The notes beneath the pieces were generated by a model. That model was given only the letters and a program-made list of their open reading frames with translations, made no database searches and was not told the origin of the DNA. From Dehalococcoidia bacterium (lineage in GTDB: Bacteria > Chloroflexota > Dehalococcoidia > Dehalococcoidales > JAUVZE01): a stretch of 32,144 nt of DNA. The position numbers were made by a program, and so were the translations under genes. Shown here piece by piece: positions 1 through 32,144 of the stretch (positions within the stretch are counted from its first letter, which is position 1; the number at the start of each line of letters is the position of its first letter). Location of the stretch: positions 1-32,144 of the forward strand of contig SOJS01000012.1 of the NCBI GenBank assembly GCA_004376435.1. Reading direction: 5' to 3'.

Positions 1-1124
1 GATAGCTGCTTGTTTACCTCATCTTCACTCCAGAAGAAGGACTGCAGTCCCTGCACCCACTCAAAGTAGGATACCACCACCCCGCCAGTGTTAGCCAGCA
101 CATCAGGAACAACAAAGACCCCCTTATCGTAAAGAATATCGTCGGCTCTGGGGGTAGTTGGTCCGTTGGCGCCTTCAATAACCATCTTGGCTTTTACATC
201 GGCGGCATTTTCTTGAACTATCTGGTCCTCAAGGGCGGCCGGTAGTAATATGTCGCATGGTAGCGCTAACAGTTCGGCAGTGGTTACGGCATCAGCACCG
301 GCAAAGCCCTCTACCGAACCTGTCTTCTTTTTGTGATTTAGCACGCCATCTAAATCTAACCCCTTGGGGTTATAGATACCGGCTCGGGAATCGTTTATGG
401 CGATAATCTGGCAGCCCTCTCGGGTCAGCAGTTGAGCCGCCACCGCGCCGACATTACCACAGCCCTGAACCACTACTGTAGTTCCCTTGAGGTCCATGCC
501 CAGGTGCTTGGCTGCCAGTATGGTGCTGAGCATACAGCCACGGCCGGTAGCCTCAAAACGACCCTTGCTACCACCGATTTCAATAGGTTTGCCGGTAACC
601 ACCGGGGGAACAGCGTAGCCCTTTATCATACTGTAGGTATCCATAATCCAAGCCATGATTTGAGGGTTGGTGCCAACATCAGGAGCCGGGATATCCATTT
701 CTGGGCCTATTACGATTGAGATATCACTGGCATAACGCCGGGTTAGCCTTTCCAGCTCGCCCTGGGACATAACCTTTGGATTGCAGATGATGCCCCCCTT
801 GGCGCCACCATAAGGTATGTTAGCCACCGCCGCCTTCAATGTCATCCAGGCGGCTAATGCCCTGGTCTCATCCAGGGTGACACCGGGATGATAACGGATA
901 CCGCCCTTGGCCGGTCCTCGGGTATCGTTATGCATAACCCTGAAACCGGTAAAAACCTTTACTGTCCCGTCGTCCATTTTTACTGGAAAGTTGACGCTAA
1001 GCTCGCGCTCACACCTCAGCAGGCGCTGGCGATACCCATCCTCAACATGCAGATGGTCGCAGGCAGCATTAATCTGCTCCTGTACCACCTCAAAGGGGTT
1101 GATTTCTCCGTGGTTTGAACTCAT
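1..1124 (-). CDS. gdhA: Glutamate dehydrogenase (Glu/Leu/Phe/Val dehydrogenase family); N-terminal ~374 codons, C-terminus lies beyond the left edge
   Basis: Absent from the ORF track because it runs off the window. Minus-strand ATG (complement of 1122-1124) has AGGAGG 9 nt upstream. Translation reads MSSNHGEINPFEVV...GFRVMHNDTRGPAKGGIRYHPGV...NIPYGGAKGGI...TTVVVQGCGNVGAVAA...VIEGANGPTTP...GVVVSYFEWVQ. These are the catalytic-Lys box and Rossmann GxGxxG typical of GDH. Confidence 0.9.
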   Translation of the reverse strand, partial: MSSNHGEINPFEVVQEQINAACDHLHVEDGYRQRLLRCERELSVNFPVKMDDGTVKVFTGFRVMHNDTRGPAKGGIRYHPGVTLDETRALAAWMTLKAAVANIPYGGAKGGIICNPKVMSQGELERLTRRYASDISIVIGPEMDIPAPDVGTNPQIMAWIMDTYSMIKGYAVPPVVTGKPIEIGGSKGRFEATGRGCMLSTILAAKHLGMDLKGTTVVVQGCGNVGAVAAQLLTREGCQIIAINDSRAGIYNPKGLDLDGVLNHKKKTGSVEGFAGADAVTTAELLALPCDILLPAALEDQIVQENAADVKAKMVIEGANGPTTPRADDILYDKGVFVVPDVLANTGGVVVSYFEWVQGLQSFFWSEDEVNKQL

Positions 1125-1205
1125 GATGAACTTCCTCCTAAAAATTTATTTGGGATAGCCCAAAGCAGCCGCTCTTTAGCAGTTACAGTTTGGGCGCAAG
1201 TTCAT

Positions 1206-1269
1206 TTTGCTTAATAAGCATCACTTATTTCATCACGAAAAAATCACGATTTCATCACAAGCAGTCAGG
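1206..1269 (-). promoter_or_regulatory. Copy A of a conserved promoter/operator element facing gdh; carries four ATCAC repeats
   Basis: 1206-1236 and 1259-1269 are the reverse complement of 2080-2121 (30/31 and 10/11 identical by eye). They are interrupted by a 22-nt (2 x 11) insertion at 1237-1258. ATCAC occurs at 1220, 1232, 1243 and 1254, with spacing 12/11/11 nt. Confidence 0.5.
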
Positions 1270-1277
1270 AGTTCACC

Positions 1278-1306
1278 TTGACATCCAGGGGGAAGTGAGA
1301 TACTAT
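1278..1306 (+). promoter_or_regulatory. Sigma-70-like promoter of the response-regulator gene
   Basis: TTGACA (1278-1283), 17-nt spacer, TACTAT (1301-1306), about 50 nt upstream of the TTG start at 1358. Confidence 0.5.
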
Positions 1307-1357
1307 GACCTATGCCGATGACAGGAGAGAGGCTCTTAAGCTAAAGTTGGGGGTAGT

Positions 1358-2050
1358 TTGAAGGTACTGATTATTGGCGAAGACCCAGCCACGATAGAGA
1401 CAATCTCATTAGCCTTTGAGTTCCGCTGGCCCAATGCCAAGTTAGTCTTCACCAACAAGGGAGTCGAAGGCGCCGAACTGGTGGAGAAGGAACCCTTTGA
1501 CATAGTTATCCTTGATACCGATATGCCCGAGACTGACGGCATGGCAGTATTGCAGGAGATTCGACTTTTCTCGGATGTGCCGATGATTATTCTCACCGGG
1601 AGTAGCGAACAAACCGCCATCATCAAAGGACTGGAGCTGGGGGCTGACGATTGCCTCACCAAGCCCTTCGAACCCATGGTACTGCTGGCTCGTGTCAAGA
1701 GCGTGCTAAGGCGGAGCCACATGCCAGAGTTGAAAGAAGATGAGGAGCCCCTGGTCTGCGACGGCTTAGTAATTGATTTTGCCAGCCGTGAGATTACGCA
1801 TAACGGCAAAGCAGCTAAGCTCACCCCAACAGAATGGAACCTGCTTCGCTGTCTGGTCCGAAACAAGGGTCGGCTGATTCCCTATCAGGTGCTGTGGGAG
1901 AAGGCTTGGGGTAGCGCCGAGCCTGATAATGTCCCCGCCATAAGAACATGTGTCTGGCGTCTCAGGGCTAAGCTGGGTGATATGGCATCATCACCCAGCA
2001 TTATAATGGGTGAACGCGGTGTGGGCTACCGCTTTGTCGGACTCGGATAA
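1358..2050 (+). CDS. OmpR/PhoB-family two-component response regulator (receiver + winged-helix DNA-binding domain); no kinase gene nearby
   Basis: TTG start. Receiver hallmarks are present: IIGEDP acidic pocket, phospho-acceptor Asp in VILDTDMPETDG, Thr in ILTG, Lys in TKPF. C-terminal Trans_reg_C-like segment reads LTPTEWNLLRCLVRNKGRLIPYQVL...RLRAKL...RGVGYRF. Confidence 0.9.
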   Translation: MKVLIIGEDPATIETISLAFEFRWPNAKLVFTNKGVEGAELVEKEPFDIVILDTDMPETDGMAVLQEIRLFSDVPMIILTGSSEQTAIIKGLELGADDCLTKPFEPMVLLARVKSVLRRSHMPELKEDEEPLVCDGLVIDFASREITHNGKAAKLTPTEWNLLRCLVRNKGRLIPYQVLWEKAWGSAEPDNVPAIRTCVWRLRAKLGDMASSPSIIMGERGVGYRFVGLG

Positions 2051-2079
2051 AAGCACTCCTTTTGCCTGATACCTCCAAG

Positions 2080-2121
2080 CCTGCCTGCTTGTGATGAAAT
2101 GAGTGATGCTTATTAAGCAAA
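2080..2121 (+). promoter_or_regulatory. Copy B of the same element, facing the ferredoxin-AOR operon; contains a candidate promoter
   Basis: The sequence cctgcctgcttgtgatgaaatgagtgatgcttattaagcaaa is the reverse complement of copy A without the 22-nt insertion. GTGAT occurs at 2091 and 2103. Possible -35 TTGTGA (2089-2094), 16-nt spacer, -10 TATTAA (2111-2116). The element ends 61 nt before the ATG at 2183. Confidence 0.5.
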
Positions 2122-2182
2122 CTTAAGAGAGCACCACCTCTAGAAAACACTTTTTAAGAAAAGAGACCAAGGAGGATAGGAA

Positions 2183-2587
2183 ATGGCTTTACTTAAGCTC
2201 AACGCAGATAAATGCACCGGCTGTGGCATCTGTCTCCTGGCCTGCTCAGCGGTTAAGGAAGGGGTCTTCAACCCTCAGCTTGCCAGTTTGCAGGTCCATT
2301 CCCGCTACGAGAAGGGTGGTCTCACAGTAGAGGGGAAGTTTTGTGACCTGTGCCTGGACTGCGTCGAGGCTTGCCCGACTGAAGCCATCACGGTAAAAGA
2401 TGGTGTCCTTAGTATTGACCAAGAGCTCTGCACTCAGTGCGGGCTGTGCGTTGAAGCCTGCCCCCACGGCATTATCCATCTCTCACCTTCAGATAAGCTA
2501 CTGCTATGTGACCAATGTGGTGGCTCCCCACAATGTATAATCTTCTGCCCCCACCAAGCAATCTATAAAGAGGAGGAGGCAAAATGA
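2183..2587 (+). CDS. Poly-ferredoxin with four [4Fe-4S]-type Cys motifs (AorA-like electron-transfer subunit)
   Basis: Motifs CTGCGICLLAC, CDLCLDCVEACP, CTQCGLCVEACP and CDQCGGSPQCIIFCP. GGAGG RBS. Its stop overlaps the AOR start (ATGA at 2584-2587), indicating translational coupling. Confidence 0.85.
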   Translation: MALLKLNADKCTGCGICLLACSAVKEGVFNPQLASLQVHSRYEKGGLTVEGKFCDLCLDCVEACPTEAITVKDGVLSIDQELCTQCGLCVEACPHGIIHLSPSDKLLLCDQCGGSPQCIIFCPHQAIYKEEEAK

Positions 2588-4341
2588 GTTACAGATGGAA
2601 GGTACTTCGTGTCAACCTTAGTAATGGAAGTGTGGACACAGAGCCTCTAAACAAGGAGTGGACGGAAAAATATTTTGGCGGGCGGGGTTTGGGTGCCAAA
2701 TACCTGTATGAGGAGCTTAAGGGGGGGGTTGAACCGCTATCGCCGGCTAACAAACTCATCCTGACAACGGGTCCTTTTACCGGAACAATTGTGCCCTGCT
2801 CAGGCAAGCTAGCCATTACTACCAAATCGCCAGCCACCGGCGGGCTGCTTGATTGCTCCATTGGCGGTCACTTTGCCTCACAGCTTAAATTTGCTGGCTA
2901 TGATGTTTTGATTATTGAAGGGCAGGCAAAAGGCCCGGTTTACCTGCTAATCGAAGATGATAAGGTGGAAATCCGTAAAGCCAACCATCTCTGGAGTAAG
3001 GGTATTTTTGAAACCGAGTCAAAACTAAATGAAGAACACGGCGTCAACGCCAGGATATTGAGTATTGGTCCCGCCGGAGAGAACCTGGTCCCCTTTGCCT
3101 GTATCGGCTCAGAATTATATCGTCAGGCAGGGCGCGGCGGTGTCGGCTCCGTCATGGGCAGCAAAAAGCTAAAAGCCATTGTCTGCTCCGGGAGTAAGAG
3201 CGTATCTGTGCCTGACATGCCGCGTCTTCTTAAGTTAATCAAAAAGGCGATAGCGGAGGATGTGCTCACCGATACCAATCTCTGGGCACATACTGAAGGC
3301 ACACCAGCAATTGTGGAAATGAGCAATTCCGCCGGTACCTTCCCCACCAGAAACTACCAGGATGGAGTCTTTGCCGGTGCCAAGAAGATTAACTCTGATA
3401 GCATCCAGAGGCAAAAGCCCAAGAAAAAAGCCTGCTTTGCCTGCGCCCTGGGTTGCGGCAATTACACTGCTATCAAAGGCAGTGCCGTGGAGGGTCCAGA
3501 ATACGAGACCCTGGCTGTGGCTGGGGCTAACTGCGGGGTGGATGACCTGGAGGCGATTATCAAGTTCAACGCCGAATGCGATGACCTGGGGCTGGATACA
3601 ATCTCCACCGGCAATGTGCTCGGCTTTGCCATGGAAATGACAGAAAGAGGAATAAAGGATTTTGGCATAAGATTTGGCGATATAAAGAATTACCTAAAAC
3701 TGCCCCAGCTGATTGTCCAGCGCCAGGGGGTTGGAGCGGAATTAAGCCAGGGGGTAAAGAAGCTAGCCAAGAAATACGGCACCGCTGATTTTGCCATGGA
3801 GGTGAAGGGGCTGGAACTGCCTGGCTACGACCCGCGCGGTTCGTGGGCAATGGGGCTGGCTTACGCCACCGCCAGCCGCGGCGGCTGCCACATGAGTGCC
3901 TGGCCTATTGCTGATGAGGCTTTTGGCGACATTGACCCCTTCACTATTGAAGGCAAGGCGAAGCTGGTGATAGACGGACAGCACTACAACGCCATCAAGT
4001 TTTCCCTTATTGTCTGCGATTTCTGGGCGCTTTCTCTAGAGACGATGAGCGAGCTACTATCCTGCGTCCTCGGACGTGAGATTCCGGTTGCTGAACTGGA
4101 AAAGGCCGCGGAACGTATCTGGAACACATTCCGGCTGTTCAATGTCAGAGAGGGTTTCAAGGCGGCTGACGATACCCTGCCGGCTCGCTTCTTTAATGAC
4201 CCCCTGAAGTCTGGAACCCCGGCCGGGCGGGTGCTACCGCGTGACCAGTTTGACTCTATGTTAAAGGAGTATTACCAGCTCCGTGGTTGGGACAGTAACG
4301 GGATGCCGACACAAAAGAAACTTAAGGAGCTGGCAGTATAA
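2584..4341 (+). CDS. aor: Aldehyde:ferredoxin oxidoreductase family enzyme (tungsto/molybdo-pterin, AOR/AorB-like)
   Basis: 585 aa. N-terminal GGRGLGAKYLY; GPEYETL; CxxCxxxC cluster motif (CFACALGC); pterin-binding-type DDLGLDTIS; GLELPGYDPRG; RGGCHMSAWP. These match AOR-family signatures as I remember them. Confidence 0.9.
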   Translation: MSYRWKVLRVNLSNGSVDTEPLNKEWTEKYFGGRGLGAKYLYEELKGGVEPLSPANKLILTTGPFTGTIVPCSGKLAITTKSPATGGLLDCSIGGHFASQLKFAGYDVLIIEGQAKGPVYLLIEDDKVEIRKANHLWSKGIFETESKLNEEHGVNARILSIGPAGENLVPFACIGSELYRQAGRGGVGSVMGSKKLKAIVCSGSKSVSVPDMPRLLKLIKKAIAEDVLTDTNLWAHTEGTPAIVEMSNSAGTFPTRNYQDGVFAGAKKINSDSIQRQKPKKKACFACALGCGNYTAIKGSAVEGPEYETLAVAGANCGVDDLEAIIKFNAECDDLGLDTISTGNVLGFAMEMTERGIKDFGIRFGDIKNYLKLPQLIVQRQGVGAELSQGVKKLAKKYGTADFAMEVKGLELPGYDPRGSWAMGLAYATASRGGCHMSAWPIADEAFGDIDPFTIEGKAKLVIDGQHYNAIKFSLIVCDFWALSLETMSELLSCVLGREIPVAELEKAAERIWNTFRLFNVREGFKAADDTLPARFFNDPLKSGTPAGRVLPRDQFDSMLKEYYQLRGWDSNGMPTQKKLKELAV

Positions 4342-4350
4342 GAGGTGTAA

Positions 4351-4602
4351 ATGGCAGTGGTTAAGGTTCGCCTGCATGGGTCATTACCCTCACACTATTC
4401 TAAAGAGGGTAAGGGCAGGGGGGAGGATATTGCGGTAAAGTTCCCGCAGGAAAAAATAAGGGTGAAGGAAATCTTTGCCAAGCTAAATATTCCTGAAGAG
4501 GCGGTGGCTTTTGTGGCTATAAACGGTGTCAAAGGAGCTAAAGACGCCTGGGCAAAAGAAGGAGATAAGGTAACCATTTTCCCCTTTGTCGCTGGTGGTT
4601 AG
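4351..4602 (+). CDS. Small ThiS/MoaD-like beta-grasp protein with C-terminal Gly-Gly
   Basis: 83 aa ending ...DKVTIFPFVAGG-stop. GAGGTG RBS 9 nt after the aor stop. Its size, C-terminal GG and position next to a pterin enzyme fit a sulfur-carrier protein. Confidence 0.65.
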   Translation: MAVVKVRLHGSLPSHYSKEGKGRGEDIAVKFPQEKIRVKEIFAKLNIPEEAVAFVAINGVKGAKDAWAKEGDKVTIFPFVAGG

Positions 4603-4628
4603 ACATAAGGTCAATCACTATTAGAGTG

Positions 4629-4656
4629 TTGACAAATCAAAATTATATTATATAAT
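4629..4656 (+). promoter_or_regulatory. Sigma-70-like promoter of the TRAP-aminotransferase operon
   Basis: TTGACA (4629-4634), 16-nt spacer, TATAAT (4651-4656). It is flanked by the 6-nt inverted repeat TAGAGT (4622-4627) / ACTCTA (4656-4661). This leaves a leader of about 115 nt before the GTG at 4778. Confidence 0.55.
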
Positions 4657-4777
4657 ACTCTAGACTTACTACTGTCCGGGTAAGACAGAAAGGATGTTTA
4701 AAAGAGGAGGTGGTGTCATGTAATGAAAAGTAAGGTGGTTCATAGATAGGCCCAAAAAACTGTAAAGGAGATGTTAA

Positions 4778-5920
4778 GTGAAAGGAAGAAGATTTTTAAC
4801 AGCAGTTGTTGGTATCAGCCTGATGCTGATGCTGGCAGTAGCGCTACCGCTACTGAGCGCCTGTCCAGCCCCAACAACGACTGAAGAGGTTGAACAGCTA
4901 CAAGCAGATTTAGCTGCAGCAAATGCGACGATAGCCGACCTTGAGGCTCAGCTAGCCGCAGTAGGGGTAGAGCCTGAAGTACTGGAGCTGAGAATGCAAC
5001 ACTCCTGGGGTGCTGCCGAAAACCACTTCTTTGAGCAGTATGCCGATATTGTCAGGGAGATGACTGGTGGGCAGATTGACATCGCTGTCTTCTCTGACGG
5101 TGAGCTGGTGAGCTGGGATGAGCTCTCAGATGCAGTAGCGGCGGGGACGGTTGACATAGGGCATACCCACCCTGACTATTATGAGATGGTGGTCCCCGAG
5201 GGTTACCTAGAATCAGCCCCCTATCTGTGGCAAACACTAGACGAGGAAATGGCTGTTATCTATGAATTTGGTGTTGGTGACTTATATGCCGAAGCCCTTG
5301 AGGAGGTCTATGGCTACCATGTGATTGGCTTCCAGCCAGATGACTACGGCGCCCTGATGTTCACCAAGGAAATTAACAGCATAGCTGACATGGAGGGCTG
5401 TGTCATCCAGCTTCTGGATCCTTATGCTTCTATCCTGGCTGAGCTGGCCGGTTCCTCAGCAACCTATCTTGGCCCCGAGGAAATCTACACCTCGCTGGCA
5501 CTGGGCGTTCTTGACGGGGTTGAGTATGGCGGCGCCAAGGCTATGGGAGACATGGGGTTCCATGAGGTAGCCAAGTACTTCGTGCTGCCGCGCCATCAGC
5601 AATCTTGGTTCCCGTTCTACTTCATCAATGCTGATACGTGGGATAGCCTGACTGCTGACCAGCAGGCAATTCTTGAGCAGGCTGTCTACGCTAACGGCAT
5701 CTACATGAGAGCCTTCTATGCCGAGGGAGAAGCAAGCTCTCTGGCGATGATGGTGGATGCTGGCGTTACAGTGTGTTACCTGCCTGATGAGGATGTGGAG
5801 GCTATCTTCCAGAAGACTCTTGAGTGGCTAGAGGAAGACTATGCTGCCATGTCCCCGAGGTGCGCTGAGATAACCGAAAGGGTCTTTGAGGCATTAAGGG
5901 TCTTCGGGCGCATAGACTAG
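4778..5920 (+). CDS. TRAP transporter solute-binding protein (DctP family), lipoprotein with an N-terminal tether module
   Basis: GTG start with AAGGAG RBS. Signal peptide and lipobox LLSAC. Linker PAPTTTEEVEQLQADLAAANATIADLEAQLAA. The DctP-like body follows (RMQHSWGAAENHFFEQYADIVREMTGGQIDIAVFSDGEL...AVAAGTVDIG), and dctQ and dctM lie immediately downstream. Confidence 0.85.
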   Translation: MKGRRFLTAVVGISLMLMLAVALPLLSACPAPTTTEEVEQLQADLAAANATIADLEAQLAAVGVEPEVLELRMQHSWGAAENHFFEQYADIVREMTGGQIDIAVFSDGELVSWDELSDAVAAGTVDIGHTHPDYYEMVVPEGYLESAPYLWQTLDEEMAVIYEFGVGDLYAEALEEVYGYHVIGFQPDDYGALMFTKEINSIADMEGCVIQLLDPYASILAELAGSSATYLGPEEIYTSLALGVLDGVEYGGAKAMGDMGFHEVAKYFVLPRHQQSWFPFYFINADTWDSLTADQQAILEQAVYANGIYMRAFYAEGEASSLAMMVDAGVTVCYLPDEDVEAIFQKTLEWLEEDYAAMSPRCAEITERVFEALRVFGRID

Positions 5921-5932
5921 TTAAATAATATA

Positions 5933-5962
5933 GTAGGGGGTGAGGAAACCCCCACCCCCTAC
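5933..5962 (+). promoter_or_regulatory. GC-rich intercistronic stem-loop after dctP
   Basis: GTAGGGGGTG (5933-5942) pairs perfectly with CACCCCCTAC (5953-5962) around a 10-nt loop. No T-run follows, so it is more likely an mRNA stabiliser or processing barrier than a full terminator. Confidence 0.5.
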
Positions 5963-6002
5963 CTACCCTCAACAGTTGAGGTTGTTTAGCTTGGCAATGC
6001 CT

Positions 6003-6033
6003 AGCTTAAGTATTATGGCTTAATACTTAAGCT
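6003..6033 (+). terminator. Perfect 13-bp AT-rich inverted repeat between dctP and dctQ (attenuating terminator or protein-binding palindrome)
   Basis: AGCTTAAGTATTA (6003-6015), loop tggct, TAATACTTAAGCT (6021-6033), followed by gtttctgtgcgggattttt. Confidence 0.35.
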
Positions 6034-6067
6034 GTTTCTGTGCGGGATTTTTCCAAATAATTATTAG

Positions 6068-6598
6068 GTGAAAAGCTGGATAATGAAATGGCTGAGGCTT
6101 ACTCTTCGGCGCATTGATAGCTTTAGTGACATTTTTGCCAAGTCTATCTGCTGGCTAATCTTGGTTCTTATGGCCTGCACGTTCTATGACGTGATAATGA
6201 GATACTTCTTCAACTCGCCAACTATCTGGGCTTACAGTCTGGTTGGGCAGCTTTTTGGTCCCCTCTGGTTACTGACCGGTGCCTATCTTCTCACCCATGA
6301 TGAGCATGTCCGCATGGATATCTTCTACCGGCGCTTTTCTCCCAGGAAGAAGGCTATTATAGACATAATCACCTATACACTTTTCTTATTCTATATCATC
6401 CTGATACTGAAATTCGGATGGAACTATTTCTGGCTGTCCTTTATCAGAGAGGAGCACTTACGGGCAATGTGGAAACCTCTTATATGGCCATTTAAGTTGG
6501 CAATACCAGTAGGAATGGCCCTCATCCTGATAGCTGGTATCGCTAAATATATCCGTGACTTCCACCTAGCTATCACCGGGAGAGCACTAGAAGAATGA
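6068..6598 (+). CDS. TRAP transporter small permease (DctQ family)
   Basis: 176 aa with about four hydrophobic spans. It sits between dctP and dctM, and its stop overlaps the dctM start (ATGA at 6595-6598). The start is uncertain: GTG 6068 or ATG 6083. Confidence 0.8.
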   Translation: MKSWIMKWLRLTLRRIDSFSDIFAKSICWLILVLMACTFYDVIMRYFFNSPTIWAYSLVGQLFGPLWLLTGAYLLTHDEHVRMDIFYRRFSPRKKAIIDIITYTLFLFYIILILKFGWNYFWLSFIREEHLRAMWKPLIWPFKLAIPVGMALILIAGIAKYIRDFHLAITGRALEE

Positions 6599-7911
6599 GT
6601 ATTGAGTTAATTACGCTAATCTTTTTTGGTTTCATGCTGCTGCTTCTGGCGACCGGGCTGCCGATAGTCTTCGCCCTGGGGGGGCTGAGTTTAGGGCTTG
6701 CCTTTTTCCTGTGGGGACCTGAGGCTTTAGGCATGTCGCTCTACGGCGCTGTCAGTATAGTGAAATACTCCCTGCTGGTATGCGTCCCCCTCTTTGTCTT
6801 TATGGGAATGATGATGTATCATTCCGGCATAGCCGACGACCTCTATAATGCCTTCCAGTACTGGCTAGCGCCCATACCCGGCTCCCTGGCATCAGCTACA
6901 GTAGGGGTTTGCACTATCTTTGCTGCTATAGTTAGTTCTGAGGCGACTGCTACCCTGACCATGGGGAGCATTGCCCTCCCCCTGATGCGCAAGCGGGGAT
7001 ATAGCAAGTATATAGCAACAGGGTGCATCCAAGCAGGGGCAGCTCTAGGATTCCTCATTCCACCCAGCGCCATTGCCATCCTCTATGCCGTCATTGCCAA
7101 GGAATCGGTGGGCATGCTCTTCGCCGGGGGACTTTTCCCGGGACTGCTGCTGGCTACCCTGTTTATTATCTATATAACTGTGAGATGCAAAATTCAGCCG
7201 CACTTAGCTCCTCCTATCCCGAAGGAGGAGAGACCTGATATGAGGGAAAAACTGAGGTCCCTCAGGGGTTTAGTCCTCCCTATGAGCATCATCATACTGG
7301 TTATGGGGTCAATTATTGGCGGACTAACCACCCCGGTAGAAGCTTCTGCAGTAGGTGCCTTGGCCAGCATCATAGCGGTTGCCATCAAGCGCCGGCTCAG
7401 CTTACGAGTTATTCAAGACTCACTCATGGCGAGCTTGAAGCTCACCGGCATAATGATGTGGATTTTCATGGGGGCACTGACCTTCGGCAAAATCTATGAT
7501 GGCTTGGGAGCCAAGGATATAGTAGAAGCAGTCATGACTGGCCTACCGCTGGGACGTTGGGGTATACTCATAATGATACAGCTCACCTTCTTCATCCTGG
7601 GGACGTGCTTGGATGATACTGCCATCCTGTTTATCACCATGCCTATCTATATCCCTATAATCAAGGAACTGGGCTTTGACCCAGTATGGTTCGGCGTCCT
7701 TTACCTGGTCAATATGCAGATGGCTTATTTAACCCCACCCTTCGGCTATTGCCTAATGCTGATGAGGGGGGTGGTTCCACCGGATATAACTATGGGAGAT
7801 ATCTACCGTTCAGTTATACCCTTCGTCTTACTTCAGGGGGTTGGTCTGGCTATCATTATGCTATTCCCCCAGGTAGTCCTCTGGCTTCCCCACCTCATAT
7901 TTGGGAGCTAA
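6595..7911 (+). CDS. TRAP transporter large permease (DctM family)
   Basis: 438 aa and highly hydrophobic, with multiple membrane spans. It is translationally coupled to dctQ, which is the typical DctM size and arrangement. Confidence 0.88.
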   Translation: MSIELITLIFFGFMLLLLATGLPIVFALGGLSLGLAFFLWGPEALGMSLYGAVSIVKYSLLVCVPLFVFMGMMMYHSGIADDLYNAFQYWLAPIPGSLASATVGVCTIFAAIVSSEATATLTMGSIALPLMRKRGYSKYIATGCIQAGAALGFLIPPSAIAILYAVIAKESVGMLFAGGLFPGLLLATLFIIYITVRCKIQPHLAPPIPKEERPDMREKLRSLRGLVLPMSIIILVMGSIIGGLTTPVEASAVGALASIIAVAIKRRLSLRVIQDSLMASLKLTGIMMWIFMGALTFGKIYDGLGAKDIVEAVMTGLPLGRWGILIMIQLTFFILGTCLDDTAILFITMPIYIPIIKELGFDPVWFGVLYLVNMQMAYLTPPFGYCLMLMRGVVPPDITMGDIYRSVIPFVLLQGVGLAIIMLFPQVVLWLPHLIFGS

Positions 7912-7954
7912 AGGAAGTAAATAAAATAAAGCATAAAGAAAGGAGAAACTAAAG

Positions 7955-9295
7955 ATGAGTTATGATGCAGCACTTAAGCAATCGCGAAAATATCTTGACT
8001 TTATCGCCAAGAAAGAGCTGACCAAAGAAGAGAAAGACTGGGTTGTCCGCGAATCCGTTGATGGCTTTCGTGATAATGTCAACCCCGGGTTTCTTGAGTA
8101 CCGCAAATCGGCTTCTACTGACTACACAGCCATAGAGTGGTCAGACTCGGGCAGCATCTTTACTGATGTCTACGGCAAAGAGTTCATTGACTGCCTCGGT
8201 GGCTATGGCATTTATAATGTCGGTCACCGCCACCCCAAGGTAATGAAGGCAGTCCGTGACCAGCTCAACCGCCAGGCACTGCACAGCCAGGAGCTACTGG
8301 ACCCGCTGCGCGCCATGCTGGCTAAGCTGGTGGCTACGGTGACCCCTGGTAATTTGCAGTACTGCTTCTTCACCAACAGCGGCACCGAATCTGTTGAATG
8401 TGCCCTGAAGGTAGCCAGGCTTCATACCGGGCGCACCACCACCCTGGCCGCCATCGGTGCCTTCCACGGCAAGTCCATGGGCTCCTTAAGTGCCACCTCC
8501 AAGGCGGTATTCAGGAAACCCTTCTTGCCGCTGGTCCACGGCTTCAGGCATGTTCCCTACGGTGATGCCGACTATATAGAAAAGACAATGGCTGCCTGCG
8601 AGTTCAGTGGTGAGCCGGTGGGAACGGTGCTCCTTGAGCCCATCATGGGTGAGGGTGGCGTTATCATCCCGCCCGACGACTATTTCCCCAAGGTAAGGAA
8701 GCTCTGTGACAAATACGGCGCCATGCTGATAGCTGACGAAGTCCAGACCGGCATGGGCAGAACCGGCAAGATGTTCTGTATGGAGCACTACGGTGTCGTC
8801 CCCGATATTTTGGCTCTGGGTAAGGCGTTTGGTGGCGGTGTTATGCCTATAGGTGTCTGTGTTGCCTCCGAGGAAGTCTTTGCCGAGATGACTCCTAACC
8901 CCTTCATCCACACCACCACCTTCGGCGGCAACCCGATAGCCTGTGCCGCTGCCATTGCCGCCATTAACGTCTGTCTTGAGGAGGACCTCCCCAGGCAGTC
9001 TGCCGAGAAGGGGGCCTACTTCCTGCCCAAGCTGAAAGACCTGATGGGCAGGTACAAGAACATCTGTAAAGTGGGGCGTGGTCGTGGCTTGATGATTGCC
9101 ATGGAATTCGTCGACGACGAGGCTGGTTACAAAGTAGCCACCCAGCTCTTTGATATGGGTGTCCTGGTGGCGGGTACACTGATCAATGCCAGGACAATCC
9201 GCATCGAGCCGCCGCTGACTATCTCCAAGGCGGAGCTGGACCAGGTCCTTAATAGGCTTGAGAAAGCCTTTGATAAGGTTTCCAAAAAGCTCTAG
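7955..9295 (+). CDS. patA: Class-III PLP aminotransferase, PatA/YgjG (putrescine:2-oxoglutarate aminotransferase)-like
   Basis: From memory it matches E. coli PatA along nearly its whole length: NPGFLEYRKS, FIDCLGGYGIYNVGHRHP, HSQELLDPLRAMLAK, DEVQTGMGRTGKMF, PLP-Lys in LGKAFGGGVMPIG, HTTTFGGNP, IRIEPPLT. It starts 43 nt after dctM with an AAAGGAG RBS and no intervening promoter or hairpin. Confidence 0.88.
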   Translation: MSYDAALKQSRKYLDFIAKKELTKEEKDWVVRESVDGFRDNVNPGFLEYRKSASTDYTAIEWSDSGSIFTDVYGKEFIDCLGGYGIYNVGHRHPKVMKAVRDQLNRQALHSQELLDPLRAMLAKLVATVTPGNLQYCFFTNSGTESVECALKVARLHTGRTTTLAAIGAFHGKSMGSLSATSKAVFRKPFLPLVHGFRHVPYGDADYIEKTMAACEFSGEPVGTVLLEPIMGEGGVIIPPDDYFPKVRKLCDKYGAMLIADEVQTGMGRTGKMFCMEHYGVVPDILALGKAFGGGVMPIGVCVASEEVFAEMTPNPFIHTTTFGGNPIACAAAIAAINVCLEEDLPRQSAEKGAYFLPKLKDLMGRYKNICKVGRGRGLMIAMEFVDDEAGYKVATQLFDMGVLVAGTLINARTIRIEPPLTISKAELDQVLNRLEKAFDKVSKKL

Positions 9296-9333
9296 CTAGC
9301 CTGGTCCTAAAGGGGATATAGCATAATTGCTAA

Positions 9334-9358
9334 ATCTTGTCGGTAATATTGACAAGAT
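9334..9358. promoter_or_regulatory. 8-bp inverted repeat overlapping a candidate -35 upstream of the saccharopine-DH-like gene
   Basis: ATCTTGTC (9334-9341), 9-nt spacer, GACAAGAT (9351-9358). TTGACA at 9349-9354 is followed after 17 nt by a weak -10, TAGGGT (9372-9377). It could be an operator or a weak patA terminator. Confidence 0.3.
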
Positions 9359-9476
9359 AGCGAAAGCGTGCTAGGGTGCTTTACTGATAAACATCAGGAG
9401 CTAATTTTAATAATTTTTGCTCATTATTGCTTTTATGGTGGCGTGCCCAAATAATATAATTAAAGGAGAGGATAGA

Positions 9477-10697
9477 GTGACGAAAGCATTAATAGTAGGA
9501 GCTGGAGCACAGGGGGTTGTAATCAACTGGGTGCTTACGCGGGCTGATGATGTCGGGGAGGTGATTCTCGGCGACATCAATATGAAGAGGATGGAGGAGA
9601 TTGTAGAGACAAGCAGGAGTGATAAGGTCAAGATAAGGAAGCTGGATGCCAGCAATAAAGACGACATTGCAAAGCTTATAAAAGAAACAGGCGTTGACCT
9701 GGTAGTAAACGCCACCCTGCCCAAGTTTAATGACCAGATAATGGAAGCCTGCTATGCAACTAGAACATCTTACCTTGACATGGCTTCTGATGGCGGCTTC
9801 CCGGGTGGGGACGAAAATATTCCCGTAAACGAGCTAAAGTACGCTAAGAAGTGGGAAGATGCTGGTCTTCAAGGGTTCATCCTGGCTGGTTCTGACGCCG
9901 GTACCGTAAATGTAATGGCGAGGGAAGGCGCCGAAGAACTAGATGAGGTAGATAGCATAAAGATAAAAGATTATGCTATCACTGAATCTGAAAAACCGAT
10001 AGTTTTATGGCAACCGCAGACTTATCTGGAAGACCTCGCCACGCCTGCTCCATACTGGGATAATAGCTATAAGTATGCGCCTCCCTTCAGCGGGGAAGAG
10101 GAATACGACTTTCCGCCTCCCATAAATGGCAAGGGAAAGGTATACTATCACAGCCATGAAGAGCCACTAACAATACCGAAGTTCCTCGGCAAACCGGTAA
10201 AGTATGTAGATTTCAAGATGGGCGAGCCTGCTTACCTGCTCTGGAAGTCCATTTATGATCTGGGGTTGATGAGCGAGGAGCTGATTGAGGTTAAAGGTGT
10301 AAAGGTAGCTCCGCGGGATGTTTTCTTCAAGTTGCTACCACCTACGCCTAGTGCCAAGGAATTACAGGAACTGCTAAAGAGTGGGGCGTTGATAAGCCGG
10401 ATGATGCTTACGGTGGATGTTTATGGTAAAAAAGCTGGCAAGAAAATGCGTTATCAGATGTGGACAGACGGCCCAGATGCTAAGACAGCCAACGAGAAGA
10501 TTCCCGGAGCCAGTGATGTATCCTTTGCTACCGCGGTGGCAGCATCTATATTCTCACTGATGCTGTTAAGGGGACAGGTAAAGCATACCGGGATATTCCC
10601 TCCCGAGGTCTTTGGCAAAGAAGAGAGGGAGACATACTTCAAGGGGATAGGTGGCTGGGGTATAAAAATACATAAGAAAGTAACAGAGTTATCATAA
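9477..10697 (+). CDS. Saccharopine dehydrogenase-family NAD(P) oxidoreductase (substrate unknown)
   Basis: The preferred start is GTG 9477 (AAAGGAGAGG RBS 6 nt upstream) rather than the track start 9417. N-terminal Rossmann KALIVGAGAQGVV...VILGDIN; DLVVNATLPKFN...YLDMA; an about 400-aa two-domain layout like the Sacchrp_dh / carboxy(nor)spermidine dehydrogenase / lysine 6-dehydrogenase families. Confidence 0.75.
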   Translation: MTKALIVGAGAQGVVINWVLTRADDVGEVILGDINMKRMEEIVETSRSDKVKIRKLDASNKDDIAKLIKETGVDLVVNATLPKFNDQIMEACYATRTSYLDMASDGGFPGGDENIPVNELKYAKKWEDAGLQGFILAGSDAGTVNVMAREGAEELDEVDSIKIKDYAITESEKPIVLWQPQTYLEDLATPAPYWDNSYKYAPPFSGEEEYDFPPPINGKGKVYYHSHEEPLTIPKFLGKPVKYVDFKMGEPAYLLWKSIYDLGLMSEELIEVKGVKVAPRDVFFKLLPPTPSAKELQELLKSGALISRMMLTVDVYGKKAGKKMRYQMWTDGPDAKTANEKIPGASDVSFATAVAASIFSLMLLRGQVKHTGIFPPEVFGKEERETYFKGIGGWGIKIHKKVTELS

Positions 10698-10703
10698 AAA
10701 TAA

Positions 10704-10732
10704 TTGACAGGTGGTGAGGCGTATGAGATAAT
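10704..10732 (+). promoter_or_regulatory. Sigma-70-like promoter of the ABC importer operon
   Basis: TTGACA (10704-10709), 17-nt spacer, GATAAT (10727-10732). AAGGAGGAAGG RBS precedes the ATG at 10774. Confidence 0.5.
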
Positions 10733-10773
10733 TTAACATAGAATAAAAATAAAATTCAAGGAGGAAGGACGAG

Positions 10774-12519
10774 ATGAGAACCAAGAAAGGTTTACTAAGT
10801 CTACTGGTGGTAGCACTGCTGGCGCTCTCTTTGGTAACAGCCTGTCCAGCCCCAACAACGACTGAAGAGGTTGAGCAGCTGAATGCGACGATAGCCGACC
10901 TTGAGGCTCAGTTAGCCGCCGCAAATGCGACGATAGTCGACCTTGAGGCTCAGTTAGCCGCCGCAATGGGAGAGCCGGCAGAGGAAATAGCATACGGTGG
11001 CAGACTGGATGTTGGCTTTACTGCCGGAGAGGGTCTGGAAACTCTGTTATGTGACTCAAACTGGCAGTATACTGAGATGGGATGTGTTTTTTGGCCCCTA
11101 GTATACGACCAATTATGGATTATGGGGCCGGCACCGGATTACGAGGTCCTGCCTATGTTAGCCACCAGCTGGGAAACAGAGGATGGCATAACCTGGACAT
11201 TCTATCTGCGTGAAGATGCTGTCTTCCATGATGGTGTGCCAGTCACAGCCGAGGACGTGGCTTTTACCATTGAGAACTTGCCTAACGCCGACCCGGCATG
11301 GGCTTTTACCGATATAATTACTGAACCGGGAAGTGTTAAAGTTATTGACGATTACACGGTAGAGTTTACGCTGGAGCAATCGATTGGCACTAGATGGCCG
11401 GCTGCTTATTGGGCACCAATACTCCCCAAGCACATCTGGGAGCCCTATACAGACGATATGCTGTCGTTTTCCAACGATGAAGCCATTGGCTCTGGCCCGT
11501 ATAAGCTAAAGGAATTCAAGGCAGCCCAATATGTATGGTTTGAAGCCAATGAAGACTACTGGGGAGGAAGGCCATACTTAGATGAGGTGGTGTTTAGGAC
11601 CTATGGCAGTGAAGACGCCCAGTACATGGCTTTAAAGAGTGGTGAGGCCGACATGATTGGGTATCTAGGTTGTTCGGCAGTGGCTGCGGAGGACTTCATA
11701 GGGCTCGAGGACATGGAGGTTATAGTTTCTCCAGGCATCGGGCTGCAGTGGCTATCGTTTAACCTGTACAAGGATACACCGCTTCAAGACCTGGAAGTAA
11801 GGAAAGCCATTATGTATGGCATAGATAGGGATAGAGTCATAGAAATGGCATTCCTCGGCTATGCCCAGACAGCGGACAGCTTCATATATCCAGAAGTGGC
11901 AGAGCATAATCCAAATTTGCCGCAGTATGCCTACGACGTTGACCTGGCTAATGAAATCCTGGACAATGCCGGCTACCTGGATAGTGATGGCGATGGCATG
12001 AGAGATGACCTTACCTTCGAACTGTTAGCACCCTCAGATTGGACTGACGAGTTAAAGGCAGCGACACTGATTAAGGAGCAGCTTGCCGAAATAGGGATAG
12101 ATATCTCTCTGACGGTGCTGGACCTTGATACCTACTATGAGTATATCTATACGCCGGAGGAAGAGGAATACGAAATTGCTATTGCTACAGAAGAGCCCGG
12201 TCCGCATGGTGAGTGGATGTGGGAATTCTGCCGCAGCTATGAAGCTGGAGGCGAGGGGTGGAATACAGCTTACTGGGCTAACCCTGACTTTGACGAAGCC
12301 CTGGATGCCATGCTCGCCGAGGTAGACGTAGAGCAACGAACGGCATACCTGTATGAGATGCAAATGCTGATGGCTGAGGATCTGCCTTACGGTGTGCTTT
12401 ACAGGCCAGACCTGATAAACCCGGTAAGGACCGATGAGTTTGAAGGCTATGTAGAGACGATGGGGGGAATTTCGACTTGGATTAACCCCTGGACTTACTT
12501 TGAGCTGCACCTGAAATAA
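10774..12519 (+). CDS. ABC transporter substrate-binding lipoprotein, family 5 (Dpp/Opp/Nik-type)
   Basis: Signal peptide and lipobox LVTAC, then the same PAPTTTEEVEQL...NATIADLEAQLAA tether as the TRAP SBP. A large (about 520 aa) SBP_bac_5-like body follows (ATSWETEDGITWTFYLREDAVFHDGVPVTAEDV, GSGPYKLKEF). Dpp-type permeases and ATPases lie downstream. Confidence 0.85.
   Translation: MRTKKGLLSLLVVALLALSLVTACPAPTTTEEVEQLNATIADLEAQLAAANATIVDLEAQLAAAMGEPAEEIAYGGRLDVGFTAGEGLETLLCDSNWQYTEMGCVFWPLVYDQLWIMGPAPDYEVLPMLATSWETEDGITWTFYLREDAVFHDGVPVTAEDVAFTIENLPNADPAWAFTDIITEPGSVKVIDDYTVEFTLEQSIGTRWPAAYWAPILPKHIWEPYTDDMLSFSNDEAIGSGPYKLKEFKAAQYVWFEANEDYWGGRPYLDEVVFRTYGSEDAQYMALKSGEADMIGYLGCSAVAAEDFIGLEDMEVIVSPGIGLQWLSFNLYKDTPLQDLEVRKAIMYGIDRDRVIEMAFLGYAQTADSFIYPEVAEHNPNLPQYAYDVDLANEILDNAGYLDSDGDGMRDDLTFELLAPSDWTDELKAATLIKEQLAEIGIDISLTVLDLDTYYEYIYTPEEEEYEIAIATEEPGPHGEWMWEFCRSYEAGGEGWNTAYWANPDFDEALDAMLAEVDVEQRTAYLYEMQMLMAEDLPYGVLYRPDLINPVRTDEFEGYVETMGGISTWINPWTYFELHLK
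10882..10965 (+). repeat. In-frame 42-nt tandem duplication (2 copies, 1 mismatch) inside the SBP tether
   Basis: aatgcgacgatagCcgaccttgaggctcagttagccgccgca (10882-10923) is repeated at 10924-10965 with C changed to T. Each copy encodes NATI(A/V)DLEAQLAAA, 14 aa or two heptads. Confidence 0.9.
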
Positions 12520-12555
12520 GCGTGGAGCGGGCAGGAAACCTGCATGAGATTTCCT

Positions 12556-12590
12556 GGCAAAGGGGGGCAAATGATACGCCCCCCTTTGCC
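12556..12590 (+). promoter_or_regulatory. GC-rich 13-bp stem-loop after the SBP gene
   Basis: GGCAAAGGGGGGC (12556-12568) pairs perfectly with GCCCCCCTTTGCC (12578-12590) around a 9-nt loop. No T-run follows. Confidence 0.5.
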
Positions 12591-12626
12591 TAGGTGAACA
12601 CTACCTACTACCTGAAGCTCCCCCAC

Positions 12627-12655
12627 TAGACAAGCTCTGGGACACAGCCTATACT
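12627..12655 (+). promoter_or_regulatory. Possible internal promoter for the permease/ATPase genes
   Basis: TAGACA (12627-12632), 17-nt spacer, TATACT (12650-12655), within the 214-nt SBP-permease gap. Confidence 0.3.
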
Positions 12656-12733
12656 ATAAGGCTGGTTGGCAAGATATAGTTCACTACCTAGCTTTGCCCC
12701 TATATTGGCAGCTAATAAGGGGGGTTATGTAGA

Positions 12734-13723
12734 GTGCCTTTAAAAGGATTTGCCGGTTTTGCTACGAGGAAAGCGCTTGCTGCCGTCACCACTATTTTTG
12801 CCATTATCTGCCTAAACTTCCTCATTTTTCGCCTGCTACCTGGTGACCCGATACGCATGATGTTCCGAGACCCCAGGGTAAGTGCCGAACAGCTGCAGTT
12901 GATGACCGAAAAATTTGGCCTAGACAAGCCTTTATGGGGGCAGTTCCTCGCTTATCTCCAGGCGCTGTTTCAGGGCGACCTGGGTATATCATTCTGGCAA
13001 AAAAGAGCCGTATTAGAGGTAATTGCCGACAGGATACCGCAAACATTGCTGCTAGTGGTAACAGCCCTTACTATAGCTATTATCCTGGGTATACTCCTCG
13101 GCGCCATTTCTGGGTGGAAAAGTGGCACGAGACTTGATACATTCATTCTCACCGCTTCACTATCAATGTATTCCATTCCCGCATTCTCTCTGGGCATAAT
13201 CCTGATGCTAATTTTTGCCTTTTACCTTTCTATCTTTCCTCTAGGGGGAATATCTACGCCGGCTTCGGGATTTACCGGGCTTGGATACTGGAGGGACGTC
13301 TTATGGCATATGTTTCTTCCCACCATTTCGATAGTATTCTGGTATATCGGCGAGTATGTTTTGCTGACGCGAAGCTCTATGCTTGACACCTTAGACCAGG
13401 ACTATATAACCACGGCTAGGGCAAAGGGGCTGAAAGAATTTGCCATCTTAAGAAACCACGCCTTGAGAAATGCCTTATTACCGGTTGTCACCGCTACCGG
13501 GATAAACCTAGCCTTCGCCGTGGCCGGAATAATTGAAGTAGAAACGGTTTTTTCTTGGCCCGGCATAGGCAGACTGGTGTATGACGCTGTAATGAAACGC
13601 GACTATCCCCTTCTTCAAGGTACATTTCTTGTATTCGCGGTGGCGGTGGTGCTAGCTAATTTAGTGGTTGACCTGATATACGGCTTCATAGACCCGAGAA
13701 TAAAGGTAGGAAAAGCGGAGTAA
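12734..13723 (+). CDS. ABC transporter permease (DppB/OppB-like)
   Basis: GTG start. N-terminal ...LNFLIFRLLPGDP motif, about six hydrophobic spans and an EAA-type loop (YITTARAKGLKEFAILRNHALRNALLPVVT). Confidence 0.88.
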   Translation: MPLKGFAGFATRKALAAVTTIFAIICLNFLIFRLLPGDPIRMMFRDPRVSAEQLQLMTEKFGLDKPLWGQFLAYLQALFQGDLGISFWQKRAVLEVIADRIPQTLLLVVTALTIAIILGILLGAISGWKSGTRLDTFILTASLSMYSIPAFSLGIILMLIFAFYLSIFPLGGISTPASGFTGLGYWRDVLWHMFLPTISIVFWYIGEYVLLTRSSMLDTLDQDYITTARAKGLKEFAILRNHALRNALLPVVTATGINLAFAVAGIIEVETVFSWPGIGRLVYDAVMKRDYPLLQGTFLVFAVAVVLANLVVDLIYGFIDPRIKVGKAE

Positions 13724-13724
13724 G

Positions 13725-14603
13725 ATGTCCACAGTTCGCAGAAGACTAACAGAGGCATGGGGGTTCTTTCAGTTACTCCTGACACACAGGATGGGAGTGT
13801 TGGGGCTGAGTGTATTTGCCCTTTTTGCCATCATAGCCTTATTTGCCCCATTTCTGCACACTGTGGACCCGGGTAAATCAGGGGTGGTGGAAAATATACT
13901 GATTCCTCCCAACTCCCAGTTTTGGCTCGGCACTGACGATTTAGCCAGAGATATATGGAGCCAGGTAATATATGGCTCAAGGATTTCGTTGCTTATTGGA
14001 TTTTTAGCCACGATTCTAACAATATTTGTTGGCTCCTTGGTAGGCTTAATATCAGGCTTTTATGGAGGCAAGATTGAAGAAGTACTTATGAGAATCACAG
14101 ACTTCTTCATGATGCTGCCACAACTGCCATTAATGATAGTTTTGGCAGCGGTGTTAGGGCCAAGCATATGGAACATAGTTTTCGTGGTAAGCATTGTAAG
14201 CTGGCCTTTCGCTGCCAGGATAGTCAGGTCTCAGGTTTTATCTCTCAAAGAAAGAGCCTTTGTTGAAGCATCAAGGTGTATTGGAGCCAGTGACTCCTTC
14301 TTAATTTTTAGTGAAATTATGCCCAATGTAGTGCCGCTGATGTTCGCTGAAGCCGTTTTGATTGTCACCGAGGCAGTTTATGCGGAGGCAGTTTTGAGCT
14401 TTCTTGGATTAGGAGACCCCACCACTGTAAGCTGGGGAATGATGCTCCATTTTGCTTTTGAGTCAGGTGCTATGGTTAAAGCACCGTGGTGGGTGGTGCC
14501 TCCGATAGTATCTATCGTTGTGCTAATACTCGGCTTTACCTTCCTGGGAACGGCGGTGAGTGATGTCTTAAAGCCGGGATACAAAGAAAAACGGGGTTTG
14601 TAA
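13725..14603 (+). CDS. ABC transporter permease (DppC/OppC-like)
   Basis: Starts 1 nt after the preceding stop. Contains an OppC_N-like WLGTDDLARDIWSQVIYGSRISL motif and an EAA loop (FVEASRCIGASDSFLIFSEIMPNV). Confidence 0.88.
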   Translation: MSTVRRRLTEAWGFFQLLLTHRMGVLGLSVFALFAIIALFAPFLHTVDPGKSGVVENILIPPNSQFWLGTDDLARDIWSQVIYGSRISLLIGFLATILTIFVGSLVGLISGFYGGKIEEVLMRITDFFMMLPQLPLMIVLAAVLGPSIWNIVFVVSIVSWPFAARIVRSQVLSLKERAFVEASRCIGASDSFLIFSEIMPNVVPLMFAEAVLIVTEAVYAEAVLSFLGLGDPTTVSWGMMLHFAFESGAMVKAPWWVVPPIVSIVVLILGFTFLGTAVSDVLKPGYKEKRGL

Positions 14604-14610
14604 TTAAAAA

Positions 14611-15561
14611 ATGGCTTTGCTGGAAGTTGAGCATTTAAAGATATATTACTTTACCCGACAGGGTGCAGTAAAGGCTGTGGATGATATCAGCTTTACTTTG
14701 GACAAGGATAAGACGCTGGGGCTGATAGGGGAATCGGGATGTGGCAAGACGACCATGGTTTTTGCCCTCATGAGATTTGTGGCACCTCCAGGGCGTATAG
14801 TGGCTGGGAAGATAATCTTCGAAGGCAGGGATATTTTAACCATAAGCGATAAGGAAATGAGGCGTTTGCGGGGACCGGGGATTGCCATGGTCTTCCAATC
14901 AGCCCAGAATGCCCTTAACCCCGTAATGACCGTGGGCAAACAGATAGTTGAAGAGATTCTGGAACACGAAAGTGTCACCAAGGAAGAGGCTTGGGAAAGA
15001 GCCAGGAAGCAATTGGAGCTGGTGGGCATAAGTGGTGATAGAATCAAGAGCTATCCACATGAATTTAGTGGGGGAATGAAACAAAGGGTGATGATTGCTA
15101 TCGCTACCGCCTGTAATCCAAGGCTTTTAATTCTGGATGAGCCAGTGACTGGCCTTGATGTGATAGTGCAAAGACAGTTACTCACCCTTCTGAGTGACCT
15201 GAGAGAAGAATTGCATTTACCGATAATATTTATCACTCATGACCTGGCTGTTGTCGCCGAGACTTGTGGTGAAGTTGCTGTTATGTATGCCGGCAAGATT
15301 GTGGAGCAAGCCAGCACTGTTTCTTTGTATAAAGAACCGGCCCATCCTTATAGCCAGGCGCTGATGAAGTCCTATCCCAGTATAAAAGGGAAAAAAGGAA
15401 AGCTGCGAAGCATCCCCGGCGCTCCCCCCGGACTTACCAATCCACCTGTTGGCTGTAGATTCCACCCACGCTGCCCCTACGTCATGGATATTTGCCGGCA
15501 AGAAGAACCAATATTTAAGCAAAGAGACGGCCGTTTGGTGGCCTGCCATCTAATCAAATAG
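14611..15561 (+). CDS. ABC transporter ATP-binding protein (DppD/OppD-like)
   Basis: Walker A GESGCGKT, signature FSGGMKQR, Walker B LLILDEP. C-terminal oligopeptide-type extension (HPYSQAL...GCRFHPRCPY). Confidence 0.9.
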   Translation: MALLEVEHLKIYYFTRQGAVKAVDDISFTLDKDKTLGLIGESGCGKTTMVFALMRFVAPPGRIVAGKIIFEGRDILTISDKEMRRLRGPGIAMVFQSAQNALNPVMTVGKQIVEEILEHESVTKEEAWERARKQLELVGISGDRIKSYPHEFSGGMKQRVMIAIATACNPRLLILDEPVTGLDVIVQRQLLTLLSDLREELHLPIIFITHDLAVVAETCGEVAVMYAGKIVEQASTVSLYKEPAHPYSQALMKSYPSIKGKKGKLRSIPGAPPGLTNPPVGCRFHPRCPYVMDICRQEEPIFKQRDGRLVACHLIK

Positions 15562-15570
15562 GATGAATTT

Positions 15571-16575
15571 ATGGAAAAAGATGAGGTGTTAAGGGTAGAG
15601 AACCTGAAGAAATATTTCCCGGTGAGGAAAGGCCTATTACAGCTTATCTCTTCGCGGGAAAGGGAATATGTTCACGCGGTTGACGATGTCAGTTTCAGCG
15701 TGCATGAGGGCGAAATCCTGGGCTTTATTGGGGAGAGCGGTTGCGGAAAAACAACCCTGGGCAGAATTCTACTCAGGCTAATTGAGCCTAGTAGCGGCCA
15801 GATATGCTTTGATGGAATTGATGTAACCTCTCTGAATAGAAAAGAATTAAAGAGCCTGCGGCGTAAAATGCAGATGATATTTCAAGACCCTCACGGCTCT
15901 CTTAACCCAAGGAGAGTAGTGTCTGAGATTATGAGGCAGACAGTCCAAATTCATAGGCTGGCTGAGGGTAAAGCAGAAGAGGATGAACTGATAAGAAACG
16001 CGCTTGAAGAAGTGGAATTAAAACCAGCTGAGGAATTCTGGAATAGATATCCCATTCTGCTTAGCGGTGGCCAGCGTCAGAGAGTTGGTATCGGCAGAGT
16101 GCTGATTCTTCAACCCAAACTTGTGATTGCCGATGAACCCATTTCAATGCTGGACGTTTCCGTAAGGATGGGTATTTTAGAACTATTGCTAAGACTTAGA
16201 GATAGATTTGGCATCTCGCTTATTTACATATCTCATGACTTAGCCACAGCACGATGTGTTTGTGACCGGATTGCCATTATGTATCTAGGCAAGATTGTAG
16301 AAATTGCTCCTACAGAAGATATTATCAACAACCCACTGCATCCTTACACTCAAGCGTTGATCTTAGCTGTGCCAGTACCCGACCCAACCGTAAAACTGCA
16401 TGATGTCCCCATCAAAGGTTATGTGCCGTTAACCCCGACCGAGGTTTTCTCCAGTTGTAGATTCCATCCGCGCTGCCCATATGCTTTAGAGAAGTGCCAC
16501 CAAGAGGAGCCTCCGCTCATCAAGGTGGGGCATGACCACTATGTTGCTTGCACCAGAGCCACAAAGGCAAACTGA
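15571..16575 (+). CDS. ABC transporter ATP-binding protein (DppF/OppF-like)
   Basis: Walker A GESGCGKTT, signature LSGGQRQR, Walker B LVIADEP. C-terminal HPYTQAL...CRFHPRCPY. Confidence 0.9.
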   Translation: MEKDEVLRVENLKKYFPVRKGLLQLISSREREYVHAVDDVSFSVHEGEILGFIGESGCGKTTLGRILLRLIEPSSGQICFDGIDVTSLNRKELKSLRRKMQMIFQDPHGSLNPRRVVSEIMRQTVQIHRLAEGKAEEDELIRNALEEVELKPAEEFWNRYPILLSGGQRQRVGIGRVLILQPKLVIADEPISMLDVSVRMGILELLLRLRDRFGISLIYISHDLATARCVCDRIAIMYLGKIVEIAPTEDIINNPLHPYTQALILAVPVPDPTVKLHDVPIKGYVPLTPTEVFSSCRFHPRCPYALEKCHQEEPPLIKVGHDHYVACTRATKAN

Positions 16576-16853
16576 GGTGGTCGCCCAAAGCCCCTCTTCC
16601 TTCCTGAGACTAATCCTGAATTTTCGCTATCGCCAGAAGGAATAGGGACACGAAACGGCAAAAAGTGAAGGACACTTTTGGGCTGAGACCGACACTTTGG
16701 TGAGGGGTGATACCGTCCTGTTGCGGTGTTAAAGACAGCGGCCTATCCGACTTTGGTGTGTTGGACTTTAGTGTCGGTTTGGGTTCACTCTGTTGCAGGG
16801 TTATCTTGCATGACTGTGGGGAAAATGTTACTTTTATGTGTGGAGTCGTGGGT

Positions 16854-16930
16854 TGGCGACCCCGGGGGGATTCGAACCCCCGATCTCCACCGTGACAGGG
16901 TGGCATGTTTGTCCACTACACCACGGGGCC
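16854..16930 (-). tRNA. tRNA-Asp (anticodon GTC), CCA encoded
   Basis: The minus strand reads GGCCCCGTGGTGTAGTGGACAAACATGCCACCCTGTCACGGTGGAGATCGGGGGTTCGAATCCCCCCGGGGTCGCCA. It has a 7-bp acceptor stem (one G-U pair), anticodon stem CCACC/GGTGG with loop CTGTCAC, a T-arm GGGGG-TTCGAAT-CCCCC and discriminator G followed by CCA. Confidence 0.9.
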
Positions 16931-16956
16931 ATTTCAGTAAGATAAGCTCAAGTCAA

Positions 16957-16985
16957 AGTCTATCAAGAGTGGTATCCAGTGTCAA
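16957..16985 (-). promoter_or_regulatory. Candidate promoter of tRNA-Asp
   Basis: On the minus strand: TTGACA (16985-16980), 17-nt spacer, TAGACT (16962-16957). The -10 ends 26 nt before the mature 5' end. Confidence 0.4.
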
Positions 16986-16993
16986 GTTGAATA

Positions 16994-17022
16994 TTGTTTG
17001 CCCCCCTGTTGTATGCTATAAT
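16994..17022 (+). promoter_or_regulatory. Candidate promoter of rpsF-ssb-rpsR (extended -10)
   Basis: TTGTTT (16994-16999), 17-nt spacer, TGcTATAAT (17014-17022). It is divergent from the tRNA promoter. Confidence 0.45.
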
Positions 17023-17046
17023 GAGCTATAAAATTTAGAGGCGCAA

Positions 17047-17382
17047 ATGACACCTAAAAAGGCAGTTAAAAAGGCAGTAAAAGTAGAAGGTAAGCAACTG
17101 CGTGATTATGAGCTGGTACTGGTTATCAGCCCCGAGATTGATGATGGGGCTCTTGATACTACAATAGACAATATAAGCCAGTTCATTACCGGAAAGGGGG
17201 GCAGTATTTCTAATGTAGAACGCTGGGGCAAAAGAAAGCTAGCCTACCCGATAAGACACCTGACGGAGGGTAGTTATGTGTTGACGCAGTTCAAATTGAA
17301 GCCGGCATTGAGCCAAGAGCTAGAGGCAAGCTTGAAAATTTCTGAGGAGGTTCTACGGCATCTGTTGATAAGGATTGAGTAG
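17047..17382 (+). CDS. rpsF: 30S ribosomal protein S6
   Basis: YELVLVISPEIDD...VERWGKRKLAYPI...GSYVLTQF, and the canonical rpsF-ssb-rpsR order. Confidence 0.92.
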   Translation: MTPKKAVKKAVKVEGKQLRDYELVLVISPEIDDGALDTTIDNISQFITGKGGSISNVERWGKRKLAYPIRHLTEGSYVLTQFKLKPALSQELEASLKISEEVLRHLLIRIE

Positions 17383-17408
17383 AGGGAAGTGTAAGGAGTA
17401 TTGAGGTA

Positions 17409-17816
17409 ATGGCAAGCTTAAATAAGGTGATGATTATCGGTAATGTTGGCACTGACCCTGAAATGCGCTTTACCCCCAATGGTAATCCGGTAACCTCATT
17501 TCGCGTGGCCACTAACCGGGTATATACCACCACTGAAGGTGAGCGAAAACAAGAGACAGAGTGGTTCACTGTGGTCGCCTGGAACAAATTAGCCGAAAGC
17601 TGTAACCAGTTTCTAACTAAAGGTCAGCGTGTCTACGCTGAGGGCAGGCTGCACACGCACGCCTGGGAGGGGCAGGATGGGCAGAAGCATGCTCGTTCCG
17701 AAATAGTGGCCAATAGAGTAATATTTCTTGACCGGCAGGCAGTAGCCGCTCTCCCCGAGGAGAAGGTTGAGGAGGCGCCCACTAATGAACCGGAGTCGGA
17801 GGACATTCCCCTCTAG
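17409..17816 (+). CDS. ssb: Single-stranded DNA-binding protein
   Basis: LNKVMIIGNVGTDPEMRFTPNGNPVTSFRVATNR...TEWFTVVAWNKLAE, with an acidic C-terminal tail ESEDIPL. Confidence 0.92.
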   Translation: MASLNKVMIIGNVGTDPEMRFTPNGNPVTSFRVATNRVYTTTEGERKQETEWFTVVAWNKLAESCNQFLTKGQRVYAEGRLHTHAWEGQDGQKHARSEIVANRVIFLDRQAVAALPEEKVEEAPTNEPESEDIPL

Positions 17817-17869
17817 GTGGGAACTAGACTTTAGTCAGCTCACCAAGAAAGGTAAAGGGGTTAGCTAGA

Positions 17870-18184
17870 ATGGCAGGATTTAAATCAGGAAAAGCGAAGA
17901 CGAAAACATGGAGTAAGCCAAGGTATGTATCCAAGCGCAAGTTTTGTTCCTTTTGCAGTAATCACATTAAGGTGATTGACTATAAAGACCCCACCAAATT
18001 AAACCAATACATATCCGGCAGAAGCAAGATTGAACCTCGCCGTAGAACCGGCACCTGTGCTAAACACCAGCGCACCTTGGCACTGGCGATAAAAAGAGCC
18101 CGGCATTTAGCCCTCCTGCCATATGCACCGGCTCACATCCGCACTACGGGGGGCATGCCGACACATGAAAGCCCAGCCAGCTGA
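17870..18184 (+). CDS. rpsR: 30S ribosomal protein S18
   Basis: [64 protein letters not shown]. Confidence 0.9.
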
Positions 18185-18242
18185 AGCCGACTTATCTCCC
18201 CTACCAAGGGGGCTCTTACAGATGCTCTCGGTCCCACCTTAA

Positions 18243-18272
18243 TTGACACTTAAGCAGTGATAGAAGTATAAT
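18243..18272 (+). promoter_or_regulatory. Candidate promoter of the rpmH-rnpA-yidD-...-jag operon
   Basis: TTGACA (18243-18248), 18-nt spacer, TATAAT (18267-18272), 33 nt before the rpmH ATG. Confidence 0.5.
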
Positions 18273-18305
18273 TTTCTTCAGTCTATTTAACTACAGGAAG
18301 TTAGA

Positions 18306-18446
18306 ATGCCGAAAAGGACATATCAACCAAAGAGGATTCCCAGGAAGCGTGAGCACGGCTTTCGGGCAAGAATGAGCACCCGAGGCGGGCGAGCCATCCT
18401 GAAGGCAAGGCGGCTTAAGGGACGTAAGCGGTTGGTTGTGGTCTGA
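18306..18446 (+). CDS. rpmH: 50S ribosomal protein L34
   Basis: Too short for the ORF track (46 aa). ATG 18306 is preceded by AGGAAG. Translation: [46 protein letters not shown]-stop. Confidence 0.92.
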
Positions 18447-18471
18447 CACCTTGGTTGGCAAGAATGAGGCA

Positions 18472-18846
18472 ATGAGGAAAGAGGAACACCTTACCAAGCC
18501 AGAACAGTATGCCTTAGTCTATAATAAGGGCAGGTCGTGGACAAGCAATTTAGTGGTGATGAAGGCTTTACCCAACGGTCTTGCTTTCGCCAGGTATGGT
18601 TTCTCGGTTAGCAAACGTCTGGGCAAGGCAGTGATAAGAAACCGAATAAAGCGCCGACTTCGCCAAATCCTGCACCTAACGCCACTGGAACCAGGGTGGG
18701 ATATTATCTTTATTGCCCGCTTACCAGCCACCAGCACCGATTATGCCAGCCTTGAGAAATCAATTGCTGATTTGCTATCCCGGGCTCAGTTAATAAAGCC
18801 AGCCAAAGGTAAGGCTTGCCAGCGGCTAAAGGCGGGGGTGTTATGA
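18472..18846 (+). CDS. rnpA: Ribonuclease P protein component
   Basis: It follows rpmH. Basic RNR-type motif KAVIRNRIKRRLRQIL; YGFSVSKRLG. I prefer ATG 18472 over the non-ATG track start at 18436, which would overlap rpmH. Confidence 0.85.
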   Translation: MRKEEHLTKPEQYALVYNKGRSWTSNLVVMKALPNGLAFARYGFSVSKRLGKAVIRNRIKRRLRQILHLTPLEPGWDIIFIARLPATSTDYASLEKSIADLLSRAQLIKPAKGKACQRLKAGVL

Positions 18847-19052
18847 AGAGGTTTGCCTTAGGTTTAATCAGATTTTACCAGCTAGCCATATCGCCAGTTA
18901 TGCTCCCCTCCTGCCGTTTTACCCCCAGTTGCTCCCAGTACACCTACCAAGCTATCTCAAGATTTGGATTTTTTAAAGGGGTCTGGCTGGGAGCAAAGCG
19001 TCTGGGGCGTTGCCACCCCTTCCACAGCAGCGGCTATGACCCGGTGCCGTGA
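18843..19052 (+). CDS. yidD: Membrane protein insertion efficiency factor YidD
   Basis: MKRFALGLIRFYQLAISPVMLPSCRFTPSCSQYTYQAISRFGFFKGVWLGAKRLGRCHPFHSSGYDPVP. ATG 18843 overlaps the rnpA stop (ATGA). Confidence 0.88.
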   Translation: MKRFALGLIRFYQLAISPVMLPSCRFTPSCSQYTYQAISRFGFFKGVWLGAKRLGRCHPFHSSGYDPVP

Positions 19053-19077
19053 AAAGCTAGCTTTTTGGAGAGATTAA

Positions 19078-20229
19078 GTGAGGATTAAAAATAGCGCACC
19101 ATTAGCTATCAAGATATGGCTGCTTGTAGCTTTACTGCTGGCTAGTCTGGTTCTTGTCGGCTGTTTTGGCGTTCCACCCCGGGGGTGGTCAGGAGGAGCA
19201 GTAGCCGAGGATACCCTGTTTCTGGGTTCTATGGATGGCGAGTTCCTCGCCCTGAAGGCAGAAAGTGGTGCTCGTCTGTGGCAGATGCCAATTGAAACCG
19301 AAACTAGCGGCGGTGGCTTTGGCTGTGCGCCAGCACCAACATCAGTCGCTATCTATGGCACCCCAGCAGTTGGGGAGGAGTTGGTCTATTTTGGTGGCTA
19401 TAATGGTAAGGTCTATGCCCTTAATACCAGTTCCGGCGCCTTGAGGTGGGTCTATCCCCGCCAGGGTAATCTGGAGCCGATTGCCGGTGGGGCAGTGGTA
19501 GCGCTAGGTAAGCTCTATATTGGCTCTTCAGATGGCAAGCTCTATGCTCTGGATGCCGCCACCGGTGATGAGATTTGGCAGTTTGAGACCGGAGACAAGG
19601 TGTGGTCAACGCCGGTTATTGACGGCAACAGATTGTTCATTGCTTCCTTTGATAAAAAGCTCTATGCTCTGGATGCCGCTACCGGTGACGAGATTTGGCA
19701 GTTTGAGACTGAAGGGGCTATTGTCTCCACCCCCGTCGTCCATAATAGCCGGGTCTATATTGGCTCCTTTGACAGGCACCTTTATGCTCTAGATGCCGCC
19801 AGTGGCAGAAAAATCTGGCAGTTCCCCAGTGATGATGAGGCTGAGGGCGGGCCGGGAAACTGGTTCTGGGCAAAGCCGATTGTCCATAATAACACCCTAT
19901 ATGCCGTCAATCTTGATGGCAGGGTCTATATCTTAAGTGCCGAAACTGGCAGTGAGGTGGCCAGCACCATTGACATTGGCAGTCCCCTTTCCTCGTGGCC
20001 GGTTTTAGCTGACAGCTCGGTTATTATCGCCTCCGAGGAGGGCACAATATACGCTCTTGATACCGCCACTAACCAAGTTAAGCCGCTGGCTAACCTGGAT
20101 GAGAAGGTCTATGCTCCCCTAGCCGCCAGCGATGGGGTGGTCTATGTTCACACCCAGGAAAACACCCTTTATGCGCTGAGTGCCCAGACAGGGGTAACGC
20201 TGTGGAGCCTGCCACTAAGCAGTAAGTGA
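19078..20229 (+). CDS. PQQ-like (BamB/YfgL-like) eight-bladed beta-propeller lipoprotein
   Basis: GTG start with GGAGAG RBS. Signal peptide and lipobox LVLVGC. Eight repeats of about 40 aa of the type (K/R)LYALDAxTGxxxWQF. It lies 25 nt after yidD and 11 nt before yidC. Confidence 0.8.
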   Translation: MRIKNSAPLAIKIWLLVALLLASLVLVGCFGVPPRGWSGGAVAEDTLFLGSMDGEFLALKAESGARLWQMPIETETSGGGFGCAPAPTSVAIYGTPAVGEELVYFGGYNGKVYALNTSSGALRWVYPRQGNLEPIAGGAVVALGKLYIGSSDGKLYALDAATGDEIWQFETGDKVWSTPVIDGNRLFIASFDKKLYALDAATGDEIWQFETEGAIVSTPVVHNSRVYIGSFDRHLYALDAASGRKIWQFPSDDEAEGGPGNWFWAKPIVHNNTLYAVNLDGRVYILSAETGSEVASTIDIGSPLSSWPVLADSSVIIASEEGTIYALDTATNQVKPLANLDEKVYAPLAASDGVVYVHTQENTLYALSAQTGVTLWSLPLSSK

Positions 20230-20240
20230 GGTAGATTTCT

Positions 20241-21203
20241 TTGGATATCGGGGCAATCTGGGATTTAATTATCTTGCAGCCGATGATAAACGGCCTGATT
20301 GCAGTCTATAGTGCTCTTTTTAGCAACTTCGGGCTGGCTATCATTGTGCTCACCATTATTGTTCGGCTGGTAACAATACCCCTCACCTTAAAGCAGCTGC
20401 GGGCGACCAAAGCCATGCAAGCCCTTCAGCCAAAGCTTACAGAGCTTCAGAAAAAGCACGCCAAGGATAAGGCTAAGCTGGCGCAGGAGCAGATGAGGCT
20501 TTATAAGGAGTCGGGGATAAGTCCCGCCGGCTGCCTGTTGCCTATGCTAATCCAGATGCCCATCTGGATAGCTCTATATCAGTCAATCATAAGACTGCTG
20601 GCGGTAACGCCGGAGGACTTTCTCGGTATTTCCCGCTACCTCTATTCCTGGCCCATGGTGTATTCGGTGCTGCCGCTGTATAGCAGTTTCCTGTGGCTAA
20701 ACCTGGCAACACCGGACAGGCTGCTCATACTGCCAATCCTGGTTGGGGGCACAATGTGGCTGCAACAGAAGATGGTAACACCCACCTCCGCCGACCCCCG
20801 GCAGCAGGCACAGAGCCGAATGATGCTGTGGATGATGCCGCTGATGTTTGCCTTTCTTACCATGCAGTTCCCCAGCGGCCTGGCTCTCTACTGGGTAGCG
20901 TCCAACATTATCACTATTGCCATTCAGTATTATATTACCGGCTGGGGAGGGCTGGCTCCATCAACGGCCAGGAAGCCAGGGGACAGGGATAAGAAGTATA
21001 TCAAGCGCATCAGCCAGGTAGAGCAAGCCCCTTCGGAGGCTCCTGTTGAGGCTGATATTGTAGAAATGAGTTCTGCGGAGGAAGCTGAAGATGAAGGAAG
21101 TGGAGATAAGCGCCAAGAGCGTCGAGACGGCTATCCAGCAAGCCTTAGAGCAATTAGGCGTCGCTCGGGACGAGGTAGAAGTCACCATCCTAAGCGAAGG
21201 TAA
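20241..21203 (+). CDS. yidC: Membrane protein insertase YidC/Oxa1 family, short (monoderm-type) form with a long charged tail
   Basis: TTG start with GTGAGGT RBS. The core begins directly at GLAIIVLTIIVRLVTIPLTLKQLRATKAMQALQPKL...; GISPAGCLLPMLIQMPIWIALY; no large P1 domain. The last 37 codons overlap jag. Confidence 0.9.
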   Translation: MDIGAIWDLIILQPMINGLIAVYSALFSNFGLAIIVLTIIVRLVTIPLTLKQLRATKAMQALQPKLTELQKKHAKDKAKLAQEQMRLYKESGISPAGCLLPMLIQMPIWIALYQSIIRLLAVTPEDFLGISRYLYSWPMVYSVLPLYSSFLWLNLATPDRLLILPILVGGTMWLQQKMVTPTSADPRQQAQSRMMLWMMPLMFAFLTMQFPSGLALYWVASNIITIAIQYYITGWGGLAPSTARKPGDRDKKYIKRISQVEQAPSEAPVEADIVEMSSAEEAEDEGSGDKRQERRDGYPASLRAIRRRSGRGRSHHPKRR

Positions 21204-21753
21204 GACTGGCATCCTGGGTATGGGCGGTGAGGAGGCCAGGGTTAGAGTGACCCTCCTCGCGCCTGAAGAAGAGAGCGAAGTAGCCGAGGCAGCTAAGGAA
21301 GTCCTGGAGATGCTGCTTGATAAGATGGGGATGGCGGCATCGGTTACCCCCGGTGCTCAACCAAAAGTTGAGGGAGAAACTGAAGCCGCCCCAGCTATTG
21401 CCTTTGATATAAATGGCGATGACCTGGGGATTCTGATTGGGCGGCGGGGGCAGACCCTTTCCTGCCTCCAGTATATGGTCAGGCTCATTATAGCTCACCA
21501 GAGAAAGGTCTGGCTGCCCATATTTATTGATGTTGGCGGCTACAAGCAACGCCGCCATCAGACACTGCAGGCTCTCGCCCTGCGCGTAGCCGAACAGGTA
21601 AAGGCCAAGGAGGTGCCATTTACTCTGGAGCCGATGCCAGCCTATGAGCGGCGTATCATCCACATTACCCTAGCCAACCACCCCGATGTCACCACGCAGA
21701 GCATCGGCGAGGGCGAGATGCGTAAGGTGGTTATTCTGCCCCAAGAAAAGTAG
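21091..21753 (+). CDS. jag: Jag/KhpB-type RNA-binding protein (Jag_N + KH + R3H)
   Basis: GGAGGA RBS. N-terminal Jag_N-like MKEVEISAKSVETAIQQALEQLGVARDEVEVTILSEGKTGILGMG. KH-like DLGILIGRRGQTLSCLQYM. R3H-like ERRIIHITL. Canonical position after yidC. Confidence 0.87.
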   Translation: MKEVEISAKSVETAIQQALEQLGVARDEVEVTILSEGKTGILGMGGEEARVRVTLLAPEEESEVAEAAKEVLEMLLDKMGMAASVTPGAQPKVEGETEAAPAIAFDINGDDLGILIGRRGQTLSCLQYMVRLIIAHQRKVWLPIFIDVGGYKQRRHQTLQALALRVAEQVKAKEVPFTLEPMPAYERRIIHITLANHPDVTTQSIGEGEMRKVVILPQEK

Positions 21754-21776
21754 CCCCAGAAGAAAGGTTCTTACTC

Positions 21777-24700
21777 ATGTTTCAGCCAATTACCAGCAAG
21801 GTAAACTTTCCACAGCTTGAGGAGAGGATACTCAAGCTGTGGCAGAAAAATAATGTCTTTGAGCGCAGTGTGGAAGGTCGCCGTGGCTCTCCCCGCTTTG
21901 TATTATATGAGGGACCGCCAACGGCTAACGGCAGCCCTGGGATACACCATGTGCTGACTCGCATCTTTAAGGATGTAATTCCACGCTACAAGGCAATGAA
22001 AGGCTATTACACCCCACGTCAGGCAGGCTGGGATACGCATGGACTGCCCATAGAGCTGGAGGTGGAAAGGGGGCTTGGCTTTTCGGGAAAAGCCCAGATT
22101 GAGCAGTATGGCATTGACAAGTTCAATGCCCGCTGCCGGCAGAGCGTCTTTAGCTACCTCAAGAAGTGGGAGGCGCTGACCGAGCGCATCGGCTTCTGGA
22201 TTGACCTTGAGCACCCCTACATCACCATGGACAACAACTACATTGAGACTGGCTGGTGGGCAATAAAGCAGCTCTGGGACCGGGGGCTGGTCTATCAGGG
22301 TTACAAGGTTACCCCCCACTGCCCCCGCTGCGGCACCTCCTTAAGCTCCCATGAGGTTGCTTTGGGCTATCAGGATAATGTTGCCGACCCCTCGGTTTAT
22401 GTAAAGTTTAAGGTGGCAAAATTAGATGACTCCGAGGCGCAGAAACGGCTCCTCAATCTCCTTGGGGGAAAGGTGGCCTACCTTCTGGCATGGACGACGA
22501 CACCTTGGACGCTGCCGGGCAATACAGCTCTGGCAGTGGCTCCCGATGCCGAGTATACCATTGTAGAAGTAAATAACGAATATCTTATTCTGGCTGATAG
22601 CCGGCGCGAAAAGGCAGGGCTGGGGGGCAACAAGGTGGTGGCGAGGGTAACAGGCAGGGAACTAGTAAATCTTCACTATCAGCCCCTTTTTAACCCCCAT
22701 AACTATGGGGTGGAACGCAAGGCTTTTCAGGCGGTTTTAGATGAGGGGGGTGGCCAGCATATCAGCCTCCAGACACAGAAGCCCAAAAAAGACCTGAGCT
22801 ACCCTGTAATCGCTACTGATTTTGTGGCGCTGGATGAAGGCACTGGTATTGTCCACATCGCCCCGGCTTATGGTGAGGTTGACTATCAGACAGGAGAGGA
22901 CTACAAACTGGACTTTGTCCACATGGTGGATTTGGAGGGGGTAATTAGCGGAAATTATCCCTTCTCTGGCAAGTTTGTTAAAGATGCTGACCCTCTTATT
23001 TTAGATGACCTGAAGTCAAGGAATCTGCTGTTACGCAGTGAGACAATTAGCCACACCTACCCCTTCTGCTGGCGCTGTGAGGCACCCCTTCTTTACTACG
23101 CCAAGCAGACCTGGTATATCAGGACAACAGCGGTCAAAGAAAGGCTTATTGCCGGCAACAAGGAGATAAACTGGTACCCGGCCCACATAAAATACGGGCG
23201 CTTTGGCGACTGGCTGGAAAACAATGTAGACTGGGCTTTCTCCCGTGAGCGTTACTGGGGGACGCCCCTGCCAATATGGCACTGCGCGTCCTGTGGCCGC
23301 TATGAGTGTGTCGGCAGTGTTGGTGAATTAAAGGGGAAGGACGGGTTTAGCGGACTTAAAGAGCCGCTGGATTTGCACCGCCCCTTTGTTGATGAGGTTA
23401 CCTTTACCTGCCCCCAGTGCCAGGGCAGGATGAAGCGGGTGAGCGAGGTAATTGACTGCTGGTTTGATTCCGGAGCCATGCCCATAGCCCAATGGCACTA
23501 CCCCTTTGACAATGAGAGCCTATTTGAAGACGGGCGTTTTCCCGCCGACTATATCTGTGAAGCAGTTGACCAGACCCGCGGCTGGTTTTATAGCCTGCAC
23601 GCCATCTCCACCCTTCTCTTTGACCGCCCCTGCTTTAAGAATGTTATCTGCCTGGGACACATTCTTGATGCCAAAGGGGAGAAGATGAGCAAGGCCAAAG
23701 GGAATGTGGTTGAACCAGGGACAATAATTGATAAATACGGGGCTGATGCCCTGCGCTGGTACTTCTTCACCAGCACAGCGCCGGGTAATGTGCGCCGCTT
23801 CTCAGAAGAGCTGGTCGCCGAGGGTGCCCGCCGCTTCCTGCTGACGCTGTGGAATGTCTACTCCTTTTTTGTCACCTACGCCAATATAGATAATTTTACC
23901 CCTACCTCAGAGACGCCGTCATATCAGTCAGAGCTTGATAGATGGATTATCTCCGAGCTTCAGTCACTTATAGTTGATGTTGATAAGTCACTGGATGGCT
24001 ATAACCCGACCGAGGCCGGGCGAAAAATAGAGGACTTTGTTGACATTCTGTCCAACTGGTATGTGCGCCGCAGCCGGCGGCGGTTCTGGAAGAGTGAGAG
24101 TGATGATGATAAGCTGGCAGCTTATAACACCCTCTACCAGTGTCTGGTTACGCTATCCAAGCTGCTGGCGCCACTAGCACCATTTCTGGCCGAGGAAATC
24201 TATCAAAACCTGGTTATCTCGGCATTCCCCCAGGCTCCAGATAGCGTCCACCTGACTGACTTTCCCGAGGCGGATGAATCCAAAATTGATAAACAGCTGG
24301 CGGCTGATACCCGACTGGCGATGAAGATATCAAGTCTGGGGCGGGCTGCCCGCAGTCAGGCAGGGATAAAGGTGCGCCAGCCATTGGCGATTAACTATGT
24401 CAGCACCAGTTCAAAACAGGAACAACTGAGTTTGCAGAAGGTTAAGCCACAGATACTGGAGGAACTGAACATAAAAGACCTGCAATTTATTGATAATGTG
24501 GGTAAGCTGGACAAAGAAGGTTATATCATTAGCTCGGAAGGTGGCTACTCAGTGGCTATTCCAACTGAGATTCCCCCCGAGCTTAAAGATGAGGGAACGG
24601 CGCGGGAGGTAGTGCACCGCCTGCAGACAATGCGCCGCTCGGCGGGCTTTGATATTGCCGACTATATTGTTACCTACTATCAGGGAAATGATTACCTAAA

Positions 24701-24848
24701 GCAGGTAATAGCCGATTTTGGTGACTATATTAAGCAGGAAACGCTATCCCGCCAGCTTGTTGATGGGGCTCCCCAAGCCGATGCCTACAGCGAAAGCCAC
24801 AAACTTGGTGGCTATGACATACTACTGGGTGTGAAGAGGCTGAGCTAG
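21777..24848 (+). CDS. ileS: Isoleucyl-tRNA synthetase
   Basis: 1023 aa. HIGH-type motif PPTANGSPGIHHV, the editing (CP1) region, KMSKS motif KMSKAKGN and WCISRQ-like WAFSRERYWGTPLP. Confidence 0.95.
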   Translation: MFQPITSKVNFPQLEERILKLWQKNNVFERSVEGRRGSPRFVLYEGPPTANGSPGIHHVLTRIFKDVIPRYKAMKGYYTPRQAGWDTHGLPIELEVERGLGFSGKAQIEQYGIDKFNARCRQSVFSYLKKWEALTERIGFWIDLEHPYITMDNNYIETGWWAIKQLWDRGLVYQGYKVTPHCPRCGTSLSSHEVALGYQDNVADPSVYVKFKVAKLDDSEAQKRLLNLLGGKVAYLLAWTTTPWTLPGNTALAVAPDAEYTIVEVNNEYLILADSRREKAGLGGNKVVARVTGRELVNLHYQPLFNPHNYGVERKAFQAVLDEGGGQHISLQTQKPKKDLSYPVIATDFVALDEGTGIVHIAPAYGEVDYQTGEDYKLDFVHMVDLEGVISGNYPFSGKFVKDADPLILDDLKSRNLLLRSETISHTYPFCWRCEAPLLYYAKQTWYIRTTAVKERLIAGNKEINWYPAHIKYGRFGDWLENNVDWAFSRERYWGTPLPIWHCASCGRYECVGSVGELKGKDGFSGLKEPLDLHRPFVDEVTFTCPQCQGRMKRVSEVIDCWFDSGAMPIAQWHYPFDNESLFEDGRFPADYICEAVDQTRGWFYSLHAISTLLFDRPCFKNVICLGHILDAKGEKMSKAKGNVVEPGTIIDKYGADALRWYFFTSTAPGNVRRFSEELVAEGARRFLLTLWNVYSFFVTYANIDNFTPTSETPSYQSELDRWIISELQSLIVDVDKSLDGYNPTEAGRKIEDFVDILSNWYVRRSRRRFWKSESDDDKLAAYNTLYQCLVTLSKLLAPLAPFLAEEIYQNLVISAFPQAPDSVHLTDFPEADESKIDKQLAADTRLAMKISSLGRAARSQAGIKVRQPLAINYVSTSSKQEQLSLQKVKPQILEELNIKDLQFIDNVGKLDKEGYIISSEGGYSVAIPTEIPPELKDEGTAREVVHRLQTMRRSAGFDIADYIVTYYQGNDYLKQVIADFGDYIKQETLSRQLVDGAPQADAYSESHKLGGYDILLGVKRLS

Positions 24849-25960
24849 CGGGATGGGGACTCCACCAGCACGGCATGAGTGGTATTTTTACTGCCACCCC
24901 GCCACAAGATTATCTTCACCTTCTGTCCAATCTGGCTGGAGTGGATAGCCTGGATTAGGTCCTGCGCCGTGGCTATCTTTTTACCATCCAGGCTAACAAT
25001 AACATCACTCGCCTCAATGCCGGCTTCATCAGCCGGGCTGCCAGCGGCAACCTCGGTAATAAAAGCCCCCTCGTCTACCTCAAGGTCATAGCGGGATATT
25101 ACATATTGGTCAACACTCCGCACCACCACTCCAAGATAAGGGCGAACCACATAGCCGACCTTGATTAGCTGCTCAATGATTGACTCGGCTGTGTTAATGC
25201 TGATAGCATAGCCCATACCCTCAACGCCGACGGTGGCAATCTTAATGCTGGTAATGCCAATCACCTCTCCCGCCAGGTTGACCAGCGGACCACCACTGTT
25301 ACCCGGATTGATAGCAGCGCTGGTTTCAATAAGGTCATATAGCATCTGCCCCGAGGATACCACAATGGAAACCTCGAGGCGGCTGACGATGCCCTCCTTG
25401 GCACTTATCCCCAGCCCCAGCGGATTACCGATAGCCACCACCCAATCACCGACCCGCAGTTGAGAAGAGTCGCCGATACTGGCTGCCGGCAGGTTTTGGG
25501 CATCAATCTTGATTACCGCCAGATCACTGAGAGAGTCGGTTCGTATTGTTTCGGCGGCAAAGGTCCTGCCATCGCTTAGGGTAACAGTAACCATCTCCGC
25601 CCCCTCAACGACATGGTTATTGGTCACGATAATGCCGTCCCCATCTATAATCCACCCCGAACCAGCCCCCTCCTGAACACTGGGGCGGTTGAAGATGTCA
25701 AGGGTCACCGTCTCGGTGTTGATAGCCACCACTGATGGCTTAACCACAGCCACGACATCGGCAATACTGGGCAGCAGCGAAGCGCCGCCATCTTCTTGTG
25801 GTAGCGTCCAGTCAGGGTTGATAGGTATAGTGGTGGTCGGTGGTGATGAGCTGGGCGGGGAGAAAATATCTATATCAGGTATCTGGCAGCTTGTCCCCAG
25901 AAGAAGGGATAGGACTAAAATAAAACAAGCTACCACATATTTTATCTTTGCCCTGTTCAT
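24845..25960 (-). CDS. htrA: HtrA/DegP-family serine protease with one PDZ domain, probable lipoprotein
   Basis: Catalytic His (TNNHVV), Asp (SDLAVIKI) and Ser (GNSGGPL). C-terminal PDZ (GAFITEVAAGSPADEAGIEASDVI). Lipobox-like LLLGTSC. I prefer ATG 25960 to the TTG at 25987 used by the track. Confidence 0.88.
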   Translation of the reverse strand: MNRAKIKYVVACFILVLSLLLGTSCQIPDIDIFSPPSSSPPTTTIPINPDWTLPQEDGGASLLPSIADVVAVVKPSVVAINTETVTLDIFNRPSVQEGAGSGWIIDGDGIIVTNNHVVEGAEMVTVTLSDGRTFAAETIRTDSLSDLAVIKIDAQNLPAASIGDSSQLRVGDWVVAIGNPLGLGISAKEGIVSRLEVSIVVSSGQMLYDLIETSAAINPGNSGGPLVNLAGEVIGITSIKIATVGVEGMGYAISINTAESIIEQLIKVGYVVRPYLGVVVRSVDQYVISRYDLEVDEGAFITEVAAGSPADEAGIEASDVIVSLDGKKIATAQDLIQAIHSSQIGQKVKIILWRGGSKNTTHAVLVESPSR

Positions 25961-25970
25961 AGTCGCCTTT

Positions 25971-25999
25971 ATTGTAGCATAGGGCAAAAATCAGGGCAA
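25971..25999 (-). promoter_or_regulatory. Candidate htrA promoter, very close to the start codon
   Basis: On the minus strand: TTGCCC (25999-25994), 17-nt spacer, TACAAT (25976-25971). Only 10 nt separate the -10 from ATG 25960. Confidence 0.35.
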
Positions 26000-26005
26000 A
26001 AAATA

Positions 26006-26034
26006 GGGGGGCTGGGTATTTACCCCAGCCCCCC
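26006..26034 (-). terminator. Rho-independent terminator of the trpB2 gene
   Basis: Perfect 11-bp GC-rich stem GGGGGGCTGGG (26006-16) / CCCAGCCCCCC (26024-34) with a 7-nt loop. On the minus strand it is followed by TATTTTTTG. It begins 6 nt after the trpB2 stop. Confidence 0.7.
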
Positions 26035-26040
26035 TGATAA

Positions 26041-27408
26041 CTAGGTTATCTGGGGCAGGGAGGCAAGCGCCTCCTTTACCTTTTCCTCGGGATACTCGTA
26101 ATCCTTTAGCCTGCCAGAGAGGTACTCATCATAGGCAGCCAGGTCAAAGTGCCCGTGTCCGCTGTGAGCCAGCAGTATTGTCTTTGCCTCGCCAGACTCC
26201 TTGCAGGCAAGGGCTTCATCAATAACTACCTTGATGGCGTGGTTTGGCTCGGGGGCAGAGATGATACCCTCGGTGCGGGCAAAGGTTACCCCAGCTTTGA
26301 AGGTAGCCAGCTGGTGCTCAGCCCTGGCTTCAACCAGGCCCAGCTTGTAGAGATGGCAGATTATGGGCGCCATGCCGTGGTAGCGCAGACCGCCAGCATG
26401 GACAGGGGGCGGCACAAAGGTATGACCCAAGGTGTACATCTTGAGTATCGGGGCAAGCCCGGCTTCGTCCCCGTAGTCCCAGGTATAGGGGCCCTTGGTC
26501 AAGCTGGGGCAGGCTTGAGGCTCGGCGCAGATGACGCGCAGGTCTGGCTTCGCCCCACTAATTTTATCCCTGATCCAGGGTAGGAATTGCCCGGCAAAGT
26601 TTGAGCCGCCACCAATACAGCCGACGATAATATCAGGGTAGGCGTCTGCCATCTCCATTTGTTTTCGGCACTCCTCTCCAACAATGGTCTGGTGGAGAAG
26701 GACATGGTTGGTGACACTGCCTATGGAGTACTTGGTATCATCATGGGCAAAGGCATCCTCGATGGCTTCGCTGATGGCAATCCCCAGGCTACCAGTAGAA
26801 TCAGGGTTCTCCTTAAGAATGCGGCGTCCTACCTCGGTGTCCGGGCTGGGGCTGGGAACACACTGTGCCCCCCAGGTCTCCATCAGCATACGGCGATAGG
26901 GCTTCTGATTGTAGCTTACCCTGACCATATAGACCTTTAGCTCAAGACCAAAGAACATAGCGCCCATAGCCAGGGCACTGCCCCACTGCCCGGCACCGGT
27001 CTCGGTGGCCAGGCGCTTGAATCCCTCCTTCTTGGCATAGTAAGCCTGAGCCACTGCCGTGTTTGGCTTGTGGCTACCGGCCGGGCTTACTCCTTCATAT
27101 TTGTAGAAAATCTTGGCTGGTGTGGATAAAGCCTTTTCCAAGCGGTGTGCCCGATATAACGGCGTCGGCCGCCACAGTCTATAGATGCTCTGCACCTCCT
27201 CCGGGATTTCAATGTAGCGCTCCTTACTGAACTCCTGCTTATTAATAGCATCAGGGAAAAGCGGCGGCGGCAGGGGCATATCCAGAGGGCAGGGTTCCTT
27301 GGTGACCGGATGGCGTTCGGGTGGTAGCGGCTGCGGTAAATCGGGCAGGATGTTATACCAGGCTGTCGGCATTTCCTTTGGGTCAAGGGGGTACATTGTT
27401 CTTTCCAT
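26041..27408 (-). CDS. TrpB2-type tryptophan synthase beta-chain paralogue
   Basis: About 455 aa. Long N-terminal extension ([14 protein letters not shown]...), PLP-Lys region [19 protein letters not shown], and [14 protein letters not shown]. It is clearly distinct from the canonical TrpB at 28291-29493. ATG 27408 has AGGAGG 6 nt upstream; the track start 27414 abuts the RBS. Confidence 0.85.
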
Positions 27409-27438
27409 TTTCATCCTCCTTTAGTTTTTTTAAGTTTC

Positions 27439-27467
27439 ATTTTAAATTGTCAGCCGATTTTAATCAA
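27439..27467 (-). promoter_or_regulatory. Candidate own promoter of trpB2
   Basis: On the minus strand: TTGATT (27467-27462), 17-nt spacer, TAAAAT (27444-27439), within the 115-nt trpA-trpB2 gap. Confidence 0.4.
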
Positions 27468-27523
27468 GGTATCCAAGTCACCTTTTCTTCCTACCCTCCT
27501 TTTGCTCTGCTATCTTTGTTATA

Positions 27524-28294
27524 TTAACCCAAAGCCACTCGTAAGCTTGAAATAAAGGTTTTCAGGGAAGAAAGTGTGCCGTCCTCCTCAATAAGCTGAA
27601 TAAGACGGCTACCGACAATGATGCCGTCAGCCACCTTGGCTACCCGCCTTGCCTGCTCGGCATTGGCGATACCAAAGCCAACACAGAGAGGCTGGGTTGC
27701 TTTCTTCCTCACCCGCCTGACAAATTCCTCCAGTTCGGCAGGCAGGGTCTTTCTGGCACCGGTAACACCGGTCAGGGAAACGAGATAGATAAAGCCGCCG
27801 GACTTTTCGGCTACTATGGAGACGCGCTCCCCGGTGCTGGTGGGGGCTAATAAATAGATAAGGTCAAGATTTAGTTTTCTGGTTATAGCTTCCAGCTCGC
27901 TCCCCTCCTCTACTGGCAGGTCAGGAATTATCAGCCCATCAACTCCAGCCCCGGCGACCGCCCGGCAGAAGGCTTCCAGCCCAAAGCTAAACACCGGGTT
28001 GTAATAGGTCATAAAAACAAGCGGCATCGTCAGCTTCTGGCTCAGCTTACCGGCTACCTCCAGGCACGTTTGGCGGCTAGTCCCCTGCTTTAGTGCCTGG
28101 TAGCTTGCCCTCTGAATGGTGACACCGTCAGCCAGGGGGTCGGAGAAGGGGATGCCGAGCTCAATGATATCACAGCCGCTATCTGCCAAGACGGAGGCTA
28201 CCTTATAGGTTGTCTCTATATCGGGGTAGCCTACCGTGAGATAGGCAATCAGCGCCTTATGACCGGGCTTGAAAACAGAGGCGATACGGCTCAT
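27524..28294 (-). CDS. trpA: Tryptophan synthase alpha chain
   Basis: [12 protein letters not shown]...[20 protein letters not shown]...[10 protein letters not shown]. Its start overlaps the trpB stop by 4 nt. Confidence 0.92.
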
Positions 28295-29493
28295 AGCTCC
28301 CTTCCTTCTGCTTGATAGACAATATCCAGGTCTTTATCACCGCGACCGGAAAGGTTGACAACGATAAGCTTATCCGATGGCAGACCAGCCGCCAGCTCAG
28401 CAGTGTAGTAGATGGCGTGGGCTGGCTCCAGCGCCGGGATTATACCCTCGGTATGAGAAAGGAGCTTAAAGCCCTCCAGAGCCTGGGTGTCGCTAACGGC
28501 AACATAGGTGGCGCGCCCTGTCTCCTTGTAGTAACTATGCTCCGGTCCCACCCCAGGATAGTCCAGCCCGGGGGCAATACTGTGAGTTGGCATTATCTGC
28601 CCGTTATCGTCCTGAAGTAGATATGACTTGGTGCCATGCAGCACCCCAACCTTGCCGACAGCCAGTGATGCCGCATGTTTATCTGTCGCCAAACCCTTCC
28701 CCGCCGCCTCAACGCCAATAAATTTGACGCTTTTCTGGCTAAAGAAGGGGTGGAAGAGACCGATGGCATTACTGCCGCCGCCAACACAGGCAATCAGATA
28801 ATCAGGCAGGCGCTGGTAGGTAGCCAATATCTGCTCCTTTGTCTCCTGCCCGATTATTGACTGAAAATTTCTCACTATCATCGGGTAGGGGTAGGGACCG
28901 ACCACGGAACCGAGGAGATAGTAGCTATCATTGACATTGCTCACCCAGTCACGGATAGTCTCGTTGATGGCATCCTTCAGGGTGCGGCTGCCCGAGGAAA
29001 CAGGGCGCACTTCGCCACCGAGCAGTTTGATGCGGAAGACATTGGGCGACTGGCGCTTGATGTCCTCTTCCCCCATATAGATGATACACTTTAGACCGAG
29101 CATAGCGCACACCGCCGCCACCGCCACCCCGTGCTGACCGGCACCGGTCTCGGCGATAACCCTTTTCTTGCCCATCCTCTTCGCCAGCAGGCCCTGCCCC
29201 AGGGCGTTGTTAATCTTGTGTGCCCCGGTATGAGCCAGGTCCTCGCGCTTGAGCAGGATGGTGGCGGCGCCTATCTTCGCTGATAGCTGCTTCGCCGCAT
29301 ACAGGGGGGTGGGGCGGCCAATATAGTGCCGACACAAGTGCTGAAACTGCTGCTGGAAGTCAGGGTCAGCCTGAGCTTTAGCATAGGCTAACTCCAGCTC
29401 CTTAAGGGCCGGCATCAGCGTCTCGGGGACGAACATGCCGCCAAACTGCCCGAAGTAACCGCGGCCGTCGGGTAGCCTTCTACTGGCGGTCAT
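28291..29493 (-). CDS. trpB: Tryptophan synthase beta chain (canonical TrpB1)
   Basis: [15 protein letters not shown]...[19 protein letters not shown]...[10 protein letters not shown]...GGGSNAIG...LSGRGDKD. Confidence 0.95.
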
Positions 29494-30130
29494 CGCTTCT
29501 CCTTACGGCTTCAATAAAAGCCTTAATTTTAGCTTCATCTTTGACCCCATCCACCTCCACCCCTGAGGAGACATCCACCCCCCAGGGTGATACTATCCTG
29601 ATTGCCTGGGCGACATTGTGCGCATTAAGGCCGCCGGCGATAATCACCGGGAAATGCTCGGCTACCGGCTGCGCCCGACCCCAGTCAAAGGCAACACCAC
29701 TGCCACCATATTTGCCCTTAACACAGGAGTCAACAAGGTAGAGATGCTTCTTGCCGGAGAGCGCCTTTTCTCCCTTGGTTAGATGGGCAACGATTTCCTC
29801 AGGACTCTCCCAGCCTATCCAAACTGCCTTAATTACTGGTCTGGCTATCTGGCGGCAGTGCTCCCAGGGCTCATCACCGCTTAGCTGCACCCAGTCCAGA
29901 TGGCAGTAATCGGCAATCCGGTTTACCTCAGCGGCCGGGGTATTGACAAAAACACCAACCACAGCTATCTTATTATTTTCTCTGACGACACTAGCTATAT
30001 CACGCGCCCGCTCTGGGGTTATCTGCCGTCCACTGGGAGCAAAGACCAGCCCGATAAAGTCGCCCCCGGCACGGGCGACAGCCCGGGCGTGAGCTTCTTC
30101 CTTAATGCCGCAAACCTTGACCCGGGTCAT
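29480..30130 (-). CDS. trpF: Phosphoribosylanthranilate isomerase
   Basis: [15 protein letters not shown]...[15 protein letters not shown]...VQLSGDE...[11 protein letters not shown], positioned between trpC and trpB. Confidence 0.9.
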
Positions 30131-30906
30131 AGTATCAGCTCCCTCATCTTTGCCTTGATATCACTACTTGTAACCAGAGCCTCACCTACCAGCACCGCAT
30201 TAACCCCCCACCCTTTTAGCTTCTCCACATCACCACGACAGCTGATGCCGCTCTCACTGACCACAGTCAGCGTCTGAGGAATAAGGGGGCGCAGGCGGCA
30301 GGCGGTGTTAATATCAACTTTAAAAGTATTAAGGTCCCGGTTGTTGATGCCAATAACCTCCGCCCGGCTGAGGAGCGCCCTTTTCAGCTCAGCCTCAGTA
30401 TGAACCTCAACCAGACACCCTAAACCGAGGCTACCACTTAAGGCAAGGAGCTCCTCAAGCTCCCCCTGGCTTAGGATAGCCACTATCAGCAGCAGGGCAT
30501 CAGCCCCGTAAGCCCGCGACTCATATACCTGATACGGGTCAAGGATAAAGTCCTTCCTCAGCAGGGGAAGGCTGGTTTCTTCCCTGACCGCCGCCAGATG
30601 GTCAAGGCTGCCGCCAAAGTATTTGGCCTCGGTCAGCACCGAGATTGCCGCCGCCCCTCCCTGAGTGTAGCTGCGGGCTAACCCAACGGGGTCAAAGTCA
30701 GGGCAGAGAACCCCACGCGATGGTGATGCCCGCTTTATCTCAGCAATCAACTTGGTGCCGTCACCCCTGAGGGCAAGGGCAAAATCAACCGGCGCCGGCC
30801 GCCGGGCGATGCTCTCCTTAAGGCGGGGCAGGGGCAGGCTCTTTTTCCTCTGCTCAACCTCCCCCCTCTTTTGAGCGATAATCTTATCCAGCATCTTCCT
30901 TTCCAA
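30127..30906 (-). CDS. trpC: Indole-3-glycerol-phosphate synthase
   Basis: LIAEIKRASPSRGVL...ISVLTEAKYFGGS...LLRKDFILDPYQVYE...GINNRDLNTF...VSESGI. Confidence 0.92.
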   Translation of the reverse strand: MERKMLDKIIAQKRGEVEQRKKSLPLPRLKESIARRPAPVDFALALRGDGTKLIAEIKRASPSRGVLCPDFDPVGLARSYTQGGAAAISVLTEAKYFGGSLDHLAAVREETSLPLLRKDFILDPYQVYESRAYGADALLLIVAILSQGELEELLALSGSLGLGCLVEVHTEAELKRALLSRAEVIGINNRDLNTFKVDINTACRLRPLIPQTLTVVSESGISCRGDVEKLKGWGVNAVLVGEALVTSSDIKAKMRELIL

Positions 30907-30908
30907 TT

Positions 30909-31925
30909 TTAACCCAAGCTCTGGCTGAGCCTGACCAGCTTATCAAGCTTCTCCATAGCCTGTCGGCTATCAATCGCCTCCTCGGCAAGGCGAGCCCCCT
31001 CCTTAAGGTCAGCAGCCATATTGCCGGCGACCAGAGCGGCGGCAGTATTCATCACCGCCACATCCCGCCTCGCTCCCCTCTCCCCTTCCAGGATGCGGCG
31101 CAGTATTTTGGCACTCTCTTCAGGTGTGCCGCCCTTAATTTCAGCCAGACTTGCCTCCTTAAAGCCAAAATGGGGCGGCGAGACTTGATAGGGCGGTGAT
31201 ACTCCGCTCTCATTAACCTCCCACACCAGCGAGCTGGCGGTGATTGAGATTTCATCCATACCATCAGTGCCGTGCACCACCAGGGCATGTTTTGTCCCCA
31301 GGCGGTGGAGGACAAGGGCAATCTTCTCCCCCAGCTCTTTGGTAGGAACGCCAATTACCTGATACTCAGCCCGGGCGGGGTTGGTCAGGGGTCCGAGGAT
31401 ATTAAATACAGTGCGCACACCAATCTCACGGCGGGGGGCGGCGGCATGCTTCATCGCCGGGTGGAAGATAGGGGCAAACATAAAGCCAATGCCCACCTTC
31501 TCCAGGCACTCAGCCACCGCCTCAGCGCCGAGGTCAATCTTGACCCCCAGTGCCTCCAGAACATCGGCACTGCCACAGTGGCTGCTCATTGCCCGGTTGC
31601 CGTGCTTGGCTACCCTGAGCCCGGCGCCGGCGGCAATCAGGGCGGCGGCAGTGGAGATATTAAAGCTGGAGGAGCTGTCACCGCCAGTGCCGCAGGTATC
31701 AACCAGCGGCCGGCTGGCTCTTACCGGCACTGCCCTAGCCCGCATAACACTAGCCAGCCCGGCAATCTCATCCACTGTCTCCCCCTTAATTCTCAGTGCG
31801 GTGACAAAGGCGCCAAACTGGGCCGGCGTCGCCTCGCCGCTCATCAGTTCCTCCATTACCCCGGCAGCCTGCTCAAAGGTAAGCGAATTACCTGAAACCA
31901 GGGTGTCTATTGCTTCTTTAATCAT
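30909..31925 (-). CDS. trpD: Anthranilate phosphoribosyltransferase
   Basis: [53 protein letters not shown]...NPA, a typical TrpD glycine-rich PRPP motif. Confidence 0.93.
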
Positions 31926-32144
31926 GGCTCTTTCCCCCGCTTAAGAAATTCCTGAGCAAGTCCTTCCCTACCGCGGTCATTATTGATTCCGGGTGGAACT
32001 GGACCCCCTCCACCGCAAAGCGGCGGTGGCGCAGTCCCATAATTATACCATTGGCTGTCCAGGCACTGACCTCAAGGCAATCAGGCAGACTGTCAGCCAC
32101 CACGGCTAATGAATGATAGCGGATGGCGGGGAAGGGGTTGGGCA
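31918..32144 (-). CDS. trpG: Anthranilate synthase component II (glutamine amidotransferase), C-terminal part; N-terminus lies beyond the right edge
   Basis: The frame stays open to the window edge: ...[54 protein letters not shown]... (GATase1 His/Glu region). It overlaps the trpD start by 8 nt. Confidence 0.85.

Follow-up and report, generated by a model that had tools for sequence, protein, structure and literature searches.

The region described here, which comes from a strictly anaerobic uncultured bacterium of the Dehalococcoidia, is best read (with a probability of roughly 0.65) as a set of genes for the breakdown of putrescine-type diamines, which probably arrive as agmatine or putrescine, and in which a PatA-like aminotransferase (AT) would work together with a tungsten-type aldehyde oxidoreductase (AOR). 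The stretch of DNA analysed (the window) is 32,144 nucleotides long, and gene families, synteny with related loci (denoted by L numbers), gene fusions, the loss of an arginine in a binding protein and the duplication of an operator were computed. No published description of such an AOR-based polyamine module was found in the searchable literature; the first-pass annotation of this DNA was likewise not aware of the gene combination having been studied as a unit. The genes concerned are the following.

1..1124, minus strand: gdh, glutamate dehydrogenase (Pfam ELFV_dehydrog and ELFV_dehydrog_N)
1358..2050, plus strand: OmpR-family response regulator (Pfam Response_reg and Trans_reg_C)
2183..2587, plus strand: fdx, AorA-like electron-transfer subunit (Pfam Fer4 families; 16 Cys in the translation)
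2584..4341, plus strand: aor, AorB-like, 585 aa (Pfam AFOR_N and AFOR_C)
4351..4602, plus strand: ThiS/MoaD-like gene, AorD-like (Pfam ThiS; C-terminal Gly-Gly)
4778..5920, plus strand: DctP, TRAP substrate-binding lipoprotein (Pfam DctP; lipobox LLSAC)
6068-6598, plus strand: DctQ, TRAP membrane subunit (Pfam DctQ)
6595-7911, plus strand: DctM, TRAP membrane subunit (Pfam DctM; TIGR00786, 302 bits against a cut-off of 268)
7955..9295, plus strand: class-III aminotransferase, PatA/YgjG-like (NF008570, 688 bits against a cut-off of 612)
9477..10697, plus strand: Sacchrp_dh-family oxidoreductase (Pfam Sacchrp_dh_NADP and Sacchrp_dh_C)
10774..16575, plus strand: Opp/Dpp-type ABC transporter (SBP_bac_5, two permeases, two ATPases), 3' of the Sacchrp_dh gene

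Profile HMMs (Pfam/NCBIfam) confirmed the family of every gene named in the first-pass annotation, and the coordinates hold, 9477 (GTG with a Shine-Dalgarno sequence) being the better start of the Sacchrp_dh gene; the response regulator and the ABC transporter had been missed. Only the N-terminal 374 aa of the gdh product lie inside the window, the C-terminus being past the left end, and this truncation explains why the GdhA_Arch score (NCBIfam, 502 bits) falls under the cut-off. The window has no Aldedh-family gene, every ORF of at least 380 aa having been assigned to another family. The proposed absence of an NAD-dependent aldehyde dehydrogenase from the module is upheld within the window, and such an enzyme may be encoded elsewhere in the genome.

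The aminotransferase gives 547 bits with E. coli PatA (4uox); the two are 57% identical across 434 aligned positions and share the PLP lysine, and the next characterised family gives 275 bits. It is PatA/YgjG-like and is predicted to be a diamine:2-oxoglutarate transaminase. An amine or omega-amino-acid substrate had been proposed earlier on the basis of a class-III aminotransferase; the class stands, but the enzyme is specifically PatA-like, and therefore diamines are favoured over omega-amino acids at this step.

The fdx product has four CxxCxxCxxxC-type motifs and is predicted to carry 4x[4Fe-4S]; its Fe-S family had been recognised correctly, but it is an AorA-type four-cluster enzyme subunit and not a free ferredoxin. 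The fdx stop overlaps the aor start. The AOR gives 493 bits with 9mqx, 466 bits with 1aor and 435 bits with 8c0z, and the Cys ligands, EGPEYE and RGGCH are conserved. It belongs to a distinct clade, delimited by at least 58% identity and its own motif KFSxxLCDFW (residues 472-481 of the window AOR), which is without the canonical second pterin motif DSxGxC, so that cofactor binding may differ from that of characterised AORs. The MoaD/ThiS-like protein, whose gene after the AOR is kept in most related loci, is a putative cofactor-maturation sulfur carrier, and aorD/aorE provide a precedent for MoaD-like AOR maturation genes (PMC6365974). No gene for an AorC (FAD/NAD) subunit is found in the window, and therefore the acceptor would not be NAD through AorC.

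Two characterised enzymes are close to this system. AorABC(DE) of Aromatoleum aromaticum (PDB 8c0z; PMC6365974, PMC10413684) likewise has a small four-cluster subunit, a W-cofactor subunit and a MoaD-like maturation gene in this order, but it differs from the window by AorC and by DSxGxC in place of the clade motif, and the window-type enzyme has an aminotransferase as its dedicated partner and is sometimes fused to it. The Pyrococcus furiosus AOR (PDB 1aor), which shares the Fe-S Cys ligands and the catalytic Glu and His, oxidises aldehydes derived from amino acids in a ferredoxin-linked reaction, likewise in an anaerobe that relies on transaminases and GDH. However, it forms a homodimer that has no Fe-S subunit, and its aldehydes arise by 2-keto-acid decarboxylation, whereas the aldehyde in the window is predicted to be the direct product of an omega-transaminase.

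Comparative genomics supports the earlier proposal that the AOR takes the aldehyde-dehydrogenase role. In two unbiased AOR scans, a class-III AT lies at most 8 kb away in 16/17 clade AOR loci as against 4/109 other AORs, a difference whose Fisher p-value overstates the significance because the loci are not phylogenetically independent. Reciprocally, of three PatA-like AT homologues taken from long contigs, two belong to AT-fdx-AOR-MoaD-transporter-Sacchrp_dh clusters, and one PatA-like AT (L172) is without a nearby AOR. The cassette of PatA-like AT, four-cluster ferredoxin subunit, AOR and MoaD-like protein recurs in Chloroflexota, Bacillota and Desulfobacterales-type contigs, and the AT-AOR adjacency is kept across three phyla with gene orders rearranged. 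An orthologous PatA-like AT (63-78% identity to that of the window) adjoins fdx-AOR-MoaD in Dehalococcoidia (L001, L086, L088, L090), in Bacillota (L002-L004 and L085, including Desulfurispora and Symbiobacterium), in Limnocylindrales (L174) and in L173; GDH genes lie inside such clusters in L087, L005, L165 and L171, and Sacchrp_dh genes in L168, L173, L174, L081, L097 and L107. The neighbourhood is thus conserved in relatives, more strongly than had been expected. Furthermore, a single 581-aa ORF (L168:4980-6725) joins an AT part 68% identical to the window AT to a four-cluster ferredoxin (47%), and the same type of fusion is found in four further 90%-identity clusters, while in L169 (a Desulfotignum MAG) the AT C-terminus (55%) runs stop-free into a full-length AOR (43%), giving a called product of 1055 aa. 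These two independent fusions, AT-fdx and AT-AOR, both from other anaerobes, tie the aminotransferase to the AOR.

With this distribution it is very unlikely that the AOR detoxifies a broad range of aldehydes and simply lies near amine genes, the aminoaldehyde being handled by an NAD(P)-dependent dehydrogenase from another part of the genome. Characterised AORs are promiscuous, that of Aromatoleum backs up an aldehyde dehydrogenase (PMC6365974), the aminotransferase is missing from the vicinity of some clade AORs (L081/L082, L083, L100), and the window is one part of the genome. However, the adjacency across three phyla despite rearrangement, both fusions and the enrichment speak against this reading, and PF00171 aldehyde dehydrogenases are absent from all Pfam-annotated related loci.

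As to the substrate, L086 and L090 have an agmatinase gene (TIGR01230, 204 bits against a cut-off of 174) inserted between those for AT and fdx; PAD_porph and CN_hydrolase genes (an AguA/AguB pair), GDH, AT and AOR surround the orthologous TRAP system in L165, and the same pair also follows it in L167; spermidine synthase is found in L003 and L173. These related loci therefore indicate agmatine/putrescine. Agmatinase and AguAB are absent from the window itself, and the agmatine link comes from the relatives, where the families of both agmatine-to-putrescine routes (SpeB; AguA + AguB) occur inside AT/AOR/TRAP clusters; the searchable literature held no description of these routes as feeders of an AOR-based pathway. 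In Bacillota and in L173/L174, APC or SSF permeases stand in place of TRAP.

It is possible, though doubtful, that the same AT-AOR coupling serves another primary amine, candidates being cadaverine and 1,3-diaminopropane, an aminoaldehyde derived from spermidine, and omega-amino acids such as 5-aminovalerate or beta-alanine, in which case the agmatine genes of relatives would be lineage-specific feeder routes. E. coli PatA accepts several diamines, the window AT falls under the stricter TIGR03372 cut-off (587 against 659), and the window has no agmatinase. In addition, L087, the closest syntenic relative, has a HemL-like AT at the position of the PatA-like one, and therefore the AOR clade does not go with a single amine; an extra omega-AT occurs in the same context in L086, and the clade AOR of L081 has a lysine-/ornithine-like context (Sacchrp_dh, DAP_DH_C, ETF and an AbfD-like HpaB gene). 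On the other hand, three polyamine enzyme sets (agmatinase, AguA + AguB, SpeE) recur around orthologous AT/AOR/TRAP genes, the AT is far nearer to PatA than to other characterised transaminases, and an omega-amino-acid ligand normally needs an arginine that is absent from the binding protein. A reverse flux, in which the AOR would use reduced ferredoxin to turn a carboxylic acid into the aldehyde and the AT would aminate it so that the amine is made, is extremely improbable: transaminations are reversible and AORs can reduce acids under strongly reducing conditions (PMC6365974), but AOR acid reduction is very slow and thermodynamically unfavourable, and the clusters contain uptake systems (TRAP, APC, SSF), putrescine-releasing hydrolases (agmatinase, AguAB) and catabolic GDH.

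The TRAP binding protein lacks the arginine that binds carboxylates. Alignment of DctP with validated SiaP places Q211 at the R147 equivalent and G191 at the R127 equivalent, and in the small clade to which DctP belongs (n=88 proteins) the R147 column is non-arginine (N, Q or other) in 82/82 members. This arginine acts as the selectivity filter for carboxylates, and 96.8% of the family have it; it pairs with the acid group of the ligand in every TRAP SBP structure solved with a ligand, and the one solved SBP lacking the R147 equivalent binds ethanolamine (PMC4646407). The missing arginine of the clade therefore fits a cationic ligand. Csal_0678 (PDB 4uab), a DctP-family SBP without the R147 equivalent that binds ethanolamine, an amine without a carboxylate, is a weak match (61 bits) from a different clade; the window clade differs from it in having Asn/Gln at this position and in co-occurring with agmatine/putrescine genes. 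The AlphaFold model of DctP (pLDDT 92.7) has the TRAP SBP fold, the structures most similar to it are those of binding proteins for lactate and alpha-keto acids that depend on Ca/Na (2zzv, 2hzk, 7ug8), and the clade has many invariant acidic residues, which are potential metal ligands, so a carboxylate could still be bound via a bridging metal ion. The agmatinase family also includes guanidino-acid hydrolases. These features would suit a transporter that imports a carboxylate (GABA or 4-guanidinobutyrate) by a metal ion/water network in place of arginine, which concerns the TRAP step alone and seems to us rather unlikely in view of the arginine use and the ethanolamine binder described above (PMC4646407), of the PAD_porph and CN_hydrolase pair in L165 and L167, which fits agmatine and not guanidinobutyrate, and of the neighbouring AT, which is PatA-like and not GabT-like.

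The following regulatory features accompany the putrescine-type module.

1201..1269, minus strand: operator copy 1, upstream of gdh, containing GTGATGAAATAAGTGATG on the minus strand
2080..2126, plus strand: operator copy 2, upstream of fdx-aor, containing GTGATGAAATGAGTGATG
4629..4656, plus strand: sigma-70-like promoter, TTGACA-16-TATAAT, 12/12 consensus, ahead of dctP (pattern match only)
5932..5963: strong GC-rich hairpin of 14 bp just 3' of dctP (pattern match only)

The operator copies share an inverted repeat of 36 nt (1201-1236 / 2091-2126, 92% complementary) and a second repeat of 21 nt (1249-1269 / 2080-2100, 95%), and both are oriented alike with respect to the gdh and fdx-aor units. 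The window has exactly two occurrences of the pattern GTGATGN6GTGATG, against 0.2 expected by chance when one mismatch is tolerated. Copy 2 is identical in L171, which is too close a relative for footprinting. The operator proposed earlier as common to the gdh and aor units is thus confirmed, but dctPQM-AT is without it and has its own consensus promoter, and is therefore predicted to be a separate transcription unit. The response regulator gene is flanked by both copies and is probably the regulator of the gdh and fdx-aor units; no histidine kinase is encoded within the window. The hairpin could be an intra-operon attenuator or stabiliser, and the promoter-like site at 10704-10732 (pattern match) belongs to the ABC transporter genes, whose membership in the module is uncertain; in L083 and L100 an ABC system of similar type stands directly next to fdx-AOR.

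Carboxyspermidine dehydrogenase, which interconverts a secondary amine and a primary amine plus semialdehyde, shares its Pfam domains with the window Sacchrp_dh protein, and 8deb is the best solved relative. However, identity as a carboxy(nor)spermidine dehydrogenase is ruled out by 83 bits with 8deb and by 131 bits against a cut-off of 800 with NF043000. The protein is a distant relative of that enzyme and a recurrent, divergent member of the module: L168, L173 and L174 have family members at the corresponding place, and the mutual identity of the copies is no more than 22-51%.

From the evidence above we infer the substrate, the direction of flux, the assignment of AORs to steps, the electron acceptor, the use of tungsten and the regulation. 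The amine would be taken up by the lipid-anchored TRAP system with its arginine-less binding protein. The PatA-like AT would transfer the terminal amino group to 2-oxoglutarate, yielding 4-aminobutanal and glutamate, and the AOR, in complex with its four-cluster AorA-like subunit, would oxidise the aminoaldehyde to GABA and pass electrons to a low-potential acceptor. GDH would regenerate 2-oxoglutarate and release ammonium, and the Sacchrp_dh enzyme probably cleaves a secondary amine (e.g. a polyamine) oxidatively, feeding the same aldehyde/amine pool. The units gdh(-gabT-aor2) and fdx-aor-moaD would be under one common operator, with probable control by the response regulator whose gene separates them.

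The reaction order is that of the E. coli putrescine pathway (PatA/YgjG, PatD/YdcW, GabT or PuuE, GabD or Sad), that is, diamine:2-oxoglutarate transamination, conversion of 4-aminobutanal to GABA, a second transamination and oxidation of succinate semialdehyde. Unlike in E. coli, both aldehyde oxidations are assigned here to AOR plus Fe-S subunit in place of NAD(P)-dependent PF00171 dehydrogenases, GDH is inside the cluster, and uptake is by TRAP and not by PuuP/PlaP or PotFGHI. Genes for a predicted second half of the pathway are seen in the L171 contig, which is 97.7% identical over window 1-5844 and extends the region leftward in the order gdh - GabT-like AT - AOR2 (a second AOR) - acyl-CoA ligase, the GabT-like AT passing TIGR00700 (536 against 507); AOR2 orthologues (69-71%) and GabT-like ATs also follow fdx-AOR-MoaD in L097, L099, L105, L107 and L162. 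Beyond the left edge of the window, as in L171, the GabT-like AT and AOR2 would therefore be predicted to take GABA through succinate semialdehyde to succinate, with the acyl-CoA ligase next.

The window, which comes from a Dehalococcoidia MAG contig, carries a PatA-like class-III aminotransferase (AT) near a gene of the tungsten-type aldehyde oxidoreductase (AOR) family, and in two other lineages relatives of this aminotransferase are fused to parts of the AOR complex. The first-pass annotation had proposed that the aminotransferase converts an amine to an aldehyde and the ferredoxin-linked AOR oxidizes the aldehyde to an acid, with GDH in support, and this interpretation is supported, with corrections. 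All the genes that it named are found at its coordinates by ORF listing and profile searches, but an OmpR-family response regulator and an Opp/Dpp-type ABC transporter had been missed.

Features of the window
1-1124, minus strand: gdh, truncated by the window edge
1358-2050: OmpR-family response regulator, between gdh and fdx
2183-2587: fdx, ferredoxin-like protein of 134 aa
2584-4341: AOR-family gene
3997-4026: KFSxxLCDFW segment, AOR residues 472-481
4351-4602: ThiS/MoaD-like gene, protein ending in GG
4778-5920: dctP
6068-6598: dctQ
6595-7911: dctM
7955-9295: class-III aminotransferase
9477 onward: Sacchrp_dh-family gene, likely start GTG at 9477 downstream of a good Shine-Dalgarno sequence
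10774-16575: Opp/Dpp-type ABC transporter
16857-16930, minus strand: tRNA gene (Rfam 63 bits), between the ABC transporter and rpsF
26041-27414, minus strand: PALP-family gene, TrpB-like, 457 aa, beside the trpA/trpB operon

Housekeeping genes make up the remainder of the window (rpsF-ssb-rpsR, rnpA, yidC, jag, ileS and the trp operon). A family-less ORF at 16726-17031 is probably not a gene because the tRNA gene overlaps it on the opposite strand, and the PALP gene, a longer and second copy beside trpA/trpB, may be a TrpB2-type paralogue. The cumulative GC skew has its maximum near 25 kb (about 24800-25000), where the gene orientation flips from plus to minus, ileS ending at 24848 and an htrA-like gene being convergent; rnpA-yidC-jag lie in the window but dnaA is absent from it. 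The amine module adjoins rpsF and rpsR both in the window (17047-18184) and in L165, a Desulfobacterales-type locus (3041-3985), probably by coincidence.

Profile searches bear out the family assignments, the domains of the AOR, the aminotransferase, DctP, GDH and the Sacchrp_dh protein all being found. By sequence the aminotransferase is specifically PatA/YgjG-like: it scores 688 bits against NF008570 (cut-off 612) and 587 against TIGR03372 (cut-off 659), and it matches Escherichia coli PatA (4uox) with 547 bits and 57% identity over 434 positions, the runner-up family among solved structures reaching 275 bits. Its PLP lysine is conserved, the K of LGKAFGGG being aligned with LAKALGGG. GDH has the PF02812 and PF00208 domains and is closest to GDH equivalogs; its 502 bits against GdhA_Arch (cut-off 750) are a shortfall to be expected, since the protein is truncated. 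The module had been said to lack an NAD-dependent aldehyde dehydrogenase, and indeed PF00171 is absent from the window, where all ORFs of sufficient length are assigned to other families.

The AOR is covered over its full length by AFOR_N (PF02730, 271 bits) and AFOR_C (PF01314, 419 bits), and the nearest solved enzymes are 9mqx (493 bits), 1aor (466) and 8c0z (435). The homology database contains the protein as P0001, although an exact look-up of its sequence gave no match. Alignment to these three indicates that CFACALGC, the Cys of LIVCDF, EGPEYE and RGGCH are retained, that is, the [4Fe-4S] ligands CxxCxxxC plus the distal Cys, the catalytic Glu (EGPEYE) and the catalytic His (RGGCH). The two DxxGL(C/D) motifs of the family are presumably pterin-binding. 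The first is present as DDLGLD, and the DSxGxC of 1aor, 9mqx and 8c0z is KFSLIVC in the window AOR. Virtually all of its 120 closest homologues have K-F-S-x-I-L-C-D-F-W in place of DSxGxC, as does every locus of the clade, by which we mean AORs at least 58% identical to that of the window and carrying KFSxxLCDFW. A variant, KFSMEICDF, occurs in the AORs of L006, L110 and L111, each with an aminotransferase nearby. It is pure speculation that the Asp following the cluster-ligating Cys in clade AORs contacts the amino group of the substrate.

The fdx protein resembles AorA, the four-cluster subunit of Aromatoleum AorABC, because it has 16 Cys in four cluster motifs and because the fdx stop overlaps the aor start. 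The Aromatoleum operon also includes MoaD-like maturation genes (PMC6365974), and the ThiS-family gene at 4351-4602 is conserved in the related loci. No AorC-like FAD/NAD subunit is found in the window or in the Pfam-annotated orthologous loci; the enzyme hardware of the module corresponds to Aromatoleum AorAB(D), minus AorC.

Conservation of the neighbourhood in relatives, on which the first-pass interpretation depended, was examined by an AOR scan of one genome per GTDB species and of JGI metagenome contigs, with the window proteins mapped onto 159 loci by tblastn. When only loci flanked by 4 kb or more are counted, a class-III aminotransferase lies within 8 kb in 16/17 with a clade AOR (at least 58% identity) versus 4/109 with an AOR below 50% identity (Fisher p ~1e-15, for loci that are not phylogenetically independent), and three of these four aminotransferase-linked AORs below 50% carry the related KFSMEICDF motif. 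Three layouts are distinguished: A, with an orthologous PatA-like aminotransferase beside fdx-AOR-MoaD; B, with GabT-like aminotransferases and a second AOR (AOR2); and C, a minority without an aminotransferase. Two reciprocal scans, one of the neighbourhoods of homologues of the TRAP substrate-binding protein (SBP), three of which were informative outside Dehalococcoidia, and one of three aminotransferase homologues picked from long contigs, gave further loci.

Gene neighbourhoods in related loci
Layout A, Dehalococcoidia (L001, L086, L088-L090): dctPQM-AT-agmatinase-fdx-AOR-MoaD
Layout A, Bacillota (L002): chemotaxis receptor and APC permease
Layout A, Bacillota, Symbiobacterium type (L003, L004): sigma-54 activator; L003 also spermidine synthase
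Layout A, Bacillota (L085, Desulfurispora thermophila): APC permease and sigma-54 activator
Layout B (L097, L098, L099, L105, L107, L162): fdx-AOR-MoaD, then two GabT-like ATs and second AOR
Layout B (L095, short contig): first AT only visible
Layout B (L087): dctPQM, HemL-like AT, gdh, GabT-like AT, AOR2
Layout B (L005, Desulfofundulus thermobenzoicus): gdh, AT and AOR2 nearby
Layout C (L081/L082): two Sacchrp_dh, DAP_DH_C, ETF, ADP-forming acyl-CoA synthetase, AbfD-like HpaB
Layout C (L083, L100): Opp-type ABC system and amidohydrolase
SBP scan (L165/L166): TetR, AT, DctPQM, PAD_porph (agmatine deiminase family), GDH, CN_hydrolase (N-carbamoylputrescine amidase family), AOR, MoaD-like
SBP scan (L167/L169, Desulfotignum MAG): DctPQM, PAD_porph, CN_hydrolase, CoA-transferases; on the other strand, ferredoxin and 1055-aa AT-AOR fusion
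SBP scan (L168): sigma-54 activator, AT-ferredoxin fusion, AOR, DctPQM, ThiS, Sacchrp_dh
AT scan (L173): Sacchrp_dh, SpeE, sigma-54 activator, AT, fdx, AOR, MoaD, SSF permease, Sacchrp_dh
AT scan (L174, Limnocylindrales): sigma-54 activator, AT, fdx, AOR, MoaD, SSF, Sacchrp_dh
AT scan (L172): AT, arginase-family gene, amidohydrolase; no AOR

L168 has the gene set of the window in a rearranged order, and across the scans the module is accompanied by transporters of three families unrelated to one another (TRAP, APC and SSF). L087, the locus with a gene order most like that of the window, has a HemL-like class-III enzyme (glutamate-1-semialdehyde aminomutase subfamily, 15326-16654) in place of the PatA-like one. 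In L081/L082 (1-12500) a clade AOR (72% identity) lies amid ETF alpha and beta, fdx-AOR, HpaB/AbfD-like and SDR genes, a context like that of a fermentation cluster of the lysine, ornithine or 4-hydroxybutyrate type, with no aminotransferase.

The Sacchrp_dh protein (Sacchrp_dh_NADP 70 bits, Sacchrp_dh_C 53 bits) is by its scores only a distant relative of carboxy(nor)spermidine dehydrogenase, with 131 bits against NF043000 (carboxynorspermidine synthase, cut-off 800) and 83 bits against 8deb. It is a recurrent but divergent member of the module (22-51% pairwise identity), and its recurrence is supported at the family level only, because no orthologue was found in the closest loci L087, L086, L090 and L001. 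Upstream of fdx-AOR-MoaD-GabT-GabT-AOR2, L097 (1400-9400) and L107 (800-9400) have a DoeA-like gene (ectoine hydrolase/M24 family) and two or three paralogues of Sacchrp_dh. In both L083 (2800-13500) and L100, fdx-AOR-ThiS comes immediately after an Opp-type ABC transporter and before genes for an amidohydrolase and a 3-hydroxyacyl-CoA dehydrogenase; given these loci, the Opp-type system of the window may not be a chance neighbour.

In L168 a single uninterrupted ORF (4980-6725, 581 aa) encodes residues 1-444 with 68% identity to the window aminotransferase and, after a short Ser/Ala linker, a remainder with 47% identity to the window four-cluster ferredoxin, and the same architecture is found in four more 90%-identity clusters. 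The L169 fusion has the C-terminal 131 residues of a PatA-like aminotransferase (55% identity), which continue through a linker of about 10 residues, with no stop codon, into a complete AOR that is 43% identical to that of the window and has the motif KFSMGLCDFW. The occurrence of two different fusion partners, fdx and AOR, in two lineages argues strongly for joint action of the aminotransferase with the AOR complex, probably in physical contact.

The TRAP system bears on the substrate. DctP matches PF03480 (142 bits) and is followed by the dctQ and dctM genes; its structure model is a confident TRAP SBP fold (pLDDT 92.7), with target-normalised TM-scores of 0.87 to 2zzv and 0.78-0.85 to SiaP 2cex chains (query-normalised about 0.65-0.76). 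The structure search with this model confirmed the fold and gave no hint of the ligand, all matches being acid binders of at most 25% identity. The homologues of the SBP make up a small clade with a sharp boundary (88 matches at 43-81% identity, followed by a fall to 30%) and with many invariant acidic and aromatic residues. When they are aligned with a SiaP reference sequence 100% identical to PDB 2cex, the R147 column in 82 clade SBPs is N71, Q5, L3, M1, S1, T1, the window residue being Q211; Arg is found there only in two distant outliers (P0207 and P0208), and Gly occupies the R127 column. The selectivity filter for carboxylates is R147, which 96.8% of DctP-type SBPs possess, and one solved SBP without its equivalent binds ethanolamine (PMC4646407). 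The most economical reading is that the ligand would be a cationic amine, for instance agmatine or putrescine. A carboxylate is the rival ligand and may be held through a bridging metal, a mode of binding conceivable for this SBP even with the arginine lost. Two strong hairpins between dctP and dctQ, at 5932-5963 (14-bp GC-rich stem) and 6002-6034 (14-bp AT-rich stem, then a T-run), would fit differential expression of the SBP and the membrane subunits. The TRAP-linked pathways for taurine (Tpa/Xsc) and ectoine (DoeABCD) were considered and dropped, as the aminotransferase is PatA-like and their defining genes are absent; they are also disfavoured by an SBP without the arginine that a sulfonate or carboxylate ligand would require.

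The absence of this arginine is a clue to the substrate independent of the PatA-like aminotransferase and the agmatine genes. The enzymes that form putrescine from agmatine inside the clusters are non-homologous, an agmatinase (TIGR01230, 204 versus 174) in one lineage and an AguA/AguB family pair in another, and spermidine synthase occurs in two further lineages. A different amine could instead be the substrate of the AT-AOR module, but these three clues agree better with putrescine.

The operator said to be shared by the gdh and fdx-aor units is real, its inverted repeats having the same orientation relative to both: a 36-nt repeat (1201-1236/2091-2126, 92% complementary) and a 21-nt repeat (1249-1269/2080-2100, 95%). 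The window has two exact copies of GTGATGN6GTGATG, both inside these repeats. Looser matches at other sites lie within genes and are noise-like, so the operator is restricted to these two units and does not extend to dctPQM-AT-sdh; dctPQM-AT has its own consensus promoter at 4629-4656 (a pattern match only) and no operator copy. The operator sequence does not occur in the other fetched loci, and the near-identical contig L171 is uninformative for footprinting because its two intergenic regions match those of the window at 99% identity. Rfam, scanned over 1-19000 at E<=0.1, gave the tRNA only and thus no leader RNA hinting at a ligand.

L171, 97.7% identical to window 1-5844, extends past the left edge, and there gdh heads a minus-strand unit of gdh, a GabT-like aminotransferase (TIGR00700, 536 versus 507), a 579-aa AOR2 and an AMP-forming acyl-CoA ligase. 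In the layout B loci the second AOR is an orthologue of this AOR2 (69-71%). Consequently, the operator-bearing units comprise two AT/AOR pairs and GDH, which by their predicted functions would be enough for putrescine to GABA to succinate with 2-oxoglutarate recycled.

In the proposed pathway the TRAP system would take up the amine, PatA-like transamination would give 4-aminobutanal, and the AorA/AorB-like enzyme would oxidize this to GABA with electrons passing to a low-potential acceptor. GabT-like transamination and AOR2 would then lead to succinate, GDH would restore 2-oxoglutarate and free ammonium, and the Sacchrp_dh enzyme would provide amine and aldehyde from a secondary amine, the response regulator governing gdh-gabT-aor2 and fdx-aor-moaD. 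Two unlikely rivals are that the AOR is a detoxifying enzyme, disfavoured by its conserved pairing and its fusions with the aminotransferase, and that the module runs in reverse, disfavoured by the uptake systems, the putrescine-releasing hydrolases and the GDH of the clusters. A bolder reading is that the PatA-like aminotransferase docks on AorA/AorB and channels the aminoaldehyde, a reactive compound that would otherwise cyclize to 1-pyrroline, to a ferredoxin-reducing oxidation, the TRAP system being the first for cationic polyamines or agmatine; as a joint proposal it is given a probability of about 0.4.

The proposed chemistry is that of the E. coli PatA/PatD/GabT/GabD route, and the logic of transaminase, GDH and ferredoxin-linked AOR echoes peptide fermentation in Pyrococcus. 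In open-access full texts no paper was found to mention AOR alongside putrescine aminotransferase, aminobutyraldehyde/aminobutanal, agmatine or the GABA transaminase/succinate semialdehyde route, and nothing relevant on TRAP plus agmatine. Within that searchable literature, the dedicated omega-transaminase/AOR pairing, its fusion into single proteins, the KFSxxLCDFW AOR clade and the arginine-less TRAP SBP clade linked to agmatine genes are not described.

Decaying biomass is a rich source of polyamines and agmatine. To our knowledge, the use of these compounds by uncultured anaerobes such as sediment Dehalococcoidia is poorly known, and we know of no assigned substrate for most members of the AOR family; with the fusions one large AOR clade gains a physiological role, and they are ready-made constructs for tests of substrate channelling, while the arginine-less SBP clade offers a direct test of whether TRAP systems can carry cations. 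If they do carry cationic polyamines or agmatine, the carboxylate rule of the family would be broken. If the docking is true, it would be a previously undescribed transaminase-tungstoenzyme unit by which strict anaerobes conserve low-potential electrons from polyamines. At two steps, AORs in place of NAD-dependent aldehyde dehydrogenases would produce reduced ferredoxin rather than NADH. Since H2 formation or ion pumping can be driven by ferredoxin, the energy gained from fermenting amines would change, and polyamine turnover would become tungsten-dependent.

Follow-up and report, generated by a model that had tools for sequence, protein, structure and literature searches.

The window analysed here is the whole of a 32,144-nt contig (C60) from a metagenome-assembled genome of 791 kb in 115 contigs, estimated to be 89% complete. 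The only run found to hold this contig is a marine-sediment metagenome, no RNA run with the locus was found, and source labels of homologues indicate Chloroflexota/Dehalococcoidales. At the left end of the window, a glutamate dehydrogenase gene (gdh, 3-1124, minus strand; Pfam ELFV_dehydrog and ELFV_dehydrog_N, NCBIfam GdhA-like), whose 3' end lies off the window, is followed on the plus strand by a gene with a TTG start for an OmpR/PhoB-family response regulator of 230 aa (1358-2050; Pfam Response_reg and Trans_reg_C, alignment and clade definition), and then by three called genes, also on the plus strand, that form the group fdx-aor-moaD (2183-4602). These encode a polyferredoxin (fdx, 2183-2587), which overlaps the start of aor, an aldehyde:ferredoxin oxidoreductase (AOR, 2584-4341) and a MoaD/ThiS-like protein (4351-4602); gdh and fdx-aor-moaD are the two proposed targets of the regulator. 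Downstream of the MoaD/ThiS-like gene lie a TRAP transporter (dctPQM) and a class-III aminotransferase. Domain annotation bears out the gene calls of the initial annotation at this end (GDH, regulator, ferredoxin-AOR, TRAP). The remaining genes of the contig comprise a saccharopine-dehydrogenase family gene, an Opp-type ABC importer, rpsF-ssb-rpsR, rnpA-yidC-jag, ileS, htrA and trp genes.

The regulator gene is bracketed by two inverted copies of one module of about 45 nt, at 1201-1269 and 2080-2126, reported by the repeat finder as the inverted pairs 1201-1236/2091-2126 (36 nt, 92%) and 1249-1269/2080-2100 (21 nt, 95%). The inverted identity previously claimed is reproduced by alignment, with 30 of 31 positions identical between 1206-1236 and the reverse complement of 2091-2121, and 10 of 11 between 1259-1269 and 2080-2090. 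Local alignment of both intergenic regions gave a score of 28 in inverted and 10 in direct orientation, against 7.4 +/- 1.0 (maximum 12) for 2000 shuffles. The left copy (1206-1269, minus strand), a putative operator/promoter that faces gdh and is delimited by the repeat finder and by alignment, has four GTGAT boxes, which read on the plus strand as ATCAC at 1220-1224, 1232-1236, 1243-1247 and 1254-1258 (spacing 12, 11 and 11 nt), just where they had been placed before. The right copy (2080-2126, plus strand; repeat finder and alignment), facing fdx-aor, holds two, GTGAT at 2091-2095 and at 2103-2107, 12 nt apart, likewise at the positions first described. Relative to the right copy, the left one carries the 22-nt insertion already recognized earlier, which adds two boxes (1237-1258, by repeat finder and alignment); its placement is ambiguous, 1227-1248 being equally possible, since ATTTCATCAC is present at 1227 and again at 1249. 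Both copies have the same orientation relative to the gene they face and lie at similar distances from its start codon, the gdh ATG (1124) being 81 nt away from 1206 and the fdx ATG (2183) 61 nt away from 2121, as had been measured.

The resemblance between the copies is not limited to their boxes. Identity reaches past these into GCTTATTAAGCAAA and AAGCAG-CAGG, which points to a recent duplication of the module, or to recombination that keeps the copies similar, and not to motif convergence. In the right copy, the sequence following the boxes includes a GCTTA-T-TAAGC palindrome (2108-2118), confined to the two copies in the assembly. A Logan contig that stems from a separate assembly of the source run follows the window co-linearly from 900 to 2500, without indels and with two substitutions (2134 and 2142), so that the repeat structure is not a binning or assembly artefact. 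Is the module a dispersed repeat, as the initial annotation had considered? Its 11-14-nt core strings occur solely at the two copies in the 791-kb assembly, the one extra match of CTTAATAAGCA lying within a gene, and a dispersed repeat is thereby ruled out. Another reading raised with the initial annotation is an invertible switch, in which recombination would flip 1270-2079 and bring the regulator and its promoter into the direction of gdh. Inverted repeats of 36 and 21 nt do bracket a promoter-bearing segment, but no recombinase gene lies on the 32-kb contig, the orientation of the window is the only one in the Logan contig just mentioned, which has no joints (a weak test, as a minority form is invisible in contigs), and the operator boxes explain the repeat content, all of which makes such a switch very improbable.

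The regulator itself combines a receiver domain (PF00072, residues 3-114, E = 6.8e-22) and a winged-helix Trans_reg_C domain (PF00486, residues 151-226, E = 3.3e-16). Asp53, Thr80 and Lys102 are kept, in invariant or near-invariant columns of the alignment, together with an acidic pair (Glu8-Asp9). The loop after Asp53 is altered, and the switch tyrosine is replaced by Cys99; the other aligned homologues keep Tyr, except P0003, which also has Cys. The best matches among solved structures are MtrA, DrrD, BaeR and KdpE (E 5e-32 to 1e-26), and clade members carry the JGI label 'KdpE'. Likeness to these four is at the family level only, and no kdp genes lie near the regulator. All 25 best of the 45 NCBIfam families matched fall below the curated cut-off, for example MtrA, the best, with 153.7 bits against 300, PhoB with 121.3 against 296.2, and KdpE with 111.9 against 325. 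The 90% cluster of the regulator is a singleton, its nearest homologue being 65% identical and in another gene context.

Since the regulator forms a singleton cluster with no public orthologous loci, the question asked in place of operator conservation was whether the type of box follows the type of regulator. The recognition helix is PAIRTCVWRLRAKLGD, and the helix A(I/L)RTC(V/I)WRLR(A/S)KLGD is common to the regulator and only five clusters (P0002, P0006, P0010, P0016 and P0038). A profile of these six clusters, run against 5.8 billion proteins, gave 387-420 bits for the members and 332 or less for the next, and scanning genome and metagenome collections with the back-translated helix added six further loci, mostly orthologues of known clade loci. 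Every clade member with flanking DNA has GTGA(T/C) boxes directly 3' of the regulator gene and in the orientation of the gene that follows; they form direct repeats with a spacing of 10-12 nt, except at L027, where there is a single box (TTGTGAT). At L021, the boxes read TTTGTGATCGAATTGTGATATTTTGTGATGATAACCGTGAT, four in number with spacings of 11, 10 and 12; those of L022 and L041 read CGTGATG(T/C)TT(C/T)GTGATGGAAT, those of L025, L043 and L044 read TTGTGATTATTTGTGATGGAAT, and those of L026 and L045 follow GTGAT-N6-GTGAC-N5-GTGAT-N6-GTGAC. The sister clade (P0121 and P0122), with the helix SxIRSYIARLR, has in the same position TTGCCACGA three times and then TTGCAAC, with 11-nt spacing, that is, TTGC(C/A)ACGA repeats and not GTGA(T/C). 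As this clade differs in both helix and box, the two appear to change together, a link backed by only four or five independent lineages.

How specific are such boxes to the regulator? Elsewhere in the 791-kb genome, GTGA(T/C) pairs occur three times, all within genes, and the 130 kb of sequence surrounding 11 AOR loci and 20 more distant regulator genes contained none. The genome-wide box search proposed with the initial annotation was run with a matrix made from the relatives' boxes alone. Among all tandem sites of the genome, the top three places went to overlapping sites in the left array, and none of the other intergenic tandem sites had its cores intact. Single boxes are too frequent to be informative, with 106 genomic sites scoring 10 bits or more. 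The lone ATCAC at 4614, noticed earlier near the TRAP promoter and suspected of being fortuitous, is thus best read as chance: it is a single box, and it is oriented in the direction opposite to the TRAP operon. In G041, the genome with homologue P0006, the pattern matches 15 times, mostly within genes; among the ten inspected, only the regulator-adjacent site combines the 22-nt spacing described below with a strong -10 hexamer.

The link between helix and box across the clade supports the earlier proposal that the regulator encoded between the copies co-controls gdh and fdx-aor, and the boxes of each copy are, on this comparative evidence, probably the regulator's own binding-site array. It also bears on two other readings of the repeats. 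The copies could stem from recent duplication or gene conversion and have little or no regulatory role, or serve another factor, the GCTTA-N-TAAGC palindrome being the candidate site and a NarL-like protein on contig C103 the candidate factor. The identity in GCTTATTAAGCAAA and AAGCAG-CAGG, which exceeds what selection on binding sites alone requires, and the restriction of the palindrome to the two copies agree with this; yet the palindrome is missing from the relatives' sites, the GTGAT arrays track the regulator clade, and both copies keep the same orientation and similar start-codon distances, so that we give this reading a small chance. Even less credible, and the least probable of all the readings considered, is the remnant of a mobile element with terminal inverted repeats and the regulator gene as passenger. 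An inverted repeat of about 45 nt does flank a single gene, the closest regulator homologues are in other contexts, and relatives of the same family have aminotransferase-fdx-aor without the regulator; but there is no transposase on the contig, no target-site duplication beside 1201 or 2126 and no other genomic copy, and the supposed ends are phased regulator boxes common to unrelated clade loci.

Reading the array as the regulator's own leads to the promoters. A promoter scan of 1050-2250 confirms the sigma-70-type promoter TTGACA-17-TACTAT claimed for the regulator gene (1278-1306, plus strand), which is the only consensus-like promoter with a plausible transcript in this interval; a weaker second match, ATGACA-18-TAAAGT (1318-1347), overlaps the regulator leader. 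The same scan found no consensus promoter for gdh or fdx, as expected for activator-dependent promoters. Each copy offers a candidate -10 element, separated by 22 nt from the last box but one and by 10 nt from the last: CAAAAT for gdh (1204-1209, minus strand; boxes 3 and 4) and a weak CAAACT for fdx-aor (2118-2123, plus strand; boxes 1 and 2). Both proposed elements are weak, CAAACT matching just 3 of the 6 -10 positions, and the promoter-proximal boxes score low in the relatives' matrix (4.1 and 6.6 bits).

The 22-nt offset recurs in the clade. From the end of a GTGAT box to a -10-like hexamer, the distance is exactly 22 nt in the left copy of the window, L021, L022/L041, L025/L044 and L027, with the hexamers CAAAAT, TAAAGT, TACAAT, TAACAT and TAAAAT, and with the weaker CAAACT in the right copy; where a -35 would fall in these loci, the sequence is poor (GGAAT and similar). 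For comparison, a -10-like hexamer stands at this offset from 1.2% of all genomic GTGAT and from 3.9% of the intergenic ones. The rule was noticed post hoc, and L026 does not obey it. With the -10 element numbered -12..-7, the 22-nt-spaced box occupies -39..-35 and the next one -27..-23. The proximal box, 12 nt further on, is common to both window copies and to L021, the closest relative (65% identity), and the gdh copy has two further boxes at about -50 and -61.

This geometry recalls the pho box, where direct repeats, arranged in tandem with a period of about 11 nt, serve instead of a -35 element and stop 10 bp short of the -10 (PMC1906773). As the last box of the window likewise ends 10 nt before CAAA(A/C)T, the array would take the place of a -35 element, and pho-box geometry makes activation, rather than repression, the likeliest mode of action at gdh and fdx-aor. 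We regard as reasonably probable, from these sequence comparisons, that the locus holds one activator-dependent promoter/operator module, duplicated, bound by the regulator encoded between the copies, and facing gdh on one side and fdx-aor-moaD on the other. The regulator would bind head-to-tail to the GTGAT direct repeats, at boxes lying in both copies at about -39..-35 and -27..-23 upstream of a weak -10 (CAAAAT or CAAACT), and, once bound, would recruit RNA polymerase and so activate both gdh and fdx-aor-moaD in a class-II-type manner. At gdh, the additional two-box unit of 22 nt should increase occupancy or cooperativity. The left array may also feed back on the regulator promoter, since it spans -93..-55 of that promoter in opposite orientation.

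Repression is the main competing mode, and we consider it unlikely without dismissing it. Here the module would hold a promoter of its own, TTGTGA-16-TATTAA, mirrored in the left copy, and boxes bound by the regulator would occlude RNA polymerase. In the right copy, this promoter can be read directly in the sequence (TTGTGA at 2089-2094, TATTAA at 2111-2116), the boxes overlap its -35 and spacer, and one box lies within the spacer in both copies. The gdh leader gives a further argument. If CAAAAT is the -10, transcription would start so as to leave a predicted leader of about 73 nt (1125-1197, minus strand; start inferred), which includes an inverted pair noted at 1126-1142/1189-1205 up to 1197, folds at -28.7 kcal/mol (z = -3.2) and has its 5' end paired beside the Shine-Dalgarno sequence; with TATTAA as the -10, the predicted start moves to about 1204, and the gdh transcript would take in all of the 5' arm of this stem. 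Against repression, TATTAA lacks the conserved final T, the module was not called by the promoter scan, and the 22-nt insertion of the left copy puts TTGTGA 38 nt from TATTAA, leaving TCGTGA as -35. In addition, relatives whose boxes are all upstream have the classic layout of activator-dependent promoters, in which the -35 is poor and a good -10 stands exactly 22 nt downstream of the box. Another objection to activation is that fdx-aor might be expressed by read-through from the strong promoter of the regulator, without the right copy: the scan found no terminator between the regulator gene and fdx, so that read-through is possible and perhaps provides a basal level of fdx-aor.

How does the activator-type module compare with known systems? 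With PhoB and the pho box of E. coli, it shares an OmpR/PhoB winged-helix regulator, the last box 10 nt before the -10, and extra upstream units at some promoters. The boxes differ (CTGTCAT in the pho box, GTGAT here), as do the genes concerned (phosphate genes there, amino-acid and aldehyde oxidation genes here), and the regulator of the window is below the PhoB equivalog cut-off, with no PhoR-like kinase. The GlnR operator of actinomycetes is built of 22-bp units, each with two 5-nt sites 6 nt apart, and two or three units are found per promoter (PMC5826061). GlnR is, like the regulator studied here, an orphan OmpR-type protein without cognate kinase, in its case controlling nitrogen metabolism; in the window, the 5-nt cores likewise recur with a period of about 11 nt, and the gdh copy exceeds the aor copy by exactly one 22-nt two-box unit. 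In contrast, GlnR is not among the 25 best of 45 NCBIfam matches for the regulator, box sequences and phylum differ, and the regulon of the window appears local (two promoters).

Atypical members of the family offer another comparison. ChxR of Chlamydia and HP1043/HsrA of Helicobacter are OmpR/PhoB-family proteins of small genomes, also without cognate kinase, and ChxR binds direct repeats, including those of its own promoter (PMC3960148). In these proteins the phospho-accepting Asp and other active-site residues are lost (PMC3960148), unlike Asp53, Thr80 and Lys102 here. Membership of the ChxR/HP1043 class was thus rejected for want of its defining loss of the acceptor Asp, the change of the switch Tyr to Cys99 being the only deviation. 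At ompF and ompC, the OmpR sites F1-F3 and C1-C3 form arrays of several phased sites in tandem, which are graded in strength and lie upstream of the -35 element and across it; their number varies between co-regulated promoters, and their sequences and biology differ from those of the window. Taken together, the regulator appears most like PhoB at the pho box in geometry, and most like GlnR in biology and unit structure. The element belongs to a common type of control element, and all that sets it apart is that the assembled genome encodes no sensor kinase.

The initial annotation had stated that the window encodes no histidine kinase; gene annotation confirms this, and the statement extends to the whole assembly. 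No HisKA domain was found in the 89%-complete assembly, where the only HATPase_c match is GyrB, and tblastn searches of the assembly with the kinases of three relatives gave no match. HisKA genes are present in 25 of the 25 relatives searched, with 1-32 each, including genomes that are 55-68% complete. The regulator is thus an orphan without a cognate kinase in the assembly, which encodes just one further receiver protein, the NarL-like one of C103; the clade member of L026/L045 is likewise without an upstream kinase. As 11% of the genome is missing, a single kinase could have escaped, and true absence of kinases is only plausible.

What, then, would the regulator respond to? The proposed module would need an activating signal, for which the assembly offers no kinase. 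Acetyl phosphate was considered as a donor, and the evidence is against it, since neither acetate kinase nor phosphotransacetylase was found in the assembly. The input could be a kinase encoded in the missing 11% or so, another phosphodonor, or an action independent of phosphorylation. A more far-reaching scenario, which we hold to be distinctly unlikely, is that this streamlined lineage lost all its histidine kinases and the acetyl-phosphate pathway, and that its single OmpR-type regulator, with the Asp pocket intact and the switch Tyr replaced, works without phosphotransfer, its input being a thiol or redox change at Cys99, a metabolite or its own concentration. It would then couple glutamate deamination to ferredoxin-dependent aldehyde oxidation, with a regulon that grows by copying the 45-nt cassette and by 22-nt two-box increments.

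The arrangement of the locus seems to be peculiar to this lineage. Relatives of the AOR (52% identity, same family) are encoded in aminotransferase-fdx-aor operons without the regulator or gdh, and homologues of the regulator all lie in other gene contexts, mostly directly 3' of a kinase gene, which argues for the gdh/regulator/fdx-aor arrangement as lineage-specific wiring. Such wiring would have been achieved by duplicating a whole promoter/operator module, the two-box increment at gdh resembling the 22-bp unit logic of GlnR. A canonical-looking receiver in an apparently kinase-less assembly poses a small puzzle on signal input in reduced genomes. More generally, the comparison yields a testable assignment of regulator to operator, in which the helix RTC[VI]W would correspond to GTGAT and the sister helix RSY[IV]A to GC[C/A]AC, in a group of uncultured Chloroflexota/Dehalococcoidia in which binding sites are known for hardly any transcription factor. 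The module would place gdh and a tungsten-type AOR operon in one control unit, which would support the idea of a joint role of both in the fermentation of amino acids or amines in sediments.

The genome assembly that contains the regulator (89% complete) was searched as a whole, and neither HisKA nor kinase-type HATPase_c domains were found in it, nor were acetate kinase and phosphotransacetylase; at least one kinase was present in each of the 25 relatives searched. The only other receiver-domain protein of this assembly is a NarL/LuxR-like protein of 241 aa (contig C103, 193-915), which from its sequence looks like an atypical receiver, because CTFSQQP at its N-terminus replaces the acidic pair expected at this site. 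Genes similar to this one adjoin the OmpR-type regulators of several relatives (loci L002, L003, L005 and L008).

An upstream kinase gene is likewise missing for P0016, a regulator cluster of the GTGAT clade (L026:400-957 and L045), and the gene downstream of it, behind a five-box GTGAT/GTGAC array, encodes a Peripla_BP_6 solute-binding protein. The sister-clade regulators, with the recognition helix IRSYIARLR, have three TTGCCACGA repeats and TTGCAAC downstream at 11-nt spacing (L046:4745-4810; L047:4730-4775), a candidate second helix-to-box pair. A second sediment metagenome (run X2) yielded a 265-nt contig, its flanks unassembled, that is about 94% identical to the receiver region of the regulator (window 1362-1626), and therefore a closer relative exists.

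Each copy of the inverted, putative operator module carries one 5-1-5 palindrome, GCTTA-N-TAAGC (window 2108-2118 and 1209-1219), which in both cases follows the last box and precedes the candidate -10, and which is found neither at the relatives' sites nor elsewhere in the genome. A weight matrix made from the relatives' boxes returned, as a weak match, a 21-nt repeat, TTTGAGATAGTTTCTGATTTT, present twice on contig C105 of the same assembly (at 19878 and 20777, about 900 nt apart). Just downstream of the right copy, an independent assembly of the source run (Logan contig) differs from the window at two positions, 2134 (C>T) and 2142 (A>G); both changes fall in the predicted fdx leader and are variation at strain level. 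On the other side, the gdh leader (window 1125-1205, minus strand) has a stable predicted fold (-28.7 kcal/mol, z = -3.2), in which AUGAACUUG, at its 5' end, pairs with GAAGUUCAU, located after the Shine-Dalgarno sequence and before the gdh start codon; the fold may serve to control translation, or else to stabilise the mRNA.

The closest homologues of the AOR, of the same family and 52% identical, are those of loci L029 and L030 (G003:C10 and G001:C33, respectively), where the operon runs aminotransferase (class III)-polyferredoxin-AOR, a layout that supports the idea that transamination and ferredoxin-dependent aldehyde oxidation are linked.

Follow-up and report, generated by a model that had tools for sequence, protein, structure and literature searches.

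Why should the genes for two unrelated substrate-binding lipoproteins, lying 6 kb apart in the small genome of an uncultured bacterium, be nearly identical in DNA sequence immediately after the codon for the lipidated cysteine? The window analysed here is a 32,144-nt stretch of contig SOJS01000012.1 from a Dehalococcoidia assembly (GCA_004376435.1), and it carries both genes. One is dctP, encoding the binding protein of a TRAP transporter, and the other encodes an ABC transporter family-5 substrate-binding protein and is followed on its 3' side by permease and ATPase genes, as annotated on the syntenic contig L014. Both products start with a basic n-region, a hydrophobic h-region and a lipobox of the pattern [LVI][ASTVI][GAS]C (VKGRRF...LPLLSAC in DctP and MRTKKG...LSLVTAC in the ABC protein), but the two signal peptides are identical at only 8 of 24 positions and are unrelated. 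The mature domains fall into different Pfam families, with scores of 142.1 bits for PF03480 in DctP (gathering cut-off 23.4) and 295.1 bits for PF00496 in the ABC protein (cut-off 32.4).

Between these unrelated parts lie two blocks of near-identity. The first starts at the Ala codon before the lipobox Cys and is identical at 40 of 41 nt, its sole mismatch being a synonymous A/G difference at position 4894 (GAA/GAG). The second (4922-4959 in dctP, 10882-10919 in the ABC gene) is identical at 37 of 38 nt, again with one synonymous mismatch, C/T at position 4952 (CTA/TTA), so that all substitutions inside the two blocks are synonymous. A preliminary description of this DNA, made by reading the letters alone, had placed both blocks at these coordinates with these counts and had called the signal peptides and mature domains on either side unrelated, and on all of these points we agree with it.

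The second block is part of a 42-nt unit encoding NATIADLEAQLAA(A/V), of which dctP has a single copy and the ABC gene a tandem pair (10882-10923 and 10924-10965). The two ABC units are identical to each other at 41 of 42 positions, and the dctP unit matches the first of them at 39 and the second at 38. Between its first block and its single unit, dctP has an additional 21 nt encoding QADLAAA, which resemble the second half of the 42-nt unit at only 14 of 21 positions. Beyond the units, a weaker likeness between the two genes runs on to approximately position 4975 in dctP and 10977 in the ABC gene, where GAGCC encodes the 'EP' of a Gly/Pro hinge. Over its whole length, the cassette in dctP differs from that in the ABC gene by four substitutions (three of them synonymous), by the 21-nt segment and by the number of units. 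When positions 4840-4990 were compared with the 791-kb genome using blastn-short, the only matches were to the cassettes of these two genes (E = 6e-15 and 4e-13). Scanned for the cassette peptides in all six frames, the assembly yielded no further gene that encodes them. A reading of the tract as a structured RNA was also tried and rejected, as the fold of positions 4859-4979 is no better than that of its shuffles (z = -0.01).

Table 1. Positions in the window of the two binding-protein genes and of the parts of their N-terminal regions.
Feature	Position	Strand	Evidence
dctP, TRAP substrate-binding lipoprotein, 380 aa (P0001)	4778..5920	+	PF03480, E = 2.8e-41; AF2 mean pLDDT 92
dctP signal peptide, lipobox LLSAC (Cys codon 4862-4864)	4778..4864	+	translation; likeness to orthologs
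Shared block 1 (A-C-PAPTTTEEVEQL), dctP copy	4859..4899	+	40/41 identical to 10840-10880
dctP-only heptad QADLAAA, diverged half unit	4901..4921	+	14/21 identical to second half of unit; heptad register kept
Single 42-nt unit of dctP (NATIADLEAQLAAV)	4922..4963	+	39/42 and 38/42 identical to ABC units
Predicted continuous alpha-helix, DctP stalk residues 35-62	4880..4963	+	AF2 DSSP; block pLDDT 77-91
Hinge GVEPEV, before first strand of DctP domain	4964..4981	+	AF2 loop, residues 63-68; partial GAGCC match with ABC hinge
dctQ and dctM, 3' of dctP	6068-7911		
ABC transporter family-5 substrate-binding lipoprotein, 581 aa (P0002)	10774..12519	+	PF00496, E = 1e-87; AF2 mean pLDDT 91
ABC signal-peptide module, lipobox LVTAC (Cys codon 10843-10845)	10774..10847	+	first 74 nt 85% identical to start of P0004 gene
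Shared block 1, ABC copy	10840..10880	+	40/41 identical to 4859-4899
Two tandem 42-nt units of ABC gene (NATIADLEAQLAAA, NATIVDLEAQLAAA)	10882..10965	+	41/42 identical to each other; both identical in L014
Predicted continuous alpha-helix, ABC stalk residues 30-64	10861..10965	+	AF2 DSSP; block pLDDT 76-83
ABC N-terminal region replaced in close relative L019	10769..10979	+	L019 aligns up to 10768 and from 10980

Identity of this kind extends to the choice of codons. Among the 27 identical aligned residues, 23 use the same codon, as opposed to the 10.8 expected from the codon usage of the genome, and none of 200,000 simulations reached 23. These shared synonymous codons, together with the exclusively synonymous mismatches within the blocks, argue that what the two genes have in common is inherited DNA and not the outcome of selection on the protein. 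The tract also has the hallmarks of gene conversion or ectopic recombination, in that near-identical DNA with an excess of shared codons is set into otherwise unrelated genes between sharp boundaries, at the lipobox GCCTGTCC on the 5' side and at the GAGCC of the hinge on the 3' side. On this comparison, it is well supported that one gene recently received, at an ectopic position, a copy of approximately 120 bases of the other, and we think it probable that the entire tether cassette travelled as DNA between neighbouring operons of one chromosome, by either of these routes. The preliminary description had likewise proposed that a module was copied or converted between two non-homologous genes, and the codon-level identity and the sharp boundaries bear this out. 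It had further supposed that the sharing implies selection for one specific stalk, and here we part company with it. The near-identity includes synonymous sites and so points to a recent copy rather than to constraint, and the cassette was found nowhere else; a third binding lipoprotein of the same genome, encoded on contig C108, lacks the cassette and has a short Pro tether in its place, and the closest relatives of both genes have Pro-rich tethers.

Could the resemblance have come about without any copying, through convergence of the two proteins or through selection on a shared RNA or DNA element? The peptide motif ATIADLEAQLA does recur in unrelated coiled-coil proteins, but these are generic multi-repeat coiled coils that are only 36-57% identical, and with the number of shared synonymous codons so far above expectation we regard such an origin as extremely improbable. 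Hardly more credible is an artefact of assembly, either a chimeric join or a collapsed repeat, even though the dctP copy is known from a single contig. The ABC copy recurs in a second, independently assembled sequence, contig L014 of a JGI metagenome, which matches the window at 99.5% identity over 14.7 kb and has both 42-nt ABC units. The 13 mismatches in its ABC gene all fall outside the cassette; L014 ends inside dctM and therefore covers only the ABC copy. A chimera would be expected to switch flanks, whereas each gene here reads on in frame into its own domain, and this, together with the differences between the copies in substitutions, in the 21-nt segment and in unit number, makes a chimera unlikely. 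The repeats, at 41 and 38 nt, are also shorter than the larger k-mers usual in assemblers.

If the cassette was copied, which gene was the donor? Part of the answer may lie in the relatives of the ABC gene. Its closest ortholog (P0094, on ENA contig L019) encodes a protein that is 90% identical, yet the signal peptide is unrelated to that of the window's ABC protein. The DNA of the two loci aligns with 77% identity up to position 10768 and with 88.5% identity from 10980 onward, without any similarity between these points, where the L019 gene encodes another signal peptide, followed by a Pro-rich tether, LPAPPEEVSPPPEEVTPPPPPAEPPEEE. At the hinge, the replaced region and the tract that the ABC gene shares with dctP have the same 3' boundary. 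The P0004 gene, on another contig (L018), begins in turn like the window's ABC gene, with 85% identity over the opening 74 nt of the latter, which run up to GCCTGTCC, although the two proteins are only 46% identical overall. [quoted passage not shown] A Pro-rich tether at this place in L019 and in the orthologs suggests that it is the window's ABC gene that is in the derived state. Some 28 further lipoprotein ortholog clusters have Pro-rich tethers, mostly repeats of the EEVTPPP type in variable number, and a heptad helix was found in none of them.

On the TRAP side, the segment following the Cys is hypervariable within the DctP ortholog group, being Pro/Thr/Ser-rich, short, or absent from forms that are not lipoproteins (signal peptidase I type). 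An acidic heptad helix of approximately 50 aa is present in seven DctP ortholog clusters, scattered over the tree of mature domains. When the consensus of this TRAP stalk was searched against 201 genomes belonging to the same order, it retrieved four DctP paralogs in one genome (G023), one in another (G030) and two weak, doubtful matches. Among the G023 and G030 paralogs, the stalks are 60-94% identical, compared with 22-36% for the mature domains, and the proportion of identical residues encoded by the same codon is 56-90% in the former and 33-42% in the latter. Often the signal peptide is closest to that of one gene and the stalk to that of another, and an extra heptad, DLEGEVS, occurs in one of the stalks. 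Such incongruence between stalk, mature domain and signal peptide suggests that the N-terminal modules of these lipoproteins have been exchanged repeatedly. That heptad stalks recur and are shuffled on TRAP binding lipoproteins, and that the ABC signal peptide is a borrowed module separate from the stalk, had both escaped the preliminary description.

The window's own dctP has a signal peptide like those of the DctP orthologs P0012, P0016 and P0036 (59-66% for the last two), from which we infer that it is native. Its stalk can be aligned collinearly with the stalks of TRAP orthologs, with a gap of one heptad, in what is an alignment of low complexity, but it is of a different sequence type, rich in Ala, Gln, Asn and Thr where the TRAP stalks are rich in Glu and Lys, and only 30-47% identical to them. 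The consensus TRAP stalk had no match in the source genome (G000) at E <= 0.001, and the nearest DctP relatives, which are 78-81% identical, have Pro-rich or short, non-helical tethers.

Because the ABC gene appears to be derived and helical stalks are a feature of TRAP binding proteins, we somewhat favour dctP as the donor and the ABC gene as the recipient. The cassette would then have moved from dctP into the ABC gene by ectopic recombination or gene conversion, after which the 42-nt unit, equivalent to two heptads, would have been duplicated by slippage, in register, within the ABC gene, and the QADLAAA heptad would have been lost there. The diverged 21 nt in the middle and the 21-nt difference in length require extra events under any model. 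It is somewhat unlikely, in our judgement, that transfer ran from the ABC gene to dctP, or that both copies came from a third gene that is either foreign or missing from the 89%-complete assembly. What speaks for such an origin, besides the low identity of the window's stalk to the conserved TRAP stalks, the failure of their consensus to match the source genome and the non-helical tethers of the nearest DctP relatives, is that the near-identical blocks in dctP flank a diverged 21 nt, as would fit patchy conversion of a pre-existing dctP stalk, and that the mature part of P0004, a relative of the ABC gene, also begins CP..TTEE. Weighing on the other side are the lack of any ABC family-5 ortholog with a heptad stalk, the recurrence of helical stalks among TRAP binding proteins, the collinearity of the dctP stalk with those of its orthologs apart from the one-heptad gap, and the outcome of searches for a third carrier in protein, metagenome and cluster-representative collections. 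No such carrier was found in a word search of 5.8 billion proteins of 320-1017 aa or by phmmer among 1.84 billion cluster representatives, and metagenome-contig scans for back-translated NATI[AV]DLEAQLAA and PTTTEEVEQL, which are weak evidence of absence, gave 0 matches.

What does the cassette encode? Models of both proteins were built with AF2 from ortholog alignments, as monomer predictions, and have mean pLDDT values of 92 (DctP) and 91 (ABC). In each, a spacer of low confidence comprising the Cys and PAPTT is followed by one continuous helix and then by a short loop leading into the first strand of the domain, so that flexible hinges, modelled with low confidence, flank the helix on both sides. 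The helix is predicted to span 28 residues in DctP and 35 in the ABC protein, with block pLDDT values of 76-91, or four and five heptads, respectively, and to be approximately 4-5 nm long. The full order of the cassette would be lipobox Cys, extended Pro/Thr spacer (PAPTTT), amphipathic helix and Gly/Pro hinge (G-x-EP), and the Pro/Thr spacer followed by a heptad-patterned helix that the preliminary description had read from the translations is recovered in the AF2 models and in the a/d register. The a and d positions are V L L A I L L V in DctP and V L I L L A I L L in the ABC protein, in perfect 3-4 spacing, with no more than one strongly hydrophobic residue per stalk outside this core, and the differences in length, of 7 and 14 aa, preserve the register. 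Uninterrupted heptads with hydrophobic a and d residues, of which a coiled coil is expected to have at least three to four, coincide with a continuous helix in the AF2 monomer predictions. The stalks are strongly acidic, with a net charge of -8 to -10.

The preliminary description had not recognized the stalk as a described domain, and Pfam agrees, as no family scored above its gathering threshold and the best match, to a generic coiled coil, reached 19.1 bits against a cut-off of 21.4. A phmmer search with the 56-aa stalk against the cluster representatives returned 27 matches, all of them generic multi-repeat coiled coils and none with E < 1e-10. Scanning genome contigs for the generic word DLEAQLAA gave three matches, in ordinary long coiled-coil proteins of Nitrospira, Granulosicoccaceae and Christensenellales MAGs. 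Peptide words such as ANxTIxDLxxQL are common in unrelated long coiled-coil proteins, which suggests that the motif itself is generic.

It seems most plausible, given these models, that the stalk serves as a hinged, semi-rigid spacer of approximately 4-5 nm that holds a lipid-anchored binding protein off the membrane. The source genome encodes both Lgt (PF01790, E = 1.7e-52) and LspA, the signal peptidase II (PF01252, E = 1.7e-38); PBP transpeptidase and FtsW/RodA were not found in it at 89% completeness. A parallel dimer is compatible, under the usual rules of core packing, with Leu in position d and Leu or beta-branched residues in position a, and the heptad pattern of the stalk makes a parallel coiled coil, probably a dimer, plausible; its strong negative charge may disfavour self-association. 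It is tempting to go further and to speculate that the stalk is a parallel coiled coil that oligomerizes binding proteins and determines how high they stand in the envelope of an apparently wall-less bacterium, and that near-identical stalks on the TRAP and ABC binding proteins of adjacent operons would allow mixed oligomers that co-localize two importers feeding one amine or amino-acid pathway. Signal peptide, stalk and domain would then be three exchangeable modules, with the lipobox codons as the recombination joint. We consider this larger scheme, taken as a whole, improbable.

Among known systems, the linkers of monoderm lipoproteins are an obvious point of comparison for a hinged spacer. 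Gram-positives anchor their TRAP and ABC binding proteins in the membrane (PMC5812351), and the lipoprotein linkers of Parageobacillus, which are presumed to provide flexibility, average 17.1 +/- 11.0 aa with a range of 2-71 (PMC13068155). The window's linker resembles these in lying between the lipidated Cys and the folded domain, in being separate from the body of the protein and in its variable length, but differs in that it is confidently predicted to be a continuous heptad helix and not a disordered leash, and in that it is common at the DNA level to two protein families.

Sharing of N-terminal regions among lipoproteins has a precedent in Borrelia burgdorferi, whose Erp/Elp lipoproteins are described, in the passage of PMC12242104 that cites Akins et al. 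(1999), as carrying OspE/F-like leader peptides. There, too, lipoprotein genes have an N-terminal export region in common while their mature parts differ. However, it is the leader peptide that is shared in Borrelia, among plasmid- or prophage-borne surface antigens of a pathogen, whereas in the window the signal peptides differ and the post-Cys stalk is shared, between chromosomal nutrient-binding proteins. The Borrelia arrangement has reportedly been attributed to recombination among paralogous loci.

Braun's lipoprotein, Lpp, is a coiled-coil lipoprotein that sets the width of the periplasm (PMC5736177, PMC8824477); it is free-standing and links the outer membrane to peptidoglycan (PMC5736177). 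Lpp consists of heptads, is anchored by lipid and determines a spacing in the envelope through its length, as the window's stalk may also do. Lpp is a trimer. Unlike it, the stalk carries a globular binding domain, is unrelated in sequence and belongs to a genome in which peptidoglycan synthases were not found. In the literature that we searched, we found neither a binding lipoprotein described as having a helical or coiled-coil tether nor a report of such tethers passing from one transporter class to another.

The tethers of binding lipoproteins are usually seen as featureless leashes, and here one appears instead to be a defined helical element and a portable cassette, which crossed between two transporter classes and whose length changes only in whole heptads. 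It would be a clean case of the swapping of anchor modules, for which L019 and the window provide a natural comparison of before and after. Should the helix prove to fix a distance or to bring receptors together in pairs, it would bear on how bacteria lacking a wall and an outer membrane organize the space between binding proteins and transporters, and on the speed with which export and anchor modules are re-assorted; if the stalk is no more than a neutral spacer, it illustrates gene conversion in low-complexity sequence neatly but is of minor importance. For annotation, it is a warning that N-terminal identity between binding proteins need not mean related function.

Closer to home is the 'PAAPEE' stalk of the TRAP binding proteins in G023 and G030, which has the same layout of lipobox, Ala/Pro spacer, acidic start, four to six heptads and P-x-E-V ahead of the domain, and which likewise changes its length in whole heptads and is exchanged between divergent genes. 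The window's stalk differs from it in sequence type, with 30-47% identity as against the 60-94% among its members, and in having also crossed, as we believe, into an ABC family-5 binding protein. The window's stalk also contains N-A-T sequons, which we considered as candidate glycosylation sites and which the conserved TRAP stalks do not have.

The signal peptide of the family-5 ABC binding protein (window 10774-12519, + strand) looks like a module exchanged on its own, as judged from sequence comparison with a distantly related gene on contig L018. The signal-peptide coding DNA is 85% identical across 74 nt (window 10774-10847 vs L018:2586-2659) whereas the encoded proteins are just 46% identical, and the L018 gene lies in a different neighbourhood, with an AsnC regulator, a class-III aminotransferase, the binding protein and an M20 peptidase; it is this disparity, together with the change of context, that points to separate exchange. 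In the ~88%-identical relative on contig L019, the entire signal peptide and tether are replaced (window 10769-10979 vs L019:258-425) by an unrelated signal peptide followed by a Pro-rich EEV(S/T)PPP tether, and the edges of the replacement are clean, one at the start codon and the other at the EEI codons.

Stalks are also common to paralogous DctP proteins in two genomes of the same order. An acidic heptad stalk (PAAPEE...DLEDEIAELRAPAEVY) is conserved among four DctP paralogs in G023, a genome that is 58% complete, and one DctP in G030; a single stalk among them is longer by a DLEGEVS heptad. Stalk DNA reaches 87% identity even across the two genomes, against ~25-35% identity for the mature domains.

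A 14-residue coiled-coil repeat, (A/T)AN(A/T)TI(A/S)(D/N)LQ(S/A)QL, for which there is no specific Pfam family, occurs in tandem in unrelated secreted proteins found with the window's stalk peptide (P0212, P0213, P0216, P0218 and P0224), one of which bears a T9SS sorting domain. The L028 lipoprotein has a lipobox, a short NDRIAEL-repeat coiled coil and then an aromatic-rich domain (SAYxIWYDQYY...), present twice and without any Pfam match.

Locations of the L028 locus, of stalk-bearing DctP genes and of direct repeats
Feature	Location	Description
L028	G050:C6:29558-32710	303-aa lipoprotein
DctP paralogs with acidic heptad stalk, G023	contig C70 (L026, L030, L031); contig C16 (L032)	
DctP with acidic heptad stalk, G030	L027	
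Three direct repeats	window 19519-19834	120-nt spacing, 64-84% identical; within PQQ beta-propeller lipoprotein gene

The source assembly, G000 (0.79 Mb, estimated completeness 89%), encodes both Lgt and LspA, and neither a PBP transpeptidase nor FtsW/RodA was found in it; its size and this gene content fit a very small organism that apparently lacks a cell wall. The direct repeats in the window are beta-propeller blade repeats seen at the DNA level.

Follow-up and report, generated by a model that had tools for sequence, protein, structure and literature searches.

A 32,144-nt stretch of contig SOJS01000012.1 from a Dehalococcoidia bacterium (assembly GCA_004376435.1; positions 1 to 32,144), referred to here as the window, carries on its plus strand an operon running from rpmH to jag, in which a gene for a propeller lipoprotein lies between yidD and yidC. 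The operon is opened by rpmH (18306..18446, ribosomal protein L34), upstream of which a sigma-70-type promoter-like site, TTGACA-18-TATAAT, is located at 18243..18272, recognised only by its 12/12 match to the consensus. It continues with rnpA (18436..18846; RNase P protein, Pfam Ribonuclease_P 1.5e-25), yidD (18816..19052; membrane protein insertion efficiency factor, Pfam YidD 3.8e-31, TIGR00278 92.4 bits against a cut-off of 40), the propeller gene (19078..20229; 383 aa, GTG start), yidC (20241..21203; TTG start) and jag/khpB (21091..21753; Jag_N, KH and R3H domains), the last of which overlaps the tail of yidC by 113 nt. The yidD stop codon (19050-19052) is separated by 25 nt from the propeller GTG at 19078, which is preceded at a distance of 5 nt by a Shine-Dalgarno-like GGAGAG (19067..19072), and the propeller stop codon (20227-20229) is separated by 11 nt from the yidC TTG at 20241. 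No terminator was found in the sequence between yidD, the propeller gene and yidC, and down to jag the plus strand has a single terminator-like site, inside rnpA (18682-18699), which matches the consensus weakly and has 5 pairs. Since GAGG, the ribosome-binding site of yidC (20228..20231, 9 nt 5' of the yidC start), overlaps the propeller stop codon, translation of the two genes is suggested to be coupled. The open reading frames and gene order confirm the original observation that a propeller gene is inserted at this junction with gaps of 25 and 11 nt. They also agree with its description of YidC as the short form (320 aa, with the Pfam 60KD_IMP core, 2.5e-55, at residues 30-233) and of the substrate-binding proteins as lipid-anchored, lipoboxes being carried by the TRAP and ABC binding proteins at 4778 (...LLSAC) and 10774 (...LVTAC).

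The propeller gene starts with the coding sequence of a signal peptide (residues 1-28) and the lipobox LVLVGC (19078..19164), whose Cys29 (codon 19162-19164) is the predicted lipidation site. The N-terminus of the protein, MRIKNSAPLAIKIWLLVALLLASLVLVGC, has a basic n-region and a hydrophobic core ahead of the lipobox, the cysteine of which is invariant in two family alignments and present in 95-100% of the sequences in each of three clade groups (135 operon copies). With Lgt (1.7e-52) and LspA (1.7e-38) encoded in the same genome, the signal peptide, lipobox cysteine and maturation enzymes mark the propeller, at the sequence level, as a bacterial lipoprotein and Lgt/LspA substrate. The protein matches Pfam PQQ_2 (PF13360) at 5.6e-56 and 190.3 bits, well over the gathering threshold of 27.6, indicating that it is a member of this superfamily. 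The AF2 model (pLDDT 91.3, pTM 0.86) contains a helix at residues 7-28, corresponding to the signal peptide, and 32 strands that form eight four-stranded blades by DSSP (residues 41-379, 19198..20214), with a linker of only ~10 residues from the predicted lipid anchor to the propeller. The blade motif is present in nine copies at the DNA level, including those of two adjacent near-identical blades (19519..19714), in which 76-nt units at 19519-19594 and 19639-19714 are 84% identical with a period of 120 nt. Apart from the lipobox cysteine, the residues conserved throughout the family are the W/Y/G/P/A of the blade framework, and no conserved non-framework residues that might form an enzyme signature were found family-wide among the 135 operon copies. 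A Gly-rich loop with Cys83, SGGGFGCAPA, lies between blades 1 and 2 (19306..19335; pLDDT 71-75 in the AF2 model) and is conserved in Dehalococcoidales only, Cys83 being present in 93% of the order-level and 50% of the class-level copies and the loop being absent from the other clade. The earlier reading of the gene as encoding a 383-aa lipoprotein with eight blades is thus borne out by the open reading frame, the Cys29 lipobox and the model.

To describe the distribution of the propeller in Chloroflexota, loci were collected with the rpmH product as the tblastn query. The order yidD-propeller-yidC-jag was found in all 30 order-level loci, in 77 of 80 named Dehalococcoidales/Dehalococcoidia contigs (the remaining three are cut by the contig end) and in 20 of 20 additional Dehalococcoidia loci, including complete genomes of Dehalococcoides size. 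All 130 Dehalococcoidia loci examined, except the three cut ones, therefore keep this order, and a second clade, to which Anaerolineales and Ca. Brevefilum fermentans belong, shows it in 19 of 20 loci. The insert is thus not unique to the genome in which it was first noticed. Throughout these ~150 loci the propeller gene lies exactly between yidD and yidC and nowhere else in the operon. In other Chloroflexota families, by contrast, 50 of the 60 genomes sampled have yidC directly after yidD, without an insert. In a tree of RnpA, YidD and YidC from 110 genomes, propeller presence maps as one change (SH-aLRT 94), a value as low being obtained in none of 500 shuffles, so that the propeller at the yidD-yidC junction is reconstructed as having a single origin in the sampled tree. 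Moreover, propeller paralogues outside the operon form a separate clade in the propeller tree (support 97). The genome under study is a reduced Dehalococcoidales MAG of 0.79 Mb (89% complete) with one YidC gene and one PQQ_2 gene, the propeller itself. A propeller match was detected in 57 of 61 relatives, and the four genomes that gave no match comprise three with a completeness of 70-74% and one of 94%. That a genome of this size retains the propeller as its only PQQ_2 gene, and that most relatives also have the propeller, counts in favour of a role at the insertase.

Natural gene fusions point in the same direction. One type of fusion (P0113, 462 aa, five clusters) consists of YidD, a signal/TM segment with a lipobox and the propeller, with yidC and jag as the next genes, and YidD and the propeller also share one open frame in a further genome (G215). 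Another (P0140, 669 aa) joins lipobox, propeller and YidC within an operon of the form rpmH-rnpA-yidD-[fusion]-jag. The signal peptide with its lipobox is kept even in the fusions, and no fusion of the propeller to any neighbour other than YidD or YidC was seen. When YidD, propeller and YidC were used as one query, the best 120 matches included the YidD-propeller fusion and no YidC fusion; P0140 came up when the YidC part was searched on its own, and it is known from a single cluster, made up of two sequences from a MAG. The source assemblies of the fusion open reading frames are GCA_964546745.1 (contig CAZJLN010000017.1) and ENA ERZ26167216. In genomes related to that of P0140, the propeller and yidC open reading frames are in the same frame and one stop codon apart, and P0140 may have arisen by a sequencing error or a trivial loss of the stop. 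The C-terminus of its propeller is joined to the N-terminal segment of the YidC core; because this segment is extracellular in YidC structures, the topology of the fusion protein is consistent with a propeller on the outer face. In addition, transcripts of DET1041 (a PQQ repeat protein) and DET1039 (Jag) correlate in Dehalococcoides mccartyi 195 with r = 0.93 (PMC5102406), an expression network being the one mention of DET1041 found in the literature; by gene order, YidC of this strain is presumably DET1040.

Because rare lineages fuse the propeller to YidD or YidC, the propeller is probably an outer-face partner of the YidC insertase that has not previously been described. Conservation, fusions and co-expression all support the partnership with YidC and YidD that had been raised as a possibility, and with reasonable though not high confidence we infer from gene context that the propeller is an extracytoplasmic module of the YidC/YidD insertase. 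The propeller, YidD and YidC would be made from one transcript, with translation of the propeller and YidC probably coupled. The propeller would be exported by Sec and lipidated at Cys29 by Lgt and LspA, and lipidation at this residue would therefore tether it to the outside of the cytoplasmic membrane, the only membrane of the cell, with YidD on the cytoplasmic face and YidC in the membrane. There it might form a physical complex with YidC and offer a surface on which the exported loops and tails of YidC clients, or else partner factors, could dock or be held. A stronger version, which we put forward only tentatively, is that the branch comprising Dehalococcoidia and Anaerolineales has a three-part holo-insertase, in which YidD inside, YidC in the membrane and the lipid-anchored propeller outside would be stoichiometric and the propeller would receive or shield the exported parts of clients. 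In that case, a bacterial YidC would for the first time have a dedicated extracytoplasmic subunit assigned to it. YidC is the universal bacterial membrane-protein insertase, and in monoderms the prevailing view has it working by itself or together with Sec. A separately encoded, conserved partner on the outer face would revise this picture for a whole branch of the phylum, one that includes the organohalide-respiring Dehalococcoides used in bioremediation. The literature searched yielded no paper in which a bacterial YidC is connected with a propeller of the PQQ or BamB-like kind, in line with the initial statement that no such role was known.

The most serious alternative is that the propeller is a general envelope scaffold that merely shares the operon and organises a different process on the outer face (for example, attachment of an S-layer or wall, the handling of lipoproteins or exoproteins, or a platform for sensors), its location between rpmH and jag being explained by steady housekeeping expression. 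The operon already mixes unrelated functions (L34 and the RNase P protein), so that adjacency alone is weak evidence for a functional link. Other surface-anchored PQQ propellers, held by lipid or by TM segments, are frequent in Chloroflexota genomes and some are lipoproteins encoded far from yidC, suggesting that the fold is a general-purpose scaffold. About half of the sampled families have no gene at the yidD-yidC junction, and YidC in general therefore does not need the propeller. The architecture of YidC also shows no covariation with propeller presence: across 51 loci the short form without an N-terminal extension occurs in lineages with and without the propeller, no P1-like N-terminal extension was found in those lacking it (median extension ~0), and extra length lies mostly in C-terminal tails. 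Among the database matches, some Anaerolineae YidCs have an N-terminal DUF11/DUF7927 domain. Against a general scaffold, the propeller gene has occupied precisely the gap between yidD and yidC since what appears to be one ancient event, the fusions seen involve YidD and YidC alone among its neighbours, and its stop codon overlaps the yidC ribosome-binding site. Taken as a whole, this account is considered unlikely. It is much less probable that the propeller is a client of the insertase, co-encoded with YidD and YidC since its export or folding would specially depend on them. The signals of co-transcription and coupling and the lipobox signal peptide retained in the fusions would fit such a dependence; however, the normal route of lipoproteins is export through Sec followed by maturation by Lgt and LspA, with no need for YidC, and a client relationship would leave unexplained both the stable fusions to YidD and to YidC and the strict retention of the gene in genomes below 1 Mb.

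Returning to the identity of the propeller, a true BamB, that is, a relic BAM subunit that would point to a cryptic outer membrane or to a BAM-like function still in place, was rejected as very improbable, even though several results favour it. E. coli BamB is the best natural structural match of the propeller model in Foldseek (TM-score 0.72-0.80, 22-23% identity), TIGR03300 is the top NCBIfam match for every family member tested, and some public pipelines label relatives as 'outer membrane protein assembly factor BamB'. The scores, however, fall below the curated cut-offs, at 249.1 bits for TIGR03300 (equivalog cut-off 285.2) and 150.8 bits for NF008351 (cut-off 423); eight other operon copies reach 79-203 bits, and the matches are confined to local, blade-to-blade stretches. 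The archaeal PQQ propeller 3hxj scores far above BamB against the family profile. In the propeller tree E. coli BamB joins two long branches, an uninformative placement. Of the E. coli BamB residues that contact POTRA3 of BamA (L192, L194, R195, D246 and D248), L192 and D246 fall within deletions of 5 and 11 residues when the propeller is aligned by BLASTP with BamB of E. coli K-12, and L194, R195 and D248 are aligned to K, V and V. Furthermore, Omp85/BamA (PF01103) was found neither in the genome under study (89% complete) nor anywhere in a sample of 301 Chloroflexota genomes, of which 244 are of high quality, in searches whose controls were positive in 7 diderm genomes, which agrees with the original expectation of a cell without an outer membrane. 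Because of the sub-cut-off scores, the missing BamA and the deletions in the BamA-contact loops, the propeller is, by sequence comparison, not BamB; the earlier label 'BamB-like' holds for the fold and the lipid anchor and fails for family membership. A surface PQQ-dependent dehydrogenase or other enzyme was likewise rejected as highly improbable: the partial matches to Pfam PQQ (PF01011) and TIGR03075 speak for it, but TIGR03075 (113.6 bits against 480) and TIGR03074 (65.2 against 832) are far below their cut-offs, the mature propeller has ~350 residues against ~570-600 in the PDB-matched dehydrogenases, family-wide conservation is limited to framework residues, and the Cys83 loop, as the sole other feature, is restricted to a single order.

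The propeller can nevertheless be compared with several known systems in its proposed role as an outer-face partner of YidC. It shares with BamB (YfgL) an eight-bladed PQQ-like propeller, a length of ~370 residues and an N-terminal lipobox, and BamB serves a membrane-protein insertase as a non-catalytic accessory scaffold, a role like that proposed for the propeller. Unlike in the diderm BAM complex, no BamA partner was found anywhere in the Chloroflexota sample, and the anchor of the propeller must, in contrast to that of BamB, be in the cytoplasmic membrane. The gene neighbourhoods differ too, with yfgM and der flanking bamB in E. coli and yidD and yidC flanking the propeller gene. For envelope evolution, this would mean a BamB-like lipoprotein that is retained without BamA and tied instead to an inner-membrane insertase. 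A second comparison is with P1 (PF14849), the extracytoplasmic domain of YidC between the N-terminal anchor and the five-helix core, a layout that P0140 shares. P1 of Gram-negative YidC is a beta-sandwich, not a propeller, and no match of the propeller to PF14849 was found even at E values up to 10. P1 is a domain of YidC, whereas the propeller is a separate polypeptide predicted to be held by lipid; it may fill the place of P1 in Gram-negative YidC and likewise that of EMC1 beside EMC3 in eukaryotes.

Among natural proteins in the PDB, those nearest in sequence are 3hxj (2.9e-75), 7evf (4.1e-50) and 7eq5 (4.2e-46), and AfsK-type Ser/Thr kinases are among the NCBIfam matches. Surface PQQ propellers of archaea and monoderms, such as 3hxj, Bacillus YxaL and those of AfsK-type kinases, are non-catalytic extracellular scaffolds, as the propeller would be, and to our knowledge none of them is encoded in a yidC operon or linked to an insertase. 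Bacillus YxaL is described as a secreted protein (PMC6483160). In functional terms, the closest analogy to the proposed pairing of propeller and YidC is that of EMC1 and EMC3. EMC1 is larger, at ~1000 residues, and contains two propellers as well as a TM helix of its own at the C-terminus. The Beta-prop_EMC1_N model (PF25293) scores 12.9 bits with the propeller and 22.1-27.8 bits with two orthologues, below the cut-off of 34, and a specific sequence kinship to EMC1 was rejected on these sub-threshold matches. The PQQ-like repeats of EMC1 are lumenal and EMC3 belongs to the Oxa1/YidC superfamily, placing a PQQ-like propeller on the non-cytosolic side beside an Oxa1/Alb3/YidC-superfamily subunit, as is proposed here (PMC7188443). 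The EMC1-EMC3 pairing is known, whereas that of the propeller and YidC is one that we infer. If true, bacteria would have in the holo-insertase a convergent or very ancient counterpart of the EMC1-EMC3 pairing, and with it there would be a simple bacterial system in which a PQQ-type propeller can be studied beside an Oxa1-family insertase.

The propeller lipoprotein appears in the ORF listing as a 383-aa frame on the plus strand (19078-20229); Pfam assigns its upstream neighbours to the RNase P protein and YidD, and its downstream ones to a short-form YidC (core at residues 30-233) and to Jag. The propeller protein matches PQQ_2 (5.6e-56) and begins with MRIKNSAPLAIKIWLLVALLLASLVLVGC, a lipoprotein signal peptide with Cys29. 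The lipoprotein ORF between yidD and yidC, the short YidC and the gaps of 25 nt to yidD and 11 nt to yidC are thus all present as described in the original prediction. The gene starts with GTG, preceded by GGAGAG 5 nt upstream, and the ribosome-binding GAGG of yidC overlaps its stop codon. By consensus match only, a perfect TTGACA-18-TATAAT lies upstream of rpmH, and the sole plus-strand terminator-like site as far as the end of jag, within rnpA (18682-18699), is weak. The yidC and jag genes share 113 nt (21091-21203), read in different frames.

The source MAG (0.79 Mb, 89% complete) encodes one YidC, Lgt, LspA and a single PQQ_2 gene, which is that of the propeller. Searches for Omp85 were negative in this MAG and in all 301 Chloroflexota genomes screened (244 are of high quality), while seven diderm controls were positive. 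In the window, the TRAP substrate-binding protein (4778-5920) and the ABC substrate-binding protein (10774-12519) each have an N-terminal lipoprotein signal peptide (…LLSAC and …LVTAC, respectively), in line with their predicted lipid anchoring. All tests are thus consistent with an apparently monoderm organism.

A PQQ-repeat gene at the yidD-yidC junction is conserved across related genomes, and the insertion is not confined to this one genome. Of 61 relatives, which span some 50 families of the order, 57 have an orthologue; of the four with no match, three are 70-74% complete and one is 94% complete. The order rpmH-rnpA-yidD-propeller-yidC-jag occurs in all 30 loci from this orthologue search, in 77 of 80 named contigs of a species-representative collection (the other three end at a contig edge), and in 20/20 additional Dehalococcoidia loci, some of them from genomes of 1.4-1.9 Mb assembled as one contig. 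It is also kept in 19 of 20 loci from other Chloroflexota families, which were chosen for near-full-length propeller matches; exact matches of their L34 proteins identify two of these families as Anaerolineales and one as Candidatus Brevefilum fermentans. In a contrast group of 60 genomes with a located yidD, drawn from families with weak or no propeller matches, yidD is followed directly by yidC in 50 (for example Herpetosiphon) and lies away from yidC in five, a divergent propeller occupies the junction in four, and in the last (L210) the stop-to-stop frames of yidD and yidC overlap without a propeller. The yidD gene adjoins neither yidC nor rnpA in four loci of family f70 (L153, L185, L188 and L189, from genomes of 4.4-5.3 Mb) and in L190 (f102), so that the conserved operon is broken there. 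In an Anaerolineales-like clade (L134, L135, L137, L141, L143, L150 and L187), rpmH encodes an L34 with a C-terminal extension, the whole protein having 56-77 aa vs 45-46 aa in the window and Dehalococcoidia.

In a maximum-likelihood tree of RnpA, YidD and YidC from 110 genomes, which is a flanking-gene tree rather than a species tree and was built from loci picked using the trait, propeller presence maps as one change. The split between carriers and non-carriers is supported by an SH-aLRT value of 94, and 500 label shuffles never gave a count as low; because the tree is unrooted, the change is either one gain or one loss. In the propeller tree, the 13 paralogues encoded outside the operon make up a separate clade (support 97), the grouping of the operon propellers follows that of their flanking genes, and E. 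coli BamB owes its placement to a long-branch artefact. Taken together, the two trees point to the propeller being an old, vertically inherited member of the operon, kept in every sampled descendant, including genomes below 1 Mb.

The predicted eight blades are reproduced by an AlphaFold2 model (pLDDT 91.3, pTM 0.86, from a 66-sequence alignment), whose 32 modelled strands make up eight four-stranded blades. At the DNA level the blade motif occurs in nine copies, and the adjacent blades 3 and 4 (19519-19714) are 84% identical over 76 nt, suggesting recent duplication or gene conversion between blades. A Gly-rich loop, SGGGFGCAPA (19306-19335), carries a conserved free Cys83; the loop is present in 93% of Dehalococcoidales copies, in some of which it is duplicated or has a second Cys, and is confined to this order, being absent from the Anaerolineales-like clade. 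An orthologue with 57% identity (P0003, 446 aa) carries a lipobox at its N-terminus and also ends in a hydrophobic helix followed by a basic tail (…WGFLIAIAVISIILVMAMSALRKRRKA), so that a propeller C-terminus at the membrane is possible.

In some genomes the propeller is fused to one or the other neighbour. A search with YidD, propeller and YidC as a single query found P0113 (462 aa; L211:4001-5389), in which the frame of a complete YidD (TIGR00278, 82.7 bits, cut-off 40) stays open through a hydrophobic segment bearing lipobox LLVTAC and on into the propeller, with yidC and jag coming next on the 2.28-Mb contig; this architecture is common to five clusters (at least 86% identity). In an AT-rich Dehalococcoidia genome (G215; L180:1432-2868), YidD and a divergent propeller likewise share one open frame of 479 codons. 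Both fusions retain a lipobox after the internal hydrophobic segment, and if LspA still cuts there, membrane-anchored YidD and lipidated propeller would arise in 1:1 amounts. A search limited to the YidC part of a concatenated query found the apparent propeller-YidC fusion P0140 (669 aa; L225:1084-3093), which comprises a signal peptide, lipobox LLSAC, the propeller and the 60KD_IMP core (residues 395-605). It lies on a contig of an NCBI MAG with the gene order rpmH-rnpA-yidD-[fusion]-jag and represents one cluster of two sequences. Such a fusion would be easy to make, since in three related genomes (L142, L145 and L134) the propeller and yidC ORFs share a frame and are one stop codon apart. 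The topology makes sense for both types of fusion, with YidD cytoplasmic, the hydrophobic segment crossing the membrane and the propeller outside. In P0140 the propeller runs at its C-terminus into the first segment of the YidC core, a segment that is extracellular in known YidC structures, and the protein therefore has the layout of Gram-negative YidC with the propeller at the P1 position. Three Anaerolineae YidC proteins of 445-509 aa (P0143, P0148 and P0150) carry an N-terminal DUF11/DUF7927 domain before the insertase core, which is another extracytoplasmic add-on at this position. Elsewhere, a YidC of family f76 (G081; L172:1-1494, minus strand) has a periplasmic binding protein-like PBP_like_2 domain inside its 60KD_IMP core, the core in L207 is also split, and P0138 (487 aa, source label sponge Geodia barretti) is a YidC-Jag fusion.

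We favour, with moderate confidence, a reading in which the propeller binds YidC at its outer face and acts as a platform, either for the exported loops or tails of client proteins or for partner factors. It would be translated from one message with YidD and YidC, its translation probably coupled to that of YidC, and Sec export with Lgt/LspA processing would leave it tethered by its lipid, with about ten residues between it and the membrane surface. In Dehalococcoides mccartyi 195, transcripts of DET1041, a PQQ repeat protein, and DET1039, a Jag, correlate with r = 0.93 (PMC5102406); the DET numbering is consistent with a PQQ-YidC-Jag order, and a literature search found no further paper on DET1041. 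The main rival, that the propeller is a general envelope scaffold merely sharing the operon, is supported by its absence from the yidD-yidC position in half of the sampled families, by YidC proteins that do not differ between carriers and non-carriers, and by the many Chloroflexota that encode similar anchored propellers elsewhere; we consider it unlikely. The literature search found no description of a YidC-linked propeller in bacteria. New here are the clear carrier/non-carrier split within Chloroflexota, accounted for by one change; the identification of Anaerolineales among the carriers; the fusions of YidD to the propeller; independent confirmation of a propeller-YidC fusion; the residue-level test against BamB; and the linking of the D. 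mccartyi co-expression datum to the propeller.

Among known systems, BamB provides the best natural structural match (TM 0.72-0.80, 22-23% identity) and the top NCBIfam family. The description as BamB-like holds for the modelled eight-bladed fold and the lipobox, but not for membership of the family: the score lies below both equivalog cut-offs, eight other operon copies reach only 79-203 bits via local blade matches, the partner BamA was found in none of the 301 Chloroflexota genomes, the protein lacks the loops that in E. coli BamB bear the BamA-contact residues, and a family profile searched against the PDB favours the archaeal PQQ propeller 3hxj (2.9e-75) over BamB (~1e-30). In E. coli K-12 (L212:5475-7284), bamB follows yfgM at a distance of 10 nt, and yfgM is annotated as encoding an ancillary subunit of the SecYEG translocon; a BamB-type gene beside an inner-membrane translocon accessory gene is therefore not peculiar to Chloroflexota. 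A PQQ dehydrogenase is rejected by score (TIGR03075, 113.6 bits vs a cut-off of 480), by about half the length and by family-wide conserved residues that are framework only. Sequence similarity to EMC1 is generic (Pfam Beta-prop_EMC1_N, 12.9-27.8 bits vs a cut-off of 34). In function, the closest parallels to the role proposed for the propeller are the P1 domain of Gram-negative YidC and the PQQ-like lumenal propeller of EMC1, which lies beside the Oxa1-family EMC3 (PMC7188443).
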